Virus record (IMG/VR): IMGVR_UViG_3300037067_004615
Source: an uncultured virus (IMG/VR IMGVR_UViG_3300037067_004615)
Taxonomy: Duplodnaviria; Heunggongvirae; Uroviricota; Caudoviricetes
Length of the DNA stretch: 64,000 bases
Strand: one strand, 5' to 3'
Under the pieces are notes generated by a model that worked only from the letters and a program-made list of their open reading frames with translations, did no database searches and was not told the DNA's origin. Position 1 is the first letter of the stretch, and each line of letters opens with the position of its first letter. This document shows positions 1 to 64,000 of the stretch, piece by piece. A program made the position numbers and the translations under genes.

Positions 1-66
1 CATCAACATAGAAGCTGTAAATCAATAGACAGAATGTTTAATAAAATTAAGGAGCAGAAGTAAAAA

Positions 67-273
67 ATGGAAGATGAATTGTTGACTTTAAAAGAGGTCT
101 GTGACATTCTTAAAATGAAACCACAGGCTGTTAGAAAACTCTATAAGGAAAAAGGCTTGCCGGTTGTCCGATTTGAGAAAAATAACGTTAAGTTCTTACG
201 GTCGGTTATTAATAACTGGATAGTACAACATACAGTAGTCTATGAAAGTAAAAAGGTTGAAGAACATGAGTAG
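67..273 (+). CDS. Excisionase-like helix-turn-helix DNA-binding protein
   Basis: LLTLKEVCDILK...LPVVR...VKF...INNW pattern typical of HTH_17/Xis proteins; AAGGAG upstream. Confidence 0.75.
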   Translation: MEDELLTLKEVCDILKMKPQAVRKLYKEKGLPVVRFEKNNVKFLRSVINNWIVQHTVVYESKKVEEHE

Positions 274-305
274 GACACAACATATTTTGAAGGAGGTTTT
301 ATAAA

Positions 306-1298
306 ATGAATATTGTACGGAATTTAAAAGTGCCAACTGGTAACATACTTATTGTCGAAGGTGATAAAGGTAAACTTGAAATGCTTTCGTTGGGCGATTA
401 TGGAAAGGATGTTAATTTAAAATGTGACGCTATGGGTTTAACACGAGACATTGATAGGGTCGAACATACAACAATGCTACCGCTTGAGGATAAATGGGTA
501 ATTACAATCTCAACACAATACGGTTGCTCAATGGGTTGTTCATTTTGTGATGTCCCTAAAGTTGGTGCTGGTAAAAATGCTACTTATAATGATCTTATTA
601 AACAAGTATTGACCGGTATTAAACTACACCCGGAAGTTGAGTATAGTAAACGACTTAATGTTCACTTCGCTCGAATGGGTGAACCAACTTGGAATCCTAA
701 TGTATTAGATTGTGCAAAATGGTTAAAAGACCACATTGACCCTGAATATAAAGTACATCCAGTCGTATCAACTATGATGCCTAAAAATAACGAGTGGTTG
801 AAAACTTTTATTCATACTTGGATGAGAATTAAGAATAGACTTTATCATGGTGAGGCAGGATTACAAATTAGTATTAACTCAACTAATGAAGATGAACGTA
901 ATAAAATGTTTAATGGGAATTGTTGTACGTTAGAACAAATCGCTCATATTATGGACGGTATTATTCCGAATGGTCGTAAGATTACGCTTAATTTTGCTAT
1001 CGCAGACTATGAGATAAATCCATACGTTTTAAAGAAATATTTTGACCCTGATAATTACGTTTTAAAATTAACACCTATGCATAAAACTAAATCTGCTTTA
1101 GACAATAATATTAAAACAACAGGTGACTATACAACTATCTATCCTTACAAGGATTACGAAGATATGTGCAAAGAAGCTGGATATGATGTCTTGGTATTTA
1201 TCGCTTCCGAATATGAGGATATGGGGCGAATAACTTGTGGTAATGCTATTCTTTCTGGAACAAAACCAGAAGTCCCTTATACTGAATTGTTAAAGTGA
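306..1298 (+). CDS. RlmN/Cfr-like radical SAM enzyme (putative RNA methyltransferase)
   Basis: ISTQYGCSMGCSFC (CxxxCxxC), MGEP motif, ISINS and a C-terminal CG, as in the RlmN/Cfr family. Confidence 0.75.
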   Translation: MNIVRNLKVPTGNILIVEGDKGKLEMLSLGDYGKDVNLKCDAMGLTRDIDRVEHTTMLPLEDKWVITISTQYGCSMGCSFCDVPKVGAGKNATYNDLIKQVLTGIKLHPEVEYSKRLNVHFARMGEPTWNPNVLDCAKWLKDHIDPEYKVHPVVSTMMPKNNEWLKTFIHTWMRIKNRLYHGEAGLQISINSTNEDERNKMFNGNCCTLEQIAHIMDGIIPNGRKITLNFAIADYEINPYVLKKYFDPDNYVLKLTPMHKTKSALDNNIKTTGDYTTIYPYKDYEDMCKEAGYDVLVFIASEYEDMGRITCGNAILSGTKPEVPYTELLK

Positions 1299-1525
1299 GG
1301 TACATTAGAATTGAGTAGGACACAACATATATTGATCGGTTCCATAGGGGTTTTAGTTTTTGTAGGTGCTTTGATTTTTGTAAATACAGCCAACTATTTA
1401 AGTAACTATAGGCTACAAGGTAGCATAGCACCAGTAGCCGGAATTATTTGGAGTGTAGGTTATTTAGTTTATCATATTGTTAGAAAATAAAGAGTTTAAT
1501 CTTTAAAGGAGTAAGGTTTTATAAA

Positions 1526-1867
1526 ATGGACACTCGTAAATGGTGGCAAAAATTTGTTGATCAAACTATGTTCGGATATCGATACACTTTGACTTTAAGT
1601 ACCGAGCAATCAACTAAAATATTAAAAGAACTACACAATTTAAAACAGAGTTTGCGGATTAAGGATTTAATCTCTACCTTTGTAACGGCTTCTAGTTATC
1701 CCACTACTGTTAATGGTACACAAATTATATTAGTTAAATTAGACACATCAGATACTATTATGGTGCGAGATATTCTAGGATTATCTAAAACCCAACTTAA
1801 AGAACTAACTCAAAGTTATACGGAAGAAACTGGTTTATCAACTATAACTCATTATCCTAGTAAGTAG
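1526..1867 (+). CDS. Hypothetical protein flanked by direct repeats
   Basis: ORF with RBS; flanked by TTTAATCTTTAA(A)GGAGTAAGGTT copies. Confidence 0.6.
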   Translation: MDTRKWWQKFVDQTMFGYRYTLTLSTEQSTKILKELHNLKQSLRIKDLISTFVTASSYPTTVNGTQIILVKLDTSDTIMVRDILGLSKTQLKELTQSYTEETGLSTITHYPSK

Positions 1868-1972
1868 TTTAATCTTTAAGGAGTAAGGTTCATGGCTTTG
1901 TACCATCTGGTAGTATTTCAAGAGACTTCACGTTGGATGGCGAATAGTTTATACTTATAAAGTAGGATATTA

Positions 1973-2767
1973 ATGAACCATTTAAGTTTATTTTCAGGTA
2001 TCGGTGGAATTGATTTAGCAGCACAATGGGCCGGAATTAATACAGTGTGCTTTTGCGAAATAAATCCATTCTGCCAAAAAGTTTTAAACAAACATTGGCC
2101 TGATGTGCCAATTATAGGGGATATTAAAGATGTCACGAAAGAAAAAGTCAATATACTTACAAAATCCTCAACAATTGACCTTATTACAGGGGGATTCCCT
2201 TGTCAACCTGTTTCTAAGGCCGGACTCAGAAAAGGCTACTCAGATGACCGTTGGCTCTGGCCTGAAATGCTTAGAGTCATACGAGAAATTAAGCCCACTT
2301 GGGTTGTTGGCGAGAATGTTGATGGCCTCATCAATATGGCAATCGAAAACATCTTACTTGATTTGGAAAGTAGTAATTATATCACACAAACATTTCTTAT
2401 TCCAGCTTGTGCAGTTGGAGCAACCGACATCCGATACAGGGTTTTCATTGTTGCCCACTCCGGTAGCATCTTTAGCTCATTCGGGTTATTCAATCGGTAC
2501 TGCAATCAAACAAAGGGATGGGGTAAAAACTCGAAAATCGGGGGCAAAGATAGGGAGTTCATTGAAATGGCATCCATCCCTAATCGAAGAATACTTGACG
2601 AATCATGGGAATTTTCCAAACCCAAATTGGTTAGAATCGATGATGGGATTCCCAACGGATTGGACAGAATTAGAGCATTAGGTAACGCAGTAAAACCTCA
2701 ACAAGTTTACCCTATATTAAAAGTAATTTATGATATAGAACAACTTGATGTTTCAAAAAAACTTTAA
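1973..2767 (+). CDS. DNA cytosine-5 methyltransferase, large subunit
   Basis: Motif I LFSGIGG, motif IV GFPCQ, motif VI ENV, motif VIII RYRVFIV, motif X GNAV. Confidence 0.9.
   Translation: MNHLSLFSGIGGIDLAAQWAGINTVCFCEINPFCQKVLNKHWPDVPIIGDIKDVTKEKVNILTKSSTIDLITGGFPCQPVSKAGLRKGYSDDRWLWPEMLRVIREIKPTWVVGENVDGLINMAIENILLDLESSNYITQTFLIPACAVGATDIRYRVFIVAHSGSIFSSFGLFNRYCNQTKGWGKNSKIGGKDREFIEMASIPNRRILDESWEFSKPKLVRIDDGIPNGLDRIRALGNAVKPQQVYPILKVIYDIEQLDVSKKL
2130..2681 (+). CDS. Overlapping-frame small subunit of the C5 methyltransferase
   Basis: 183-aa +1-frame ORF nested in the MTase gene, with LLPTP and a C-terminal NPNWLESMMGFPTDWT resembling motif IX. Confidence 0.7.
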   Translation: MSRKKKSIYLQNPQQLTLLQGDSLVNLFLRPDSEKATQMTVGSGLKCLESYEKLSPLGLLARMLMASSIWQSKTSYLIWKVVIISHKHFLFQLVQLEQPTSDTGFSLLPTPVASLAHSGYSIGTAIKQRDGVKTRKSGAKIGSSLKWHPSLIEEYLTNHGNFPNPNWLESMMGFPTDWTELEH

Positions 2768-3846
2768 ACTAGACGCTGAATAAACTAATAAGTAGCAGCA
2801 CTTGATTATTTATTGTAGATATGTTAATATATGAATATACGAGTTGAAAGGGAGGTAAGCGTTACATGAGTACAAGAATAGTTAGTAAAGAAAAAGACCC
2901 AACCGATAGCCTGTGGTTGGTAATTGTAACTGATGGAGAAAATCAGTGGAAATCTTGGATGACTGACCAACAGTTGCGTAAGCACGAAATTGAAATTGAA
3001 CTTGAGAAATCTGGTGCAAATATGGATTTGGTTTCTGAATTGATAGATATAGCGTGGGCTGAATGCCAAGATTCTATGCGTGATTAGATATTACTGATTT
3101 AAAGGATGGTGCATAAAATGGATGCAAGAACATTACTTAATAAAATCTGCGATGACGCCGATAAAGATGCAAACGTTAGTTTAGAATTTCCAGGATTATG
3201 TGGTAATTCAGATATAAGTCGGAAAGGTTGCACAGGGCATGGGCATATATCGTTGTCAGTAGCTAAAGAAACTGTTACCGACTTAGCTTTTAAAGAAACT
3301 CATTCTGCTATACTAATATCTGTACCTAAAACTTTACTCGTTAGACTTATGAATGAGGGGAACCCAAATGGTCAATAAACAAGAACCTAAAACCCATTTA
3401 TTTTTAAAACCTTGTGGTTGTGTAGGTTGCATCATAGTAGATAAACCAGATATGTATGATGAATTAGCTAAAGCATTTAAGTATGCGGCAAAACATAATG
3501 AGACTTATCAACTCGTACCTACTCAACAAGTTAGAGAAATGAAATGGGAATGTCCACAACATCAAAAGGTCACTAAGGAAGTCGCAAAACAAAATAGTTT
3601 TTTTGAGGATGATAAGTAAAATGGCATCTTTAACAATGAAGTACGCATTAGAAACTAAAGTCAATTATTCAATGAGTGTTCCAGCTATGAGTTGTGAACT
3701 GAACGGCCTTGTTTGTAAAGGATGGGGGATAATTAAAGGTTACAAAAAAGCTAATGGAACAATAATGTACGTAGTCGCTGAATATGGGGATAATAAAAAC
3801 GTGCGATTATACTTTGAATCGGAGTTAAAATTAATGGAGGATAAAG

Positions 3847-4008
3847 ATGCCAGGATGGATAAATGTACCAGTAAGAATTGAAGTCCATGACCGCTTAATT
3901 AAGGCACGAGGGGATAAATCCTTTAGTGACTTCATCGATGAACTATTAGATACCAAAGAATCAAATACACAACAGCCGCCTAACCGATCTGAGGCAAGGG
4001 GAAATTAA
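3847..4008 (+). CDS. Small ribbon-helix-helix/antitoxin-like protein (53 aa)
   Basis: MPGWINVPVRIEVHDRLIKARGDKSFSDFIDELL..., read by hand; GGAGG RBS. Confidence 0.6.
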   Translation: MPGWINVPVRIEVHDRLIKARGDKSFSDFIDELLDTKESNTQQPPNRSEARGN

Positions 4009-5195
4009 AATGGAACTTAAAGGATACTATTATTCAGTCGGTAATCCAACTTTCTCACAAGCATTAGGGTTTGATCGAAATAATATCCCCCACGCCCATT
4101 ACGAGAAGGCTAGTTGGGCAAAACCTGTTATTGTTAAAGGTTATACTCATACTGATTTATTCGTAAGTCATGCAAGATTTGGTGAAGGTCGATATGCTAT
4201 CTTTGAAGGGAAGTCTGGTAAATCAATTGGTAATTCAGCTAATACAGTTAAAGAAGCTATCGCCAATGCTAAAACTACACTAGATGCTAACTTCAATGGC
4301 AACGAGGATGAGTTTGAACGTGTCATTGACCTTAACGTAAAGTATAATGGGAATATTTCACCACGATATAATTAATAAGGATGGTTTTAAAATGGCTAAT
4401 CAATATACATCAGAACACAATATCGAAACATTACCTAAATGGGCGCAATATGCATTTAATCAACTAAGCGAGTTGAACGTGGGGCTAAATATACGGATGC
4501 AAACTTTACAGGATATCAACGCTATTATGTGCGAACCTAAAAGAGACTGGTTTACTTTACCGTTTTCACATGACGATAATAAACCTATTCACCTATGGTT
4601 ATTGGATAAAGACCAACCTATCTCAGTTTGTTCATTGGGTAAAGGCGATATTATATTCGTCGGTCGAGCTAAAAAGGACGAGGAATAATGAGCGAACTAA
4701 TAATAACTTGTTGCGATTACTGTAACAAAGATCAATCAGTACAAACATATAATGGACGAGGATACATATACGTACCAGAAGAAGATGCTATAAGACTTTT
4801 TGACTGGATTAGAGATGAGACAGGTAAAATTATGTGTCTTAATTGTCAGGATGAACGAGAAGAAAAGGATGTGGTAAAATGAAATTTACTAAAGGCCAAT
4901 GGAAAGCACTTACAATCGCAAATGCTGTAGTAAGTTATGATAAAGCGGGTGTTGTCGAACACGTTATCGCTCGTAGCATTTCAGATAATGACGCACAATT
5001 AATTGCCGCCACACCTGAACTTTATGAATCACTAAAAGCAATTAATGAGTACCTATCTTTACCATATCCTGAAAATATGAAACGGAAAAAGTTAGCAGTC
5101 GAGTTAATGGAAGATGCACTTGCTAAAGCAGAGGGGAAGAATGAATAACTTAAAGTGTAATAAATTTGAGAATATAGGAATTTAAGGGGTTAGAA

Positions 5196-5642
5196 ATGAA
5201 CCGAGAAATTAAAGTACGATACACTTATAAAAATCAGAATAGGAAGTCATATATCTCTAAAATATTCACACTGGACGAAATTCAAGTCGGATGCTTATCC
5301 AATTGGTTTAATACACTTAAAGGACAATGGACTAATATCGGTCGGGATTTTTTTACAGGAATTATAGATAAAAATAAGCACGAAGTTTATAGTGGACATA
5401 TCTTACTAATCCCTGACTACTTTCACGAACGTATCTTAGACGATGGTAGTGGGCCGAACGAACCGTTCAACCATTTAGCACCTGTAGTTTTTGAAAGCGG
5501 ATGCTTCGGGGTAATAATTATTGAAAGTGCCTATAACTTAAACAAAAGATTTTATACCTTTATCGAACTCGAAAGTGAGGGAGTTGAATCTATCGAGATT
5601 GTCGGAAACATATACCAGAATAGCGACCTTATTAAACCTTAG
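5196..5642 (+). CDS. YopX-family phage protein
   Basis: MNREIK...FTGIIDKNKHEVYSG...EIVGNIYQN signature. Confidence 0.8.
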   Translation: MNREIKVRYTYKNQNRKSYISKIFTLDEIQVGCLSNWFNTLKGQWTNIGRDFFTGIIDKNKHEVYSGHILLIPDYFHERILDDGSGPNEPFNHLAPVVFESGCFGVIIIESAYNLNKRFYTFIELESEGVESIEIVGNIYQNSDLIKP

Positions 5643-5654
5643 TGTTAATTCATG

Positions 5655-5684
5655 TTGACAGATGTAACATATTCATGGTATATT
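5655..5684 (+). promoter_or_regulatory. Sigma70-like promoter
   Basis: TTGACA followed by TGgTATATT upstream of the 5717 ORF. Confidence 0.55.
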
Positions 5685-5716
5685 AGATAGTAGATAGACC
5701 CCCTTTAAGGAGACAA

Positions 5717-5872
5717 ATGGATAAAGAATTGAAGGACAAACCAGTAAGGTTACACCTGACTACACTTGATAAACTTGAGAAATTCCGTATACATCCTAGA
5801 GAAACACCAGATGATTTAATCAATAATGCTATTAAACTTTATGAAAATATTTTAGGGAAAATGGAGGAATAA
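5717..5872 (+). CDS. Small ribbon-helix-helix/antitoxin-like protein (51 aa)
   Basis: MDKELKDKPVRLHLTTLDKLEKFRIHPRETPDDLINNAI...; AAGGAG RBS. Confidence 0.65.
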   Translation: MDKELKDKPVRLHLTTLDKLEKFRIHPRETPDDLINNAIKLYENILGKMEE

Positions 5873-6736
5873 GTGTACATTTTAAAAGAAAAGCATGGTT
5901 TGGCAATTAAGGAATTTGAACTAGGTGATAAATCAAAATACTGGGATCATACAACATTATCAATACAAAATAATAAACTAGCCGAATACCTTAAAGTGAG
6001 TAATAGTGCCTTATGCCGATGGTTCCATAAATGGAAATCTAACAAACCGGCAGACAGTAACACTACCAATAAACCTACTCATACAAATACATTCAATTAT
6101 CATGCTACTACTAAAACTCAACGTGAATGTGCTATAAGACACTTTAATATGTTTGAAAATTCTCGCCACTGGGATTCAAACCATCATTGTTTAAACTTGC
6201 AGTCTTTACGTGATGAATGCAAAGTTAGCGACTGGACAATCCGATATTGGTATGCTGTCTGGAAGTTAGACCATAACACTACATTAGATTTTAAACCATC
6301 ATCGGGAGAGGACTCTCTATATAATAAACAACAATACTTCAATGAATTAAAAAATAAAACAGGCATTAACACTTTTGACGCTATGGCAAAATATAATATC
6401 GGTAGTAGCGTCTTAAAGAAATGGAACTTAGAATTTAAAACATCCAATAACAAAGCACTACTTAGTGACCCGATTATTGTTACTAAAGATCAAGTTAAAA
6501 TGTTATCTGGAACTGTTGTCAAGACTGAAAATAAAATTAAACCAGCCGAACATAAAGAACAACCCGTTGCCAATTCTAATCCTATAGATACCATTGAGAG
6601 TTTCTTTAGCAGTTTTGCAGAATTTATTAATAAATCTAAACAGACAGAATTAGAATTAAATACTTACAAACAACGTTGCGAAAAGTGGGCAAAACAAATT
6701 GTCGCACTGCAAAACGCTTTAATTAAGAAGGACTAA
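5873..6736 (+). CDS. Protein with repeated HTH-like units and C-terminal coiled coil
   Basis: Three units of the form KVS..L.RW (LKVSNSALCRW, CKVSDWTIRYW, NIGSSVLKKW). Confidence 0.5.
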   Translation: MYILKEKHGLAIKEFELGDKSKYWDHTTLSIQNNKLAEYLKVSNSALCRWFHKWKSNKPADSNTTNKPTHTNTFNYHATTKTQRECAIRHFNMFENSRHWDSNHHCLNLQSLRDECKVSDWTIRYWYAVWKLDHNTTLDFKPSSGEDSLYNKQQYFNELKNKTGINTFDAMAKYNIGSSVLKKWNLEFKTSNNKALLSDPIIVTKDQVKMLSGTVVKTENKIKPAEHKEQPVANSNPIDTIESFFSSFAEFINKSKQTELELNTYKQRCEKWAKQIVALQNALIKKD

Positions 6737-6753
6737 TAAAAAGGAGCCTTAAT

Positions 6754-7083
6754 TTGGATTTTAACGAGTATCAACTTAAAGCACTAGAAACAGCGGTTTA
6801 TCCCAATATCGGTAATTGTTTATACTACCCTACACTAGGACTTGCAGGGGAATCAGGCGAAGTCGCAGAAAAAGTTAAAAAGATGTACCGCGACGAAAAT
6901 GGTATTTTATCAGATGAACGTATGGATGCAATCAAAAAAGAATTAGGTGATGTCCTCTGGTATGTCGCTATGACTGCATGGGAATGTAAATTAGAATTAA
7001 ACGATGTTGCGGAAACTAATGTCGCAAAACTGCACGAACGAAAAGTTAACGGGAAACTACACGGTAGTGGGGATAATAGATAA
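6754..7083 (+). CDS. MazG-like nucleotide pyrophosphohydrolase
   Basis: LGLAGESGEVAEKVKK...ELGDVLWY...N..KL..R...GSGDNR. Confidence 0.9.
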   Translation: MDFNEYQLKALETAVYPNIGNCLYYPTLGLAGESGEVAEKVKKMYRDENGILSDERMDAIKKELGDVLWYVAMTAWECKLELNDVAETNVAKLHERKVNGKLHGSGDNR

Positions 7084-7329
7084 TAATTGTCCAGTGGTTG
7101 TCCATACCTAATAAATAAAGGACAGTGAAAATGAATAGTGTAAGATGTTGCACAAAGTGTAGAAGTCCTATGGTCACTACTAAAGGCCAACAATCCTTTG
7201 TAGGATGTTATAACGGTTACGAAAATTTCAAGTGGAAAGAAACCACAGTTTGTCCCAATAAACAACACTTTTGGGACGGACATTCTAAAGTAGTAAAAAT
7301 AAAATACGCTATAGAAAAGGAAAAATAAA

Positions 7330-7989
7330 ATGGCATTAAAAGCTAAGGACAACGAGTGTTTTATCCCTAAAGAAGCACTATCACTTTCAAACTTTGCATC
7401 AAAAGACAACAGTAGACCGGTTTTAACAGGGTTGCATATCGCTAATGGTTTAGCAGAAACCGCAGATGGTTTTACTACTGCGTCTTATAAAATATCTCAA
7501 GGCAAAGATTTCCCTGAATGTTGTATTCCTATGAACGACATTTTACGTGCTGGAATTAATAAAAAATGGCAAGGTATTAAAATTTCAATCGAAAAAGAAT
7601 TGTACATTATCAAAGGCGAGTTTAATTTAATCACATCACCCATGACACCTATATCATCTCCAGTATTCCCTTCCACTAAGGGTTTATATAACGATCTAAA
7701 AACTAAAAACACAGCGGCATATGTTGGGTTATCAACATTCGTGTTAAAAAAATTGGTTGCGGCAACTGAAAAGTCAGGACATAAAATGGTTGTTTTAAGA
7801 ATTAGAGAAGTTGATAAAACTAAACGAGATTATTTAGAATATGGGACACCTATTGAATTTTGCACCTTTCCAACTAATTCATCGGAATCGATAATTAAAA
7901 AAGATAGTGGTAAATTAACTGGCTTACTAATGCCTTGCTCTATTTTACCAGACGCTTGTAATTGGGCAACAAATAAGGAGATCGAATAA
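7330..7989 (+). CDS. DNA polymerase III beta-clamp-like protein
   Basis: FASKDNSRPVLTGL...TADGF, FP and LLMP motifs of the clamp domains. Confidence 0.55.
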   Translation: MALKAKDNECFIPKEALSLSNFASKDNSRPVLTGLHIANGLAETADGFTTASYKISQGKDFPECCIPMNDILRAGINKKWQGIKISIEKELYIIKGEFNLITSPMTPISSPVFPSTKGLYNDLKTKNTAAYVGLSTFVLKKLVAATEKSGHKMVVLRIREVDKTKRDYLEYGTPIEFCTFPTNSSESIIKKDSGKLTGLLMPCSILPDACNWATNKEIE

Positions 7990-8492
7990 TGCATCTTTAC
8001 GAACTATCACAATCGGTAAGAACTTTACAAGTTATGTCTGATGATGAGGAAAATTTTAATCCAGAATTAGTCAAGGTCGAACTTGCACAAGTAAAAGTTG
8101 AGTTCGACGAAAAGGTTGAAAGTATAGGTAAACTTGTGCTAAACTTAGAAGTAGATGAGTTAGCATTAAAGACTGAAATTGACCGGCTTGAACAACGTAA
8201 AAAAGTTGCTAAAGGTAAAATTGATTTCTGGAGAAACTACTTAATCACTGAAATGCAAAACGCAAAACAGGATAAAGTCAAAGGTCAGGTCTTAAATGTT
8301 TCATTAAGAGACAACACCAAACCAACTGTTAATATCTTAGACGCTTCTAAAATCCCACACGAACTTTGTAAATTTATTCCAGAGTCTTATGTACCTGATA
8401 AGGAATTAATTTTAAACCGGACTAAAACTACAGGTGAAGTCGTTGAAGGGGCCGAGGTTATCACTGGTAAAAAATATGTCACTATTAAATAA
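7989..8492 (+). CDS. Siphovirus Gp157-family protein
   Basis: MHLYELS...KVESI...EIDRL...IP....PDK..I...GEVVEGAE. Confidence 0.8.
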   Translation: MHLYELSQSVRTLQVMSDDEENFNPELVKVELAQVKVEFDEKVESIGKLVLNLEVDELALKTEIDRLEQRKKVAKGKIDFWRNYLITEMQNAKQDKVKGQVLNVSLRDNTKPTVNILDASKIPHELCKFIPESYVPDKELILNRTKTTGEVVEGAEVITGKKYVTIK

Positions 8493-8510
8493 CTTGATGA
8501 GGTTTTAAAA

Positions 8511-9878
8511 TTGGATTACTTAGACTTCCTTGCAACTAAATCTCAAATGGGATATATGAGTGGTTTTAAACCTTTATACTTACCTGATTATTTATTTAAC
8601 TTCCAAAAATTTTTAGTCGATTGGGCAATCCGCAAAGGGAAATCCGCATTATTTACCGACTGTGGAACAGGCAAAACCCCAATGCAATTAGTTTGGTCTG
8701 AAAACATAGTACGACATACAAACAAACCTGTATTGATATTAACACCATTATCGGTATCATCTCAAACTAAAAAGGAAGGGGATAAATTTGGCATAGAAAC
8801 TTGTCGGTCTATGGATGGTAAAAACGTAAAACATATAACGATAACTAATTACGAGAGGTTGCACTTCTTTAATCCGTCAGATTTTGGTGGGGTATGCTGT
8901 GATGAATCTAGTATTTTAAAAAATTTCGATGGTGCTTATAAGGCTCAGATTACCGAATTTATGAGACAAGTACCGTATCGACTATTGTGTACTGCTACTG
9001 CTGCGCCCAATGATTATATCGAATTAGGAACATCCTCAGAAGCATTGGGGGAACTTGGTTATACTGATATGTTAACTAGGTTTTTTGTAAATGATCAACA
9101 TAGTATCAGTACAAGACGGACTAGATTCAATTATTCAGATGACGGATGGAGATTTAAGGGACATGCTGAATTGGCGTTCTGGCAATGGGTTTGTTCATGG
9201 GCTAGGGCTATGCGTAGACCTTCTGATTTAGGTTTTGATAATGGTAAATTTATATTACCCCCTTTAATCGAAAGAGAAACAGTAGTTAAAGCTCGTAAAC
9301 CTAGACCAGATATGTTGTTCGATGTTGTAGCGATTGGATTGCAAGAAGAACGGGAAGTAAAACGTAGAACTATTAATGAACGATGTGAAACAGTTGCACA
9401 ATTAGTAAAACATGATAAACCGGCTGCTGTTTGGTGTCAACTTAACGATGAAGGGGATACACTCGCTCGCATGATACCGGATAGCAGACAAATTAGCGGA
9501 TCCGATTCCGACGAAAGCAAAGAGGAAAAATTTGAGGCTTTTAAAAATGGACAACTACGTGTACTAATCACAAAACCCAAAATCGGGGCGTTTGGTTTAA
9601 ACTGGCAACATTGTGCTCATGTGGTATACTTTGCCTCTAATTCTTATGAACAATATTATCAAGCTGTTAGACGTTGTTGGAGATTTGGGCAAGAAAATAA
9701 TGTAGTAGTTGACTTAGTACGTACAGATAGCGAAGAAAGAATAGTAGAAAATTTAAAAAAGAAATCATCTGCGGCAGATGTAATGTTTTCAACATTAGTG
9801 CAATATATGAATAACGCATTAAAAATAGATAGAAGTAATTATACTAATAAAACAGTGGAGGTTCCAAGTTGGTTGTAG
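8511..9878 (+). CDS. SF2/SNF2-like helicase
   Basis: DCGTGKT, DESS, TATAAPND, GLNWQ and QAVRRCWRFGQ motifs. Confidence 0.85.
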   Translation: MDYLDFLATKSQMGYMSGFKPLYLPDYLFNFQKFLVDWAIRKGKSALFTDCGTGKTPMQLVWSENIVRHTNKPVLILTPLSVSSQTKKEGDKFGIETCRSMDGKNVKHITITNYERLHFFNPSDFGGVCCDESSILKNFDGAYKAQITEFMRQVPYRLLCTATAAPNDYIELGTSSEALGELGYTDMLTRFFVNDQHSISTRRTRFNYSDDGWRFKGHAELAFWQWVCSWARAMRRPSDLGFDNGKFILPPLIERETVVKARKPRPDMLFDVVAIGLQEEREVKRRTINERCETVAQLVKHDKPAAVWCQLNDEGDTLARMIPDSRQISGSDSDESKEEKFEAFKNGQLRVLITKPKIGAFGLNWQHCAHVVYFASNSYEQYYQAVRRCWRFGQENNVVVDLVRTDSEERIVENLKKKSSAADVMFSTLVQYMNNALKIDRSNYTNKTVEVPSWL

Positions 9879-10828
9879 AATTTAAAAATATTACAGATAA
9901 ATACGCTATATATTTGGATGATTGTTTAGAAGTAATGACTAAATTACCTAATAATTCGATGCATTTATCAATTTATTCTCCACCATTCTGTGGATTATAT
10001 CATTATTCTTCATCTGAAAGAGACTTATCTAATAGTCGTAGCTATCAGGAATTTTTTGAACATTATGAGTTTGTGGTAAAAGAAATCCATCGACTGACTA
10101 TTCAGGGTAGAATGACGTCAGTCCATTGTATGGATGTACCATCTGGTAATAGTGGATTAGATCATTTAACTGATTTTCCGGGTGATATTATCCGATTACA
10201 TGAAAAAGTGGGGTTTGAATATATAGCTAGATATTCAGTATGGAAGGAACCATTGGGTGTACGTAATCGGACTATGGCTAAACATTTAGCACATAGAACA
10301 ATTGTCGAAGATTCATCTAGGTGCGGGGTAGCTTCGGCTGATTATCTATTAATATTCCGTAAGAAAGGTATCAACCCTATCCCAATTGTTCACCCTAACG
10401 GATTAACTGAATACGCTGGTGAAAGGCCAATACCTACTGACTTATTACACTATAAAGGTTGGAAAGGCAACCAGATTGAAAATAAATACTCTCATTGGAT
10501 TTGGCGTCAATATGCTTCCGCTTTTTGGGATGATATTAGAATTGATAGAGTATTGCCTTTTAAAGCATCAAGGGATGAGGACGATGAAAAGCACGTACAC
10601 CCTTTACAACTAGACGTAATCGATAGATGTATTGTATTATGGTCTAATGTGGGTGAGAATATTTTAACTCCATTCATGGGAGTAGGTTCAGAAGTTTATT
10701 CTGCTATTCGTAATGGACGTAAAGGAATTGGTATAGAATTAAAACCAACTTATTTTAGACAAGCACAAATGAATATACAGTCAATCGAAAATGAACCTAA
10801 ATTTGAACAGTCTGGAATGTTATTATAA
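9869..10828 (+). CDS. DNA N4/N6 methyltransferase
   Basis: SPPF catalytic motif and PFMGVGSE SAM-binding motif (beta-class order). Confidence 0.85.
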   Translation: MVVEFKNITDKYAIYLDDCLEVMTKLPNNSMHLSIYSPPFCGLYHYSSSERDLSNSRSYQEFFEHYEFVVKEIHRLTIQGRMTSVHCMDVPSGNSGLDHLTDFPGDIIRLHEKVGFEYIARYSVWKEPLGVRNRTMAKHLAHRTIVEDSSRCGVASADYLLIFRKKGINPIPIVHPNGLTEYAGERPIPTDLLHYKGWKGNQIENKYSHWIWRQYASAFWDDIRIDRVLPFKASRDEDDEKHVHPLQLDVIDRCIVLWSNVGENILTPFMGVGSEVYSAIRNGRKGIGIELKPTYFRQAQMNIQSIENEPKFEQSGMLL

Positions 10829-10832
10829 ATAC

Positions 10833-11063
10833 ATGCTCACAGTAATTAGTTGGATATTAACAATACTCTCAGTCATCGGTGCTATCCGTAATGCACAAGG
10901 TAAAATAGACGGTTTTATTATATGGTTAGTCTCAAACTCTGGATGGGTAGTTTACGATATCGTTACTCATCAACCGGCTCAGATTGCTTTGTTTTCGATC
11001 TATACGGTTATTACTATTTACGGTCTATATAAGTGGTGCAAATTAAAGCAACTAAAAGGATAA
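10833..11063 (+). CDS. Small PnuC-like membrane protein
   Basis: Three hydrophobic helices; GFIIWLVSN and GLYKW motifs. Confidence 0.55.
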   Translation: MLTVISWILTILSVIGAIRNAQGKIDGFIIWLVSNSGWVVYDIVTHQPAQIALFSIYTVITIYGLYKWCKLKQLKG

Positions 11064-11307
11064 TATAATGCCAGCTACTAAAGTAACTCAATGGATAATC
11101 TGTTGTAATAAATGCGGTGACATAATTTCAATCGATAATGTAGAACGATTCTTCGACATGGTTATAATAGCAAGGGGTTACGGTTGGTATGTAGGTTATA
11201 ATAGGAAGTACTGCGAATGTCCACAATGCTTCCATAATGGGCAAACTGTCTAGTCCTGTCTATGCCTTTGTACATTGGTCAGATGTTATTTTGTGAGGTT
11301 TTATATT

Positions 11308-12042
11308 ATGAAACATATTGTTTTATTTTCTGGTGGGGCTAATAGTTCGTATCTTGCATGGTTGGTATCTAAAGAACAAGATAAAAGGGATGTTATTCTT
11401 TTACATACTCCAACTTATACAGAACATCCAGACGCAGACCGTTTTAGAGAACAAGTAAGCGAGTATATTGGCATACCAATTACAGTTCAAGCGGATGGTC
11501 GTGATGTATGGCAATTAATTAAAGATAATCACTGTTTACCATCAGAGCGTATCCCATTTTGTTCAAGAACTTTAAAATCAGAACAAGCTGCAAAATTTTA
11601 CAAAATATTAGGTGAGGAATTTATAGTTTACTTTGGTTATGATGCAACTGAATGGCGTAGAGTCCAAAGAACTTCAGCACGATTAGAAGTATCGGGTTAT
11701 AAAGCGGAATATCCATTGTTAGACTGGCATTTATCAAGCGATGATATTAAAGACATCATTCGTAATGAGTGGAAAATTTGTTTACCTGAACCTTATTTAT
11801 ATTTAAACCACAATAATTGTTTGCCCTGTTTTAAAGGTGGACAGAAGCATTTTTATCAAGTCTGGAAACATTACCCAGATTATTATGCTATGGCTGAAAA
11901 AGCTGAAAAAGATATTTATCCATTGTATGAACATACGGTTTTTAAAGATACTAACTTAACTAAATTACGTGAACAATGGCAATCGCAAATGCCTATGTTT
12001 CCAGATGAAGATGATATGCGTCCTTGTATGTGTGCCTTATAA
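11308..12042 (+). CDS. PAPS reductase-like (PP-loop) protein
   Basis: FSGGANS PP-loop, CSRTLK, HNNCLPCFKGG, terminal CxC. Confidence 0.8.
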   Translation: MKHIVLFSGGANSSYLAWLVSKEQDKRDVILLHTPTYTEHPDADRFREQVSEYIGIPITVQADGRDVWQLIKDNHCLPSERIPFCSRTLKSEQAAKFYKILGEEFIVYFGYDATEWRRVQRTSARLEVSGYKAEYPLLDWHLSSDDIKDIIRNEWKICLPEPYLYLNHNNCLPCFKGGQKHFYQVWKHYPDYYAMAEKAEKDIYPLYEHTVFKDTNLTKLREQWQSQMPMFPDEDDMRPCMCAL

Positions 12043-12063
12043 TTTATAATTGAGGTATAACCG

Positions 12064-12417
12064 ATGCATAAATGCTACTACTGCCCATCAGAGTTTGAAG
12101 AATACCTAGACCTTGCTAAACATATCAATTCAGAACACGCCCGAAAACGTAACAAATGGGCGGCAACTTTTGTATTGAAAAACGTACTATTCGAGAAACA
12201 AAAAGACGAAGGCCGTGTTCCATTAACTGAGTCTGAAAAAGAAGCAAAGCGTAGCACTCAAAGAGAACTGTCAGGCCGTGAAAAACCAGTTAAAATATTA
12301 TGCCCACTTTGTAAAAGTCACGGCTATATGTCGATACCAATCGAACATTCAACTAATTCTTATGCATGGCATAGTAACGACTCTTTAATGATTATCTGTA
12401 ATAGTTGTAGGAGATAA
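12064..12417 (+). CDS. Zinc-finger protein
   Basis: C2H2 (CYYC...H...H) plus CPLC/CNSC. Confidence 0.6.
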   Translation: MHKCYYCPSEFEEYLDLAKHINSEHARKRNKWAATFVLKNVLFEKQKDEGRVPLTESEKEAKRSTQRELSGREKPVKILCPLCKSHGYMSIPIEHSTNSYAWHSNDSLMIICNSCRR

Positions 12418-12512
12418 TTCATCTAAAATAATATAAATTTGCCACTTGACACGTCTATAGTATTCTGCTATTATTGCTATATCTGTAGTAAATTAATATG
12501 TGAGGTATATAC

Positions 12513-12668
12513 ATGTCTGTAAATACAGAAAGCCAAATTGAATACACTTCTATTCGTGTTTCTATTGACACTCGCAAACGACTAAACGAGTTAGGCAACA
12601 AGAACGACTCTTACGACGATATTATTAAGCGACTTCTTGAATTACAGGATAAAATGGATTCACAGTAA
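12513..12668 (+). CDS. Small ribbon-helix-helix/antitoxin-like protein (51 aa)
   Basis: MSVNTESQIEYTSIRVSIDTRKRLNELGNKNDSYDDIIKRLL...; GAGGT RBS; TTGACA promoter near 12446. Confidence 0.7.
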   Translation: MSVNTESQIEYTSIRVSIDTRKRLNELGNKNDSYDDIIKRLLELQDKMDSQ

Positions 12669-12707
12669 TAGTGCCTTATACCAAACTTTGTATATTAAGA
12701 GGTCGCT

Positions 12708-13535
12708 ATGGCTAACCCCCAAAAAGAAAACGGCTATACTGCTATAGCCAACGAAACGATGGATAATTTATGCCGATTAAAACTATCCGATTATGAGAGT
12801 AGAGTTCTACACGTTATTTTTAGAAAAACATACGGATGGGATAAAAAATCAGATATTATTAGCCTTAGCCAATTTTCAAAACTCACAGGTATTTTATCAC
12901 AACATGTAGCAAGAACCATCAAGGATTTAGTTAATCGGAATATTATAGTTGCAAACTATTTAACACCACAATCAGTCGAATATTCATTCCAGAAAAATTA
13001 CGATTTATGGGATAAAAAATCACCCCTTGATTTAGTTTTAGAATCGCAACTACTACCTCATAAGGTACTACCTAACGAGGTACTACCAATTCAGGTACTA
13101 CCTAACGAGGTACTACCAATTCAGGACACAGGTACTACCAATCTAGGTAGTCAGGTACTACCTAAACAGGTAGATACAATAACAAATATACAAAACAACT
13201 CTACAATAGCAATTAATACAATAACAAATGATTTTGTTTTACCTGATTGGGTTGATAATATTATTTGGGATGCTTTTGTGGAAATGAGAAAAAAAATAAA
13301 GTCACCATTAACAGAACATGCAAAATATTTAATCATTAATAAGCTAGTTATTTTAAAAGAAAAAGGTTATGACCCTAATAAAGTATTAGACCAATCAACG
13401 ATGAATGGGTGGAAAGGTGTATTTGAAATTAATAGTTATGGGAATAACGGTCATAAAAAAATAAGAGGTGTACCAGATGATGAAAAACAAATTAGTGAAT
13501 TTGTGTGGGAAAGTCAGAGAAATAATGGACAATAA
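12708..13535 (+). CDS. Phage replication initiator (lambda O-like N-terminal domain)
   Basis: MANPQKENGYTAIANE...RKTYGWDKK; internal iterons; C-terminal W..F..MRKKIK.P.T. Confidence 0.85.
   Translation: MANPQKENGYTAIANETMDNLCRLKLSDYESRVLHVIFRKTYGWDKKSDIISLSQFSKLTGILSQHVARTIKDLVNRNIIVANYLTPQSVEYSFQKNYDLWDKKSPLDLVLESQLLPHKVLPNEVLPIQVLPNEVLPIQDTGTTNLGSQVLPKQVDTITNIQNNSTIAINTITNDFVLPDWVDNIIWDAFVEMRKKIKSPLTEHAKYLIINKLVILKEKGYDPNKVLDQSTMNGWKGVFEINSYGNNGHKKIRGVPDDEKQISEFVWESQRNNGQ
13049..13168 (+). repeat. 15-bp iterons GGTACTACCWAWNNA inside the initiator gene (probable replication origin)
   Basis: Four tandem copies 13064-13123, further copies at 13131 and 13154, a degenerate copy near 13049, and an A-rich tract downstream. 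Confidence 0.8.
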
Positions 13536-14313
13536 AATTACTGGCGATGATGAAAAACTGATTGACGTTGTAAAAAGACAACCGATCAAAGTCGTTATTC
13601 CATTCTTAGATAGTGTTGATGGATATTTTAAGCTAAGAACATTCGATGATGCCATTATTAGTTTGATTGATGAATTAATGGCGGATTATAATACCGATTC
13701 AAAGTATAAAAATTCAACGGTTAGTAATTATGATTTTGATAAAACTAATTTAACTATTGATAAATTTAGAAATAAAATAGTTGATTTTATAGACAATAGT
13801 TTGTTCGACAATAAAGCAAGTAGTATGATTTTATGTGGTAAAGAAAGTTTCGGTTGTGGTAAAACTCACCTGATTAATGCTTTCGCTAAACAGTGGTACC
13901 AGACACCCAAAGTAGAACTTAAAACTAACCAGTATGGTGAGGTTACTGTAACCTATGTTGGAGTAGGATATAAAGTGGTTCGTGAAGAAGATTTAATTCT
14001 CAGAATTTTAGCTACTTATAAAAAAGAACCGAAAGAATGTGAGACAGATATTTACAACCAACTAAGTAAGTATGATATTCTAGCGATTGACGATATTGGT
14101 AAATATGCTCCAACTAATCTTGAATTTTATCGTAGAGTGATGTTTCAGATTATCGATTCACGTTATAATAAAGGTCAAGGTATTGTGTTAAGCACAAATT
14201 TCGGATTAACTGAACTCACTAAATTCTTTGGAGTCGCTATATCTGATCGGTTGAACGAAATGACTAAGGGATTTCAGATAGAAATAAAGGGTGTTAGTAA
14301 CCGTGTCAAATAA
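13525..14313 (+). CDS. DnaC/IstB-like AAA+ helicase loader
   Basis: Walker A GCGKT, Walker B LAIDDIG, IIDSRY, STN, DRLNEM. Confidence 0.85.
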   Translation: MDNKITGDDEKLIDVVKRQPIKVVIPFLDSVDGYFKLRTFDDAIISLIDELMADYNTDSKYKNSTVSNYDFDKTNLTIDKFRNKIVDFIDNSLFDNKASSMILCGKESFGCGKTHLINAFAKQWYQTPKVELKTNQYGEVTVTYVGVGYKVVREEDLILRILATYKKEPKECETDIYNQLSKYDILAIDDIGKYAPTNLEFYRRVMFQIIDSRYNKGQGIVLSTNFGLTELTKFFGVAISDRLNEMTKGFQIEIKGVSNRVK

Positions 14314-14465
14314 ACCCTTCTTGTGGGTTGGGACTTTCATTTTTAAAAAGCATACGTGTCTTACATGTTATCACTATCAGGAATTTAAACACTGTTCTTG
14401 CCGTGACAAAGTTGATGTTGTAAACTATTTAAAAAACTGTAACGATTGGATTGAGGCGTAAATTA

Positions 14466-17201
14466 ATGAGTGAATCTTTAGGTCAAAAATACGAACGAAT
14501 TTTATCAATGTGTGAAGTTGGAAAGCGTCATGGTGCTTTTACACAGATAGCTTGTCCTTGTACTGGTAATCATAAACATGGCGATAAAGAAAAATCTGCA
14601 AGTTTAGGGTTGCACTCAAACGGGATTTCGTTTAAATGCTTTGCAGGTTGTCAAACTGACGACTTTTTAAAAGTTTTAGGTCTAACTTATAAAGATTTGT
14701 TTCCAGATGATGAAAAAATCCCGACTAATATTTATACTTACCACAACGCCGATGGTAGTTATCATCACGACAAAGTGAAATATCGCAGACCCGATGGTAA
14801 AAAGGACTTTAGACAACGGACAATTGACGAAAATGGCAAAGTTAGTCCGACTGCACAAGTCGGTATCCCGTTCGCTTACCCTGAACTGAATGATGGAATC
14901 AAGCAAGGCAAACAGGTAGTTGTTTGCTATTCGCCCGATACTGAATTACTTACCCTTAACGGATGGGTAAGATTTGATAAATTAAAACACAATGAATTAG
15001 TAGCTCAATATCACACCGATAATTCTATTACATTTGTGCAACCATCTAATTACCAAATATATGATTATGATGGGGAAATTGTAAATATTTATAGTGAATT
15101 TTGTGATTTAATGGTTACACCTGACCATAGAATATGGGCACACCGTCGAAAATGTAATTCTAAGATATACACGGCTGATAATCTTATGGATAAATCAGGT
15201 GGTGTATTAATTCCAGTGTCAGGATATTGTAATACTAGATATAGCATATCACAACCGACCATAGATCAAGCTAAATTCATTACTGCATGGATAGCAGACG
15301 GATATAAACCGCCTAGGGGGATGTATAATTTTAATATTAAAAAAGAACGTAAGAAGTTAAGATTAAGGGAATTATTAAATAAATTAAGTATTAGATTTAA
15401 GGAAGTAAACTACCCTTCTTGTATGGAATGGTCACAATTTTGGATAAAACGTGAAGACGTCAAATTTTTAGAAGAATATTGTCCAGATAAAAAATGGACA
15501 TGGGATATGTTAAAATGGGATTTTGATATTAGACAGATAATGATAGAAGAATTAAAGTATTGGGACGGCGATCAATCAGGTAAGTGTGGTAGTAGATTAT
15601 TTACAGCAATAGAAGAACAAGCTAATATAGTAACATGTATGGGCGTATTAACAGGTTATGGTTCTATTATGCGTAATGATGATCATACAGGTAAACGTAC
15701 ATTTGTAGTGAATTTAAACCATAAAATTGAGAGATCAATTATTCATAAACCGATAAGGTCAAATTACAAAGGGAAAGTTTATTGCTGTACTGTTCCAACT
15801 AGTTTATTAGTGACACGTAGGAATGGTAAAACAGTTGTTGCGGGAAATTGCGAGGGAGAAAAAGATGCACTCACAGGTAAACTTTTAGGGTATGTTTCGA
15901 CTACAATGGGCGGTGCATCGGACTGGAAAGACGAATATAAGAACTTTTTTAAAGGTGCGAGTGTTATTTTAATCCCTGATAAAGATGACCCTGGTCTTAA
16001 ACACGCTAATAACGTGGTCGAATCGTTAAAATCGGTTGTAAAATCGCTTAAAATGTTGATTTTACCGATGGGGAAAGACCTTACAGAGTGGGTTGAGGCC
16101 GGAAATAGTGATTTAAAGTCGTTAATTGATAAAAATGCTATTGAATTAGTCACTACTAAGGGCGTTCCAGAGCCAGTTGTAAGAGAAATTTGTGGCGGTT
16201 ACGAACTTTATTGGATTGGTTTAGGTTTAAAAGTCACAGTTGACCACATCGAGGACGACGATTTAGCAGAATTATCAATTTACGAGAAAGAAAAACCTGT
16301 CTATATTTCAAGTTATAGGCTTTTATCAGTCGCTCATAAGGAATCTTTAGTCAAAGCGTTGAGTAAAATCAATAAAAGTTTTGACTGGTTTACAATCGTG
16401 AACCAAATTACCATCGAATGTCTATCTCGTATCCGTGATGGTGAACAAGTCGTCATGTTAAATTCTGAAATTGGTGCAAAACGTCCAGAATTTTTAGTTT
16501 TTCCTATGTTTGTTAAAAATAATGCCAATATTATCTACGGTGATAGAAGTTCGGCAAAAAGTTTGTTCATCATGTTAGTTACAATCATGGCAACTATGAC
16601 GTTTGATGCGTATGATTTAAAGATTTCAGGAGAACATACTATCCTTTGGTTGGATTGGGAAAATGATAAATATACCACTGGTTATCAAAAACAAAGAATA
16701 CTAAAAGGGTTTGGGTTGGAAAATATCGATATAGCATATTTGCACTTATCGAGAACGTTAGCAAGGTCAGTTTCTCAAATCCAGAGAAAAATTGCAGAAC
16801 TAGGTGCTGACATTGTTGTTATCGATAGTCTCGGTATTGCGGTTGGTGGAAACTTAAACGAATCAGAACCGGCGATAAACTTTTTTAACGCTTTAAATCA
16901 ACTTCCGGTAACGCCTTTAATCATAGCTCATACGGCAAAGGATAAAAATAATCCACGTAAAACAGTTTACGGTAACGCCTATTACGAAAATCTTGCTAGA
17001 TCGATTTGGGAAGCGAATAAAGTTCAAGAAAACGAATCAGACCAGTTAGTACTTTCACTTTTCCAACGGAAAGCACCACCTTTTAGTGGTTATCAAAAAC
17101 CGTTTGGGTTTAGATTTTTGTTCGATGGTGATAAAATCTATGTTGAAAAATGTGAAGCATCGCAGGATGAAAGAACTAAAGAGCATAAAGATGAACGATA
17201 G
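14466..17201 (+). CDS. Primase-helicase (Zn finger, TOPRIM, RecA-like AAA_25) containing an intein
   Basis: CPC...H...CFAGC, CEGEKD/PDKDDPG/KDLTEW TOPRIM motifs, GDRSSAKS, VVIDS, IAH. Confidence 0.85.
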   Translation: MSESLGQKYERILSMCEVGKRHGAFTQIACPCTGNHKHGDKEKSASLGLHSNGISFKCFAGCQTDDFLKVLGLTYKDLFPDDEKIPTNIYTYHNADGSYHHDKVKYRRPDGKKDFRQRTIDENGKVSPTAQVGIPFAYPELNDGIKQGKQVVVCYSPDTELLTLNGWVRFDKLKHNELVAQYHTDNSITFVQPSNYQIYDYDGEIVNIYSEFCDLMVTPDHRIWAHRRKCNSKIYTADNLMDKSGGVLIPVSGYCNTRYSISQPTIDQAKFITAWIADGYKPPRGMYNFNIKKERKKLRLRELLNKLSIRFKEVNYPSCMEWSQFWIKREDVKFLEEYCPDKKWTWDMLKWDFDIRQIMIEELKYWDGDQSGKCGSRLFTAIEEQANIVTCMGVLTGYGSIMRNDDHTGKRTFVVNLNHKIERSIIHKPIRSNYKGKVYCCTVPTSLLVTRRNGKTVVAGNCEGEKDALTGKLLGYVSTTMGGASDWKDEYKNFFKGASVILIPDKDDPGLKHANNVVESLKSVVKSLKMLILPMGKDLTEWVEAGNSDLKSLIDKNAIELVTTKGVPEPVVREICGGYELYWIGLGLKVTVDHIEDDDLAELSIYEKEKPVYISSYRLLSVAHKESLVKALSKINKSFDWFTIVNQITIECLSRIRDGEQVVMLNSEIGAKRPEFLVFPMFVKNNANIIYGDRSSAKSLFIMLVTIMATMTFDAYDLKISGEHTILWLDWENDKYTTGYQKQRILKGFGLENIDIAYLHLSRTLARSVSQIQRKIAELGADIVVIDSLGIAVGGNLNESEPAINFFNALNQLPVTPLIIAHTAKDKNNPRKTVYGNAYYENLARSIWEANKVQENESDQLVLSLFQRKAPPFSGYQKPFGFRFLFDGDKIYVEKCEASQDERTKEHKDER
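14925..15848 (+). mobile_element. Intein (308 aa) with LAGLIDADG-like core
   Basis: Starts CYSPDTELLT, block B VTPDHR, ends VYCCTVP...VVAGN before a Cys +1 residue; WIADG and WDGD endonuclease-like blocks. Confidence 0.9.
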
Positions 17202-17708
17202 TGAATACAAAACCGAATGTGATAGACTATCAACACTTGAAGCACAGAACCATACAAGTTGGGGTAGGTGGTTTCTTGACGACGGACTACTATGTACATG
17301 GGTTTGCACCCCTAAAATAGGATTTAGTGTGGTTGGAAAATTGTTTCGATATGAAAAATCAGTAGATGAATTGAAAACCAAGAAAGATCGGGACGAGTTT
17401 TTAGTTTTAATGTCAGAAAAGTGTTGGATTGGACAAAAAGGGATGCACGATTTGAATAGAGCGTTTAAATTTATCAACAAAAGGGCTTCAACACTTGAAG
17501 GTTAGTAGCGGTTGTGGTATAATAAAGTTAGTTGTTAAAAATCAATATAAAATATGGCATGGAAATTTTCAGGACGATAGATTGTACTCGCAAAAGATTT
17601 AATGGCATGTGGCGACTAATTTAGATTATAAATCGTGATGGTTGTTGGGTTGGTCATAAGCCAGTAAACAGGTTATTTTTTTAAAGTAGAAGTTTTAGTG
17701 AGGTTAAA

Positions 17709-18098
17709 ATGGACTTTGGCGCAGAGCGAATGAGCCGATACTATGCCAATGGTAAAATATCAAAGTTAGGTGAAAATGTTGCAGACTTACTTAACGATGT
17801 TTGGTGCGGGATTTACCATATAGACGACTTATTTTTAAGAAAAGTTGACTGGACTAATAAAAACTGGATTAGGATTTCAATTTTTGGCGGTTTGAATTCA
17901 TACGACGACGATAAACTAACTCGTTTAATCATTTTAGCACACGATAGATGCCTTAGAGTAGAAATAAATCCGTGCAATTTTAATCATCTTGAACTATTAT
18001 TCCATCAACGTGAAAGAGTTGGAGACTTTTATAGTCGGATGCCAACAATGGAAGACCATCTTGCAGAAATTAGAAAGAACCACCAGAGAGTTTATTAA
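17709..18098 (+). CDS. Conserved phage hypothetical protein
   Basis: GIYH...YD...LTRLIILAHDRCLRVEI; GAGG RBS. Confidence 0.6.
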   Translation: MDFGAERMSRYYANGKISKLGENVADLLNDVWCGIYHIDDLFLRKVDWTNKNWIRISIFGGLNSYDDDKLTRLIILAHDRCLRVEINPCNFNHLELLFHQRERVGDFYSRMPTMEDHLAEIRKNHQRVY

Positions 18099-18276
18099 TA
18101 TGGGTGAATGTAAAAGTGGTCAATTCATGGATAACATGGTGGTAACTCATGGTGCATTAATTTGTTATGGGGGATACGGAAATGAACGTTGTAAATTTTT
18201 AAAAGATTGTCTAAAAGATAATTATTCTAACTTAAATGGCAAATGTAAAAAACTTTTAAAGGAATTGGAAAGTTAA

Positions 18277-18966
18277 ATGACTAAAATGTTTACTTATAAT
18301 GGGCAACCTTTAACCACTTGGAATATTCAAACAGGTTGTTTATACGACTGTTACAAAGGGGGATGTTGGGCTAAAAGGATGGCTGAAACTCGTTTAAAGC
18401 ATAGCCCAGAATATAAGGATTGTGGATTTAAACCAACATTTCACCAAAATAAATTTGACAAACATTTTAAAGTAGGAGAATTTGTATTTATATCGTCGAT
18501 GGGTGATGTTTCATTTGCTTCTCAAGGTGCTAGAATACAGATATTTACACGAATTTATAATAACCCAGAGACTAACTTTTTATTCTGTACTAAAAATCCA
18601 GAGATTTATAAAAACTATCCTCACTTTGAAAATGTATTTTATGGTGCGACAATCGAAACTAATAGAGATACATCACAATTTAGTAAAGCACCTATAACTG
18701 AATTACGTTATGATGCGATGAAAAGTTTACCGGCTAACTACAAACGGTTTTTAAGTATTGAACCTATCATGGATTTTGATTGTGCTGAATTTTTGAAATG
18801 GATTTTAGACATAGAACCGTCAATAGTTGAAGTAGGGGCCGACTCATTAAGAAATAATTTACCGGAACCGAGTGCATATAAGGTTCAATCGTTAATTGAT
18901 GATTTAAGGTTAAATGAAATTGAGGTTATAGAGAAAGACGGTTTAAAAAGGTTGTTAGAGACTTGA
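18277..18966 (+). CDS. DUF5131/Gp37-Gp68-like radical SAM protein
   Basis: TWN..TGC..DC...CWA, SMGD, TKNP, FLSIEP. Confidence 0.75.
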   Translation: MTKMFTYNGQPLTTWNIQTGCLYDCYKGGCWAKRMAETRLKHSPEYKDCGFKPTFHQNKFDKHFKVGEFVFISSMGDVSFASQGARIQIFTRIYNNPETNFLFCTKNPEIYKNYPHFENVFYGATIETNRDTSQFSKAPITELRYDAMKSLPANYKRFLSIEPIMDFDCAEFLKWILDIEPSIVEVGADSLRNNLPEPSAYKVQSLIDDLRLNEIEVIEKDGLKRLLET

Positions 18967-18997
18967 AAACTTAGTGATTGTGTGGTATGATTAAAAT

Positions 18998-19723
18998 ATG
19001 GATGATAAATTAACTATCAACAAACCTTTTAAACCCTTAGGAATGAATAATTACGGTACAATACCGTTACTACCAAATAACCGTGTAACGCCTGCGGATA
19101 AACATTGTGAAGTTGGTCAAGCTAGAATTGCCACTGAAAAAGCGAGAGACAAACATGATATTATAGTCTGTGAAGAAAAATTAGACGGAAGTAACGTGGG
19201 GGTTGCGCTATTAAACGGTGAAATTATTCCTTTAAGTCGTGCCGGTTATAGGGCAGATACTTCACTTTACGAACAACATCAAATGTTTGCACGCTGGGTT
19301 AGAGAAAACGAAAGTAGGTTCCGTTATATTTTAAAAGATGGTGAAAGAATTTGTGGTGAATGGTTAGCACAAGCTCATGGGACTCGTTATAATTTAAAAC
19401 ACGAACCGTTTGTAGCGTTTGACATTATAAAAGATCATCGGCGTGAAACTTATGATGTGTTTATTGATAGGGTCAAAGAATGTAATTTTATAACTCCATT
19501 TTTAATTCATAAAGGATTGTCTATTAGTGTTGATAATGCCTTAAATATTTTAGGTAAATTCGGACAACACTGTGCCATTGATGAAGTTGAAGGTTGCGTG
19601 TGGAGAGTGGAACGGAAAGGTGAAGTTGATTTTCTCGTAAAATACTTAAAACCGTACAAAGTTGACGGTTCTTATCTACCTTCAATTTCTGGTAAAAGTG
19701 AAGTCTGGAATTGGCATGATTAA
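18998..19723 (+). CDS. RNA ligase (nucleotidyltransferase fold)
   Basis: EEKLDGSN motif I, GEW, FVAFD, EGCVWR, LVK. Confidence 0.75.
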   Translation: MDDKLTINKPFKPLGMNNYGTIPLLPNNRVTPADKHCEVGQARIATEKARDKHDIIVCEEKLDGSNVGVALLNGEIIPLSRAGYRADTSLYEQHQMFARWVRENESRFRYILKDGERICGEWLAQAHGTRYNLKHEPFVAFDIIKDHRRETYDVFIDRVKECNFITPFLIHKGLSISVDNALNILGKFGQHCAIDEVEGCVWRVERKGEVDFLVKYLKPYKVDGSYLPSISGKSEVWNWHD

Positions 19724-21143
19724 ATAAAATGAGATGTATAAAATGTGGCGGACAATTTATAGAACGGCACGACGAATTTAAAACGGTAGTTGGCCGTGGT
19801 ATAGGTGGAATAAAGGTTGTTGGGCAATTATGGTATAGCTGTGATACTTGTGACGAAGCACTACTTTCGCCAGGATTGTGTTATAATATCGATGAACAAA
19901 TAAATCTAATAAAACTAAACAAAGGATTGGTAACTAAAACTTAGAATGATTAAGAACTTTTCAAATTATCGGATTGGTAAAACTTATTATTTTGATCTAC
20001 TGGATAAAGACGGTAGACCATTTACGACTAATGTTGCCGCAAAAGTTACAGAAAAAGGTGGCAAACATGGTAAAAAAATTCAACTTGAAATCAGTGGTCA
20101 ATTGGATTGGTATGAAGGAACACAACTAACATCTTCTAACCCTGTAAAAAAACAAGTTGTGGCAAAAAAACCAGAAGTGTTGTCGGAAATTAAAAAAGAA
20201 GTAGTGGTTGGCAAAGTTGTCGTCAATAAACAACCAGTCAGTTTAAAAGACATTAAAAATAAAGCGATGGAGATGGCATTTGAAGCTACTTCACAATTTC
20301 AGGATACTAAATCAGAAAAATTGATTGTGTTGGCAGTAGAACACTTTGATTATAAAAGTCTAACGAAGGGTGAAAATTCTGAGGAATATCGTATGCTATT
20401 TGAGTGTGTAAAACGTGACTTGAGAGCGATATTAATTGCTAAAGGGTATAACGCTTTAGAAGAATTAAATACTAAAACATCTATAAGAAAATTAATCTCG
20501 TTGATTAGACAGTATTTACCCCAATATCACAGTAATGGATAATGATTGGGATTTTCCTTTAAACCGATGGCGAGAAACTAGCATTTTAGGATGGCGTAAA
20601 ATACTAGAAGAAAGTAAATTAAACGGTGATGCGCATCGTGAAGAATACGCTAGAAAAATGTTAGTCGAAACTTTGGAAACTACAGAAATAGAAGAAGAAA
20701 ATAATAAACAAGCGAGGTTCATTTAATGCCTTTATACATTGGGAATGATTACAAACTTGAAACTATGAAATTAAATATAGTGCTATACTGTAAACCAGAA
20801 ATTAACAAAGAAAAATCAGACCGAATGAAAGAAGTTCTTAAAAAACTTCATGGTGAAGATGTTAAGTTCAAAAGTGATGAGGAAGATTACGTCGGTGGGT
20901 GGGTAACTGTTGGATACTTCTCTAATTACAGAAACGCCTTGTCAAAAATAATTGGGTTGGAAGTTGAAAAATCAGAACTGAAAGACGTACAAACAGTAAT
21001 GAATAGAATTGATAAAGCCGAACGTGATATTGTAAGTGCATTATCAGAAGTTAGTAAGTTGCAACTTGTTGAATCATCTAAACCGGATAAAATTAAGGAA
21101 GAAGTAGAAGCGATAGTAGATAGTCAATAATTGAGGATTAATA

Positions 21144-21623
21144 ATGCCTACTGTTTATCAAATCTATTTTGGTTCTGATGGTGCAGAAACTCGCAACCTA
21201 TATAAAAGACTTGAAGCAATCGGGCCAGTCGGTTTAGTTGCTTTAAATCTTTTTAGAGCACAGAAATGTAGTAGTCGGGCAAAGGTTTATCATGGCGGAA
21301 CTGGCAATCGGTCTTATCGAGATTTAGCGTATGACCGTAAACAATATTCAATACAAGAGTTGTGCAAAGTTTTAGACCAACACGCTAAAGATATAGGCAT
21401 AAAATGGGGATGGGGAGTAGACGATAAACAAGCGTTTCATAAGTATGTTCTTTACTGTGATGTCCCTAATTATGGGCAAGTTTCATTCCACACGAATGTT
21501 AAAGGCATCGGGCCGGATTATGATGGTCAATGGGATGGTCGAAACGCCAGCGAACAAAGAATACTTAAATGGGTTGATAGCGTGTTAAATAAGGCTTCAT
21601 CTGAGGTTAAAATAAATGCCTAA
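21144..21623 (+). CDS. Conserved phage hypothetical protein
   Basis: GQVSFH...YDGQWDG; GAGG RBS. Confidence 0.6.
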   Translation: MPTVYQIYFGSDGAETRNLYKRLEAIGPVGLVALNLFRAQKCSSRAKVYHGGTGNRSYRDLAYDRKQYSIQELCKVLDQHAKDIGIKWGWGVDDKQAFHKYVLYCDVPNYGQVSFHTNVKGIGPDYDGQWDGRNASEQRILKWVDSVLNKASSEVKINA

Positions 21624-22201
21624 AACAGTTAAAGAAAATACAGAAGAAAATATCCGGTTACTTGAAGGTAGGATTGTGGAACTCAAAAAGATACTGCATG
21701 ATGTTGAACTAGGAATTCACAACCTACAAGAGACAGTGGATAATGATAAAAAATATCTGGCTACGTTATAATGAAAACATTAAGTAGTGGTTATATCTTA
21801 AACATGGACGGATATAAGGAATTTCTGAGACTTTATCGCAACATAGTCAGAGAATTTGGCGATTGCGTTATGACTGTTTGTACTAGAGAATTTCGAGATG
21901 AGATTCTGTTTAAATCGTTCATTGAGGATTGTCTTTCAAAACGACAATTCAATTGGTGTGCGATTGAAATTGTGGAGTAAAATAAGAACTATGAATAAAG
22001 AAGTTGGTGAATTAAAACCTATCATAAATTACAGTGTCAATGATAATGTAGCAAAATTAAAGGAACAAATTAAAGCACAATGTAATTCAGATAATGTTAA
22101 ATTCATAGGGCTTTCGTACCATTTTTTAGTTGATGATAACTTTGTAGCAGATGTCAATATGTGGGCTGCTAACTTTAATCCAGACGATTATGTGGAGTAA
22201 A

Positions 22202-22489
22202 ATGGTTAGCGACTTAGAAGTTAAATTTAATTATTATGCAAAAATGTGGCATGAAGAAACTGATTGTCACTCTAACCCTAATATAATTATATCAAATAAA
22301 TACTACCAAAAATTGATAGAGTTAGGCAATAAAGTTATTCCACTAATAATTAACGAATTGAAAAATAATGGTGGTTTTTGGTTTAATGCTTTATAACAAT
22401 TAAGTCACGAAAATCCAGTTAAACAAGAAGATAAAGGTAATGTTCATAAAATGCAAGAAGCATGGATTAAATGGTGGGATAAAAAATAA
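22202..22489 (+). pseudogene. Hypothetical gene with an internal TAA
   Basis: Frame continues past TAA 22394-22396 as QLSHENPVKQEDKGNVHKMQEAWIKWW up to the next gene start. Confidence 0.55.
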
Positions 22490-22849
22490 ATGACACGATT
22501 TAGTGATGGCAAGGAATCTGATTTAAAGAGCCAGATTATAGACTACTTACAGATACTCGAAAATATGGGCGTGTGTCTTTATGAAAGAATCAATGCGGGG
22601 GAACTTGTAGTCCTAAATAAAGATGGCACGAAAAGGCTTGTAAAACTGGCTCGCAAGGGGTGTGCCGATGTTCTTTGTATTATCTATGGTCGAGCAATAT
22701 TCATTGAGACAAAATCTAAAACTGGTAAGCAATCAGACGATCAAAAAGAGTTTCAGGTAAAAGCGGAAAGTGTTAGTGCAATCTATTGGTTAATATATGA
22801 CTTTGATGATTTTAAAAATAGAATTGACAAAATCATAAACATATGTTAG
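22490..22849 (+). CDS. VRR-NUC (PD-(D/E)xK) nuclease
   Basis: E..L...I..YL, G.AD, FIETK, GKQSDDQ. Confidence 0.85.
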   Translation: MTRFSDGKESDLKSQIIDYLQILENMGVCLYERINAGELVVLNKDGTKRLVKLARKGCADVLCIIYGRAIFIETKSKTGKQSDDQKEFQVKAESVSAIYWLIYDFDDFKNRIDKIINIC

Positions 22850-22852
22850 AAT
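22824..22852 (+). promoter_or_regulatory. Sigma70 promoter for the ncRNA/tRNA cluster
   Basis: TTGACA-17 nt-TAGAAT with extended -10 TG. Confidence 0.75.
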
Positions 22853-22892
22853 AATAGATAGTAAGGTAGTGAAGTACTCTTTAAAAAGTGAA

Positions 22893-23081
22893 TAAAGATT
22901 GGTGCTATCGAATTGAATATTATGGATGGTCATCCTTTTTAAGGAACCCTGAGTAATGTATATAGATGGTAAAAGATCGGGCGTGCAGATAGTTCCCAAC
23001 CCTAAAGACGACGGTTTTTAGGACAAAATAATGTTGGGTTTAAAATGGATAAGAGCCTTTTATTCAACCAGCCAATCTTTA
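22893..23081 (+). ncRNA. Unidentified structured RNA 1
   Basis: Closing stem TAAAGATTGG/CCAATCTTTA, internal hairpins, AGTGAATA at the 5' edge, no credible ORF. Confidence 0.55.
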
Positions 23082-23097
23082 ATTTAAAAACCGAATA

Positions 23098-23374
23098 TAA
23101 AAGTTTTAGGTGGCGAAAAAGGTAGCCGCTATAAAAGCAGACGCATTGAATATTAAAATTTCCATATCTTAGTGACGATTAAGTTTTCAATGCCTATCGT
23201 GGATGATGCATCTAAAGTGACTAATGGCAACATAGCGTGTTAATACCGTAGTTGTTGCTCAAATCTTTAGACTAAGACTTGTGTAGTTTGACGAAGGTAC
23301 TTCAATAACCAATAGGTTATAACGAAGTAAAAATCCTAGACAGTCAGCCATTATTTGGTGCTGATAAAATTTTA
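23098..23374 (+). ncRNA. Unidentified structured RNA 2 with tRNA D-arm-like start
   Basis: Closing stem TAAAAGTTTTA/TAAAATTTTA; GTGGCGAAAAAGGTAGCCGCT; preceded by CCGAATA. Confidence 0.5.
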
Positions 23375-23380
23375 AGATAT

Positions 23381-23459
23381 CTGGGCGTAGCATAGTATGT
23401 TTTAATGCGCCAAGTTTGGGGCTTGGATATCGGTTGTTAAAATCAACCCACTCAGACCA
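23381..23459 (+). tRNA. tRNA-Pro(TGG)
   Basis: Anticodon arm CCAAG-TTTGGGG-CTTGG; encoded CCA; atypical T-loop TTAAAAT. Confidence 0.8.
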
Positions 23460-23479
23460 ATTAAAAAATAATCACATAT

Positions 23480-23551
23480 GCCTCTATAGCACAATGGTAG
23501 TGCAACAATTTTGTAAATTGTGTGGTTTCGGTTCGAGTCCGTTTAGAGGTT
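23480..23551 (+). tRNA. tRNA-Thr(TGT)
   Basis: Anticodon arm ACAAT-TTTGTAA-ATTGT; GGTTCGAGTCC; no encoded CCA. Confidence 0.85.
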
Positions 23552-23568
23552 CTTTAATAAGTGAATAT

Positions 23569-23652
23569 GGGAAGGTGTCAGAGTGGTTTATTGAGAGTGT
23601 TTGCTAAACACTTGGGCTAATTACCCCACAGGTTCAAATCCTGTCCTTTCCG
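23569..23652 (+). tRNA. tRNA-Ser(GCT)
   Basis: Anticodon arm AGTGT-TTGCTAA-ACACT; long variable arm; G73. Confidence 0.9.
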
Positions 23653-23659
23653 TAAATAT

Positions 23660-23758
23660 TGGAGCGTGGGCGAGTGGTTGAAAGCCAATAGTCTCGAAAA
23701 CTATCAGACGAGCTAAAACAGTGATCGTCCGTGAGTCCGAATCTCACCGCTTCAGCCA
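23660..23758 (+). tRNA. tRNA-Ser(CGA)
   Basis: Anticodon arm ATAGT-CTCGAAA-ACTAT; long variable arm; GCCA end. Confidence 0.85.
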
Positions 23759-23768
23759 AATTTAATAT

Positions 23769-23847
23769 TGGTGTATGGCGCAAATAGGCAGACGCAACAC
23801 GCTTAGAACGTGTAAAACTTAGAGTTCGACTCTCTATACACCAACCA
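23769..23847 (+). tRNA. tRNA-Leu(TAG), short variable loop
   Basis: Anticodon arm ACACG-CTTAGAA-CGTGT; ACCA end. Confidence 0.85.
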
Positions 23848-23850
23848 AAT

Positions 23851-23927
23851 GCTAGATTAGCCCAACGGTAGAGGCAATAGTTTCAAAAACTATAAAGGTA
23901 CAAGTTCAAATCCTGTATCTAGCACCA
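23851..23927 (+). tRNA. tRNA-Leu(CAA), short variable loop
   Basis: Anticodon arm ATAGT-TTCAAAA-ACTAT; ACCA end. Confidence 0.85.
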
Positions 23928-23929
23928 AT

Positions 23930-24005
23930 GCTATTGTAGACCAACGGCAGAGTCAATAGACTTAAAATCTATGTAGTGTGCGTCCGAATCGCACCAATAG
24001 CACCA
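23930..24005 (+). tRNA. tRNA-Leu(TAA), short variable loop
   Basis: Anticodon arm ATAGA-CTTAAAA-TCTAT; ACCA end. Confidence 0.85.
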
Positions 24006-24009
24006 TCAT

Positions 24010-24100
24010 CGATTGGTAGCCAAGTGGTTGAAGGCGCATGACTGTAAATCATGTACCCATGTGGTAAACATCGTAGGTTCAAATCCTACTCAATCGACCA
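24010..24100 (+). tRNA. tRNA-Tyr(GTA) with C1-G72 and long variable arm
   Basis: Anticodon arm CATGA-CTGTAAA-TCATG; acceptor CGATTGG/TCAATCG followed by ACCA. Confidence 0.9.
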
Positions 24101-24125
24101 ATTATTTAACAAGTGAATAGTGTAT

Positions 24126-24439
24126 AAAGTGGGAGTTACAGTCTGGCCGACAAAACTCAAATATAACGGTTAGCGTGTAAATTACCGACACGGGTTGAGT
24201 TGCTCTTGCGCTAGGGTGGTTACTGAGAATAGATTGGTGAAAATGAGCTTCCACTTTTTAGGTTAGTGATGGACAGACACGATACATAAATTGCCGACTT
24301 CAAGTTCTAGCGATAGGCGTGAGCTATAGTAATGCGCTAAATGTTATTAGCAAAATTCGCTAGTGCAAAACTTAAATGTTCGCATCATTTAGAGAAGTTC
24401 ATCGTGGAGAATCGGGACTCGATGTAAACTAACCTAAAA
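24126..24439 (+). ncRNA. Unidentified structured RNA 3 (two closed domains)
   Basis: Stems AAAGTGGGAGTT/AGCTTCCACTTT and TTTTAGGTTAGT/ACTAACCTAAAA; preceded by AGTGAATA. Confidence 0.55.
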
Positions 24440-24445
24440 ACACAC

Positions 24446-24474
24446 TTGACAAATTAATAAATATTTGCTAAGAT
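24446..24474 (+). promoter_or_regulatory. Sigma70 promoter
   Basis: TTGACA-17 nt-TAAGAT with extended -10 TG. Confidence 0.7.
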
Positions 24475-24487
24475 AATAATTAACAGA

Positions 24488-24610
24488 CTAGATGAGCCTC
24501 TACTTTTAAAAAGTAAGCGCAACATATCTAGTATTTTAAATGAGTGGACTGATAGAGTGAGTTTGAAAGCAAGTGAGTTCAGAGATGAATGAGAACCAGT
24601 TAGTCCACTC
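24488..24610 (+). ncRNA. Two small structured RNAs
   Basis: Closing stems ACTAGATG/..ATCTAGT and GAGTGGACTGA/TTAGTCCACTC. Confidence 0.45.
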
Positions 24611-24626
24611 GCTACTTTAGTAACTG

Positions 24627-24861
24627 AATAATCTTTATATATGAGTGGCGAAAGTTAATAGACGCTTGAACGAAAGGCAATCTAACTGACCTGACAGTGA
24701 ATTAGGCATGAGCGTGACGCAAGCTCAATAAGTCCGATAAACGAGACTTACTGGTCTAAGTGTACCGTACACACCATCGAGAGATGTTGCAGGATAACGA
24801 CTTCAGTGAGTGAAAGGATTGCTGTGCAGTAGTGAAAGGCTCTGCCTCATTAAAGATTATT
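24627..24861 (+). ncRNA. Unidentified structured RNA 4 with tRNA-like D-arm and T-arm ends
   Basis: Closing stems AATAATCTTTA/TAAAGATTATT and ATGAG/CTCAT; GTGGCGAAAGTTAATAGACGCT; AACTGAATA at the 5' edge. Confidence 0.55.
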
Positions 24862-24917
24862 TTTAGAGTTGGGAGGTAAAAGCATGTTGTAGAAAACTAA
24901 AATTAAAGGAGTACAAC

Positions 24918-25196
24918 ATGTCACGAAGTTATAAAAAGAACCCTGGTTTTTATGATCGTAACCCTTTTATGAAATCAAAGGCCAATGAGAAAGTTAGACA
25001 CTATAAAGATTTACCAGATGGAAACAGTTATAAAAAAGTTAGCGATTCATGGTCTATCCACGATCATAAGTTTCATATCTGGTGTAGGTCTGATTTAATT
25101 GGATGGCAAAATAGATTCGGACAACAATTTAAAAAGTGGCCTTGTTTTAAAGAACTGTGTAAAACTAAAACGTATAGAAATGCAATGTCAAAGTAG
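24918..25196 (+). CDS. Basic phage hypothetical protein embedded in the RNA cluster
   Basis: MSRSYKK...KAN.KVR...G.SYKK..SW.I.D; AAGGGAG RBS. Confidence 0.7.
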   Translation: MSRSYKKNPGFYDRNPFMKSKANEKVRHYKDLPDGNSYKKVSDSWSIHDHKFHIWCRSDLIGWQNRFGQQFKKWPCFKELCKTKTYRNAMSK

Positions 25197-25208
25197 TTTA
25201 ACAAGTGA

Positions 25209-25444
25209 ATATAAAAGTCTTAGGCCCTACAGCAAGGGGTGTAAATCTTACAACGGACTTAGATGAAATGCTGCTTTGTAGTCTAAGTCTAGGAATCAAT
25301 CCACCACGTAGGATGCACTTGTAAGAGTGGCTAAGTCAGTTTATCTGACACTTGCGTTTCTTAGAGTCGCCCTTGCGATTCGTGATTTCTGTATGCGGAA
25401 TGAGGGAGACGCCTTTTATAAATTCTACCCTAAGACTTTTATAT
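25209..25444 (+). ncRNA. Unidentified structured RNA 5
   Basis: 16-bp closing stem ATATAAAAGTCTTAGG/CCTAAGACTTTTATAT with nested stems; AGTGAATA at the 5' edge. Confidence 0.55.
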
Positions 25445-25659
25445 TTAAAATGTCAATCAAAATGTCCATTAATACTACAGATTAAACCAGCTTCTAAAGT
25501 TGTAAATATGATGCAACAGAAAAACATTTTAAAGTTTTTATTAGGCATGCAAAGCTAGAATACGGTGGGTGTGTGGTTGTGAGGGGATAGGCTCTATCAC
25601 TGGCCGGTCGGTCTTTGGTAGAGCCTATGTTATATTCAATCTTTTGGAGTGTGCATTGA

Positions 25660-26304
25660 ATGGGTGATGATTTAAAGAATCAAACTGTCAAACAATATGT
25701 TCCGCCTGCACAGAGTGAACCTAAACAATCTGAAAAAGAAAAGGTACTGGAAGCGATTGAGGTCGGGAAATTAAACCTTGAGCTTGAAGCACAAAAACTA
25801 AAATTTAAGAACTTAGCAGAGTTTGAATCACGATTAAAAGCGTTAGATGCAAAGGAAGTTGAACTAGCAAGGCGTGAAGATAAAGTAAAGACCGAAGAAG
25901 ATATACTTGTACAACGTGAAGCTGAAGTAGTCAGGGCCGCAGAGATTAACGATAATGTAAAACAGAACCTTATTTCAAAAGAAATTTTGGATTACAAGAA
26001 GTCGGAAAAGGTCAGGGCATACGCTTTCCAGAGTTACTTTAATACGCTTGATATTTTATTTCAGAAGTTACTTAATGCGAAATCAGGCAAAAGTTGTTTA
26101 GGGTTGGTTCCGAAGGGGAAGAAGTTAGTCGATGAAACAGTTTGTATAGACGTTGATTTTCAAGACGAACTTAAACCTCTCATAATTTCAGTTATGACCG
26201 CTTTAAAAGTATCACCGAAGTTTAAAACTGATACTGGTGAATATATAACACAAGATGAGTCAGAAGAAGAATATGTTGAGGATGAACCGGACTCTGATGC
26301 CTAG
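25660..26304 (+). CDS. Coiled-coil protein with acidic C-terminus
   Basis: E/K-rich heptads; ends DESEEEYVEDEPDSDA. Confidence 0.7.
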   Translation: MGDDLKNQTVKQYVPPAQSEPKQSEKEKVLEAIEVGKLNLELEAQKLKFKNLAEFESRLKALDAKEVELARREDKVKTEEDILVQREAEVVRAAEINDNVKQNLISKEILDYKKSEKVRAYAFQSYFNTLDILFQKLLNAKSGKSCLGLVPKGKKLVDETVCIDVDFQDELKPLIISVMTALKVSPKFKTDTGEYITQDESEEEYVEDEPDSDA

Positions 26305-26442
26305 TCCTGCTTCTTGATAGTCTTGATAGTTTTCTCTAAATGGTCTAAAATCCGGTTAGTGTAGCGTGTGGTTACTAGCTGCATTGTTCCAATTATAACG
26401 GCTACTAAACCTGAAGATATAACTGTAGTCCAGTTGATTGAT

Positions 26443-28089
26443 TTAAATATTTCGGTCATGGTCTTGTGTAGTGTCCTCTGTGTATTTTATTCCGTTTACT
26501 GTTACAGTACGTTTTTGTTGTGGTTGTTTTTCTTCAAAGGAAGTTTGTTTAGTGGGTGGTTGCATGTTCTTCTTTTTAAGCAGGTACTTATCTATCATTC
26601 CATTTACAGAAGCACGGATAGTTTTACTTCCGAGATAAAGCCCCATTAATACACCGATAAAGAAGAAAAGGTAACTTGAATTAAGCAATCCGCCCACTAA
26701 ACTAACCTCTAACTATTTATTTTCAGATTCTTCGATAGGTTGATCGGTTTCTGATAGACGCTTCTTTAACCGTTTGATTTGTGGCATTAGCTTAGATTTA
26801 CTGTATGACAAACCCGCAAAAAAGCCAATTGCAAAGAGCGCCACCCAACTAATAATTTGGATAAACGTGATATTCATTTAATAAAATTTCCCCCTATTCC
26901 TTTTTAATTATCTTTCTAAAAAACCTAGAATACGATCTACGAATTGTTCTCTAAACCACTTAGACCCGAAGCAGATTCCGAGTATTAATCCGCAACAAAA
27001 TAACCACCACATTTACTCACCACCTTTCCGTTTTACTGAAACTTGTTCTGGATGGTCATGGATATATTGTAATACATCTTCAGTAGTCGCCGTAGTAAAG
27101 TCAATACCTTTCGGTTTCTCAACCTTTTGTTCTTTAATCTTTTGGGGTTGTTCTAATTTTGTCTGAACTTTAGTATTCGGTAAGTAATCTAAATCATCGA
27201 ACTTGTCTTGTAACCACTCGCATCCTAACACTAATCCGTTCATAATCCACATTGACGCTTTACTAATCCAGATAATTAACGTTAGTGCATGATGGCGTAA
27301 CCATGCGTTTGTTATTGCAAACCCTGTTAAAAAACCTATCCCTAGAATAATAAACCACGGCATTTAATTAGACCTATTTTTATCGGTGGCGTATCCGATA
27401 CCATTGTTAAAACGATTAGTGAATAGTAATTGGGTTTCATTTGAAATCGGGATTTTAGCGTTACATGGGTAGTTCCAAAATAGTTTTTCTAGTTCATAAG
27501 TCTCGTTTTCAGTCCGATTAGTTCCTTTAGTTTCGAGTTCGATAGTTCTTTTACGGTAGTCTTTTAAGGTATTCATGCGTATTAATTCTCCTTTATGTTG
27601 TACTTTTTACAAAGTTCTTTGTACTTCGGATGTTGTTTTGCGTTTGGAATGTATTGTGCAACCTGTTGTAAAATATCTTCGGCTGTAGGGTTAGTGTTTC
27701 TTAAACTTCGAGTATATATTCTAAAGATTAATACCAATCCGAACAATGCCATGATGTTAGATAGTATGTTTGTAAGCCAGAATTGAATATGGTTCCAGAA
27801 GTCTAAGTACATCGGGATTAGTCCAGCATTAGTAAATAAGTTTAAAGCAACCCGCCAAATTACCACTCCGAAAAATATTAAGAATACTAAGTCAACTTTA
27901 ACGTGCTTCTTATTTCGGTTAGGATAAATTTTGTCAATAATTTTACTAAATAATTTTTTCAAAATATTACCACCTTTATTTATGTTTATTCCGTGAACGA
28001 ATGTACCAGAAAATTATTCCTCCAATGATCAAAAATACGAGAACCGGATTTTGCCCATTTAAGATTCCACCGATGTCAGGTAACTGCAT
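26443..28089 (-). other. Cluster of small membrane-protein genes
   Basis: ORFs 26443-26697, 27013-27363, 27582-27962 plus short hand-read ORFs, most with an N-terminal hydrophobic helix. Confidence 0.6.
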
Positions 28090-28142
28090 CTTATTACTTA
28101 CCTCTTACAATGATTGTACTACATCTCAATAAATAAATCAAC

Positions 28143-28769
28143 TTATTGTTTTAAAGTCACAAGATAATACAACGCCCAGTTCCAAAGGTTACGGTTCCAG
28201 TTATCGGGATTGACTGTATCAAGTAGTGACTTAAAACTTTCACGTGGTTCCCTAGTGAATTGAGGTCGGTCGTAATCTATCGGATAAAGTGAAAATTCCT
28301 CACCGAATTGAATGATACCTTCTTTGATGCAATCTTGGTCAGTTATGCTTTGTATTCTTTGACAGTCTATTCTATCTAGTATAATGTGATAACGACTTGC
28401 AACTTCGGGCATCATCATTGGCGACCGCCACTTTATATTATTGTCAATTGTCTGATAGTCAACTTTGTAAATTGGTTTATATCCTACTGAGTATCTTAAA
28501 TTACCATTTTCATCGTATCCAGTTTCAGCGATTGTGTAGGTCTCTTTTCCGTATAGTTCGTTTCCATTTTCCCCATAAGGGCATTTAATAAAGTATGTCG
28601 GTTCTAGTTGATTTTTAAAGTAACAATATATGCCATCTTCTACAAATTTAGTATTCCAATCATCAGGATTTTCGTTTATTTTTTGAAGTCCACGAGTACG
28701 ACTTGTTCGACTTTTTATTCCACTAAGGTTTGCTAAAGTCATTTCTGGTTTAAAAAGTATTCCAATCAC
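28143..28769 (-). CDS. ASCH/PUA-like phage protein
   Basis: ILFKPEM...G.K..T.R, CPYG, KET, WRSPMMMP..ASR, EGI, W..N.W. Confidence 0.65.
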   Translation of the reverse strand: MIGILFKPEMTLANLSGIKSRTSRTRGLQKINENPDDWNTKFVEDGIYCYFKNQLEPTYFIKCPYGENGNELYGKETYTIAETGYDENGNLRYSVGYKPIYKVDYQTIDNNIKWRSPMMMPEVASRYHIILDRIDCQRIQSITDQDCIKEGIIQFGEEFSLYPIDYDRPQFTREPRESFKSLLDTVNPDNWNRNLWNWALYYLVTLKQ

Positions 28770-28912
28770 GATAGTTACTCCTTAAAAATTTCCTGATATT
28801 CCCACTTAATGAAGTCCATAATCCATTCGGTTATAAATTGATTTATTCTTTGCATAAGGTATCCCCCTTGTTTATTCAGACCCGCCCCGGCAGGTGGGCG
28901 GTGGACTGTGTG

Positions 28913-29266
28913 TTATTTAAGTAATTCCGGGTTCTGGTAGATGTTGCCGATGACTTCACACCAGTCATGCCACTGCTCAGCTGACGTTGCCCCACCATCG
29001 GGCGTATAAAAACAACCTCGATTATTATCATATTCAATGTGCATAATCCAACCTCTTTTGCCGTTCGTCCAAACCCATTGAATAATATCCCCTTCGTATA
29101 TTTCCTTGCCGTTCTTGTCGTGTAGGCCGGTGAACTGCAGTGGGATAATATCACCACTTTTCGGTATAAACAATCCCTGCAAATCAGTTGTTAAAGATGT
29201 AAGTTTTTGTAAATCGATCATTTGGCACATTGTTGCGTTCCAGGCTTTAAACTTTATCTCTCTCAT
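28913..29266 (-). CDS. YopX-family phage protein
   Basis: MREIKFKAW...QFTGLHDKNGKEIYEGDI...EVIGNIYQNPELL. Confidence 0.9.
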   Translation of the reverse strand: MREIKFKAWNATMCQMIDLQKLTSLTTDLQGLFIPKSGDIIPLQFTGLHDKNGKEIYEGDIIQWVWTNGKRGWIMHIEYDNNRGCFYTPDGGATSAEQWHDWCEVIGNIYQNPELLK

Positions 29267-29664
29267 TCTTCATTCCTCCGTTAAATTCAACCATAACATT
29301 ATGCAATTTTTGCACATTGTTATGGTCCGCGCGTGCCTAATGCTTGCATTATTTCTCCGTTAAATTGACTTCATTCTGTTTGCATATTTTCTGGTTTCAA
29401 ATAGTAATCATTAGAAAATACAACAATTATGGGATCCTCCCACGGCCACGCCCACTTTAAATGCACATCCTGAACACTATATTCATAACTATAACCTTTT
29501 TCCCATATTTCAGGAGTTATTAATTCAACAGTTGAGAGCGTTAACGCTCTCCCTAATGTAGCTTGTTCATACATACACGAGCTACAAAATAAGCCTAGTA
29601 TTAAAATAAACTCTACTATTAAGTTTAAAATTTCCGTATTTTTCATCTGATACCTCCGTTAAAT

Positions 29665-29727
29665 TGGTGGAGCAGGTGGGGCTTTCACCCACAATCTCGC
29701 GCGTTTTAACACTTAAACTACTGCCCC
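29665..29727 (-). ncRNA. tRNA-Ala-like RNA lacking an anticodon arm (63 nt)
   Basis: GGGGCAG...CTGCTCC-A-CCA acceptor with G3-U70, D arm GTTT/AAAC, T arm GTGGG/CCCAC, only about 10 nt between the arms. Confidence 0.7.
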
Positions 29728-29740
29728 TTGTTGTTAAATT

Positions 29741-30151
29741 CAGGCCGGGAAGTGGCTGGTTTCCCTGTTAACCGCTTCCCGCCTGTTTTCGGCCTTATCG
29801 GTAGTTACGTTTAGCTTCTAACGCCCTACCATAAAAATAGTCTACTCATGCCACTACTCACTCAAGGCCGGGAAGGCTTACCTCATGCTTGAACCATGAA
29901 TTGCGCTCACTCCTTTCATAGAGTTTCCAAAATGGAATACGGTTTATTCGCTTTCCCCGTTCTTCGATAATTAATCGAAGTCTCATGGAGTCCCCCCACT
30001 TTCAGCCCTCCCTTTTTGCCAGCCAGTAGCCAGTAGATTCCTCAGACGCTTAAACCGTTAGCTAGACGGCATTACAATTTGTCCAGTATCATCTCTACAT
30101 ACTCACGTCTTCTACTGCCTGTCCTCACGGATTCCTACAGGTGGCTGGCAA
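29741..30151 (-). ncRNA. Tandem unidentified structured RNA domains
   Basis: Closed stems 30151-30016, 30012-29870, 29871-29789, 29785-29741; GC-richer than the genome; preceded by AACTGAATA. Confidence 0.55.
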
Positions 30152-30536
30152 TTCAATATTCAGTTGTTAATTCTTAGTGGGCGACCTACATCTTACAAGC
30201 AAACTATCGCCTCCATTTTATTGATGTTTCTATTCATCATTGGGGGTAAACTATTTCGACATTTAGACAAAAGACTATAACATCTTTATCGCTAAAACAT
30301 TCCTTGATGTAGTTGCGAAATTTTAAACCATCCGCACTAGAATTATTTACTTTTAGTATAAAAGCTCCTGTATCAATATTGAATTTAAGTGTGTTACGGT
30401 TGAATTTTAGTTCGTAACCTTTACGCATATTATCGATGATATCCATTTGAGGTTTAGATAATTTAGAATATTCCAACATTTATGACTCCCATATGTTATC
30501 TCTACCTATATTCATTATACCAAATTTGGTTATAAA

Positions 30537-30935
30537 TTACAACATGAAAAGTGGTAACTGGTACTGTCTATGATACTTATTTTCAGCGTGAATTTTTACG
30601 ACTTTAACTAAGTGCGAAATATCTGCAATATAACTGGTCATAAAATCGAGCCAGTCGGAACATTCGCTAAAACTATCCTCTATCCAGTAACCGTGTGTAC
30701 TATCCGATAATACAATAACGTTATGAAGCCTCATGTTTTCGATTGCTAGTCTAACTTTACGATTTGATTTTGCCCCAATTTTTAGTTGCAGTTCTCGCAT
30801 TTTAATTGCGTTTTCTTTACCAATTCCGAGTGCGTTTTCGATACGGATTTCGAGTTCTGTCTTTACGTATTGGGCGATAGTTTCAGGATTAGCCGTATTT
30901 AAACTGTCAGTTAGATGTGAAAATTCATAGTCCAT
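30537..30935 (-). CDS. Winged-helix-like phage protein
   Basis: GKENAI...R.VR.AI..MR....LS....GYW. Confidence 0.6.
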   Translation of the reverse strand: MDYEFSHLTDSLNTANPETIAQYVKTELEIRIENALGIGKENAIKMRELQLKIGAKSNRKVRLAIENMRLHNVIVLSDSTHGYWIEDSFSECSDWLDFMTSYIADISHLVKVVKIHAENKYHRQYQLPLFML

Positions 30936-31766
30936 TTTAAACCTCACTTAGATGATTTACTAAACCGTTCTATAAATTCTGATACTCCAACCATTTTACC
31001 GGCGTTAAAAGATACTTCTGCTTGTTTATCTAATAATTCAAGTACAGTATCTTCTATAAAACCACCGCCTTCATCCCAAATTAAATCCACACCCGTTTTA
31101 TTATGTTCCGAGTTCAAAGTTTGCATTGTTGCGATTATTGTATCTTTATAGTTCATTTTCAACCCCAATGTTAATTATTTTAAAATCCATTTTACGACCG
31201 ATAGAAAAGTTAAATCGTGCTTCATTAAGTATCGATTGAAGTGCGTCTTTTTGTAGTTGAGTAGTTACTAAATCAATACGCTTTTGCCAATCCTTTTCCC
31301 ATTGTTTAAACTCATCATTTGTTATCGACATAGGTCACTCCACTACTTCAACTGTTACTTTTACTTTAATCTTTTTATATTCACCACTTAAACAAGACTC
31401 AACATTATGTGCGGAAACTATATCACCTATTAAATCAGGTATCACGTCGTAATTCTTTTTGAATAGTTCGCCAAATTTATTCCTTAAAATCCATGCATCA
31501 AACACGTACTCCATTCTTGTCTCCTTGACTTTCGATGGTAACTTTAACTGGTACTACTCTGAAGTGTCGGTTCGCTAATTGCGTTTTTATATCCCTTGCA
31601 TACTGGCGAGTTTTAAAGAGTGCAGTATCGTTTCCACTTACAAAATGTGGTAGCAAAATTCCGACCGATGAGTAACTTAAAAATCCTGTCATGCAACCAT
31701 CGTCTTTACTCTCATACTTGTATTCTATAGCCCACGTTTCAATAACTTTTCTCACTTACTGTATCC

Positions 31767-32108
31767 TCACTTTTCAAATATTCCATGCTTGGCATTGTGG
31801 CACTTCCCACATAACATTAAACAATTTTCCTTATCCAAAGGGTCGCCACCATGTGATCTGAAAATTTTTTCATGTTTACTTAATCCCCGCCAGTCCGGTA
31901 ATTTCCCACAGATTTCGCAGAGCCCTTTACATCGAATAAGAAGTTCCTGCTTCAATTTTTGTTCGGCCTTTGTTTCTTTGTATTTTCCGTTAGTCATTTG
32001 ATTGATAGGTTTCGTTGCTTTTAACTTAGTCTTTCCAGTCAACCGTTTGTAAATTTTGATTCCGTTCCTTGTACCAATCGCAATACGCTTCGGTTTATTC
32101 TGTATCAT
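31767..32108 (-). CDS. HNH endonuclease
   Basis: CEICG...HEKIFRSHGG....NCLMLCGKCHNAKH. Confidence 0.85.
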   Translation of the reverse strand: MIQNKPKRIAIGTRNGIKIYKRLTGKTKLKATKPINQMTNGKYKETKAEQKLKQELLIRCKGLCEICGKLPDWRGLSKHEKIFRSHGGDPLDKENCLMLCGKCHNAKHGIFEK

Positions 32109-32114
32109 CTTGCC

Positions 32115-32537
32115 TCACTGTTTTGTATTTTGAGTCTGAGTAGCATTATAAAATTCGTCCGACTTTGACTGGATAAACTCATAAATCCGTAGTGAAACTT
32201 TTTCTAAATCTTCTAATGTAGCCATACCGTTAGCTATTAAAGTTACTGCATAAGATGTTGCTACCGCTAAGTTCTTTGTGATGTCGTTTTTATTGGCAAC
32301 TTCTCGTAGTGCTTTTTCTTGGAACAGGTTTTTAAGTGGCGTTATTTTAGTTATAAGTGGAAAGTCTTTTTCGTTTAATTCATACGATAGGTCGTAGCAT
32401 TTATTTACTTCAAATGTGAAGTCAGACCGGAATAAAAACCACTGCTTATTGAGGTGGTCAATAATTTTCGTATACTCTTTCCCATTTTTGTCTTTTGGTT
32501 TTTCAATTGTTTTTACAAAGATATATTCGTTGGGCAT
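32115..32537 (-). CDS. Hypothetical protein, possibly OB-fold ssDNA-binding
   Basis: Beta-rich N-terminal half and helical C-terminus; weak resemblance only. Confidence 0.35.
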   Translation of the reverse strand: MPNEYIFVKTIEKPKDKNGKEYTKIIDHLNKQWFLFRSDFTFEVNKCYDLSYELNEKDFPLITKITPLKNLFQEKALREVANKNDITKNLAVATSYAVTLIANGMATLEDLEKVSLRIYEFIQSKSDEFYNATQTQNTKQ

Positions 32538-33273
32538 TTTACTTCAATCCTTTTTTGCGACAATCTTTACAGAGGTCGTGCAAGATATTAATTGACGTTT
32601 TTATTTCTCGGTTACAGATTTTACAGTATACCGTCGTTACTTTCATTGTGGCTTACCATCCTCAAAAAATAGTCACATTTATCAAAAGTGTTGGCACAAA
32701 TTATTATCGCTCTATCGCCATCGGGAATACCTTGAAGTTTTTCTACATTAGTTAGTTGATGAACTCCACAAACAAATCTACCATATGTTTTATAATGTGT
32801 AATTCTTAGATAAGGGCAACAATGATTACGATAAACCATCTTTATTTACCATCCTTGAAATTCTGGAAGTTTATCAATTTCTTCTTGTGTCATTTCGACT
32901 ATAGTGATGACCCATTGATCTCCAACAAAAGATTCCTTGATGTCTTCGATGCAATCGTTTAAGTTATCCATTGTGAAGTAACAAGTCTGTGAACCATTAG
33001 TGACTTCTGCTACTTTGATTTTAGTGTTCATTTTCCCTATCCTATTCTCCTATACAATCATTTTGCAATGTTATACTTTGCCATCTTGAACCGGCCCCAC
33101 CACACATATAGTCTTTACCACCACATTTTTTACAATAGCGTGATTGACCGAAACGATCATTATTGGAAAGGCAACAGACATCCTGTTTCCACTGGGTCAT
33201 GACGTGGCTTTGATCTGGTTCTTCATTCATAGGCACATTGTTTAGTTCCAGGTTATGAATTTTGCTGAAAGTG

Positions 33274-34566
33274 TTAAATAGTATTAATATTTTTAATAAA
33301 ATCCTTAGTAAGGCTTCTCAGTCTTACAGGGTGTAACCCTACACCCACTACCCCATCCGATTTAAAATCTTCTGGGAATACTTTCCGACCTATATTGTAC
33401 GACCCGTTTACATCTGAATTTATCAAAATTCCATCTTTGCTTTTGTACAGTCCACGCTTAATTCGTCTACCACTGAAGTTGGTTTCCAACCCTTCGACGT
33501 GTTCTTTCGGTAGTTCGTCATTGTCAATAAAACTCGCTTTACTCGTGTAACTTTCTTCAGTTTGTAAGAAATCTATACCTACATCTTCACATTTGTAGGT
33601 CAGTTTTTGAATAAAACTTTCATACGGTATTCCTACAAACTTTTGATTATTAACGTGTCCGATGTTGATCTCACGTTTCCAGTCTTTGTTCTTTCCAATT
33701 ACCAGCGTGTTGAATTCATTTTCGAGACAGTATTCAACTACTTTTTTACTGTAAACGTGCATCCAATATCCTATTTTATTGTTACGCTTGCGAGTAAATC
33801 TTTCGAGTTCGTTTGACCAATCTTTGTCATTTTCTTTCTTTAACGTAGACTTTTTCTCGGATAAAACTTTATTGTAATATTGATTTATAGACTTTAAAGT
33901 TCCGCCCTTAATAACTGCCGGTTTTAGTCCGACGTTATTTGTTAAAGTTGCAAAATTTTCAAGCCCTAAATCAATGGCACAGATTCGATAGTTAAACGGC
34001 TTTTTGTCTACTTTCACGACATTGTAAACCACCTCCAATTTATAAAAACTTCCACACGGCACGATACTAATTTGTTGAATGTTTGGTACTTTAGTTTTTA
34101 ATTTATAACTATCGAATATCTTTGGAAATGTTATAAAACCATCTTTTAAATGGCATTGTTGATTTGTGAAAACCACAACCGACCGTCCAGTTTTCTTCGC
34201 TTTGTAATCAGGTAATTTAGGTCTGCCATTATACTTTTCAGGGTGTTTTGACCAATCTTTGATCGACTTAAAGAATGACCCCCAATTTTTATCAAGTAGT
34301 TTCAAAGTTTGTTGAGAAGTTTGAGCGGGTAACGCTTTATAATCAGGTTGATCTTTGTATAATGTTTTATTCAAACTATTGTATCGAATCCAGTTTCCAT
34401 TGTTAATAAATTCTTGTCGGATTAAATAGTTAGCGTAGTTGTAGAGATTTTTACATTTAAACGACAAATCATCCAGAATCGGATAAAGTTCATGGCCTTT
34501 ACCAATTTGATGACTCTCAATTCGTTTGTTAAAATTAAGATTCTGTTTCATCTTCGTTCTGTTCAA
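33274..34566 (-). CDS. tnpB: IS607 TnpB RNA-guided nuclease
   Basis: KNLYNYANY, AIDLG, EESYTSKAS, INSDVNGSYNI. Confidence 0.9.
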   Translation of the reverse strand: MNRTKMKQNLNFNKRIESHQIGKGHELYPILDDLSFKCKNLYNYANYLIRQEFINNGNWIRYNSLNKTLYKDQPDYKALPAQTSQQTLKLLDKNWGSFFKSIKDWSKHPEKYNGRPKLPDYKAKKTGRSVVVFTNQQCHLKDGFITFPKIFDSYKLKTKVPNIQQISIVPCGSFYKLEVVYNVVKVDKKPFNYRICAIDLGLENFATLTNNVGLKPAVIKGGTLKSINQYYNKVLSEKKSTLKKENDKDWSNELERFTRKRNNKIGYWMHVYSKKVVEYCLENEFNTLVIGKNKDWKREINIGHVNNQKFVGIPYESFIQKLTYKCEDVGIDFLQTEESYTSKASFIDNDELPKEHVEGLETNFSGRRIKRGLYKSKDGILINSDVNGSYNIGRKVFPEDFKSDGVVGVGLHPVRLRSLTKDFIKNINTI

Positions 34567-35143
34567 GTAGTTCTTTTAATTTAGATCGTTTTCTACTACT
34601 GTACAATTTCATCGAATAACAATGTAATAAACTAATAATTTCCTCAAATATTTCTTGACTATCTAATTTAACGCTTCCAACTTCAGACATTACTACGATA
34701 TCTGTATTATATTTATCAAATAAGTGTTTAAATAAATCAAACCCTACACGGCTCATTCGATCTTTATAAGTGATTATTACTCGCTGTACATCACCTTTAA
34801 GTACTTCATCTAATAATTTAAAGAAGTCTTCACGTTTATCAAAACTAATTCCACTTGCTATATCGGAATAAATCCCGTTTATTATGTATCCATTACTAAA
34901 ACAAAATTGCTTTAATAATTCGATTTGGTTTTCCAAGTCAGGTTTTTGTTTGGGTGTAGATACTCTGGCGTAAATATAAGTTTTACGTTCCACTCCGTCC
35001 ATGAAATATTTATAGACGCTTTCTTTATCGTAATTATACAAACCACTATTTAATTTAGTTGCTTTGATCGTCCCATTTTTAATATACTTACACAGAGTAG
35101 GTCTAGATATCCGCAGTAATTTTAAAACATCTTTCGCTTTCAT
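34535..35143 (-). CDS. tnpA: IS607 TnpA serine transposase
   Basis: N-terminal HTH, YARVST..QK.DL..Q, DIASG, YKDRMSR. Confidence 0.92.
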   Translation of the reverse strand: MKAKDVLKLLRISRPTLCKYIKNGTIKATKLNSGLYNYDKESVYKYFMDGVERKTYIYARVSTPKQKPDLENQIELLKQFCFSNGYIINGIYSDIASGISFDKREDFFKLLDEVLKGDVQRVIITYKDRMSRVGFDLFKHLFDKYNTDIVVMSEVGSVKLDSQEIFEEIISLLHCYSMKLYSSRKRSKLKELLEQNEDETES

Positions 35144-35281
35144 ATACCTATACTACCACATATTCGCACCTTTGTCAATACCTTTTGTTAAAATCTTTAA
35201 CACTATTTAATATACTTATCAAAATACATCACCATATCACCTTACCTTGTAGGACTGCTACTACTGTTGTTCGCTACGCTC

Positions 35282-38200
35282 TCAATTCAAAATAAAAAAG
35301 AATATAACCGATATCATGGGTATGCCAAATAATATGATAGATATTAACCCGTATATATCATCACTGTTGATAAAATTATCGATACAAATCTTGTATTTTT
35401 TAATTTGCAAGTCATTCTTTTTGTTAATGAAACCAGACGGAATTTCAAAAAGGACAGCCCATAGTAAAGTAGGAATAGAACATATAGGAAGGATAACAAT
35501 AAAAGGTACTACCACGACAGTATAGACTGATAACGTAATTGTCGCTAAAATCCATGACACTAAAACTAACGGGCTTAAAAAGACAAGCCAATAACCGTCC
35601 GTAATTCTAGATTTTAAAATGCCGTACAAGTTTCGGGCAAGTGTTGTAATAAATTGACCAAACATATTAGTTGCAAGTAATTCTGTTAAGTGCCATACTC
35701 TATTAAATAAAAAGAAGTTATAGTTGTTGGTATAGGTAAAATTATGGTCTGTTTCTCCAATCGTAACGACTGGATTATTAATGTTTGAAGTTGATTCAAT
35801 TTTCATTTTAATTGATCTCCATTATTCTTTAAGATTTTTAGCTGGAATTTTAAAAGTAGGTGGGTTAGTGTCTGGTAGATCGTGACTAAATCCACAAGCA
35901 CAATATTCCCTTAAACCATAGACATCCGCTTCAATAAATAAACGGTTTTTGCACTTCGGGCATACTTTATGTATCGGTTTAATCGACTTTAAATCCATCA
36001 TTACTTACTTCTCCTACTTCCTTAAATATTTACTTACACGAATCAATCCAAAAATAATCAACAAAACAGACATAATGATTTCTTCCCATAATATAAATAA
36101 GTTAGGTTCGTATGCTCTGTATCCCCCTGTCACTAATATTGATATGAAAATGTAACCGAAAGCACAACCAACCCCAATTAGTAGTGCGTGTTCAAAAATG
36201 TCCCACGATAAACATTTAAAAATTCTTTTCATCAGTCACCACCATCTGTAGATATCATGCTTTTTGCAAACTCTAACAGTCCGTATAGTTGTAGGTTATC
36301 TAAGTTACTGGATTGGTAGTTAATAAAACCATCCTTTGTCTGGTAGATTATTACGACGTGATCGATGTTTGATTTTAAATTGTTGACTTCCATTAAGGTT
36401 CCCGATACGTCATCATTTGCAAGCAGGTCATTAACCGTTTCAATTTTAGGTTCTTGTTTTTGTGCAATTTTTTGTTTTCTGTTAAATAGTTTAAACATTT
36501 TCCCACCTTGCTTTTTCAATACTTTCAATTGCTTCGGTTGTTTCTTTTGCGACCAGTTCTGGATATTGTTGAGCTAATTTATGATTAAGTTTTGCCTTAC
36601 CTTCTTCGATAGTTTGCCCCAATTGTTCGTGTAATTTAATAGCAGTATCTAATGGCATAGATAACCACGTATCCCCTGTTTCCTTACCGTTTAAATTTCC
36701 ACGAGTTATCCTTGTAAAAATTTCGTCGTTGTGATCGATTGTAATATCTATTGTCTCGTTAAATGTTACTTGCATTTTTAGTACCTTCTCTTTTATCTTC
36801 GATTTCATCTACATACAAAAATACCCCAACTGTTGCGTCATCTGAAATGGTTTCAATACGAAATTGTCCCGCTGTTTTCTTAGGGTCGATGTAAAATTTA
36901 TCTGTGCTGATAATAGCATATTGACTGGATTCGCCTATCGTTAATGTGCAAGTTTCTATCCGTACACGAAGAATAGTAGAAGATGTTAAGGTCGCTTTCA
37001 TTTATTCCCCCTTTAAAATTTAGTTCCTTATCTACCATTGTATCACTGTTTGAGACTAATGTACCTAGTCTTTAGTATAGGTTTTAGTTAATTCTATTGC
37101 CTCAATTAGTTCTGAAAGTCCAGGGTTATCTTTAACATCTGACTTTGTTTCAACTACATCACAGTTTGCTACGCCCAGACATTTTGAGTGGCAAGGTATC
37201 GGTGCTAGACTGTTACAGCATAGTCCTTTTAAGTTATAAATGCATTCAATGTTGTTCATTTTATTTTCAATACTCGCTTTGATTGTATCCTTCTACCGAA
37301 GATTCATCAGCCCATATATCAATTGACGGAAGTCCGTGGTTTAATTCATTATTGACATACATATCAGGTCGTTCGCCAGATTCGTAATCACGTAATGTCG
37401 ATATTTTTAAGTAGTGGCGTGGATGGAATATACCATCATATAAGTGGTTGCCATCAAGCTCCGTAAGTTTAAACGCTTTACCATCTGAAAGTTCTACAAT
37501 AAATTCGCCTAATTTACTTATTGCTATTTTCATTATTTACCCCTGAACTATCAATATATTTCTCACAAGCGAGTGCGAATGCAATAGATTGTTCTTTATC
37601 GGTTGCATCAAATGTTTCGATTAAGTTTATTTGGCAATACCATTCTTTATATTCAGAGTTCCATTCTAAGAGAATATTATTGTCACCATAGACTGATTTA
37701 AGTAAGTTGTAAATTTTAGGGTAAAGATATTTGATTTGTGTATTTGCATCTTTGGTTATATTAGGTGTGACACATTCTATCATGGTCGGATTGTCTGGAT
37801 AATCTGCTAATATTCCGTAAAGAGTTCGTTCGTCTTTTATATTCTTAAACCCTGCAAATTTAAGTAGTTTTTCGTTTAGTGCTTTTAAATCCTTATCGTC
37901 CATTATTTTGCCCTCTTTATATTTTCTGCAACAATACGTTCTGCGCCTCTTAAAACACATTCAGCTATGTAATCACAGTATGGATACTTCTCGCATTGGT
38001 AGTCAACAATATGAACGTGTTTTGCATCGGTTAATCCACAAGATATGCAAGTAATTGGTACGGCACATCTGCTACATAAATCCTCTACGCATATGATATT
38101 TTTATAGAGACATCTTTGACCTTTATGATGTTGTTATTCAATAAATACTTCACTCATTTTGCCACTTCCTTTTTAAAATCCTGAGTAGGATTGTCCGTTC

Positions 38201-41200
38201 CTTACTCGCTCGACCGTCCTGTTTCGCACATGAAGTCCTTCATAATTTGACAGACTATCTTTCGGCGGTCTGGATTGCACGTGTAATTGAATCTTGTGTT
38301 CGTTACAGAAGTCCATGATTGCCCAGTAGGTCGCCGGAATTTCACGCTTTGCCCCACATACTTTACAGACTTCGACTGCATATCCTTCATGGTTAGGTTT
38401 ACTGACCAGTGTTACTTTCGGTTTGCAATTACACATTCTTATTCGCCTCAACTACTCTATGTGCTTCTTCATAAATTTTTAAAAGTTTTATTTGAATATC
38501 TTCTTGGTATGAGTCCCAATATTCGCACTTTCCTTTATCAATTGAAAGCATTGTATCAATTTCACATCGTCTGATATTCCGATAAAATAATTGGTCGATT
38601 AAACCGACTAATCCTTTACGGTGTGGTTTATTATGTTGACATTCTATGACATTACAATTTATTTGTGGCATTCTATTTACCGTCCTCAAGTTTAATTATA
38701 AACCATCCGACGCTACCCGTATTATTTAAAGATGGTTTATCGCCCATGTAAATTAGTCCGTATTTTTCTAAGTCATTATAATATTCGTCAGATAAATTAA
38801 ACATAGAATGTTCAGAGATATTCCGGTCACTTTTTAATCGTGCTTCAAATTTGAACATATTATCTGGCGTAAATTCGTCACGTTTTTCAACTAGTTCAAC
38901 CATAGATGAACGCATAATTCTTAGGAATAGATCGAATTGTTTTTGAGCTTCTTGCCTTGTCATTTTATTTACCGTCCTCAACCTTTTCTACTAACCATTC
39001 TGGAACATCGTCAATACTAATATCACCATCTACTAGTCTAATATTTAGTAATGGTACTTGGTTTAATACGTTAGAATCGATTGATTTTTTATAAGATAAA
39101 ACGTGAGCAACAGTTCCTTTTGGAATTAATTTATAGACCCTATTTACCTTTCTAAGTGCAAAATTTTCTACCTTAATATTTTGTAAAAGACGTACCTTAT
39201 CGTTAAATTTAATATCTAAACTAGTATACATAAACCTGTTTTCGCCCATTTTATTTACCGTCCTTAATTAGTTTTAAAATAACCTCTAAGTGAATAAGTG
39301 TTCGGCATATATCATTGTCTCCATCAACTGATAACTGGCAAGCGTTGCAATTACAATTGATAAAATTGTTGCTACATTCTTTGTATATTTTAAGAGCTTC
39401 TTCTATAGTCATTCCTTTACCTCTTTAACCCAACCATCATTCATAATTTCCTTTGCCTGTTCAACCATAATATCGTATTTTGCAAAGTCTATAAGTACGT
39501 TACGATTTACGATTGCCAGTTCAGGGAGTAGTTCTAAAAGTTTTTCAACCTTTAATTTCCACTCAAGTCTTAGTCTAGGGAAATCTCGCCAGTTACAATC
39601 GGGTACTGTACCACGTTCAACTTTTTCAAAATTAAAGTATAAAGTTTGTGCAATTTTCTCAATGGTTTGTTCTCTTAATACTACCATTTTATTTTACCTC
39701 ACTACCCTTTAATGCTTCTTCAAACCATGCGGTTATTAAAAGTTCAATGTCTCTTTTAAGTTCGCTTATATTATTGCCGTAGATATTTTTGTCAATTCTA
39801 GGTAATAATATTGAAGCTCGCCATACATAGTCTCTTGTTAAATTATGTGACACAAGACCGACTTTAATGTTATTCAAATATAAATTTTCACCAGATTCGT
39901 ATTGTCCCGTCTGTTGTTTCCACTGAAAATTAAGTTTCATTATTATGCCTCCCTCCACAAAGTGTAATTGCGTGTCTTATTTTACCGTTATCCCATCGAT
40001 AGTTACCATTAAGTCGGGCTGTGATTGTTAAATATTTACCACATATGTAACAAGGTTGCGGATTTTTCATGTATTCTTCCCACCATTGAGGTTGAGTGTT
40101 TGTAATACGTTTTATAATGTTACGCTTTGTCATTTTTATCCTCAACTTTTGCAAGTGCATTTATAAGATATCCATTACATATTGAGCAGTAATGTCCTTT
40201 CGTTCCTTCTTGATGGTTTTTATAAAGTTTGATCGCTTGAATAAGCATATCTCTTTGTGCTACTACCTCGTGATAAATTTTTAGTTGTTCATTTTCAATT
40301 CGTCTTATGCTATCCAGTTGCCTGATTAATTCTTCGGTCGGATTGTTCATAGTTCATCTCCGTAATTTTCGGTAATATCCTTACACAATGCGATTAATTT
40401 GTCACGGTAGTTTTTCTCACTGATACTCAGATCATCGTCGCCAAAATATTCTTCGCAATCGCATAAATCTTTATAAGTATTTTCAAACCTACAATAGCCC
40501 ATGTTACTCATTTACTTTACCTCACTCTTAGGTGGAATCCCATAGAATTTACGAGTATCGATAGTACATTTGCAAGAATAACTCTCTTTGAAATAATTTC
40601 CACATCCCATACAAAGTTTCCAACCTTGTTTAGTTAACTCATTTATCTGACTAATAAGTTCTTTATCCATTGTCTTTTACCTCACTGATTTTAGTTAAGA
40701 GTTTCTCAATCCGGTTAGCCGCTTCTGTATAAAGTTTCCAGTCCATTGATTCCATAAAGCCAGTCCGATAAGGTGAGATTTGTTTTAAGGCTTCGACCAT
40801 CTCACCAATATTCTGTGCTACTACTAATGGGTTATCTTTATTGACTGACTGACATTGTTGGAGTGCGACATATTTAACTCTGTCTAGTGTATGTTCATTA
40901 ACACATTTTAAATAGATGGCATCTTGTTTAACTTTAATATATTCAGGGTCATGGACTTTACAATACCGCTTACCATTTCGTTGAACCGTTGCTGGTTTTG
41001 TGCAAGAATGGAAGTGGAATGACCACCTATCATTTGCAATTCTTTTAACGCATTGATGTTTAGTTTCGTTTCCCATTACTTACCATCCTCATTTGTATCA
41101 AATAAACTACCATCTAGTAGTTTAGTCATACCCTTAATGTATTCTTTACTGTCAGCTTTATCGTTGCTCATCCATCCGAATAGTTCAAATGTTAAATATC

Positions 41201-41849
41201 CGTATTGAGATGGGTTGAGCGTCTTTAATTTCTGTTCGATCTTTAAAAGTTCAGGGCTATCTTTCATTTTCCTTCTCCTTTCCTTTTAGTGTAGCACTAC
41301 TACTTACCAACTAGAATGATAGTAAAATTCTCCGTCATCATCATTTAATACTTCGGTAAGTCCATCGATTGTTCGTTTAATATCATTGTAATAATATTGG
41401 TCATAATCAGTTCCACCGAAAAAGAATCCGTCAGTCGTTGGTAATAATTCCTGTGCTTCAGTCGGGTCTTCGATTGATTCACCATCTTCTAATATAGGCG
41501 TTTCGCCGTGTTCGGTTACTCTATAACCATTAACTATCTTAGATTTTACAAGAGTGGAATTAGCGATTACCTTTTTACAAATGTTAAGTAATTCTTCAAG
41601 TTTTTCACGACTGACATAGTAATCACCGCAATCGTCGTTACCATCTTGAACATTATCCACGAACCATTTATGAATAGCGTTTGCTTTACGCCAGTACATC
41701 GCATCCGTTTCAATATAAGTGATTTTATCGGTCGGGATGCTAGTAGGTTTACCACCTTTAAGAATAGTGATTATGTGTTTATCTTCCGGTTTCATAAAAT
41801 CGTAATTCTTCACATAATACTTTTTAGTTAAATACATATCCAATCCCAT
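35282..41849 (-). other. Array of about 25 small, tightly packed hypothetical genes
   Basis: Contiguous leftward ORFs with RBSs and overlapping stop/start codons; includes 41304-41849 (MGLDMYL...YWRKANAIHKWF phage-type protein). Confidence 0.7.
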
Positions 41850-41921
41850 TTTAATATTCTCCTTTTCTTTTTATCTTAACACTGATACCTACTAATAGTA
41901 ACTGGTCATTAGACTAGGTTT

Positions 41922-42407
41922 TTAATTTAATATCTCGCCAGTTTGTTCATCGATTGCCTTGATACCATTGTTTGAGTTTGCCTTAATGAGTAAGGCTTTA
42001 TTCCGGTTGACTCGCCTTAATGCCATAATATCTTTTTGCTGTTCGCTATATTCCTTGACTGCTTTATCCCCGATGGTTTTATTTGATTGTGCTAACCTTA
42101 TGTCTTGTAATATTTTATCCATATTGACAGAGTATTCGTTTGCTAAGTTCTGTTCGGGATTGCCCTTGATGTAACTTATATAACCTTTTCGAGTTAATGA
42201 CTTTACACACTTTTCGACTGTTTGTAAATGGCTTGTGTGTAAGTATTGGCCCAATGTTTTGATCGATACGTAGCAACTCTTATTTTTGCCTTGCAATCGT
42301 ATTAAGTTGAATAGAAGACAATCCTCATGAGTGCTTTCAGTAATTCTGTATAGCTCATTGGGTAATTGAGTATAATCACTATCAAGTTTTGGTATAATCG
42401 AATACAA
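41922..42407 (-). CDS. Helix-turn-helix protein (initiator-like HTH)
   Basis: YTQLPN...CYVSIKTLG...TVEKCVKSL..KGYI...NEY. Confidence 0.6.
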   Translation of the reverse strand: MYSIIPKLDSDYTQLPNELYRITESTHEDCLLFNLIRLQGKNKSCYVSIKTLGQYLHTSHLQTVEKCVKSLTRKGYISYIKGNPEQNLANEYSVNMDKILQDIRLAQSNKTIGDKAVKEYSEQQKDIMALRRVNRNKALLIKANSNNGIKAIDEQTGEILN

Positions 42408-42453
42408 TGAATAATGCTACCTTACCCATTGCTATTCCGCCAATAGGTGCTAA

Positions 42454-42606
42454 TTAGTCAATAGGTTTTATCGTATCTTTGTGGCAGTTATTACAGTGGT
42501 AACGCTGGCGGTATTCAGAGATTGTAATAACTTCCCCCGCCTTTTTATAAAGCGGTTGTTTACCGGACTTCACTAAATTTTCAGAGTTACATTTAGGACA
42601 CTTCAT
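42454..42606 (-). CDS. InsA-like zinc-ribbon protein (50 aa)
   Basis: MKCPKCNSENLVKSGK...QRYHCNNC, read by hand. Confidence 0.6.
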   Translation of the reverse strand: MKCPKCNSENLVKSGKQPLYKKAGEVITISEYRQRYHCNNCHKDTIKPID

Positions 42607-43032
42607 TTCCGCACCCTCTTATGTATATTTTATATCAACTTATGATGGTTGTCAATAGGCATTGCTAATAAGTCAATAGCACCTATATTCTATTCAGTCA
42701 AAGCAATAAGGTATTTAGATGTCGTGAAAGGTCGTGATAAGGGAAAGGGACATCATGTTAGCACTGTCCCTTTTAAGAAAATCCCTTTGCTTAGTTTGCA
42801 ATTTTGAGGTATAAGGTCGCAAAATTACAAAAATGCTAACAAAATAAAATAACTTTTTATTGGGGTATCATAACTTGTTGCCATTGAAATTCAAAGTCTT
42901 CATCATCCTCTGCGTAGTGTTCTTCGAGCATATCAACCATTAATTTCTGTAGGGTATCTAAGTCCATAGAGTTGACTTGTGATATTGCTAATGTATTCCG
43001 ATTGGTTTGATTATTTTCCATTTAAAATTCTC

Positions 43033-46000
43033 CTATCCTATCAATACAGTCTGTCTATTATTCGACTTAATCATCTTGTAGCACTCTAACCATCCGATTT
43101 TCCGGCATTGTTTTGGTGCTTTAATTTTATTAGGTACTACCATTAAGGGATATCCTAACTTAGCAAGTTTTCGATTGAGCTTTATTACAAATTTTCGGTC
43201 GTCCATATAGATGTTGTAGTCATGTCTAGTCATTACTCGCCCCCCTATTTTAACTAAGATTCTTTTTAAAATATCGTTTGAATATCGGTAACTGTCCCCA
43301 ATTAATTACGCCCTTTGAACATTCAGCGTCATAATATTTGCCTTTAAATATTATCCAATAGTGTCCATGTAAATTATCATCTTCAGTTGTTTCGATTGAG
43401 TTAGTAGATAACTCTAAAAGTTTAGTAACTTCTATTGCAAAATCTTCACATAGTCCACTATTAATTATATATCCAGGTGCTTTATATTGTCGTTTAAGTT
43501 CTAAGATAATCGCCGTGATATTTTGCATTTTAAACATATCCTTTAAATTTTAATCAAACTCCATTGTTCGATAAAAAATTCTGGTAGTGGTTTATCAAAG
43601 GCGTAAATTGTCTCCGGTTTCCACGGCCAGATAGTTGAATAGTCGTATAACCAGTTTATACCCGATGGAACGTAACTAAAAACTAATGGACGGTATGGAC
43701 TAGTATATTTATAGACTGTCATTTGTCCACATCCTCAATTTCGTTGGATATTAAGTAACTCTGTCCAGTGTAACAGAGTTTCGAGCGTTAACAACATGAT
43801 GTATGACTTTGATATAAAGTCACGATAGTTTAAATTTTTATCACCGTATTTTGGAGTGTCAGAATAGATTACTGCGTTCTGTGCGTTCATTTTAATTCCC
43901 TCACTAATTTATTACCGTGTAGTTTTTTAAGAATATAAAATTCAGACCATAAGTTTTTGCCTTTACATTTTATCACTAACATTTTTAGTTATCCTCATCA
44001 TCTGGATAGGTATACATATCGTAGAAATTATCTTCAACTTCAGCCCTATCCATTAAACTTTCAAGGTCTACTTGCATCATGCTAACATGTAAAAATTCGT
44101 CAATACCCGCCATCGCACGTTGTCGATCTTTTTGTTCGCAACCAATTTGAAATTCAACTAACCCTTTTGCTTTACGTTCTTCAAAACTTGCCATATTATT
44201 CACCGTCCTTAACTTAATTTAACGTGGTAGATATCCTGTATCCATTGTTTGATAGTCGGCCCGTAATGAATCAAACCTTCCCATTCTGTAACACAGTCTA
44301 AAATTTCATCGTGAGACATTGAATTAATACGGTTATCCATTGTCGTATCCTGTTCGTCAAGTCCTAAATTTTGGCGTACTGCTTTCATAATGTATCGATC
44401 GTAAATCATTTTTTAATCCCCCTTACTTTTTGTAATAGCGGTTACTTTCCCATGCCTTATGGTTTTTGTTTCCACGCCTCATAGCTCGATTAGTTTTATA
44501 CTCGTTTAAAATATCGACAGTATTAATTATATCCATTAATTCTGTATCTGGATTATCTCGAACAATTAAAACTTGATGCATTTTAGATTGAATTATTTGT
44601 TGTGCCACTAATTTGCTTTTGTCGTCGCCAGTATCGATTATGATAACTTGTTTGTTATCCATTGGCAAAAATCCCCCTTTATTCTTTAATCCCCTTTTTA
44701 ACTAACACTAATTTTATTTAAGCATTTCATCTATGTCAGGGTATTTGCCGTTATGTGTTAAGCTATATTGATGTATTCGATTACAATAGGGACAATAACC
44801 ATCATTACGAATTGCGGCAACTAGGTTGATCAAACTTTGTTCGATTGAAAATTTTTCTCCGCAAACTTTACATTTAAGACTTTTTATTAATTTAGCGTGG
44901 TCAATAGCTTCTTTTAAAGTCAATTCAGACATACTCATACTCCTTATTCCTTAATCCCCTTTTAGATAGATACCAAACCTTCTTATTTATTGCGCTTAGT
45001 TCGGTTAGTTATAACAAAACTGCTCTACCAATAAAAACTAAACCCCTTTTACAAGCGGTTAACTAGTCTGATACCTATCTAGGAAGGGATTAACTTTATC
45101 CACTTCCCATAATTTTCAAGTTCTAGGTAAAATTACAAATTCGCCGGTCATTTTATCATGCGTGTGAGATTCCAACATTAATTGTAAATCAGGGTTACCA
45201 TATTGAAATGCGTCAATTTCATGCACTATATCATGTGCTAAAGGATGTCCGGCTTTTGCGTATTGTAAAGCCATATCGTGTATACACATAAGTTTTCCTA
45301 ATGTTAGTCCGTGCCAATCGTGAAGGTATTCATTCTTTTTGTTTTGAGTAAAGTTATTACCGACCATTTTAGCTCTCCTATCTGGTAAACCTTAATGCTT
45401 ACCACTAATTTATTTTTTCAAACTCGATTCCGTATTTAGATTGGTGTTCAATTGTGATTTCAGTAACTACATAGAGTTGTTTAGCAGTCAATTTAACTTG
45501 TTTAGATTCTGGCATAGGGATAGATAACGAATAAATTTGCATCTTCTTTTCTCCAATAATTTTTAATGCTTACTATTTAGATTTTAATAATTCGATAGTG
45601 ATTAAAAGTTTCATCATGTGTTGGCAAACACGACATTCGACACCACTACAATTACCGTCCATTTGCATTTGTTCACATAATTTAAGTTCAAATTCAGTCA
45701 TAATATTTACCTCACTCCATTATTTTTTAAGGTAGCATTTGCCCACTTTTACGGGCTTTAACTTGCCGGATTAATATATATTCTGCAAATAATCCAGATA
45801 AATTTGCATTAGACTCAAACGCTTGAACTTCAAGTATAGTCATTTTATCTAGGTAAGGTTTTAATTTAAGAAAGTGTTCTCGTTCTAGTTTGAAAATTTC
45901 ATTAGCGATATCAAGCGGTAAATTTCCCCATTCGTTAAACATTTAAACCGTCCTTTATGTATTCTGGATAGCAAGTAATAAACCTACTCCATGCAGTTTG

Positions 46001-49000
46001 CCAGTTCTCAAATTCCTTCGGATTGCTAGAAAATACACCCATAGAAAACTGTATAAATCTAGTGTGTATTTTATCTAGTGTATCATAGTCCTGATGGTTT
46101 GTTAATGTTGCCAGTGTGCCACTTGACAGACCTCGAATATCCCTTAAAATTGTGTCAGCGTTTATTATTTGTGTTGACTGCGAATACATACTTTTACCTC
46201 ACTTTATTCGACCACTACAAGCGGCAACGAATTTATATATCATGTCAATTGGGATTAATTTTGATACTAAGTCAGCGGTTAATGTGTCTTTATGTATAAT
46301 ATTTTCGTGCATCACTTGAGTGTTCCCGTTTATAATTCGTGCAAGTCGCATTACCTCATCGTGTGTCATTATTTTTACCTCACTCTGTATAATCTATCGT
46401 GCTGGAATTTTCGTGCCAGTTGTTGACTATCCTAGTGCGCTTTAGTGTTGGTTTGTTTGCTTCTCACAATAGCTTCAACAGTTTTATTAAGTAGGTTAAA
46501 TTTGTAATGTCGCTCATATTCCATAGTGTGTGGATTATATACCGTATTGCATTTAGTACATGTTACCATAACGTCATCACAGATAAGGATATCCATTACG
46601 TTATTGTGACAGACCGGACAACTAAAAACTTGATCAACTAATTCAGATTCAATGGACATTTTAACACCTCGCTAAATTTCATTATATCCTAAATATTTAT
46701 TGATATCCCTGTAAGTATAACCGATGTTTAACGCCTTACAAGTTGCCTTAATTGCGTGACCGTCTTTGTTGTAAGTTCTTTTTATAAATGCCTGTTCCAT
46801 TTTTGCAACAACGGTCGGGACTTGTGATACCGGATAAGCGTATTCAACCGGATGTTCTTTGACTGCTAACAGTAATTGTTTTTTATATTCGTTTAAAAAT
46901 CGGTCGAAATTTTCAGTTGTTTTCAATTTGTTCACTCTCCTATTACATTTTATCAATGGTATTTGGCAATTCAGGAATTGGTATACATGGGTTCGTAAAA
47001 GCTACCATTAAGAATGTTGTATTATCAGATTTGCCTATGTAGATTTTTTCATGTGATGGATAGTTCTGTAAGAGTTTAATTAATTCTTTGACTGTCATTG
47101 TTCACTCTCCTATATAGACTTAACTCTAATCCAGTTTACCATTTGTTAATCTGGTATAGATAAATTCAATTGAGTTATAACAGCCATATTCCTTAGTTAA
47201 ATATCCTAAGTCTGTAAGTTGAAACATTACACGAACGTCTATAAATTCAGACGGATATTCATTGTCGAATCTCCATAAAGATACACGATGGTTTTTGTCA
47301 GTGTCATACTTACGGATGTGTGCGAGTGTTAATTCAACCACTGATAAACAACCACAATGTGCCGTTTCCGTTTGATATTTCAGACAGTCGCAACCTTGAT
47401 AGTGTCGCCAATATTGGCCCTGTATTCTGTTGATAGATTCCGTTTCGATCATAGTTTGCACTCCTATTAATAGACTTATCCCTTAGAATTTTATATAGTA
47501 GTTGATTAATCCAGCATATCGCCCTTATCATCAATCGACTTGATAACATTTAAGGCAGTTCTAAGGCCGGGTGTGAATATTCGATCAGTGGTCGTGATAT
47601 CCATTTTACATTGATTCTGTAAAATTCTGGCAACTCGTTCAAGTTTACGAGATTCTAATAAACTCCAATTGAAATTTTCGGGATAATCCGATTCAAATTT
47701 ATTAACGTCGTGAATCATTTTTAACACTCCTATACACTCATATTTTATCCTACTTTTTACCGTTTACTAATCATATAAGAATAGCATACGTTCATCGTGT
47801 AATTGTTTTAATTTAGATTGTCGATCATTCCAGTATGGTTGTAAATTACGTTTTAGCCATAAAATTACCTTATCCATATTATCATCGTCAAAAACTTTTT
47901 GACGTGCCTGTCTTAATAATGATTCCAATTGTTGTTCTCTTAGCTTATCCATTTAGTACACTCCTATACATTTATTTTTACTTGATGGTATAATCCCTTA
48001 CATCATAGACCGTAAACCCTATTGTACCTTAATTTTGAACGTTTACGGCCTATCATCTAGTGGATTACAGGATTAAAATTCACTCGTAAAAATATTATGA
48101 GCGTAACTTATTTGATATCGTTTTGGTAGTTTATCCCATGATTTATAGACATAACCATCGATTGTTGTAGTTTTTCCTGCATCAAGTCTACATTTAGGGT
48201 GTATGTAATGATAGTAATGTGAATCATCAGGTATCATTACACAGCCGCATGACATCGGATAAGGATTACCGTTATCGTGGTATTTCATGCTAATTATTCT
48301 CACTAAAAACTAATCCATAAAAGTCTGAAATATGACACCCACAATTACAATCGGTATGTTTAACACCTACAACATTATGATTAGCTGGTATGTTATATTC
48401 TGATACTAACTTCCAGATTAAATTTTCAATTCCGCATGAATTGTTGGCAAAATGATCTTTGCGTTCGATTAAATCTTGAGCCCATGTTTTTAGTGCATTT
48501 AGTGTTTCATCGCTCATATGCCGATTACTAAAAACATATTTTGCACCGCCGTATAATTCGTTGAATACGTCATTTGTTGGGTCTCGATAATCGCCCGTAT
48601 AATCTGTTTCGTGGTCATTGTATTTATGGATAATTGAATCAACTTCTTTTTGAGTAGGGCCGTCATACCATGTTACGTCAATAGAGTTACCGCCTGAGTA
48701 TGTCTCACTTTTAATTGAAAATTTAATGCCGGGATATTTTAAGGTTAACTCTTTTTTAATATTTTTAGTTGCACAAATTCGATCACAGTAATGTTTGCCA
48801 GTCCTCAATTCATACGCTTTTACAGTTTCAAGATAGTTGTAAATTTTGGGTAAATCTTCATATTGTTTGTTGCGTAGATCAATTTTTGCCGCCTGTTTGT
48901 CAGCATTTTGTTTTACGGATGTGTTATACTGAATGTCAATTGTTGCGGATTTTATTAAATTATCAGCGTTATCCGAATCCGTAATAGGCGGATTGTCGAT

Positions 49001-51852
49001 ATACCATTGAACGCCCCTTACAATTGATTCAGGTACTACGCTAGTATGTCCATTGGCAAACTTAACCGTTATATTAGCATTTCCGCCCATTACAATTCCG
49101 CCATAATCTTTTATTGTTTCAGGCGATTGATGACCTTCAATTTTGGTTATGTAACCATCCATACCGCCATATAAAATACAATGTACGCATTGACCATCAA
49201 ATAGATATCCCTTGTATGTATCGCCCCTGACTTGATCTAATGTTGGCATAACTTAAACACTCCTATATTTATTTTGCCTGAATAATTTTATCATCCGCCT
49301 TGCACTTTTTACAGTTAACCTTATTCCTGTATACGCAGCTTTTACACGATGATATAACAATTGTTGGCATTATTTTACCTCACGAACATTAATACATGAT
49401 TGCCATGATACATTATAGTTAATTCCGATGAAATTTTTACCCTGATATGTAAACCAGCAGTATTGACGCTTAACAGGACATCCCTGACAATCTCTGAAAT
49501 TTGAATTGAATATATTTCCGAATTTCGCCTTAATTCTTAATTTACCATCCCAACTTGTAACTTCCCCGAACGGTAAATCTTTTTTACTGTAACAAGCGTA
49601 TAAAATACCCTGCATTTTACCGGTTTTTTGATTAAGCATAAGCCATGAGCCGCCAGATTCAAACGTTTGCCCATTGTGCGTAAATTGACAATCTGTTTCC
49701 AGCATTTGTTTTTTGTCATCTGTTAAAATAGCCATAATCTATACACTCCTACACTAAAATATTTTTATAAGCATATGGTTAATTATCCAATCCAATTCCG
49801 CAATAAGCATTTACAATATCTGCTAAATGTAATAGTTCATAATAATCTTTTATATCGTTCATATTTTCAATATGATAATCTGCAAAAGATTGAATACCAT
49901 CCTTATGATCTTGATATAATTCATATATATCTTTAACGTTTGCAGTCGTCCATTGTTTAGCATCTTCAAGTGTTAAATGTGATTCTTGTCTAACATAATC
50001 AGGTAAGTATTGGATAAAAGTATAGTATTCATTCTGGTTGAATTTTTTACGACCATCAAATTTAATCATCATATAACCTGAATCTTTACATTCTCTGATC
50101 GAAATATCAGTACCTATAATCATAATTGCACACTCCTATATATTAATATTCTAATCAGTAAACACTAGCACCTTATGATCGATACTAATGTCTACTCATA
50201 AGAGTATTAAGCTAAAATAACAGTTAAATCGCCAATTGCAGCCGTTTTAAAAGATTTAGATAATTTGATTTGGTTATAATATTGTTTACGTGTTTTGCAA
50301 TCGGTCAATGAGCCGCTTTTACGATCACGATAAATAGCACATGATACTAATGCAGACATAGGCGATAATCCAACATAGGTATATTCTTGAGCCGTTGATA
50401 AATCAATAACTGAAATTGTAGACTTCATTCTTATCACTCCTATGATTTTATATTTTGCTAATCACTTAATACCATAGTCCACTATCAATAACCTTATGCT
50501 TAATAATGGACTATCGTTTTAGTTGATTATGCCTTATTATAAGGTTTAATCCAACAATCAGGGAAGAATGACATATCAAAATCTGTCGAATACTTGCTAG
50601 ATTTTACAATCTGCATACAATCTTCAAAAGTAAATCCCATTGCCATTAATCCACCAACAAAACCAACAATTAAACCTTTTGCATAATCCGGTTTACTATG
50701 ACAATCTTTTGACAGATTATACATAGAATCTTCCATCATATTGGTGTTCTTAATTTTCATGTTAGCTATTCTCCTATAACTTTATTTTTTAATCACTCTA
50801 TCGATAGGCATAAACAATATAGCTTATGCCTATGTACATAGAATAGTTAATCGTCAATCGGACATTCATGTAAAAATAGACGTTTACCATTTTTGATGAT
50901 ATACATACTTGCTGAATTGCTCCAACAAATAGCCCAAATAGGATATATTTTACCATCAATATTTAATGCGTTTGGCGTAGTTAATTTGTTGCCGTATTGT
51001 TGGGTATTTGCTTTTAATTTGTTCATGTTGGGATTTTCGATTAATTCTGATTGATGCCAATTGTAGTACTCAATTTTGTTAGTCATTGGTACGCTCCTTA
51101 TTTTTAAATACTCTATCGATAGGCATAAACCATTTAGCTTATGCCTATGTACATAGATCGATTAATTAGTTGATGCCTACAATATAACTATCCTGTCTAT
51201 ATCCTTCACGATATCCAGCCGCCCGTAAAGCCGTTAACATATCAATATAGGCGTCTCCCGTATGAATCTGTAATCGTTCAATCTGTGATTGAGCGGCTTT
51301 AAGAATTTTCGATAGACTGTCAAAATTATCGATTGATAGGTATTCAATGCGCCCGCCATATGCTTTATTGGTATTGTCCTTTACTGTGATTTGATATTCT
51401 AATTTGAATGAGACAAACGAACAATATCTACCTTCAGGATAAGCCGTACCCAGCCGATAGAAGTTAATAACAGGATGTTTATATTGTCCTTCGCATGATA
51501 GATAAGTATCAAGCGTATAGACAAAATCTTTTTTGTAGGTATCCAATAAATTTTTAGTAACCATTACTTTATTCTCCTATATATTTATTCTCAATAGTTA
51601 ACCTTAAACATTTAACCAATTTGGAAGTTTTTTGAATTCAGAATACCACCAATCATACATTGAATCTTTACGATCATAAACCTTATTAAGTAAATCATTC
51701 AATTGATGGTATTCTTTACGAGTCAATTTTATTTCGTGCCGTTCAATGGATAGGTATAAATCGTTCAATTGTAGATATGCAATATTTTTTTGAGTCTCAA
51801 TAGGTATCTGATATTCTTTTTTCTGGATACTTGATACTATTGTTATTTTCAT
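43033..51852 (-). other. Putative early/host-takeover operon of small genes
   Basis: Short ORFs with a stereotyped RBS (TATAGGAGTGT or AGTGAGGTAAA), long intergenic hairpins, and a promoter at 52271-52300. Confidence 0.65.
48290..49249 (-). CDS. Protein with LPD29-like domain
   Basis: KNIKKEL...YPGIKFSIKSETYSGGNSIDVTWYDGPT...F...GGAKYVF..R. Confidence 0.65.
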   Translation of the reverse strand: MPTLDQVRGDTYKGYLFDGQCVHCILYGGMDGYITKIEGHQSPETIKDYGGIVMGGNANITVKFANGHTSVVPESIVRGVQWYIDNPPITDSDNADNLIKSATIDIQYNTSVKQNADKQAAKIDLRNKQYEDLPKIYNYLETVKAYELRTGKHYCDRICATKNIKKELTLKYPGIKFSIKSETYSGGNSIDVTWYDGPTQKEVDSIIHKYNDHETDYTGDYRDPTNDVFNELYGGAKYVFSNRHMSDETLNALKTWAQDLIERKDHFANNSCGIENLIWKLVSEYNIPANHNVVGVKHTDCNCGCHISDFYGLVFSENN

Positions 51853-52270
51853 TTAACCACCTCATTTTTAATCGTTTGTAGTAGCTGGATAAAATTTCAC
51901 TTTGAAATTAAATCGAACACTCAATACTATCTGCATAAATCACTTCAATTCGAATCATATCAGAGTATAATCTAATCGTAATTGTGACAGTCTATCCAGC
52001 TAACCAAAAGATTAAATATTAATTAATTGTTACATGTTATTCGGTTTATTCCGTTATGCTGTATTTATGCTCTCATCCGCTTATTCTGTACACTTTATCT
52101 TATCGCATATCAGACTTGCTGTACTTAGCCTTAGAGAATGAGCAAGGCACTCATACGGATGTTCAATTATTCAATTTTTAAACTACGATAGCTTGTCAGG
52201 CTCTACGATCATAATGACCGCTTGTTGGTTTAACTTGATTCTCCTTATATCTAAATTTTGATGATACCGT

Positions 52271-52300
52271 ATCTTAGCATGATTAAAATATCATAGTCAA
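52271..52300 (-). promoter_or_regulatory. Sigma70 promoter for the leftward operon
   Basis: TTGACT...TGcTAAGAT on the minus strand. Confidence 0.65.
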
Positions 52301-52308
52301 TACATTTT

Positions 52309-52716
52309 GTACGTAGTTTTTACGTAGTATATGTACGTAGTTTTTTGATGGTTTTAACTACGTAGTTTTTGTGGCAATTTTCGACCAGACTAAAATACAG
52401 ACATACATTATATATACTCATGGATTACACGTATATCTGTAATGCGTCAAAACGCTAAAATCTGGCATACAGGCAGCATAGGAGATCAAATCATACTGGG
52501 TATCTGGTTATGTGGTTGTTGTTGCCAGTAATAGAGCCCTTATCTGGTCTATGTGTGAGGTATCGATCAATAACGGTTTTTGAGGTTAAACCCGTCGAGT
52601 ATAAGCCGGTATCATCCGACGGCATATCGGACGGGTTTACGAGTTTGCGACGGCATATCGGACGGGTTTATTTTGAGGTTTTTGGCTTTAAGGCAGACGG
52701 GTTTTTGAGGTTAAAA
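52309..52716. repeat. Short repeats in the divergent non-coding region
   Basis: TACGTAG x4; GGCATATCGGACGGGTTT x2; TTTTGAGGTT x3. Confidence 0.7.
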
Positions 52717-53082
52717 AGAAGCAACAAAAAGCACGTAAAATACAGGTACTTTACGCTTTAAGGTTATCCTTATTAGGCTTACTTCACAAATTTAAGTTTG
52801 CCCTGTTTCCACCACCTCAGCACTGGATTTCCACCAGGTCGAGCCGGTGTACCCCGCCCATACTTTTTGAATGCATTGACACCGTGGCGTTCTCGAATGA
52901 CTTTAATCCGGTGTGCGTTAAATTCCTTCGATCCGACTACCCATTTAGTTTTACTCATTTTAAAATCCCCCAGTCTTGATTAAGGTTATCTCTAACCCTT
53001 CATATAATTATACCACACCTTGTCAAGTAGCCGTTTTAAATTGGCTGTTGACAATTAACATATTATAGTATATGATTATAAT

Positions 53083-53229
53083 ATGTTAGATAGAAAGAAA
53101 TGTTTAAGATGTTATCATGAATGGATACCACGAAGTGATGAAGTACCAAAAGTTTGTCCCAAGTGTCATAGCCCTTATTGGGATAGAGTGAAAATAATTA
53201 GAGAAAAGAGGATTAAAGAGATATTTTAA
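53083..53229 (+). CDS. Small zinc-ribbon protein (48 aa)
   Basis: MLDRKKCLRCYHEWIPRSDEVPKVCPKCHSPYWDR; TTGACA promoter at 53048. Confidence 0.7.
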   Translation: MLDRKKCLRCYHEWIPRSDEVPKVCPKCHSPYWDRVKIIREKRIKEIF

Positions 53230-53471
53230 TGGGTATAATTGAAATACTTGATGCGATTAGTCTGTATAGTTATGATAGTAACGAACTAAAGGAAGTAGCA
53301 AACAGATTAAGATGTAAGGGTTTTTGGGTTTCAGCACCACCTTTAAATAAAGACACTAATTACCTCTGGTCGAAAGTTTCAAAAAATGCCAAGGAGAAAG
53401 CAAATTATACATGTGAAATATGCGGATGTAATGAAAAAACTAAAATTATAGCTCATCTGATGAAACACTAA
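53229..53471 (+). pseudogene. Truncated HNH endonuclease
   Basis: W.KVS...KEKANYTCEICG......IIAH, then an abrupt junction with tnpB sequence. Confidence 0.6.
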
Positions 53472-54612
53472 CTAAGTCAGAGAAGTGGTTAGAACTTTGT
53501 CGTGAGTTATATAATTCAGCATTAGCAGAGAGAATTGGCGCATATCGATATCAACGTGTTTCATTATCGGGTTATACTCAAATGTTAGAACTACCAGAAA
53601 TTAAAGACGCAATCCCTGAATACGAGACTATAAATTCTCAAGTTTTGCAACAGTGTTTAGACAGACTTCAAAAAGCGTTTCAAAGTTTCTTTCGCAGGGT
53701 AAAGAAATGTGAGAAGCCCGGATTCCCACGGTTTAAAGGATACGGACGATACAACTCATTCACGCTTAAAAACACAGGCTGGAAGTTAGAAGACAGATAC
53801 CTTTGGGTGAAGAATGTTGGTCGGTTTAAAATGAAACTGAGTAGACCAATTCAGGGTGAAATTAAAACCATCACGATTAACCGGACACCATCGGGAAAGT
53901 GGTATGCCTCATTTAGTTGTGGGAACATTGAACCTAAACCGTTGTCACCTAACGATAGAGTAGTTGGGATTGATGTAGGGATAAAATATTTTCTAGCAGA
54001 TTCAGAAGGCGTAGTAGTTGATAACCCTCACTATTTAAAAGAAAGTGAACGTAAATTAAGGGTGAGACAACGTAGATTATCAAGGCGTAAGAAAGGTTCA
54101 ATAGGGCGTAAAGAAGCCAAAGTTTTAGTAGCGAAGACTCATGAACACATAGTTAATCAACGTCAAGATTTTCAACATAAAAAAGCAAACGAATATATTG
54201 AAAATTATGGAACAATATGTTTTGAAAATTTAATGATAAAGAACATGGTAAGGAACAAACATTTAGCCAAAGCGATAAGTGACGCAAGTTGGGGAAGATT
54301 CTTCAATATGTTAAAGTACAAAGCAGAATACGCTGGTAGGATAGCGATTGAAGTGCCACCCCATAATTCAAGTCAGATATGTTCAGGGTGTGGACAAGTC
54401 GTTGCGAAATCGCTATCGGTCAGGACACATATCTGTCCATATTGTGGATTAGTGTTAGACCGGGATGTAAATGCGGCTAAAAATCATAAACACAGAGGTC
54501 TAGCGATACTAGACAAGTTGGTTAGGATAGAGCCATTAAGCGACAACGTAGGCATCGGCATAGGTCATGCGTAGCTTAAGAATCCCCCAAATTTATTTGT
54601 GGGGAGTGTCAA
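53459..54612 (+). mobile_element. 5'-truncated IS200/IS605-family tnpB element
   Basis: tnpB frame open from about 53459 without a start; right-end hairpin GAATCCCC...GGGGAGTGTCAA. Confidence 0.75.
53582..54574 (+). CDS. tnpB: IS605-type TnpB (N-terminus missing)
   Basis: PGFPRFK, GIDVG, CFENL, SQICSGCG, CPYCG, DRDVNAA. Confidence 0.85.
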   Translation: MLELPEIKDAIPEYETINSQVLQQCLDRLQKAFQSFFRRVKKCEKPGFPRFKGYGRYNSFTLKNTGWKLEDRYLWVKNVGRFKMKLSRPIQGEIKTITINRTPSGKWYASFSCGNIEPKPLSPNDRVVGIDVGIKYFLADSEGVVVDNPHYLKESERKLRVRQRRLSRRKKGSIGRKEAKVLVAKTHEHIVNQRQDFQHKKANEYIENYGTICFENLMIKNMVRNKHLAKAISDASWGRFFNMLKYKAEYAGRIAIEVPPHNSSQICSGCGQVVAKSLSVRTHICPYCGLVLDRDVNAAKNHKHRGLAILDKLVRIEPLSDNVGIGIGHA

Positions 54613-55155
54613 ATTAAGTACAAGGATAGGAGATATTATAATGTATCCCACAAGAAAAATAAGGAATAAGTTAAATCAAAAGTTAGTACTATTGTTATTC
54701 GGTCTAGGTTTAAATGTTGCTGGTTGTATGTTTCTGTATGTGTTATTTTTATATGCGTTTTTTCATAATAACGAAGTTAGACTTTATATCAATTCAATCA
54801 ATGAACGATGGTTCGAGTTCTTTTTAATTCCGTCAGTTATTGGTCTGGGAATATTTTTATTCGTGCAAATTATTAGACACTATTTTAAATTGAGAGAAGC
54901 AGGGAGATGGAATATAATGAATAAAAGATGTTACTTCGGTTGCGAACTTGATGATAATTCAAGGGAAGAATTGGCAATTCATTATTTAAAATGGCATGGG
55001 GCCGATAAACAGGCAACAGAATGGGCTAAACGATATCTTAACGCTTTAACTCCGAACAAACATATCGACCCGATTTGCGGTCAGGAATATTCAAAGTGTA
55101 AGTGCGAAACCTCTATGGAATTTATTGATAGATATTATTTAAAATAGGTGATAAA

Positions 55156-55840
55156 ATGAGTGAAGAATTAATTAAAAATTGGTAGTATTCCGTGGAATAA
55201 GGGTTTAACAAAGGAATCAGATGAACGTATTTCTAGGCAATCTAACCCAATTACTAGGGAAAGGAAAAGACAAGTTAATCTAGGTAGAAACGTTACTTGG
55301 GGTGATAAGATTAGTGCAGGTAAGAAGGGTAAACCTTTATCAATTGCTGGTTGGAATAAGGGTTTACCTGCTTGGAATAGAGGATTAACAAAGGAAGTAG
55401 ATGGAAGGGTTGCAAAATACGCTAAAGCTGGATTAGAAAGATTCCAAAACCCAGAGTGGGTAAAATATTTTTATGAATGTTGTGGTTCATCTTTAAATAA
55501 GTCGGAGCAGAAATTAAAAGATATACTTGATCGTAATTTCCCGAATGAATGGGTATATGTTGGTCAAGGTGAATTAGTTGTCGGTGGGAAAATCCCAGAC
55601 TATGTAAATATAAATGGGAAGAAGCAATTAATTGAAATGTTTGGCACTTACTGGCATCGTGGTGAGAACCCACAGAAACGTATTAATTCATTTATGCATT
55701 TTGGATTTGCGACTGTTGTTATTTGGGAATATGAATTAAAAAATGAATCAAGTGTTGTAGATAAAATTAAAAATTTTCCTAGTATGAACGATTTGTATTA
55801 TAAATACAATAATGAAAATGATACTCTTTTACTTAAATGA
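55156..55840 (+). pseudogene. Free-standing homing-type endonuclease (NUMOD3-like repeats plus Vsr/EDxHD-like domain), frameshifted near the start
   Basis: Long frame reads PWNKGLTKESDERI...AWNRGLTKE...KIPDY...IEMFGTYWH...VIWE; the ATG frame stops at 55183-55185 just after an A5 run. Confidence 0.7.
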
Positions 55841-55866
55841 TTATAAATTTGGTTTTATAAAAGCCA

Positions 55867-55895
55867 TTGACTAATATTAAATAGTGTGCTATGAT
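55867..55895 (+). promoter_or_regulatory. Sigma70 promoter for the intron-split gene
   Basis: TTGACT-17 nt-TATGAT with extended -10 TG. Confidence 0.75.
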
Positions 55896-55983
55896 ATCAA
55901 TTAGTAAACAAAATTGGGGGCTGAAACACCCTCCACGGTAGGTCAGCAAATTCAGATTAAAAGTCTGAATTAGAATTAAATAG

Positions 55984-56424
55984 ATGAAAATTACGGCAAT
56001 TGTTATGGTCATGGTCAGACTGATATTGCCGTTTGTCAATTAAAACCCGGCCTGCTCTGGAAGTAATTTCAGATGCATAGTCTCCCTAATGCGGTGAAGC
56101 CCTAACCTTTAATTAAGGTGGGTAATGCCGAGCCAAGCATAAAGTGGTTATATCCATTTTAAGGCGTGTGTAGAAAACTTACAGGAGATACCCTGAATAA
56201 ATTATATTTATAAGGGTAAAGACAAGTTGCAAGATACGTACCGTAAGGTATGACACAAAAATGGGTTTGTTATCGGTGCCAACTTAATCTCACCTATTAA
56301 TACGGCGACTAGTGTCATCGTGACTCCTACCTATTCCCAGGCGGTTAGTTCATTGTCCGCTCTTTTGACCCTTATCTTTGTGGTTATACTCATTATTATG
56401 GGGGTTAAATCAATCGAAGCCTAG
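55984..56424 (+). CDS. Intron-split small hydrophobic protein, putative major coat protein (join 55984-56015, 56262-56424; 64 aa)
   Basis: Predicted spliced product MKITAIVMVMVGFVIGANLISPINTATSVIVTPTYSQAVSSLSALLTLIFVVILIIMGVKSIEA; the exon 2 frame is closed by TGA 56251 and has no early ATG. Confidence 0.65.
56016..56261 (+). ncRNA. Group I intron with non-canonical P7 and predicted omega-A
   Basis: P AATGCGGTGAA, Q AATGCCGAGCC, R GTAGAAAACTT, S AAGACAAGTTGC, P3 TCTCC/GGAGA, P8 TACCCT/AGGGTA, GUAA loops on P2 and P9. Confidence 0.8.
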
Positions 56425-56430
56425 TACCAT

Positions 56431-56468
56431 AAGGGGAGTTTTGAACGAAAGTTCGGCTCCCCTTTCTT
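56431..56468 (+). terminator. Intrinsic terminator
   Basis: AAGGGGAG...CTCCCCTT stem with a GAAA-capped inner hairpin followed by TCTT. Confidence 0.65.
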
Positions 56469-56498
56469 CTAACAAAAAATATAATGCAAGGCAATTAA

Positions 56499-56678
56499 AT
56501 GGCGACACAAAAGAAAGTATTAAAAAAGAACGAACGGAAGCTAAAAGGGAAGTGGCAACCGATCAGAAAAGGTGGGCTTATAAATCGTGGAATAGACTTA
56601 GAACATTCATATCATTATCAAGAAAGTCGAGAAGAAAAATTAAAAAGGTTAGGTGTGATAAATGGCAAGAAAAGCTAG
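56499..56678 (+). CDS. Basic small protein (59 aa)
   Basis: MATQKKVLKKNERKLKGKWQPIRKGGL..., read by hand. Confidence 0.55.
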   Translation: MATQKKVLKKNERKLKGKWQPIRKGGLINRGIDLEHSYHYQESREEKLKRLGVINGKKS

Positions 56679-56742
56679 AAAATCAACAAGAAAAACCAGA
56701 AAGAGTACAAGGAAATCAAGAAGAAGTTCAAAGCGTAGATAA
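56662..56742 (+). CDS. Protamine-like peptide (26 aa)
   Basis: MARKARKSTRKTRKSTRKSRRSSKRR; AGGTG RBS. Confidence 0.7.
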   Translation: MARKARKSTRKTRKSTRKSRRSSKRR

Positions 56743-56749
56743 GGGCTAA

Positions 56750-57070
56750 ATGAAAGTCAAAATTCGGAAAGTTTATTACAAAAGAATTAAGAGCGGGCGT
56801 GACCCTGTGAGGTTTGAGGCGGTACAACCGAATGGGTTAAATACCGATGTTCATGCTGTAGTGAAAATTGACCCAATTTTAAAAAAGTATCCTGATTTAA
56901 GAAAACCAATGCTACAACATGAGAAACATGAGTTGGTGATGTGGGGCAAGGGTCACGCTGACGCTCATTCTCACGCAAAAAGAAAAGAACCAAAACGTAC
57001 ACGATGTATCGGTGGGGTTAAAGGTTTCTGGTCGGAAATTAAAAAGCGTGAATATAAAAGGAGAAAGTAG
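56750..57070 (+). CDS. Basic protein with HExHE (zincin-like) motif
   Basis: MLQHEKHEL...AHSHA. Confidence 0.55.
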   Translation: MKVKIRKVYYKRIKSGRDPVRFEAVQPNGLNTDVHAVVKIDPILKKYPDLRKPMLQHEKHELVMWGKGHADAHSHAKRKEPKRTRCIGGVKGFWSEIKKREYKRRK

Positions 57071-57071
57071 T

Positions 57072-58595
57072 ATGGTAGTGAAAAGGAAAACTTGCAAAAA
57101 GACTGCTACTAAATCCCGTAAGGGTAAGGGCAAATGGTTAATGGGGAAACGGAATGTGCATATTAACGTTAGAGGGTCAAGATATACTACATTACCAGAA
57201 GGTACAAAAACTGCGTTAGATGCCCCTATGCCTTATGGTATAAAACCGATTAAACGTAGAAGGAAGTAGTGTGTTTATATGCGAAAGCATAGAGTGTTAT
57301 TAAGTAGAATTTGGAAACAGGATGGTAAATCTAAGACTTGTGTTGCAAAATTCCATCACGAAGTTCAAAAAAGGAAAGGGGATTCAAAATGAAAAAAAGA
57401 AATGTTCATAGCAAAGTTAAGGGGCGAAACGTCCGCTCAAGGGTTGACGGACTGAAACTTAACTTTAAGGGTGGATTTTTAAAAGGTTCTCAAAAATCAA
57501 GCAAAATGGGATTATTTTAGGGTAATCAAATGAATAATTATGTGAAACGGAATTGGTTGAAAAGTGGTGGGATTAAAATAGATTATAAGGGTGGGTTTTT
57601 GCCAAAACAATCTGTAAGGCGGAAACGTGGTGGTTGGATTGACAGCGATGGAACAGACCAACCGGAAACTGGAAAGTTTACTGATTATGTGGGTAGTTTT
57701 AAAGACTACATTTAAGGGTGTGATGTATGGTTAAACGTAAGGTCGCTAGAAAAACAAATGGTCGTTGGGGTTTTCCTATTGGCGATTCAAAAGGCATTGC
57801 ATATAAGGAAAGTCGGGAATCTAAACGTAAACGTATCATGACAGAACGTACCGAAAAAGCTAAACTTAAGTCTGACTTAAAGGAACAAAAACGATTGGAT
57901 AAACTTCAAGCGTTAAAACGGCAAACTGAAGTTGCTGAAGCGAAATATAAACTAAGAACCACTGAGCGAAAAGCAATGTTAGCACACCCATTGGGGCGAA
58001 TTGGTTTAAGTTCGTCGTTTGGAAAAGGCAAAAAACGTCGTAAAATAAGTTGGATTTAAAAGGAAGGTGTTAAAATGGCAAAGCGTACTAAAAGATCAGT
58101 CAAGTCTAAGGGGTACAAAGTTCCAGAAAAGGGTTTTCTATCTATGGTTTCAGATGTCAAGAAAAAGAATTGGTCACCTAAGTGGAAAATTTAAGGTAGC
58201 AAAATGCGAATCTTTCAATTAACGGACTATTGCTTTTGGGCGTAGTCCGTTTTTTGAAAAACTAGGTGGATGGGAATGGTTAAGAATATAGTCTGCCCTG
58301 AGTGTAAATCTAAGAATATTCATAAGTATGGTCACATGAAAAAACGGATTAAAGGCACAAAGAAGGTTGTCTTAGTACAACGTTTCCGGTGCTATACTTG
58401 TTTGCATCAATTCGGGCGGAAAGGAGAATAACTATGTCACCTGTTATCGTCAGAAAAATTCGAGGGAAGCGTTTCTGGACTGTGAAAGAAAAACGTAAAG
58501 GTGGTCGGATTTTTGCTCGTAAAACTACAAAAAAACGAGCATTAGCGCAACTTCGCTTGCTACGTGGGTTGGCACATGGTATGATTAAAAGGTAA
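57072..58595 (+). other. Run of small K/R-rich genes and one zinc ribbon
   Basis: ORFs 57072-57269, 57279-57392, 57389-57520, 57530-57715, 57727-58059, 58075-58194, 58276-58431 (CPEC...CYTC), 58434-58595. Confidence 0.65.
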
Positions 58596-58600
58596 GAGAT

Positions 58601-60211
58601 ATGAAGATTAAGTTTATTAAAATCGCATACGTATTTTTGATGGTGGTACTTTTAACAGTACCTACATTATTATATAGCGTACCTATTTCTGCTGTCACAA
58701 CTCCTACTATTCAGGATAGTCTAACTACTGCAAGTACAGGGGGTGATTCAGCGTCAATCTATGGTAATAACTATGGTGCGATGCAATTTACAGCGTCATC
58801 TACTTATTCGGTTAACTATATTGACGTAATGCTCAAGAAATCCGGCGACCCTGGTGACATTGAAGCATCAATCGTAACTGCAACTGCGGGTGTACCAACA
58901 GGAACAACTGATTCGATTACGTTTGATTCAATCGATGGCGGTACAATCAGTGACGGTTATTCATGGTGTAGATTTACTCCATCAAGTACAAGCGAAACAG
59001 CAGTCGTTAGTGGTACTCAGTACGCAATTATCATAAAGGCAAAGGGTGGCGATGCTACTCACTATATTGCGTGGCAAGTTGATACAGATGGTGGTGTAGG
59101 TACAATCAATTACTCTCATTCTGCCGATGGTGGTGAAACATGGACAACCGATTCACCGAAAGATGGTTTATTTAAGGTCTATGGTACTGATGTGTTATCC
59201 ATTGTGAGTGCAAAGGAATTTGACGATTATATAACAACCGACGATATGATTTTTACCATAGAATACATTAATACTTACCCGCCTTATTTTACTAATAATT
59301 CAGATGCGTCTGCAACATTTTATCTTCAACTAAGGACTTCCGACAATACTGTTATTATAGCTCAAACACCTATGAAAGCGTGGGGTGATAGGCCAGGTTC
59401 AATTTATATAGGTACAAGTGTTGCCGCTGGCATTACTGCTGGTAGCCAATTATATATCAGGATGGTATTAGCAAGTAATGCGGCTGTTTATGAAGAATAT
59501 CAATTAGCGTCATCTGATTGGTTGGGTAAAGCAAGCCCATTATCCGCACATACATCAAACTTTTTATTGAATGTATATGATAAAATTACAGGACAGAGTG
59601 AACATAGTACTCTTGACCAATGGGTTAGAAGTACGGCGGATAATATAGACGATTATAATTATGTGAATTATGGAACAACTACAAGCCTGACAACTTATTT
59701 ACAAAATAAAGGTCAAGTTTTAGCACAGGCTACAGAAGGCGATTCTATATTCTTAAATGGTATACCGTCTTTAAACTATGTTCGACCAAATTTGTTTGAG
59801 GTTGTAACTGCCGAAGCGTCAATCGAGACAACTGATTGGGATAACACTTATGTAACTGATTCAGATACAGTATTTGCTAATAATGTAGGGACAACAGTTT
59901 CGGGTGATATGGCGGCATTAGGAAATTTATTCGGTATAACAGCTACCGCTGAAGATGCTGATAATAATGAACCATCAATAAGCGTGGCTCGTAAAACAAT
60001 GGGTACTGTTATTATGTTAGTCGCAGTGGCTATGGCATTTTTCGGGTTATTTGCTGTTGGGGTTGGTTTTGCACCTGTGTCTTTGTTCCTATCTATGCCT
60101 TTACTTTTTTGGGGTGCACAGATCAGGGCTATCGATATCAGATTGATCGGGTTGGTTATATTTATTCTGTTCTTTATCTGTATTAGAAAATATATATGGG
60201 TTGAGGGGTAA
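58601..60211 (+). CDS. Exported beta-rich protein with C-terminal transmembrane helices (putative virion/surface protein)
   Basis: Signal-peptide-like N-terminus, T/S/G-rich beta domains, about three terminal hydrophobic helices. Confidence 0.7.
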   Translation: MKIKFIKIAYVFLMVVLLTVPTLLYSVPISAVTTPTIQDSLTTASTGGDSASIYGNNYGAMQFTASSTYSVNYIDVMLKKSGDPGDIEASIVTATAGVPTGTTDSITFDSIDGGTISDGYSWCRFTPSSTSETAVVSGTQYAIIIKAKGGDATHYIAWQVDTDGGVGTINYSHSADGGETWTTDSPKDGLFKVYGTDVLSIVSAKEFDDYITTDDMIFTIEYINTYPPYFTNNSDASATFYLQLRTSDNTVIIAQTPMKAWGDRPGSIYIGTSVAAGITAGSQLYIRMVLASNAAVYEEYQLASSDWLGKASPLSAHTSNFLLNVYDKITGQSEHSTLDQWVRSTADNIDDYNYVNYGTTTSLTTYLQNKGQVLAQATEGDSIFLNGIPSLNYVRPNLFEVVTAEASIETTDWDNTYVTDSDTVFANNVGTTVSGDMAALGNLFGITATAEDADNNEPSISVARKTMGTVIMLVAVAMAFFGLFAVGVGFAPVSLFLSMPLLFWGAQIRAIDIRLIGLVIFILFFICIRKYIWVEG

Positions 60212-60212
60212 T

Positions 60213-62684
60213 ATGCGCTTTAATCGATTGAATATTGTATCAATAATTTTACTGATAGTATTGTTGGTTGGAATGATAGTAATACCTATATATGGGTTAA
60301 CGCCAACGCTATTAGGTCGAATATCTGGTTCAGGTGCACCTAATTATTTATATGGGGCATCAGATGTATTCGTATCAGGTAGTTATGCTTACGTGACTGC
60401 ATATTTCGATGATTCTTTTGTTGTTATAGATGTTTCTACACCATCATCACCAACATTTGTAAGTAAATTATCAGGAAGTGGTTCACCTAATTATTTAAAT
60501 GGTGCATCATCTATTTACGTTGTGGGTAATTATGCATATGTGACATCTGCAATTGATGATGCATTAACAATTATTGATATTAGTACACCATCATCACCAA
60601 CATTTGTAAGTAAATTATCAGGAAGTGGTGCACCTAATTATTTAGATCAAGCAAGAAATGTTTTTGTTTCGGGAAATTATGCATATGTAGCTTCTTGGGG
60701 TTATAGTGCATTAACTATTGTCGATATATCAACACCTGCTACGCCAACGTTATCTGGAGTTATAAGAGGTTCAGGTTCACCTAATTATTTAGGTGGTGCA
60801 TCGAGTGTTTTTAAGTCCGGTAATTATGCTTATGTTGCAGCTTCTAGTGACAGTTCCCTAACTGTTATCGATGTAACTAATCCGGCTGTGCCTACTTTTG
60901 CGAGTAAGATATCAGGGGGTGGTTCACCTAATTATTTACAATATCCTAGAAGTGTGTTCATTTCTGGGAATTTTGCATATGTATCAGTAGATGTTGATTT
61001 TACCCTAACTGTGATTGATATTACAAACCCGATTGTACCATCGTTTGAGGGGTATGTGTATAGCAGTACGTATTTAAAGGGTGTAACTGATATGTATGTT
61101 TCGGGTAATTTCGCGTATATCACAGCAGTTGATTCATATTGTTTGGCAGTGGTAAATATATCAACACCATCGTCACCTATAGTTGATGGTGGTGTAGTTA
61201 ATGGCGGTATCCGATCTTATCAAAGTGGAGTGTTTTCTGTTGGTGACTATACTTATGTAACAGAATCATATGGTAATGCTTTGAGTATATATGATGCAGT
61301 ATTAAAAGCCCCTGCTATTACAACAACTGCGGCTAGTAATATCACAACTGCATCGGCAAGATTAAATTCTAACCTTACAGAAGATGGTAATGATACTTGT
61401 GAAGTACAATTCGGGTATGATACAGTTTCTCGTGCTGTATTTAACGACTATGCCAATAAAACTGGGCTTGCAGGCGCATGGACTCAAGGACAAAACCCAT
61501 ATGTAGATATTAGTAGCCTTTTAATGAACACAACTTATTATTTTAGAGCACAAGTAAAAAATGATTATTCAACAGTAACAAGTAGTGTTGAGTTGTCATT
61601 TACTACATCTTCTGTCCCTACAGTTCCAACTAATCTTCAAGCCTATCCTTTAAGTGATTCAATCTATCTAACATGGACTAAAGGGAGTGGTTCAAACAAT
61701 ACATACATTTACTATAAGACTTCACCTTATACGTCATCAAACACAAACTTAATTACGAATGGTTCGTTTGAAACAGCAGACCCGCCGACAGGATGGACGC
61801 TAGCTGGTGCTGGTGCAACATTCTCACGTAGTAGTACACAATTCAAAATAGGTAGCTATAGTGGAAAATTAATTCGAGGTGGTGCGGATTGTGCTGTAAC
61901 ACAAGATTTAACCACAACTGAAAACGGAGAAACATTAACGTTCGGTTGTTGGGTATATGCTACAGTAGCGAATAGAGCGTATATCTACATCGCAGATGGG
62001 ACAACTACTACAACTTCAATTGCACATACAGGGGTTGCAGGGTGGGAATGGTTAGAAATTACACAAACCATAAATGATGGGGCAACTCATGTTTATTTAG
62101 GTTGTCAGGTTAAAACAGGTGATACAACTGCTTATTTTGATCGTGCTTTTTGTATAGAGGGGACTGTAATTCCGGCAGAAGGAACATTGGTCTATTCTAG
62201 CTCGGATAGTACATATTCTCATACAGGATTAACACTAGGTGTTACGTATTACTACGCACTTGTTGGTCAAAGTGGTGATTTATTCAGTGATACATATGCT
62301 ACTATATTAATGACTACTACTGCTAGTGGGTTAACACCTACAGGGTTTGATTCATTTACTCAACCTGGTGGTAGCGATTATGATATATCTAACCCGAATA
62401 TTGCAGTATTAGAAAATTTAGGGCCTTTTTATGGTTTGATAAATGGTTTTATAGATAGTTGGGGTATGGCAAGGGGTAACGCATGGGCCGGTATTGCAGC
62501 ATTTTTAATTGTAATAATCGCATTGGTCGTGTATATTCGTTCGGGTAGTATTTCTGGTTCACTAGTGGTAGTATTAATATGTTTGATTATTACTTATTTC
62601 TTGAAAATTACGTCCGGTTGGTGGATTTTCTTTGCACTAGCTGGTGTGTTGGGTTCGTTTGCATTACCCAAAAGGGAGGTATAG
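60213..62684 (+). CDS. Membrane-anchored adhesin: LVIVD beta-propeller, FN3-like and CBM-like domains
   Basis: About seven YAYV...L.IIDIS.P..P repeats, TTYYFRA and P.NL FN3 motifs, NLITNGSFE domain, C-terminal TM helices. Confidence 0.8.
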   Translation: MRFNRLNIVSIILLIVLLVGMIVIPIYGLTPTLLGRISGSGAPNYLYGASDVFVSGSYAYVTAYFDDSFVVIDVSTPSSPTFVSKLSGSGSPNYLNGASSIYVVGNYAYVTSAIDDALTIIDISTPSSPTFVSKLSGSGAPNYLDQARNVFVSGNYAYVASWGYSALTIVDISTPATPTLSGVIRGSGSPNYLGGASSVFKSGNYAYVAASSDSSLTVIDVTNPAVPTFASKISGGGSPNYLQYPRSVFISGNFAYVSVDVDFTLTVIDITNPIVPSFEGYVYSSTYLKGVTDMYVSGNFAYITAVDSYCLAVVNISTPSSPIVDGGVVNGGIRSYQSGVFSVGDYTYVTESYGNALSIYDAVLKAPAITTTAASNITTASARLNSNLTEDGNDTCEVQFGYDTVSRAVFNDYANKTGLAGAWTQGQNPYVDISSLLMNTTYYFRAQVKNDYSTVTSSVELSFTTSSVPTVPTNLQAYPLSDSIYLTWTKGSGSNNTYIYYKTSPYTSSNTNLITNGSFETADPPTGWTLAGAGATFSRSSTQFKIGSYSGKLIRGGADCAVTQDLTTTENGETLTFGCWVYATVANRAYIYIADGTTTTTSIAHTGVAGWEWLEITQTINDGATHVYLGCQVKTGDTTAYFDRAFCIEGTVIPAEGTLVYSSSDSTYSHTGLTLGVTYYYALVGQSGDLFSDTYATILMTTTASGLTPTGFDSFTQPGGSDYDISNPNIAVLENLGPFYGLINGFIDSWGMARGNAWAGIAAFLIVIIALVVYIRSGSISGSLVVVLICLIITYFLKITSGWWIFFALAGVLGSFALPKREV

Positions 62685-62688
62685 TCGT

Positions 62689-63027
62689 ATGCGAATGTCG
62701 CTCGTCATCGCTTTGACCATGCTATATATTTGTGGCATGATGATATCAAATACTTGTGAACAGCAGACTTTATTAGGGACAGGTGACTTAACTTTAGTCC
62801 AACAATTGATAACGCCACCTGTATCTGATTGGTCTAATCCTGCGGCGGCCATAGGTTCATTAATTGCTATCCCCATATATTACATTATACTCATAGTAAG
62901 GATAGGTACTTTTGATTTTGCTTTCTTTTATGGTACGTGGGAAGTTTTACGACTTGTATTCTGTGCAATTGGGGTAGGTATGACTGTTGGTTGGATAACT
63001 ATTTTACGTGGTGTCCATTCCCAATAA
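62689..63027 (+). CDS. Membrane protein
   Basis: Several hydrophobic helices; GGAGGT RBS. Confidence 0.7.
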   Translation: MRMSLVIALTMLYICGMMISNTCEQQTLLGTGDLTLVQQLITPPVSDWSNPAAAIGSLIAIPIYYIILIVRIGTFDFAFFYGTWEVLRLVFCAIGVGMTVGWITILRGVHSQ

Positions 63028-63043
63028 TTTAAGGAAGTGACTT

Positions 63044-63247
63044 ATGTATCGAAGTGCGATGGTGCTTGGTGCAATTATAATTGGTGGTGTAATATTTCTT
63101 GCGATGTTTCCATCTATGAGAACTGGGATGTCGATTGATACTACAGGTTGGATACCGTTGTTTGCTACGATGGTTAGATTCCTACCCTATGTTCTAATTG
63201 TATTTATTGTGCTGTGGTTTTTAGCTAAATCTCGAAGGGGGAATTAA
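63044..63247 (+). CDS. Small two-helix hydrophobic protein (coat-protein-like paralog)
   Basis: Hydrophobic helix-FPS-polar turn-LFATMVRFLPYVLIVFIVLWFL-basic tail. Confidence 0.65.
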   Translation: MYRSAMVLGAIIIGGVIFLAMFPSMRTGMSIDTTGWIPLFATMVRFLPYVLIVFIVLWFLAKSRRGN

Positions 63248-63250
63248 TAA

Positions 63251-64000
63251 ATGGTAATTTCTGGCAGACCTAGTGCATCTACTACAAAAACAGTATCATC
63301 TAAACAAGCAGGTGTAATTTCAGGTGTACCATCAAGTGATGTTGACACATCGAAGTACGTTTTGTTAGCAGATGGAACTTATGTTGATAAGTCAGCGTTT
63401 GAACAGTTACCTGAAGATGTGCAAAGAAAAGGTTTAACCGATGGATTAGATGCTTTACAAACGACTTTGCAATCAAAGCAGTCAGACTATAAAGACGCTA
63501 TGAAAATGCTTGAACCGTGGACTGATAAAGACGGTAAAGTTGACTTAGTAAAAGCGGTAAAAGAAGGTGTCGATACTGGAAGATTAAAAGATGTGGGTAT
63601 TGTTGATGAAGCATCTTTGAATAAAGTACAAAAATATCTAAGTGCAGTCGAAAAAGTAAAAGTTGAAATGCATCATGGTCAAGGATGGGGCGGTGGTTGG
63701 GAAGGTGGTTCTGTTAGTGGGATTATAAATGTCTTAGATAAAAATGGGAATATATCAGGTAGTTCTATTATATCGTATTATAGCCAAACTAAAGATGATG
63801 AAACCGTCAAGGATTTAGGGTATGATCTTGAACAAATAAAAAAGATTGTTAAGCGCATAGAAAGACGTAAAGAAGAAAGGCGTGAAGCAAAAGATGTTGG
63901 TGCAACCGCAGAAGAAATTGCGACTGTAGTTTATGATCCTGTTACCAATGCACCTATTGTACCTCCGAAACTTCCGAAAGCGGTGGCTGTTCCTGTTACT
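63251..64000 (+). CDS. Large hypothetical protein, runs off the window end
   Basis: Frame starting MVISGRPSAS... appears open to the window edge. Confidence 0.65.
   Translation, partial: MVISGRPSASTTKTVSSKQAGVISGVPSSDVDTSKYVLLADGTYVDKSAFEQLPEDVQRKGLTDGLDALQTTLQSKQSDYKDAMKMLEPWTDKDGKVDLVKAVKEGVDTGRLKDVGIVDEASLNKVQKYLSAVEKVKVEMHHGQGWGGGWEGGSVSGIINVLDKNGNISGSSIISYYSQTKDDETVKDLGYDLEQIKKIVKRIERRKEERREAKDVGATAEEIATVVYDPVTNAPIVPPKLPKAVAVPVT

What the first reader, a model, noticed from the sequence alone, without database searches (positions are those of the whole stretch)
56011..56270. Group I intron with a remodelled guanosine-binding site and a predicted terminal adenosine (omega-A)
Seen: all core group I elements are present, but P7 is AACUU (56176-80)/AAGUU (56224-28), flanked by GAA and GC, instead of GACUA/UAGUC. 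The G-C pair that binds guanosine (G264-C311 in Tetrahymena numbering) is absent in either register. The guide AAACCCG-G-CCUG (56043-54) pairs with the exon 1 end CAUGGU, giving the canonical U-G wobble at 56015/56050. It also pairs with UGGGUUU (56262-68) as a 7-bp P10 stacked directly on P1. This places the 3' splice site after A56261, and GT|T GGG TTT restores a 64-aa frame. Established: group I introns almost always end in omega-G, and changing this P7 pair alters nucleoside specificity. Inference: a natural ribozyme that uses or ends in adenosine, possibly coupling coat-protein synthesis to a different nucleotide pool.
Basis: partly seen in the sequence, partly recalled or inferred. Interest (0 to 1): 0.95.

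Follow-up and report, generated by a model that had tools for sequence, protein, structure and literature searches.

The report
Group I intron ending in adenosine
A small self-splicing-type intron that splits a 64-codon phage-like gene lacks the usual guanosine-binding base pair and ends in A instead of the near-universal G, which suggests a natural ribozyme that has switched from guanosine to adenosine.

Summary
A 246-nt insert (56016-56261) splits a 64-codon gene. An intron-less allele (L001) encodes exactly the protein obtained by joining U56015 to U56262.

A homologous insert at the same codon in L015/L016 is a bona fide group I intron (Rfam 54.9 bits, threshold 50). It has the canonical P7 (GACUU/AAGUC) and ends in G. 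The window and its 78%-identical relative L004 have all the same helices: 22 of 68 pairs show changes on both sides.

Their P7 is AACUU/AAGUU with no G-C binding pair in either register, and both introns end in A. Rfam does not detect them even at E<=10.

The window and L004 exons differ at 40 of 64 codons, and every difference is synonymous. These alleles are therefore expressed, and the introns must splice.

Best reading (0.62): a functional group I intron whose nucleoside pocket now takes a terminal A, and probably an adenosine cofactor. This would be the natural counterpart of the engineered Tetrahymena switch of Been and Perrotta (1991).

A terminal A is already known in hexacoral mitochondrial ND5-717 introns. 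A terminal A together with loss of the G-C pair was not found in print. Only one lineage is in hand and there is no RNA evidence. Verdict: new variant of a known kind, interest 0.85.

The parts
55867..55895 (+). sigma-70-like promoter TTGACT-17-TATGAT with TG before the -10
   Evidence: 10 of 12 matches; the region has no more such sites than shuffles, so on its own this is weak. A similar TTGACA-17-TATGCT stands upstream in L015 (read).
55984..56015 (+). exon 1: MKITAIVMVM plus the first two bases of the Val codon
   Evidence: Identical residues in L001, L004 and L015.
56016..56261 (+). group I intron, 246 nt, no ORF
   Evidence: Homologous to the Rfam-positive L015 intron at the same codon. 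All helices are supported by covariation.
56043..56052 (+). internal guide. 56049-52 pairs with 56013-16 (P1, U56015-G56050 wobble). 56043-49 pairs with 56262-68 (P10).
   Evidence: The pair at intron +1 is C-G in the window and L004 and A-U in L015. The pair at the first base of exon 2 is G-U, G-C and U-G in the three.
56053..56077 (+). P2 hairpin with GUAA loop
   Evidence: helix 3: 5 of 10 pairs changed on both sides.
56080..56085 (+). P3 5' strand (pairs with 56184-89)
   Evidence: helix 4: 3 of 6 pairs changed on both sides, 100% paired.
56091..56131 (+). P4-P5-P5a domain (P4 56092-96/56126-30; P5 about 56099-103/56120-23; P5a 56105-09/56115-19), with A-rich J4/5 (GAA) and J5/4 (AAU)
56132..56165 (+). 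P6 and P6a (56132-34/56163-65; 56140-47/56154-61)
56173..56180 (+). P7 5' strand: G56173 (top pair with C56230), A56174-A56175 unpaired or opposite G56229, then AACUU 56176-80
   Evidence: L015 has GACUU(U) here.
56184..56189 (+). P3 3' strand GGAGAU
56189..56218 (+). P8 hairpin (UACCCU/AGGGUA)
56219..56230 (+). J8/7 (AAGAC(A)) and P7 3' strand AAGUU 56224-28, followed by G56229 and C56230
   Evidence: L015 has AAGAUA-AAGUC-C.
56237..56252 (+). P9 hairpin CGUACC-GUAA-GGUAUG
   Evidence: helix 12: 4 of 6 pairs changed on both sides.
56261..56261 (+). last base of the intron: A, where G is expected (omega position)
   Evidence: Junction fixed by the intron-less allele and by homologues. L004 has A here and L015 has G.
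56262..56424 (+). exon 2: third base of the Val codon, then GFVIGANL...KSIEA and the stop
56433..56469 (+). GC-rich hairpin (GGGGAG...CUCCCC) followed by UUUCUUC; terminator-like
   Evidence: Read. The scan did not call it, so this is my reading only.

Best explanation
This is a functional, ORF-less group I intron of 246 nt in a small, strongly conserved hydrophobic-protein gene of a phage-like element.

Shown by comparison: the 5' splice site follows U56015, which forms the U-G wobble with G56050 in P1. The 3' splice site follows A56261. The first exon-2 base, U56262, starts a 7-bp P10 that stacks directly on P1. The whole P1-P10 architecture, including the P3/P7 pseudoknot, is conserved with compensatory changes.

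The canonical guanosine-binding G-C pair of P7 is gone. By motif it is replaced by A56176-U56228. By position the place is taken by A56175 opposite G56229. At the same time the terminal base has changed from G to A.

Inferred: in the second step the terminal A docks in the remodelled pocket. Group I introns use one nucleoside site for both steps, so the first step probably uses an adenosine nucleotide (ATP, AMP or adenosine) instead of guanosine. The engineered Tetrahymena A264:U311 plus 3'-terminal G-to-A mutant behaves this way.
For: 1. Intron-less alleles. 24 of 30 homologues found are uninterrupted proteins of 62-67 aa. L001 encodes the identical 64 aa and reads ...ATGGTC GGG TTT... across the site.

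2. Homology to a bona fide group I intron. The insert at the same codon in L015/L016 scores 54.9 bits on RF00028, whose threshold is 50. It aligns with the window at 117 of 218 positions and with L004 at 138 of 220.

3. Structure. 68 pairs in 12 helices, 92.1% of cells paired, 22 pairs changed on both sides, 0 of 500 shuffles reach this.

4. Register. All four L015 introns follow the rule 'U before the 5' splice site, G as last base', and joining them by that rule gives the same 64 aa. The same rule gives U|...A| in the window and in L004. U-G is invariant in 3 of 3 sequences. The neighbouring guide base pairs with intron +1 (C-G, C-G, A-U) and with the first exon-2 base (G-U, G-C, U-G).

5. 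Covariation of pocket and terminal base. All 4 L015 introns have G-C at the top of P7 and end in G (P7 read by eye; ends). The window and L004 (2 of 2) have no such pair and end in A.

6. Function. The window and L004 differ at 40 of 64 codons, all synonymous. The figures are 30 of 64 and 32 of 64 against L001, again with 0 non-synonymous. The window and L004 also differ by compensatory changes in P2, P3 and P9.

7. Not an assembly error. A contig of another study (X2) covers 56084-56235 with only one substitution and one 1-base deletion, both in the P8 loop. An L004-like contig in X1 also keeps both P7 strands.

8. Literature. A mutant group I intron promotes adenosine transfer, citing Been and Perrotta, Science 1991 (passage and reference seen in PMC3245953). 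The details of that mutant are recalled, not read.
Against: There is no RNA evidence, so neither the junction nor the cofactor has been observed.

Only one independent lineage carries the A-type pocket. The window and L004 share ancestry, so the covariation of pocket and terminal base rests on a single evolutionary event.

The equivalence of A56176-U56228 to G264-C311 is not secure. J8/7 is 6 nt in all four canonical L015 introns. If it is also 6 nt here, the binding layer is A56175 opposite G56229 in the window and U opposite G in L004. That layer is not conserved between the two and has no experimental precedent for adenosine binding.

The protein cannot separate the junction U|...A| from a junction one base further on (C56016|...U56262|). 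Both give V-G-F.

Hexacoral ND5-717 introns end in A, and their authors still assume a guanosine cofactor. A terminal A therefore does not by itself imply an adenosine cofactor.

P1 has only four contiguous pairs.
Confidence: 0.62

Rival explanations
1. Same intron and same junction (terminal A), but the exogenous cofactor is still guanosine. The terminal A is tolerated or selected for another reason. [quoted passage not shown] The P7 changes would then be drift or compensation.
For: ND5-717 introns end in A, are spliced in vivo, and are drawn with an exogenous guanosine cofactor (passages of PMC8146996 and PMC6545197). The layer that sits by position at the binding site is not conserved between the window (A opposite G) and L004 (U opposite G). 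That is odd for a specific new pocket.
Against: No G(5')-C(3') pair is available in P7 in either register, so it is unclear where guanosine would bind. The recalled result of Been and Perrotta (1991) is that one site serves both steps. The loss of the G-C pair and the change of the terminal base occur together in this lineage.
Confidence: 0.2
2. The intron splices at other sites. One option is one base further on at both ends (C56016|...U56262|). Another is a G as last base (G56264), which deletes the Gly codon and gives a 63-aa protein.
For: The +1 register gives the same V-G-F protein and the same GGTC|GGG string as L001. G56264 in the window and G2019 in L004 would both keep the frame (my reading).
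Against: The +1 register puts C, not U, before the 5' splice site in the window and L004. It also makes the last base U, C and G in the three homologues. Applied to the four canonical L015 introns, it would give C, G, A and U instead of G in 4 of 4. The G56264 option removes a Gly that is present in the identical 64-aa products of L001 and L015 and in 18 of 24 full-length homologues. It also makes intron bases pair with the guide and still lacks a G-binding pair.
Confidence: 0.07
3. A decayed intron that no longer splices, so the gene is dead in the window and in L004.
For: Rfam does not recognise it. The two most conserved group I features are missing. No RNA data exist.
Against: Between the window and L004 there are 0 non-synonymous against 40 synonymous codon differences, and the protein is identical to that of the intron-less L001. 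There are compensatory changes in P2, P3 and P9 between the window and L004. Promoter-like and terminator-like signals are kept.
Confidence: 0.05
4. Not an intron: another structured RNA or a 5' leader, with the 34-aa GTG ORF (56320-56424) as the real gene.
For: The closing helix 56043-49/56262-68 is the outermost stem of the minimum-energy fold. Rfam gives no family.
Against: Exon 1 plus exon 2 reproduce a protein found uninterrupted elsewhere. The same-site homologue is Rfam-positive for RF00028.
Confidence: 0.02

Closest known systems
Compact ORF-less bacterial and phage group I introns (Rfam RF00028), represented here by the same-site intron of L015/L016
   Same: Same insertion site. Same P1-P10 helices and P3/P7 pseudoknot. 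U-G wobble at the 5' splice site, a guide that pairs with both exons, an AAGAYA-type J8/7, and GNRA-type loops on P2 and P9.
   Different: The top P7 pair G-C is lost and the terminal base is A, not G. J6/7 is one base (window) or two bases (L004) longer under the motif reading. There is no RF00028 match even at E<=10.
Engineered Tetrahymena intron with the G264:C311 pair changed to A:U and the 3'-terminal G changed to A (Been and Perrotta, Science 1991; title seen in the reference list of PMC3245953, content recalled)
   Same: Read by motif (GACU/AGUC becomes AACU/AGUU), the window carries the same pair change together with the same terminal-base change.
   Different: The window intron is natural, in a different group I lineage, and carries extra unpaired bases next to the pair (A56174-75 and G56229). 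By position, the layer could be A opposite G rather than A-U. Activity has not been tested.
Hexacoral mitochondrial ND5-717 group I introns (PMC8146996, PMC6545197; passages read)
   Same: Natural group I introns that end in A instead of G and still give correctly ligated exons in vivo.
   Different: They are mitochondrial, giant (genes sit inside P8), thought to depend on host factors, and drawn with an exogenous guanosine. The passages I read mention no change of the G-binding pair, and I could not see the figures. The window intron is small and phage-like, and its G-C pair is gone.

Membership tests
Group I intron | P1 formed by the 5' exon end and an internal guide, with a U-G wobble at the cleavage site | tested here: met
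   U56015-G56050 is invariant in 3 of 3 homologues. The flanking pair covaries: C-G, C-G, A-U.
Group I intron | Conserved core helices P3-P9 with the P3/P7 pseudoknot | tested here: met
   12 helices and 68 pairs, 92.1% paired, 22 pairs changed on both sides, 0 of 500 shuffles reach this. Caveats: only three sequences, and part of the structure was derived from the same alignment.
Group I intron | P10 between the guide and the 3' exon | tested here: met
   56043-49 pairs with 56262-68 (7 bp). The first pair is G-U, G-C and U-G in the three sequences.
Group I intron | Guanosine-binding G-C pair in P7 (G on the 5' strand) | tested here: not met
   The P7 layers in the window are A/G, A-U, A-U, C-G, U-A, U-A. 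L015 has G-C at the top.
Group I intron | Terminal guanosine | tested here: not met
   The last base is A56261 in the register fixed by the intron-less allele and homologues. L004 also has A, and L015 has G in 4 of 4 introns.
Group I intron | Score at or above the gathering threshold of RF00028 | tested here: not met
   No match at gathering or at E<=10. L004 has no match at E<=1. The same-site homologue in L015 scores 54.9 bits against a threshold of 50.
Group I intron | Sequence homology to an accepted member at the same insertion site | tested here: met
   Identity to the L015 intron is 117 of 218 positions for the window and 138 of 220 for L004. The exon context is the same.
Group I intron | Self-splicing by two transesterifications started by a free nucleoside | not testable with these tools
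   No RNA run was listed. This needs in-vitro transcription and splicing.
Adenosine-specific group I variant (engineered precedent only) | A-U at the G264-C311 position together with a terminal A | tested here: inconclusive
   A terminal A is supported. A-U is at that position under the motif alignment (A56176-U56228). Under the position alignment it is A56175 opposite G56229.
Spindle-shaped-virus major capsid protein (Pfam PF25665 His1_capsid), for the host gene | Score at or above Pfam's gathering score | tested here: not met
   17 of 24 family members match over nearly the full length, but below threshold. The best E is 0.00047, and P0002 scores 19.2 bits against a threshold of 27. The Atlas gives the same lead. 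PHROGs gives nothing.

The most novel reading that the evidence does not exclude
This is a natural lineage of group I ribozymes that has switched nucleoside specificity from guanosine to adenosine. It would be started by ATP or adenosine and end in A. Nature would then have made the same specificity switch that was engineered in 1991, and such introns would be going unnoticed because the standard covariance model does not see them.
Probability: 0.45. Interest if true: 0.92.

Novelty: new variant of a known kind. Interest (0 to 1): 0.85.

Why it matters
The guanosine cofactor and the terminal G are the textbook constants of group I splicing. A natural intron that has lost the G-C binding pair, ends in A, and is still kept under selection in an expressed gene would have four consequences.

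- It would show that the nucleoside pocket is evolvable in nature.
- It would give a natural ribozyme with an adenosine or ATP site to study structurally.
- It would offer an orthogonal splicing or circularisation module.
- It would show that searches based on RF00028 miss such variants, so their true frequency is unknown.

The test is simple and directly available: in-vitro splicing with ATP against GTP.

Tried and rejected
- **Rfam on the window.** Gathering threshold and E<=10 on 1.3 kb and on 271 nt gave no group I match. This is not evidence against an intron, because the same-site homologue is positive.
- **Whole genome.** None is held.
- **Phage collection.** blastn in distant mode gave no match.
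- **Viral contigs.** The protein alignment found 63 pattern matches, none a relative. A 17-nt J8/7-P7' pattern found 120 or more stretches, none related by nhmmer. A gapped P7 pattern found 6 stretches, none related.
- **Genome contigs.** The protein alignment gave 1 weak locus (55% identity over residues 16-36), taken as spurious.
- **Records behind metagenome loci.** They could not be searched.
- **Custom covariance model R1.** Over the whole window with filters off, only the intron itself matched (267.7 bits). The next best hit was 15.1 bits, so there is no second copy.
- **Antisense ORF across the intron 3' end.** Used as a protein query, it found no candidate (after one search was too short).
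- **Earlier scan notes.** Nothing by words, sequence or place.
- **Sequencing runs.** No RNA holder was listed. The runs laid were all contigs, and none bridges the junction.
- **Literature.** Searches for a natural adenosine-type group I intron found no such report: ('group I intron' with 'omegaA'). One search found the ND5-717 precedent for a terminal A. Supplements and figures of those papers were not seen.
- **Rejected readings.** TnpB guide RNA: the nearest TnpB-like ORF ends at 54574, about 1.4 kb upstream. A translational bypass or a group II intron: the size and helices do not fit, and the homologue is Rfam group I.

Full report
**1. What is in the sequence**

A short ORF starts at 55984 (MKITAIVMVMV...) and runs into a stop at 56041. 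A second open frame begins right after a stop at 56251-53 and reads ...GFVIGANLISPINTATSV...KSIEA up to 56424, but it has no start codon of its own before GTG 56320. Between them lies a stretch that is more structured on the + strand than on the - strand: z -2.63 with 0 of 100 shuffles as good, against z -1.20 with 16 of 100. Rfam reports only six tRNAs in the window at the gathering score. It gives no group I match over this stretch even at E<=10.

**2. The gene is split, and uninterrupted alleles exist**

A search with the exon-2 translation found 30 proteins. Of these, 24 are uninterrupted proteins of 62-67 aa whose N-termini match exon 1, for example P0002, which begins MKITAIVMVMVGMVIGANL. 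Two others, P0019 and P0026, look like ORFs that read out of an upstream insert into the conserved part.

The one metagenome scan returned 16 loci.
- L001 carries an uninterrupted gene whose product is identical to exon 1 plus exon 2 of the window joined as GT|T GGG TTT. Its DNA reads ATGGTC GGG TTT across the site.
- L004 carries a 236-nt insert at the same codon.
- L014 carries two inserts at other codons.
- L015 and L016 are identical to each other over the same-site insert (checked). They carry four inserts in this 195-nt gene, one of them at the window's codon.

**3. The insert is a group I intron by homology and by structure**

In L015 the insert at the window's codon scores 54.9 bits on RF00028, above the threshold of 50. 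The other three score 73, 46.9 and 23.5 bits. L004, L014 and L001 gave no RF00028 match at E<=1 in that call.

In the MAFFT alignment the window intron is identical to L004 at 181 of 231 aligned positions, and to the L015 intron at 117 of 218. L004 against L015 is 138 of 220.

RNAalifold predicts P2, P3, P4, P5, P5a, P6, P6a, P8, P9 and the guide-exon 2 helix, with 19 of 62 pairs compensated. I then added P1, P7 and P10 by hand as a pseudoknotted structure.
- 92.1% of 203 cells pair.
- 22 of 68 pairs have a change on both sides, against a shuffled mean of 8.4.
- 0 of 500 shuffles reach that value.
- Only 1-7 such pairs remain when partners are slid by 1-3 columns.

The caveats are that there are only three sequences and that part of the structure was derived from this same alignment.

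**4. Where the splice sites are**

All four L015 introns have U before the 5' splice site and G as last base. Joining their exons by that rule gives exactly the 64-aa protein of L001. In the three same-site introns the exon U pairs with a guide G (U-G in 3 of 3). The next guide base pairs with the first intron base (C-G, C-G, A-U), and alternatively with the first base of exon 2 (G-U, G-C, U-G). This is the classical P1/P10 arrangement.

In this register the three introns end as follows:

| Locus | 3' end of intron / start of exon 2 |
|---|---|
| Window | ...CAAAAA / UGGGUUU |
| L004 | ...AUAAAA / CGGUUUU |
| L015 | ...AGAAAG / GGGUUUU |

The base after the junction (U, C, G) behaves as the free third position of a Val codon. 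The base before it is A, A, G.

The protein alone cannot exclude a junction one base further on at both ends. That register would put C before the 5' splice site in the window and L004. In the four canonical L015 introns it would give last bases C, G, A and U instead of four G.

A G as last base at 56264 (2019 in L004) keeps the frame but deletes a Gly. That Gly is present in the otherwise identical products of L001 and L015, and in 18 of 24 full-length homologues.

**5. The nucleoside pocket**

The four canonical L015 introns have P7 of the form G-N-N-N-N / N-N-N-N-C: GAACA/UGUUC, GACUU/AAGUC, GACUA/UAGUC and GACUG/CAGUC. Each is preceded by a top pair and one bulged base, and each follows a 6-nt J8/7 (read by eye; the alignment to the Rfam consensus AGACUA...AUAGUC is).

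The window and L004 keep the top pair (G56173-C56230) and a helix AACUU/AAGUU. No G on the 5' strand is paired to a C on the 3' strand in any register. Two alignments are possible.

- **By motif:** GACU/AGUC has become AACU/AGUU. The G-C pair is replaced by A56176-U56228, with A56174-75 and G56229 as extra unpaired bases. J8/7 would then be 5 nt.
- **By position (no indels, J8/7 of 6 nt):** the layer next to the bulge is A56175 opposite G56229 in the window, and U opposite G in L004. The A-U layer would then correspond to the conserved A265-U310 layer below it.

In the window, the base at the place of G264 is an A under both alignments. I cannot decide between the two from sequence. In both, the canonical site is gone and the terminal base has changed with it.

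**6. The intron is kept functional**

The window and L004 exons differ at 51 of 192 nucleotides and 40 of 64 codons, with no amino-acid change. Against the intron-less L001 the figures are 30 and 32 codons, again with no amino-acid change. The two A-type introns also differ by pair-preserving changes in P2, P3 and P9. A gene under such purifying selection must be expressed, so the intron must be removed accurately.

The unusual letters are not an assembly error. A contig from a different study (X2) covers 56084-56235 with one substitution and one 1-base deletion, both in the P8 loop. An L004-like contig in X1 keeps both P7 strands.

**7. Mechanism**

Shown: a group I fold, the junction register (by comparison), loss of the G-C pair, and a terminal A.

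Inferred: the terminal A occupies the remodelled pocket in the second step, and the first step uses an adenosine nucleotide. The basis is the single-site model of group I splicing and Been and Perrotta (Science 1991). As I recall that paper, changing G264:C311 to A:U made the Tetrahymena intron prefer adenosine or ATP, and exon ligation was restored only when the 3'-terminal G was changed to A. [quoted passage not shown]

**8. What is already known**

A terminal A is not unprecedented. The hexacoral mitochondrial ND5-717 intron ends in A and still yields perfectly ligated exons in vivo. Its authors draw an exogenous guanosine and suggest that the A prevents 3' hydrolysis and circularisation (passages of PMC8146996 and PMC6545197). 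Those passages do not mention an altered binding pair, and I could not see the figures.

My searches found no report of a natural group I intron that combines a terminal A with loss of the G-C pair, or that uses adenosine. The library does not cover most subscription journals.

**9. Context**

The window looks like a phage or other mobile element of a bacterium.
- Pfam matches include a phage O-type replication protein, a DnaC/IstB-like ATPase, a primase-helicase-like protein, two DNA methylases, an RNA ligase, a serine resolvase next to a TnpB-like protein, and a second TnpB-like protein.
- There are eight tRNA genes. The tRNA-Tyr is 91 nt long, which I take as the bacterial long-arm type (inference).
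- Upstream of the split gene is a sigma-70-like TTGACT-17-TATGAT, and downstream is a hairpin plus U-run.

The 64-aa protein has two hydrophobic stretches and often occurs in tandem copies in other loci. It matches Pfam His1_capsid in 17 of 24 members, but always below threshold, and PHROGs gives nothing. 'Coat protein' is therefore a lead, not a finding.

**10. Verdict**

The cofactor, and which P7 layer binds it, remain to be tested. So does how widespread such introns are. All scans of viral and genome collections for further examples came back empty, so the pocket and terminal-base covariation rests on one lineage.

Noticed in passing
L015 847-1888 (L016 is identical over the same-site insert): The same 195-nt gene carries four group I introns (211, 223, 195 and 218 nt). 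This leaves exons of 17, 15, 71, 13 and 79 nt. Joined by the U|...G| rule, they give the identical 64-aa protein. That is an extreme intron density, with a 13-nt mini-exon.
   Followed up: partly
window 55993-56000 with 56025-56032: An 8-bp helix forms between exon 1 codons (ACGGCAAU) and the P1 loop of the intron (AUUGCCGU). L004 keeps 7 of 8 pairs with one compensatory change (G-C to A-U, synonymous in the exon). It might sequester or present the 5' splice site, or couple folding to translation.
   Followed up: partly
window 55937-55983: The leader has a motif GGUAGGUCAG followed by a hairpin whose stem covaries in L004 and L015. There is no Shine-Dalgarno-like sequence before the AUG.
   Followed up: no
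window 56499-58595: A run of small, very lysine- and arginine-rich ORFs lies directly downstream of the split gene. None matched Pfam or PHROGs.
   Followed up: no
window 33274-35143 (-) and 53582-54574 (+): A serine resolvase ORF overlaps a TnpB-like ORF, in an IS607-like arrangement. A second, shorter TnpB-like ORF (330 aa) lies 1.4 kb upstream of the split gene.
   Followed up: no
window 1973-2767: A C-5 cytosine methylase ORF matches only the first half of PF00145 (profile positions 1-163 of 324), and an overlapping ORF lies in another frame. It may be truncated, frameshifted or interrupted. Model R1 found no intron there.
   Followed up: no
window 23381-24100: A cluster of eight tRNA genes (Pro, Thr, Ser x2, Leu x3, Tyr). 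Rfam lists six of them at the gathering score.
   Followed up: no
window 53229-53471: An 80-aa ORF has weak PHROGs matches to HNH endonucleases (E about 3e-4). It could be a free-standing homing-type endonuclease near the intron-bearing gene.
   Followed up: no
L012 426-534: An Rfam STnc490 match above threshold (63.4 bits against 56) sits next to a relative of the 64-aa gene.
   Followed up: no
L003, L005-L010: The 64-aa gene occurs as two or three tandem paralogues in several metagenome loci.
   Followed up: no

Follow-up and report, generated by a model that had tools for sequence, protein, structure and literature searches.

Hairpin proteins with remote similarity to spindle-virus capsid proteins in a putative virion module of a large phage-like genome

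How does a virus with phage-like replication genes build its particle if head-tail genes cannot be recognised? A 64-kb stretch (the window) of the 118,547-bp contig of an uncultured virus raises this question, and our statements about the contig cover these 64 kb. The initial annotation had reported the window to be free of terminase, portal, HK97 capsid, tail and lysin genes, and our searches agree: PHROGs head, packaging, tail and lysis families matched 0 of 111 distinct window ORFs, apart from a weak match of an LVIVD-repeat protein to a 'virion structural protein' family (E 0.0024), and Pfam head-tail families matched 0 of 55 window ORFs. The region from 55.9 to 64 kb holds a gene set that is conserved in relatives and includes small proteins whose profiles remotely resemble those of spindle-virus capsid proteins. 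Our best reading is that this module belongs to a non-tailed virus assembling at the membrane. With modest confidence, we take the region for the opening part of a gene module that builds the virion of a non-tailed dsDNA virus, with a capsid of small membrane-hairpin proteins that have two helices and are of the His1 VP21 / SSV1 VP1 type.

Two small genes are central to this reading, the first of them interrupted:

55867..55895, + strand: sigma-70-like promoter site (sequence motif TTGACT-17-TATGAT, TG upstream)
55984..56040, + strand: candidate first coding piece, an ATG followed by 18 codons, mostly for hydrophobic residues, up to a stop (19 aa)
56041..56253, + strand: possible intron, a structured segment between the two pieces with all three frames stopped
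56254..56424, + strand: open frame of 56 aa, capsid-protein-like part (profile-profile match)
56431..56465, + strand: terminator-like hairpin, then a T-rich run (RNAfold -19.7 kcal/mol)
63044..63247, + strand: 67-aa two-helix hairpin protein, second capsid-protein-like gene (family profile match)

ORF 63044 shows all of the layout previously described for it (helix, polar turn, helix, basic tail) and is conserved in the related loci L001 and L002 at 61-70% identity. The frame at 56254-56424 consists of the end of helix 1, a Pro turn, a polar loop, helix 2 and a charged tail. By hhalign we compared window frames with a capsid profile, an alignment of His1 VP21, BLv25 MCP, SSV1 VP1 and SSV1 VP3. 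The two small proteins that had been proposed for such a check were the best two of 115 hydrophobic window frames: frame 56254-56421 ranked first (76.6%, E 2e-5, score 28.3, 46 columns) and ORF 63044 second (score 17.9). None of 120 segment shuffles of the 56254 frame attained its actual score. The piece at 55984-56040 alone did not match the profile.

ORF 63044 belongs to a hairpin family defined by position, downstream of the three-helix membrane protein F1, with 15 distinct relatives (16 sequences aligned). Against the capsid alignment the 16-member family reached 94.6% (E 7e-8, score 41.1); its column shuffles averaged 14.8 with a maximum of 26.8 (0 of 100 as high), and the reversed alignment scored 19.4. 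For comparison, profile-profile similarity to known MCPs is the criterion applied in the literature, with HHpred probabilities of 94.9-98.8% in the available text of PMC9796341. The 13 distant members gave 96%, and the window ORF with L001 and L002 only gave 3.2%; two other small membrane families gave 2.8% and 1.2%. The direct link is moderate both for the window subgroup alone (60%, E 9e-5) and for the 56254 frame with its 76.6%. Among 34 His1 ORFs the family profile matched VP21 best, and among 26 BLv25 and 14 SSV1 ORFs the annotated BLv25 MCP came first and VP3 next. As a lead only, a 'His1 virus capsid protein' cluster of the ESM Atlas was in the nearest three to ORF 63044 (score 0.82).

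Pfam His1_capsid (PF25665), which recovered the positive controls His1 VP21 (1.5e-37) and BLv25 MCP (7.7e-23), matched neither any of 18 hairpin-family members nor the 56254 frame at E<=10, and PHROGs gave no capsid match for the hairpin proteins. Holins and pilins had been named as the alternative identity of the small proteins, and neither kind of family was matched: the best holin-type matches had E 0.21-3.2 and concerned distant relatives only, and pilin and inovirus coat families did not appear among the matches listed for the hairpin proteins. Short hydrophobic proteins easily yield spurious profile matches, and unrelated membrane segments scored 21-25 against one another.

The likeness to His1 VP21 and to SSV1 VP1 and VP3 lies in size (~55-85 aa), in two hydrophobic helices joined by a polar S/T-rich loop, in a Pro after helix 1 and a hydrophobic-Pro at the start of helix 2, in the charged tail, and in the occurrence of two paralogs per genome. 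Unlike those capsid proteins, the window proteins have no N-x-S/T sequon and one copy is interrupted.

That copy had been described as a spliced gene of 64 aa with its own promoter and terminator. Both pieces are there, in a shared reading frame about 210-225 nt apart, with a promoter-like site before them and a terminator-like hairpin behind; splicing itself gained no support from Rfam, where the first-gene region (401 nt) matched no family at E<=10. The promoter site is weak evidence alone because 12 kb hold 48 such consensus sites against 45.6 expected from shuffles. On reading the sequence we saw no Shine-Dalgarno-like motif upstream of the 55984 ATG. The ends of the possible intron would fall at 56000-56040 (5') and 56263-56270 (3'). 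The RNA fold of 56020-56330 has a z of -2.6 and includes GNRA-capped hairpins, and in a second contig, found in two metagenomes, the stem at 56190-56217 is retained with a loop 11 nt shorter. A group I intron (Rfam RF00028) was considered for 56041-56253 and gained no support: there was no covariance match at E<=10, and with 37 in-frame U/G joins available no convincing candidate for a P1 pairing was found. Splicing is a candidate only, and the interrupted gene may therefore be a broken copy.

Between and beyond the two hairpin genes lie the following features:

56499..58194, + strand: seven small basic ORFs (K/R counts) at 56499-56678, 56750-57070, 57072-57269, 57389-57520, 57530-57715, 57727-58059 and 58075-58194
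58213..58259, + strand: terminator-like hairpin, then TTTTTT (inverted repeat I2; RNAfold -22.8 kcal/mol)
58270..58431, + strand: 53-aa zinc-ribbon protein (CxxC...CxxC), one of nine basic ORFs
58434..58595, + strand: 53-aa basic protein, 19 K or R (residue count)
58601..60211, + strand: 536-aa membrane-anchored adhesin-like protein, family A1/A3 (predicted structure)
60201..62684, + strand: 827-aa surface protein, LVIVD beta-propeller repeats, hydrophobic helices at the C-terminus (Pfam)
62689..63027, + strand: family F1, a membrane protein of 112 aa, about three hydrophobic helices (conservation)
63251..64000, + strand: first 250 aa of a larger protein that runs past the window end (BLASTP)

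DNA-condensing-type basic peptides had been proposed here, with the small basic DNA-binding VP2 of SSV1 named as an established case. Nine basic ORFs do exist (39-110 aa, K or R 20-36% of residues as counted from translations, 20-33% in the seven at 56499-58194), several of them with AGGAG-like motifs upstream; similarity of the seven to each other, to SSV1 VP2 and to F2, a basic family found in relatives, was undetectable. L001 has ORFs 72% identical to the zinc ribbon and 71% identical to the basic protein at 58434-58595, which is preceded by a AAAGGAGA motif.

The signal-peptide/TM-anchored adhesins reported between the hairpin genes were found as the 536-aa and 827-aa proteins. Relatives of the former occur in 52 metagenome loci; its AF2 model (pLDDT 78) combines a signal helix with two beta-sandwich domains and a helical stalk, and three C-terminal helices in the model are read as membrane-spanning. 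The 827-aa protein matches Pfam LVIVD in 6 stretches (E 1.3e-45) and has related ORFs in 29 loci. F1, found in 26 loci, is better conserved than any other small gene of the module; of 1.84 billion cluster representatives, 827 match it at E<=1e-3. ESM Atlas clusters resembling F1 are labelled 'Uroviricota' and 'Archaea 53%'; GenBank gives the 'Uroviricota' label to the spindle virus BLv25 as well. For the protein cut at the window end, BLASTP gave a weak match to proteins of 1000-1300 aa in relatives (35% over 78 aa for L028, with E 2e-5 against 11 subjects). The initial proposal as a whole is partly supported: its core, with hairpin proteins of capsid type, adhesins and no head-tail genes in the window, fared better than expected, and splicing of the coat-protein gene stays a candidate.

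The order adhesins, F1, hairpin protein, large protein recurs across metagenome loci, and where the DNA of relatives extends far enough the module is followed by a Zot/pI-like ATPase, about five genes separating the adhesins from it. In relatives the module runs on through a membrane protein and this soluble ATPase to a winged-helix protein and enzymes that modify sugars, with a CmcI-type methyltransferase after the ATPase. Pfam Zot (PF05707) was matched by three of seven ATPase members (best E 1.2e-9), the one from L002 scoring 20.5 bits at a cut-off of 20.3; the comparison with the Zot N-domain structure 2r2a gave E 0.017, and the AF2 model has a pLDDT of 38. Compared with filamentous-phage pI/Zot, the protein is soluble (219-366 aa) and has no TM or periplasmic part, and in lacking the TM part it resembles the wyrdvirus and SSV1 B251 ATPases. 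The window itself holds no ATPase gene of this kind, the expected place being beyond base 64000.

We hypothesize that the two paralogous hairpin proteins, from the interrupted gene at 55984-56424 and from ORF 63044, would form the shell of a particle that may be spindle-like, with its DNA possibly coated by the small basic proteins. Receptor-binding spikes could be supplied by the two large proteins anchored in the membrane, with their beta-sandwich and beta-propeller domains, and the three-TM protein and the large downstream protein may be additional membrane or virion parts. Filamentous phages and spindle-shaped archaeal viruses offer an analogy for exit: the genome would be loaded at the cell membrane and the particle extruded or budded there, leaving the cell unlysed.

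Alternatively, the virus may be an ordinary divergent tailed phage with its head-tail and lysis genes in the rest of the contig, the region being an accessory block whose membrane and surface proteins are made in the infected cell, for instance for superinfection exclusion, surface remodelling or lysogenic conversion. We regard this as unlikely, although the remaining window resembles a typical phage early/replication region with a tRNA array and look-alike clusters are labelled Uroviricota. The ectodomain fold of the 536-aa protein is also like that of phage fibre and baseplate proteins, which Foldseek returned together with sugar-binding domains and an adhesin domain, but the TM-scores are low (0.13-0.28) and the matches are generic beta-sandwiches. 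Terminase, portal and tail genes were found in 0 of 102 flanking proteins of relatives. In G402, a 54.3-kb relative whose completeness is a CheckV estimate and whose last ORF reaches the record end, 0 of 45 ORFs is a head-tail gene, two weak matches aside, and six-frame searches with TerL_ATPase, Terminase_6N and Phage_portal were negative. Both weak matches fall in a giant ORF of 2428 aa, one to Phage_capsid (HK97) below threshold (14.3 bits, cut-off 24.2, E 4.9e-4) and one to a 'minor tail protein' PHROG (E 1.4e-5) over fn3 repeats. The block is moreover the most conserved part across relatives and lies where a late operon would begin, and the capsid-profile similarity here and the pI-like ATPase in relatives likewise argue for a virion-building module.

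A membrane-assembling module of this kind could also belong to a very large virus of an archaeon, for example a methanogen, with a spindle-type or pleomorphic particle; we consider such a host improbable. LVIVD repeats are common in Methanosarcina surface proteins, one F1-like Atlas cluster is labelled 53% Archaea, and the first gene is preceded by a TTTTATAAAA stretch. In the available texts of PMC9796341 and of the Asgard preprint, spindle capsid proteins have so far been archaeal. N-x-S/T sequons are conserved in loops of distant relatives, but are absent from the window hairpin proteins. The replication genes of the window are of bacterial type (lambda-O-like, DnaC-like and a T7-type primase-helicase, together with Mu-Gam-like and YopX genes), and Pfam found no MCM, Orc1/Cdc6 or PCNA among 55 window ORFs. 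The window tRNA-Tyr has a long variable arm, which is a bacterial trait. Two hairpin-plus-T-run terminators point the same way, as does the sole match in species genomes, locus L053 in a Dehalococcoidia MAG, where binning can err. The host domain is probably bacterial.

A non-viral plasmid-like or integrative element, spreading by cell-to-cell DNA transfer or in vesicles, is very improbable. In its favour, no capsid family scored above its curated threshold, the block is rich in membrane proteins with an ATPase of a DNA-pumping superfamily, and IMG/VR classes G402 as a provirus; against it, neither the window nor the relatives have a relaxase, VirB4 or VirD4-type protein, phage-like genes surround the block, and its profile similarity is to virion proteins of three spindle viruses.

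Among known systems, Pleolipoviridae and Plasmaviridae form virions of the membrane vesicle type, carry spikes anchored at the C-terminus, and have small membrane proteins as well as a conserved NTPase; their genomes span 7-17 kb, and the host of Plasmavirus L2 is a bacterium. His1, BLv25 and SSV1 have genomes of 13-15.5 kb, compared with about 118 kb for the window virus. If our reading is confirmed, spindle-type virion genes and bacterial-type replication genes would be joined in a large phage-like genome, a very unusual combination.

The wyrdviruses of Asgard archaea, as described in the available text of bioRxiv 10.1101/2021.07.29.453957, have one or two paralogous MCPs of His1 type, a receptor-binding adhesin, a further block of five conserved genes, a pI-like ATPase without TM domain and a sugar O-methyltransferase; the one length given there is 15.6 kb, and some have family-B polymerases. 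By that description, their module order is shared by the relatives of the window, which differs in its lambda-type replication set and 8 tRNAs.

The pairing of host domain and morphotype had been called undescribed, which is no longer fully true: a 2026 preprint (bioRxiv 10.64898/2026.09.15.751708) proposes, in its available text, dsDNA viruses of budding or filamentous type in Dehalococcoidia. These IME1 elements of Dehalococcoides are described as dsDNA, 21-28 kb long and without tailed-phage hallmarks, with 14 conserved orthologous groups, a pI-like ATPase, several small TM proteins structurally like SSV1 VP1, signal-peptide/TM adhesin-like proteins, YopX and a primase-helicase, and as budding or filamentous by proposal; they integrate by a tyrosine recombinase, and their ATPase lies upstream of the TM genes. 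The likeness of the window to IME1 is one of descriptions, with the relative L053 lying in a Dehalococcoidia MAG. With the ATPase profile of the relatives, 19 of 401 Dehalococcoidia genomes gave matches at E<=1e-3, all weak except in the genome holding L053.

The 67-aa protein of ORF 63044 (63044-63247) is a two-helix hairpin, as described in the initial annotation, and its gene directly follows that of F1, a 112-aa protein with about three TM segments (62689..63027). The hairpin proteins matched no family in PHROGs or Pfam, and their proposed likeness to capsid proteins of spindle-shaped viruses finds no support in sequence-to-profile searches: the Pfam model His1_capsid (PF25665), which found both His1 VP21 and the BLv25 MCP as controls, matched 0 of 18 hairpin proteins and did not match the open frame at 56254 of the other capsid-like gene. 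Profile-profile comparison (hhalign) did yield a signal against His1, Halorubrum spindle-shaped virus BLv25 and SSV1. The hairpin-family profile selects VP21 as the best match among 34 His1 ORFs and, among 26 BLv25 and 14 SSV1 ORFs, ranks the annotated BLv25 MCP first and VP3 next.

A 16-sequence alignment of the hairpins found directly after F1 matched a capsid alignment (VP21, BLv25 MCP, SSV1 VP1 and VP3) with 94.6 % probability (E of 7e-8, score of 41.1). None of 100 column shuffles within segments reached this score (mean of 14.8, maximum of 26.8), the reversed alignment scored 19.4, and the comparison families F7 and F1 gave 2.8 % and 1.2 %; F7 was thereby rejected as a capsid-like family. 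The signal is carried mostly by distant hairpin members (96 %), while the window's subgroup gives 60 % with the relative L039 and 3.2 % without it, and matches the other hairpin members at 70 % (E of 4e-5). The open frame 56254-56421, unjoined, matched at 76.6 % (E of 2e-5, 46 columns) with a score reached by 0 of 120 segment shuffles, and ranked first among 115 hydrophobic frames of the window, with ORF 63044 second. In the ESM Atlas a 'His1 virus capsid protein' cluster is among the three nearest to ORF 63044 (score of 0.82), which serves as a lead only.

As a decoy test we scored 104 two-TM ORFs, of which 7 score at least as high as VP21; all 7 lie directly after F1 or an adhesin gene, suggesting that they are probably family members and not decoys. 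False profile matches are known to arise with short membrane proteins, and we therefore grade the family-level homology of the hairpins to spindle-virus capsid proteins as likely; for the window's two genes, membership is probable but not proven.

The second capsid-like gene is interrupted. It had been annotated as a spliced 64-aa gene, and its pieces exist: the open frame 56254-56424 is in phase with a frame at 55984-56040 that starts with ATG, and the stretch between them has stops in every frame. The splicing itself was not borne out, with no Rfam family matched by the intervening segment and no P1 pairing found for it. A 26-nt core of this segment had no exact match in IMG/VR. Candidates for the promoter and terminator claimed for the gene are present, as a TTGACT-17-TATGAT site with TG before it and a −19.7 kcal/mol hairpin with a T-rich run after it. 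The open frame is without a start codon and most of helix 1, both of which the upstream ATG frame would supply. In-frame joins in which the 5' cut follows a U and the 3' cut a G number 37, and the best of them (5' cut 56026-56040, 3' cut 56264-56270) yield 65-71 codons and match the capsid profile at 70-80 % probability. Compared with shuffles, the fold of the intervening RNA is somewhat better (z of −2.6), and it contains GNRA-capped hairpins; a second, more abundant contig, found in two metagenomes, keeps one hairpin's stem with a loop 11 nt shorter and also keeps the 3' end of the coding frame. A self-splicing intron of undescribed type, another recoding route and a broken gene are all possible accounts. 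As an interrupted capsid gene it would allow RNA splicing, or some other route of repair, to be tested in a gene for a virion protein.

Just upstream lies a 67-aa ORF (55637-55840) that matches only the middle of 219-288-aa HNH/zinc-finger ORFs in the module of two relatives, L019 and L028 (43 % over 46 aa), and is probably the remnant of a homing endonuclease. At 56226-56256 a resemblance to a CRISPR repeat (E of 2.8) was dismissed as chance.

The basic peptides that the initial annotation took for a DNA-condensing type, and its anchored adhesin-like proteins, are present as well. Nine small ORFs after the first hairpin gene contain 20-36 % K or R, counted from their translations; several are preceded by AGGAG-like motifs, one is a zinc ribbon, and a second strong terminator-like hairpin stands at 58213-58259. 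The structure predicted for the 536-aa protein (58601..60211; pLDDT of 78) combines two beta-sandwich domains with a signal helix, a helical stalk and, at the C terminus, three helices. Its fold matches are to sugar-binding domains, a streptococcal adhesin domain and fibre or baseplate proteins of phages, at TM-scores that are low throughout (0.13-0.28). The 827-aa protein (60201..62684) carries LVIVD repeats. In this repeat region, positions 60696 and 60849 are linked, with 5 other letters in between, on a contig of higher depth (57 versus about 8), which derives from either a repeat-number variant or a related surface protein of another genome.

The 536-aa protein has relatives in 52 metagenome loci, and a large protein collection contains 7, including one from a 107-kb contig. 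Neither this protein, the 250-aa protein of ORF 63251 nor alignment A1 had a match in the scans made of IMG/VR, and GenBank phages gave none to blastn of 58601-62684 or to tblastn of the 536-aa protein, the ATPase of the relative L002 and a hairpin protein. Clustering of the ORFs in the metagenome loci of relatives revealed a recurrent gene order.

Recurrent gene order of the module in relatives
1, some loci only: TM or coiled-coil protein and 2-4 tandem copies of hairpin family F7
2: small basic protein
3: 1000-2500-aa protein, either preceding the adhesins or following the hairpin
4: two large surface proteins
5: 3-TM protein F1, in 26 loci
6: two-helix hairpin, 62-86 aa
7: proteins of 106 aa, about 196 aa (TM) and about 180 aa
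8: P-loop ATPase, 219-366 aa
9: winged-helix protein
10: CmcI-type methyltransferase and glycosyltransferases

The window's share runs from the first hairpin gene through the start of the large protein. ORF 63251 shows weak similarity to the large-protein family of relatives (1000-2500 aa), and a search with it for longer proteins found nothing. HMMs of families F2, F4, F8, F13, F14, F15, F21, F22 and F33 had no match in the window's 52-64 kb. The ATPase of the relatives is matched by Pfam Zot in 3 of 7 members (best E of 1.2e-9) and by the solved Zot N-domain at E of 0.017; its AF2 model (pLDDT of 38) is too poor to use. At E<=1e-3, 827 cluster representatives among 1.84 billion match F1, suggesting that the lineage is widespread.

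Two further families stand out near the module. F7, at the module head in one subgroup of relatives, is a 77-122-aa two-helix protein in 2-4 tandem copies with N-x-S/T sequons and a conserved end, and has no match in the window. The giant ORFs (2428 to about 2500 aa) have smaller relatives of 850-1850 aa, among which the C-terminal 100-190 aa are conserved.

F7 copies and giant ORFs in the loci of relatives
L019 4788-5665: F7 tandem copies
L033 8634-9521: F7 tandem copies
L037 1236-2520: F7 tandem copies
L024, L028, L031: F7 tandem copies
L074 (G402) 4570-11856: giant ORF
L006 13674-21167: giant ORF
L011 13674-21143: giant ORF

The rest of the window (G+C of 35 %; 64 kb of a 118,547-bp contig) is phage-like in appearance.

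Layout of the window
1-26.6 kb, + strand: lambda-O-like initiator, DnaC-like loader and Toprim/DnaB-type primase-helicase (Pfam/PHROGs matches)
1-26.6 kb, + strand: Mu-Gam-like protein (Sipho_Gp157), helicase, three methyltransferases, RNA ligase, MazG, YopX
23.4-24.1 kb: eight tRNA genes
before the + strand resumes, − strand: some 25 kb of small genes, the majority in no known family
from 52.5 kb, + strand: region of the module

The main alternative is a tailed phage with its structural genes outside the window, which we judge unlikely. Within the window the reported absence of head-tail genes holds: 0 of 111 distinct ORFs match head, packaging, tail or lysis PHROGs, except for one weak match of the LVIVD protein to a 'virion structural protein' PHROG, and Pfam found no such family in 55 ORFs. 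Terminase, portal and HK97 families were not found in the 64 kb; the Zot-like ATPase is seen in relatives and not within the window. None of 102 flanking proteins from 25 loci matched head, tail or terminase PHROGs; the matches obtained were to primases, a polymerase, HNH nucleases, a Cas4-like nuclease, methyltransferases and a 'Zot-like toxin'. The relative G402, an IMG/VR record of 54,316 bp classed there as a provirus, contains the module together with ribonucleotide reductase, helicase, radical-SAM and ERCC4 genes. It has 0 of 45 ORFs matching terminase, portal or capsid PHROGs and was negative in six-frame searches for TerL_ATPase, Terminase_6N and Phage_portal. CheckV estimates it as 100 % complete, an uncertain figure because the last ORF runs to the record end. 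In favour of a tailed phage, the 2428-aa ORF of G402 has a sub-threshold match to Phage_capsid (HK97; 14.3 bits versus a cut-off of 24.2) and a 'minor tail protein' match, the latter coinciding with fn3 repeats. The 'Uroviricota' labels on metagenomic look-alikes are no evidence for tails because BLv25 (L076, OQ850971.1) is itself filed by GenBank under Uroviricota; Caudoviricetes, despite its spindle-type name and annotated MCP.

A bacterial host is favoured. Pointing this way are the terminator-like hairpins, a tRNA-Tyr whose variable arm is long, the replication genes and the sole match among species genomes, a Dehalococcoidia MAG. An archaeal host is less favoured: all known viruses with this capsid type are archaeal in the available text of PMC9796341 and the Asgard preprint (bioRxiv 10.1101/2021.07.29.453957), one Atlas label is 53 % Archaea and N-x-S/T sequons are conserved in distant relatives, but these sequons are absent from the window's proteins. 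The ATPase search of 401 Dehalococcoidia genomes gave weak matches only, and one of these genomes (G388, 63 % GC) was set aside with no recognisable module nearby. Two host hints proved uninformative, the radical-SAM protein (best match a Bacteroides phage, 53 %) and TnpB (at most 46 % to mixed taxa).

Taken together, the observations of the initial annotation are largely confirmed and its interpretation partly supported. We tentatively propose, as a possibility short of probable, a bacterial virus with a genome above 100 kb that includes lambda-type replication genes and tRNAs of its own, with a His1/SSV1-type hairpin capsid (spindle, tubular or pleomorphic) and pI-like extrusion, in which expression of one of the two capsid genes would depend on a self-splicing intron of a new kind. 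By description, not by sequence, the nearest architecture is that of wyrdviruses, which in the available text combine one or two copies of a His1-like MCP with an adhesin, a sugar O-methyltransferase, a pI-like ATPase that has no TM domain and a set of five conserved genes (bioRxiv 10.1101/2021.07.29.453957). The nearest bacterial case, again by description only, is IME1 of Dehalococcoides, described in the text available as 21-28 kb in size, with small proteins like SSV1 VP1, a pI-like ATPase and filaments in viral fractions (bioRxiv 10.64898/2026.09.15.751708). The window's virus differs from both in its genome of about 118 kb, lambda-type replication module, tRNA array, run of basic proteins and interrupted capsid gene. 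The spindle-virus genomes compared (His1, BLv25, SSV1) are 13-15.5 kb, and literature searches covering open-access papers and bioRxiv turned up no report of so large an element with this module.

In the text available for PMC9796341 and bioRxiv 10.1101/2021.07.29.453957, spindle-virus capsid proteins count as a marker of archaeal viruses. If true, our proposal would for the first time bring a bacterial virus into a capsid lineage regarded as archaea-specific, with a genome far larger than any other in it, widening both the lineage's host range and its genome-size range and linking it to the recently proposed budding viruses of Chloroflexota. It would also define a sizeable virus group (the 827 F1 cluster representatives) that receives no structural call from the hallmark-family scans used.

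The early region has features of its own. A long variable arm is normal for tRNA-Leu; the three genes with Leu anticodons (UAG, CAA and UAA; 23769-24005) have short ones (76-79 nt), and long arms are found on tRNA-Tyr and both tRNA-Ser. As drawn, 6 of the 8 tRNA genes encode the CCA end. Residues 92-467 of the 916-aa primase-helicase (14451-17201) match PHROGs named thymidylate synthase and ribonucleotide reductase (E of 3e-7 to 4e-8), which suggests an intein or homing-endonuclease insert common to these families. The radical-SAM-like protein (306-1298) matches phrog_24834 (E of 9e-116); its full-length identity of 53 % with a Bacteroides phage Versailles protein is the window's closest link to any named phage.

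Two mobile elements were also found. An IS607-like pair on the − strand (33274-35143) consists of a serine recombinase (Resolvase and HTH_17) and a 430-aa TnpB, and a TnpB-only insertion sequence of IS605 type occupies 53563-54612 (TnpB ORF 53582-54574). Loose contig ends mark the ends of the latter, and 53607 and 54567 are connected in one contig. The right end of this element is present in 10-11 contigs of the source metagenome and 5 of a second one, at a depth of 365 versus about 9 for the virus, suggesting that the element is multi-copy in the community, possibly in the host.
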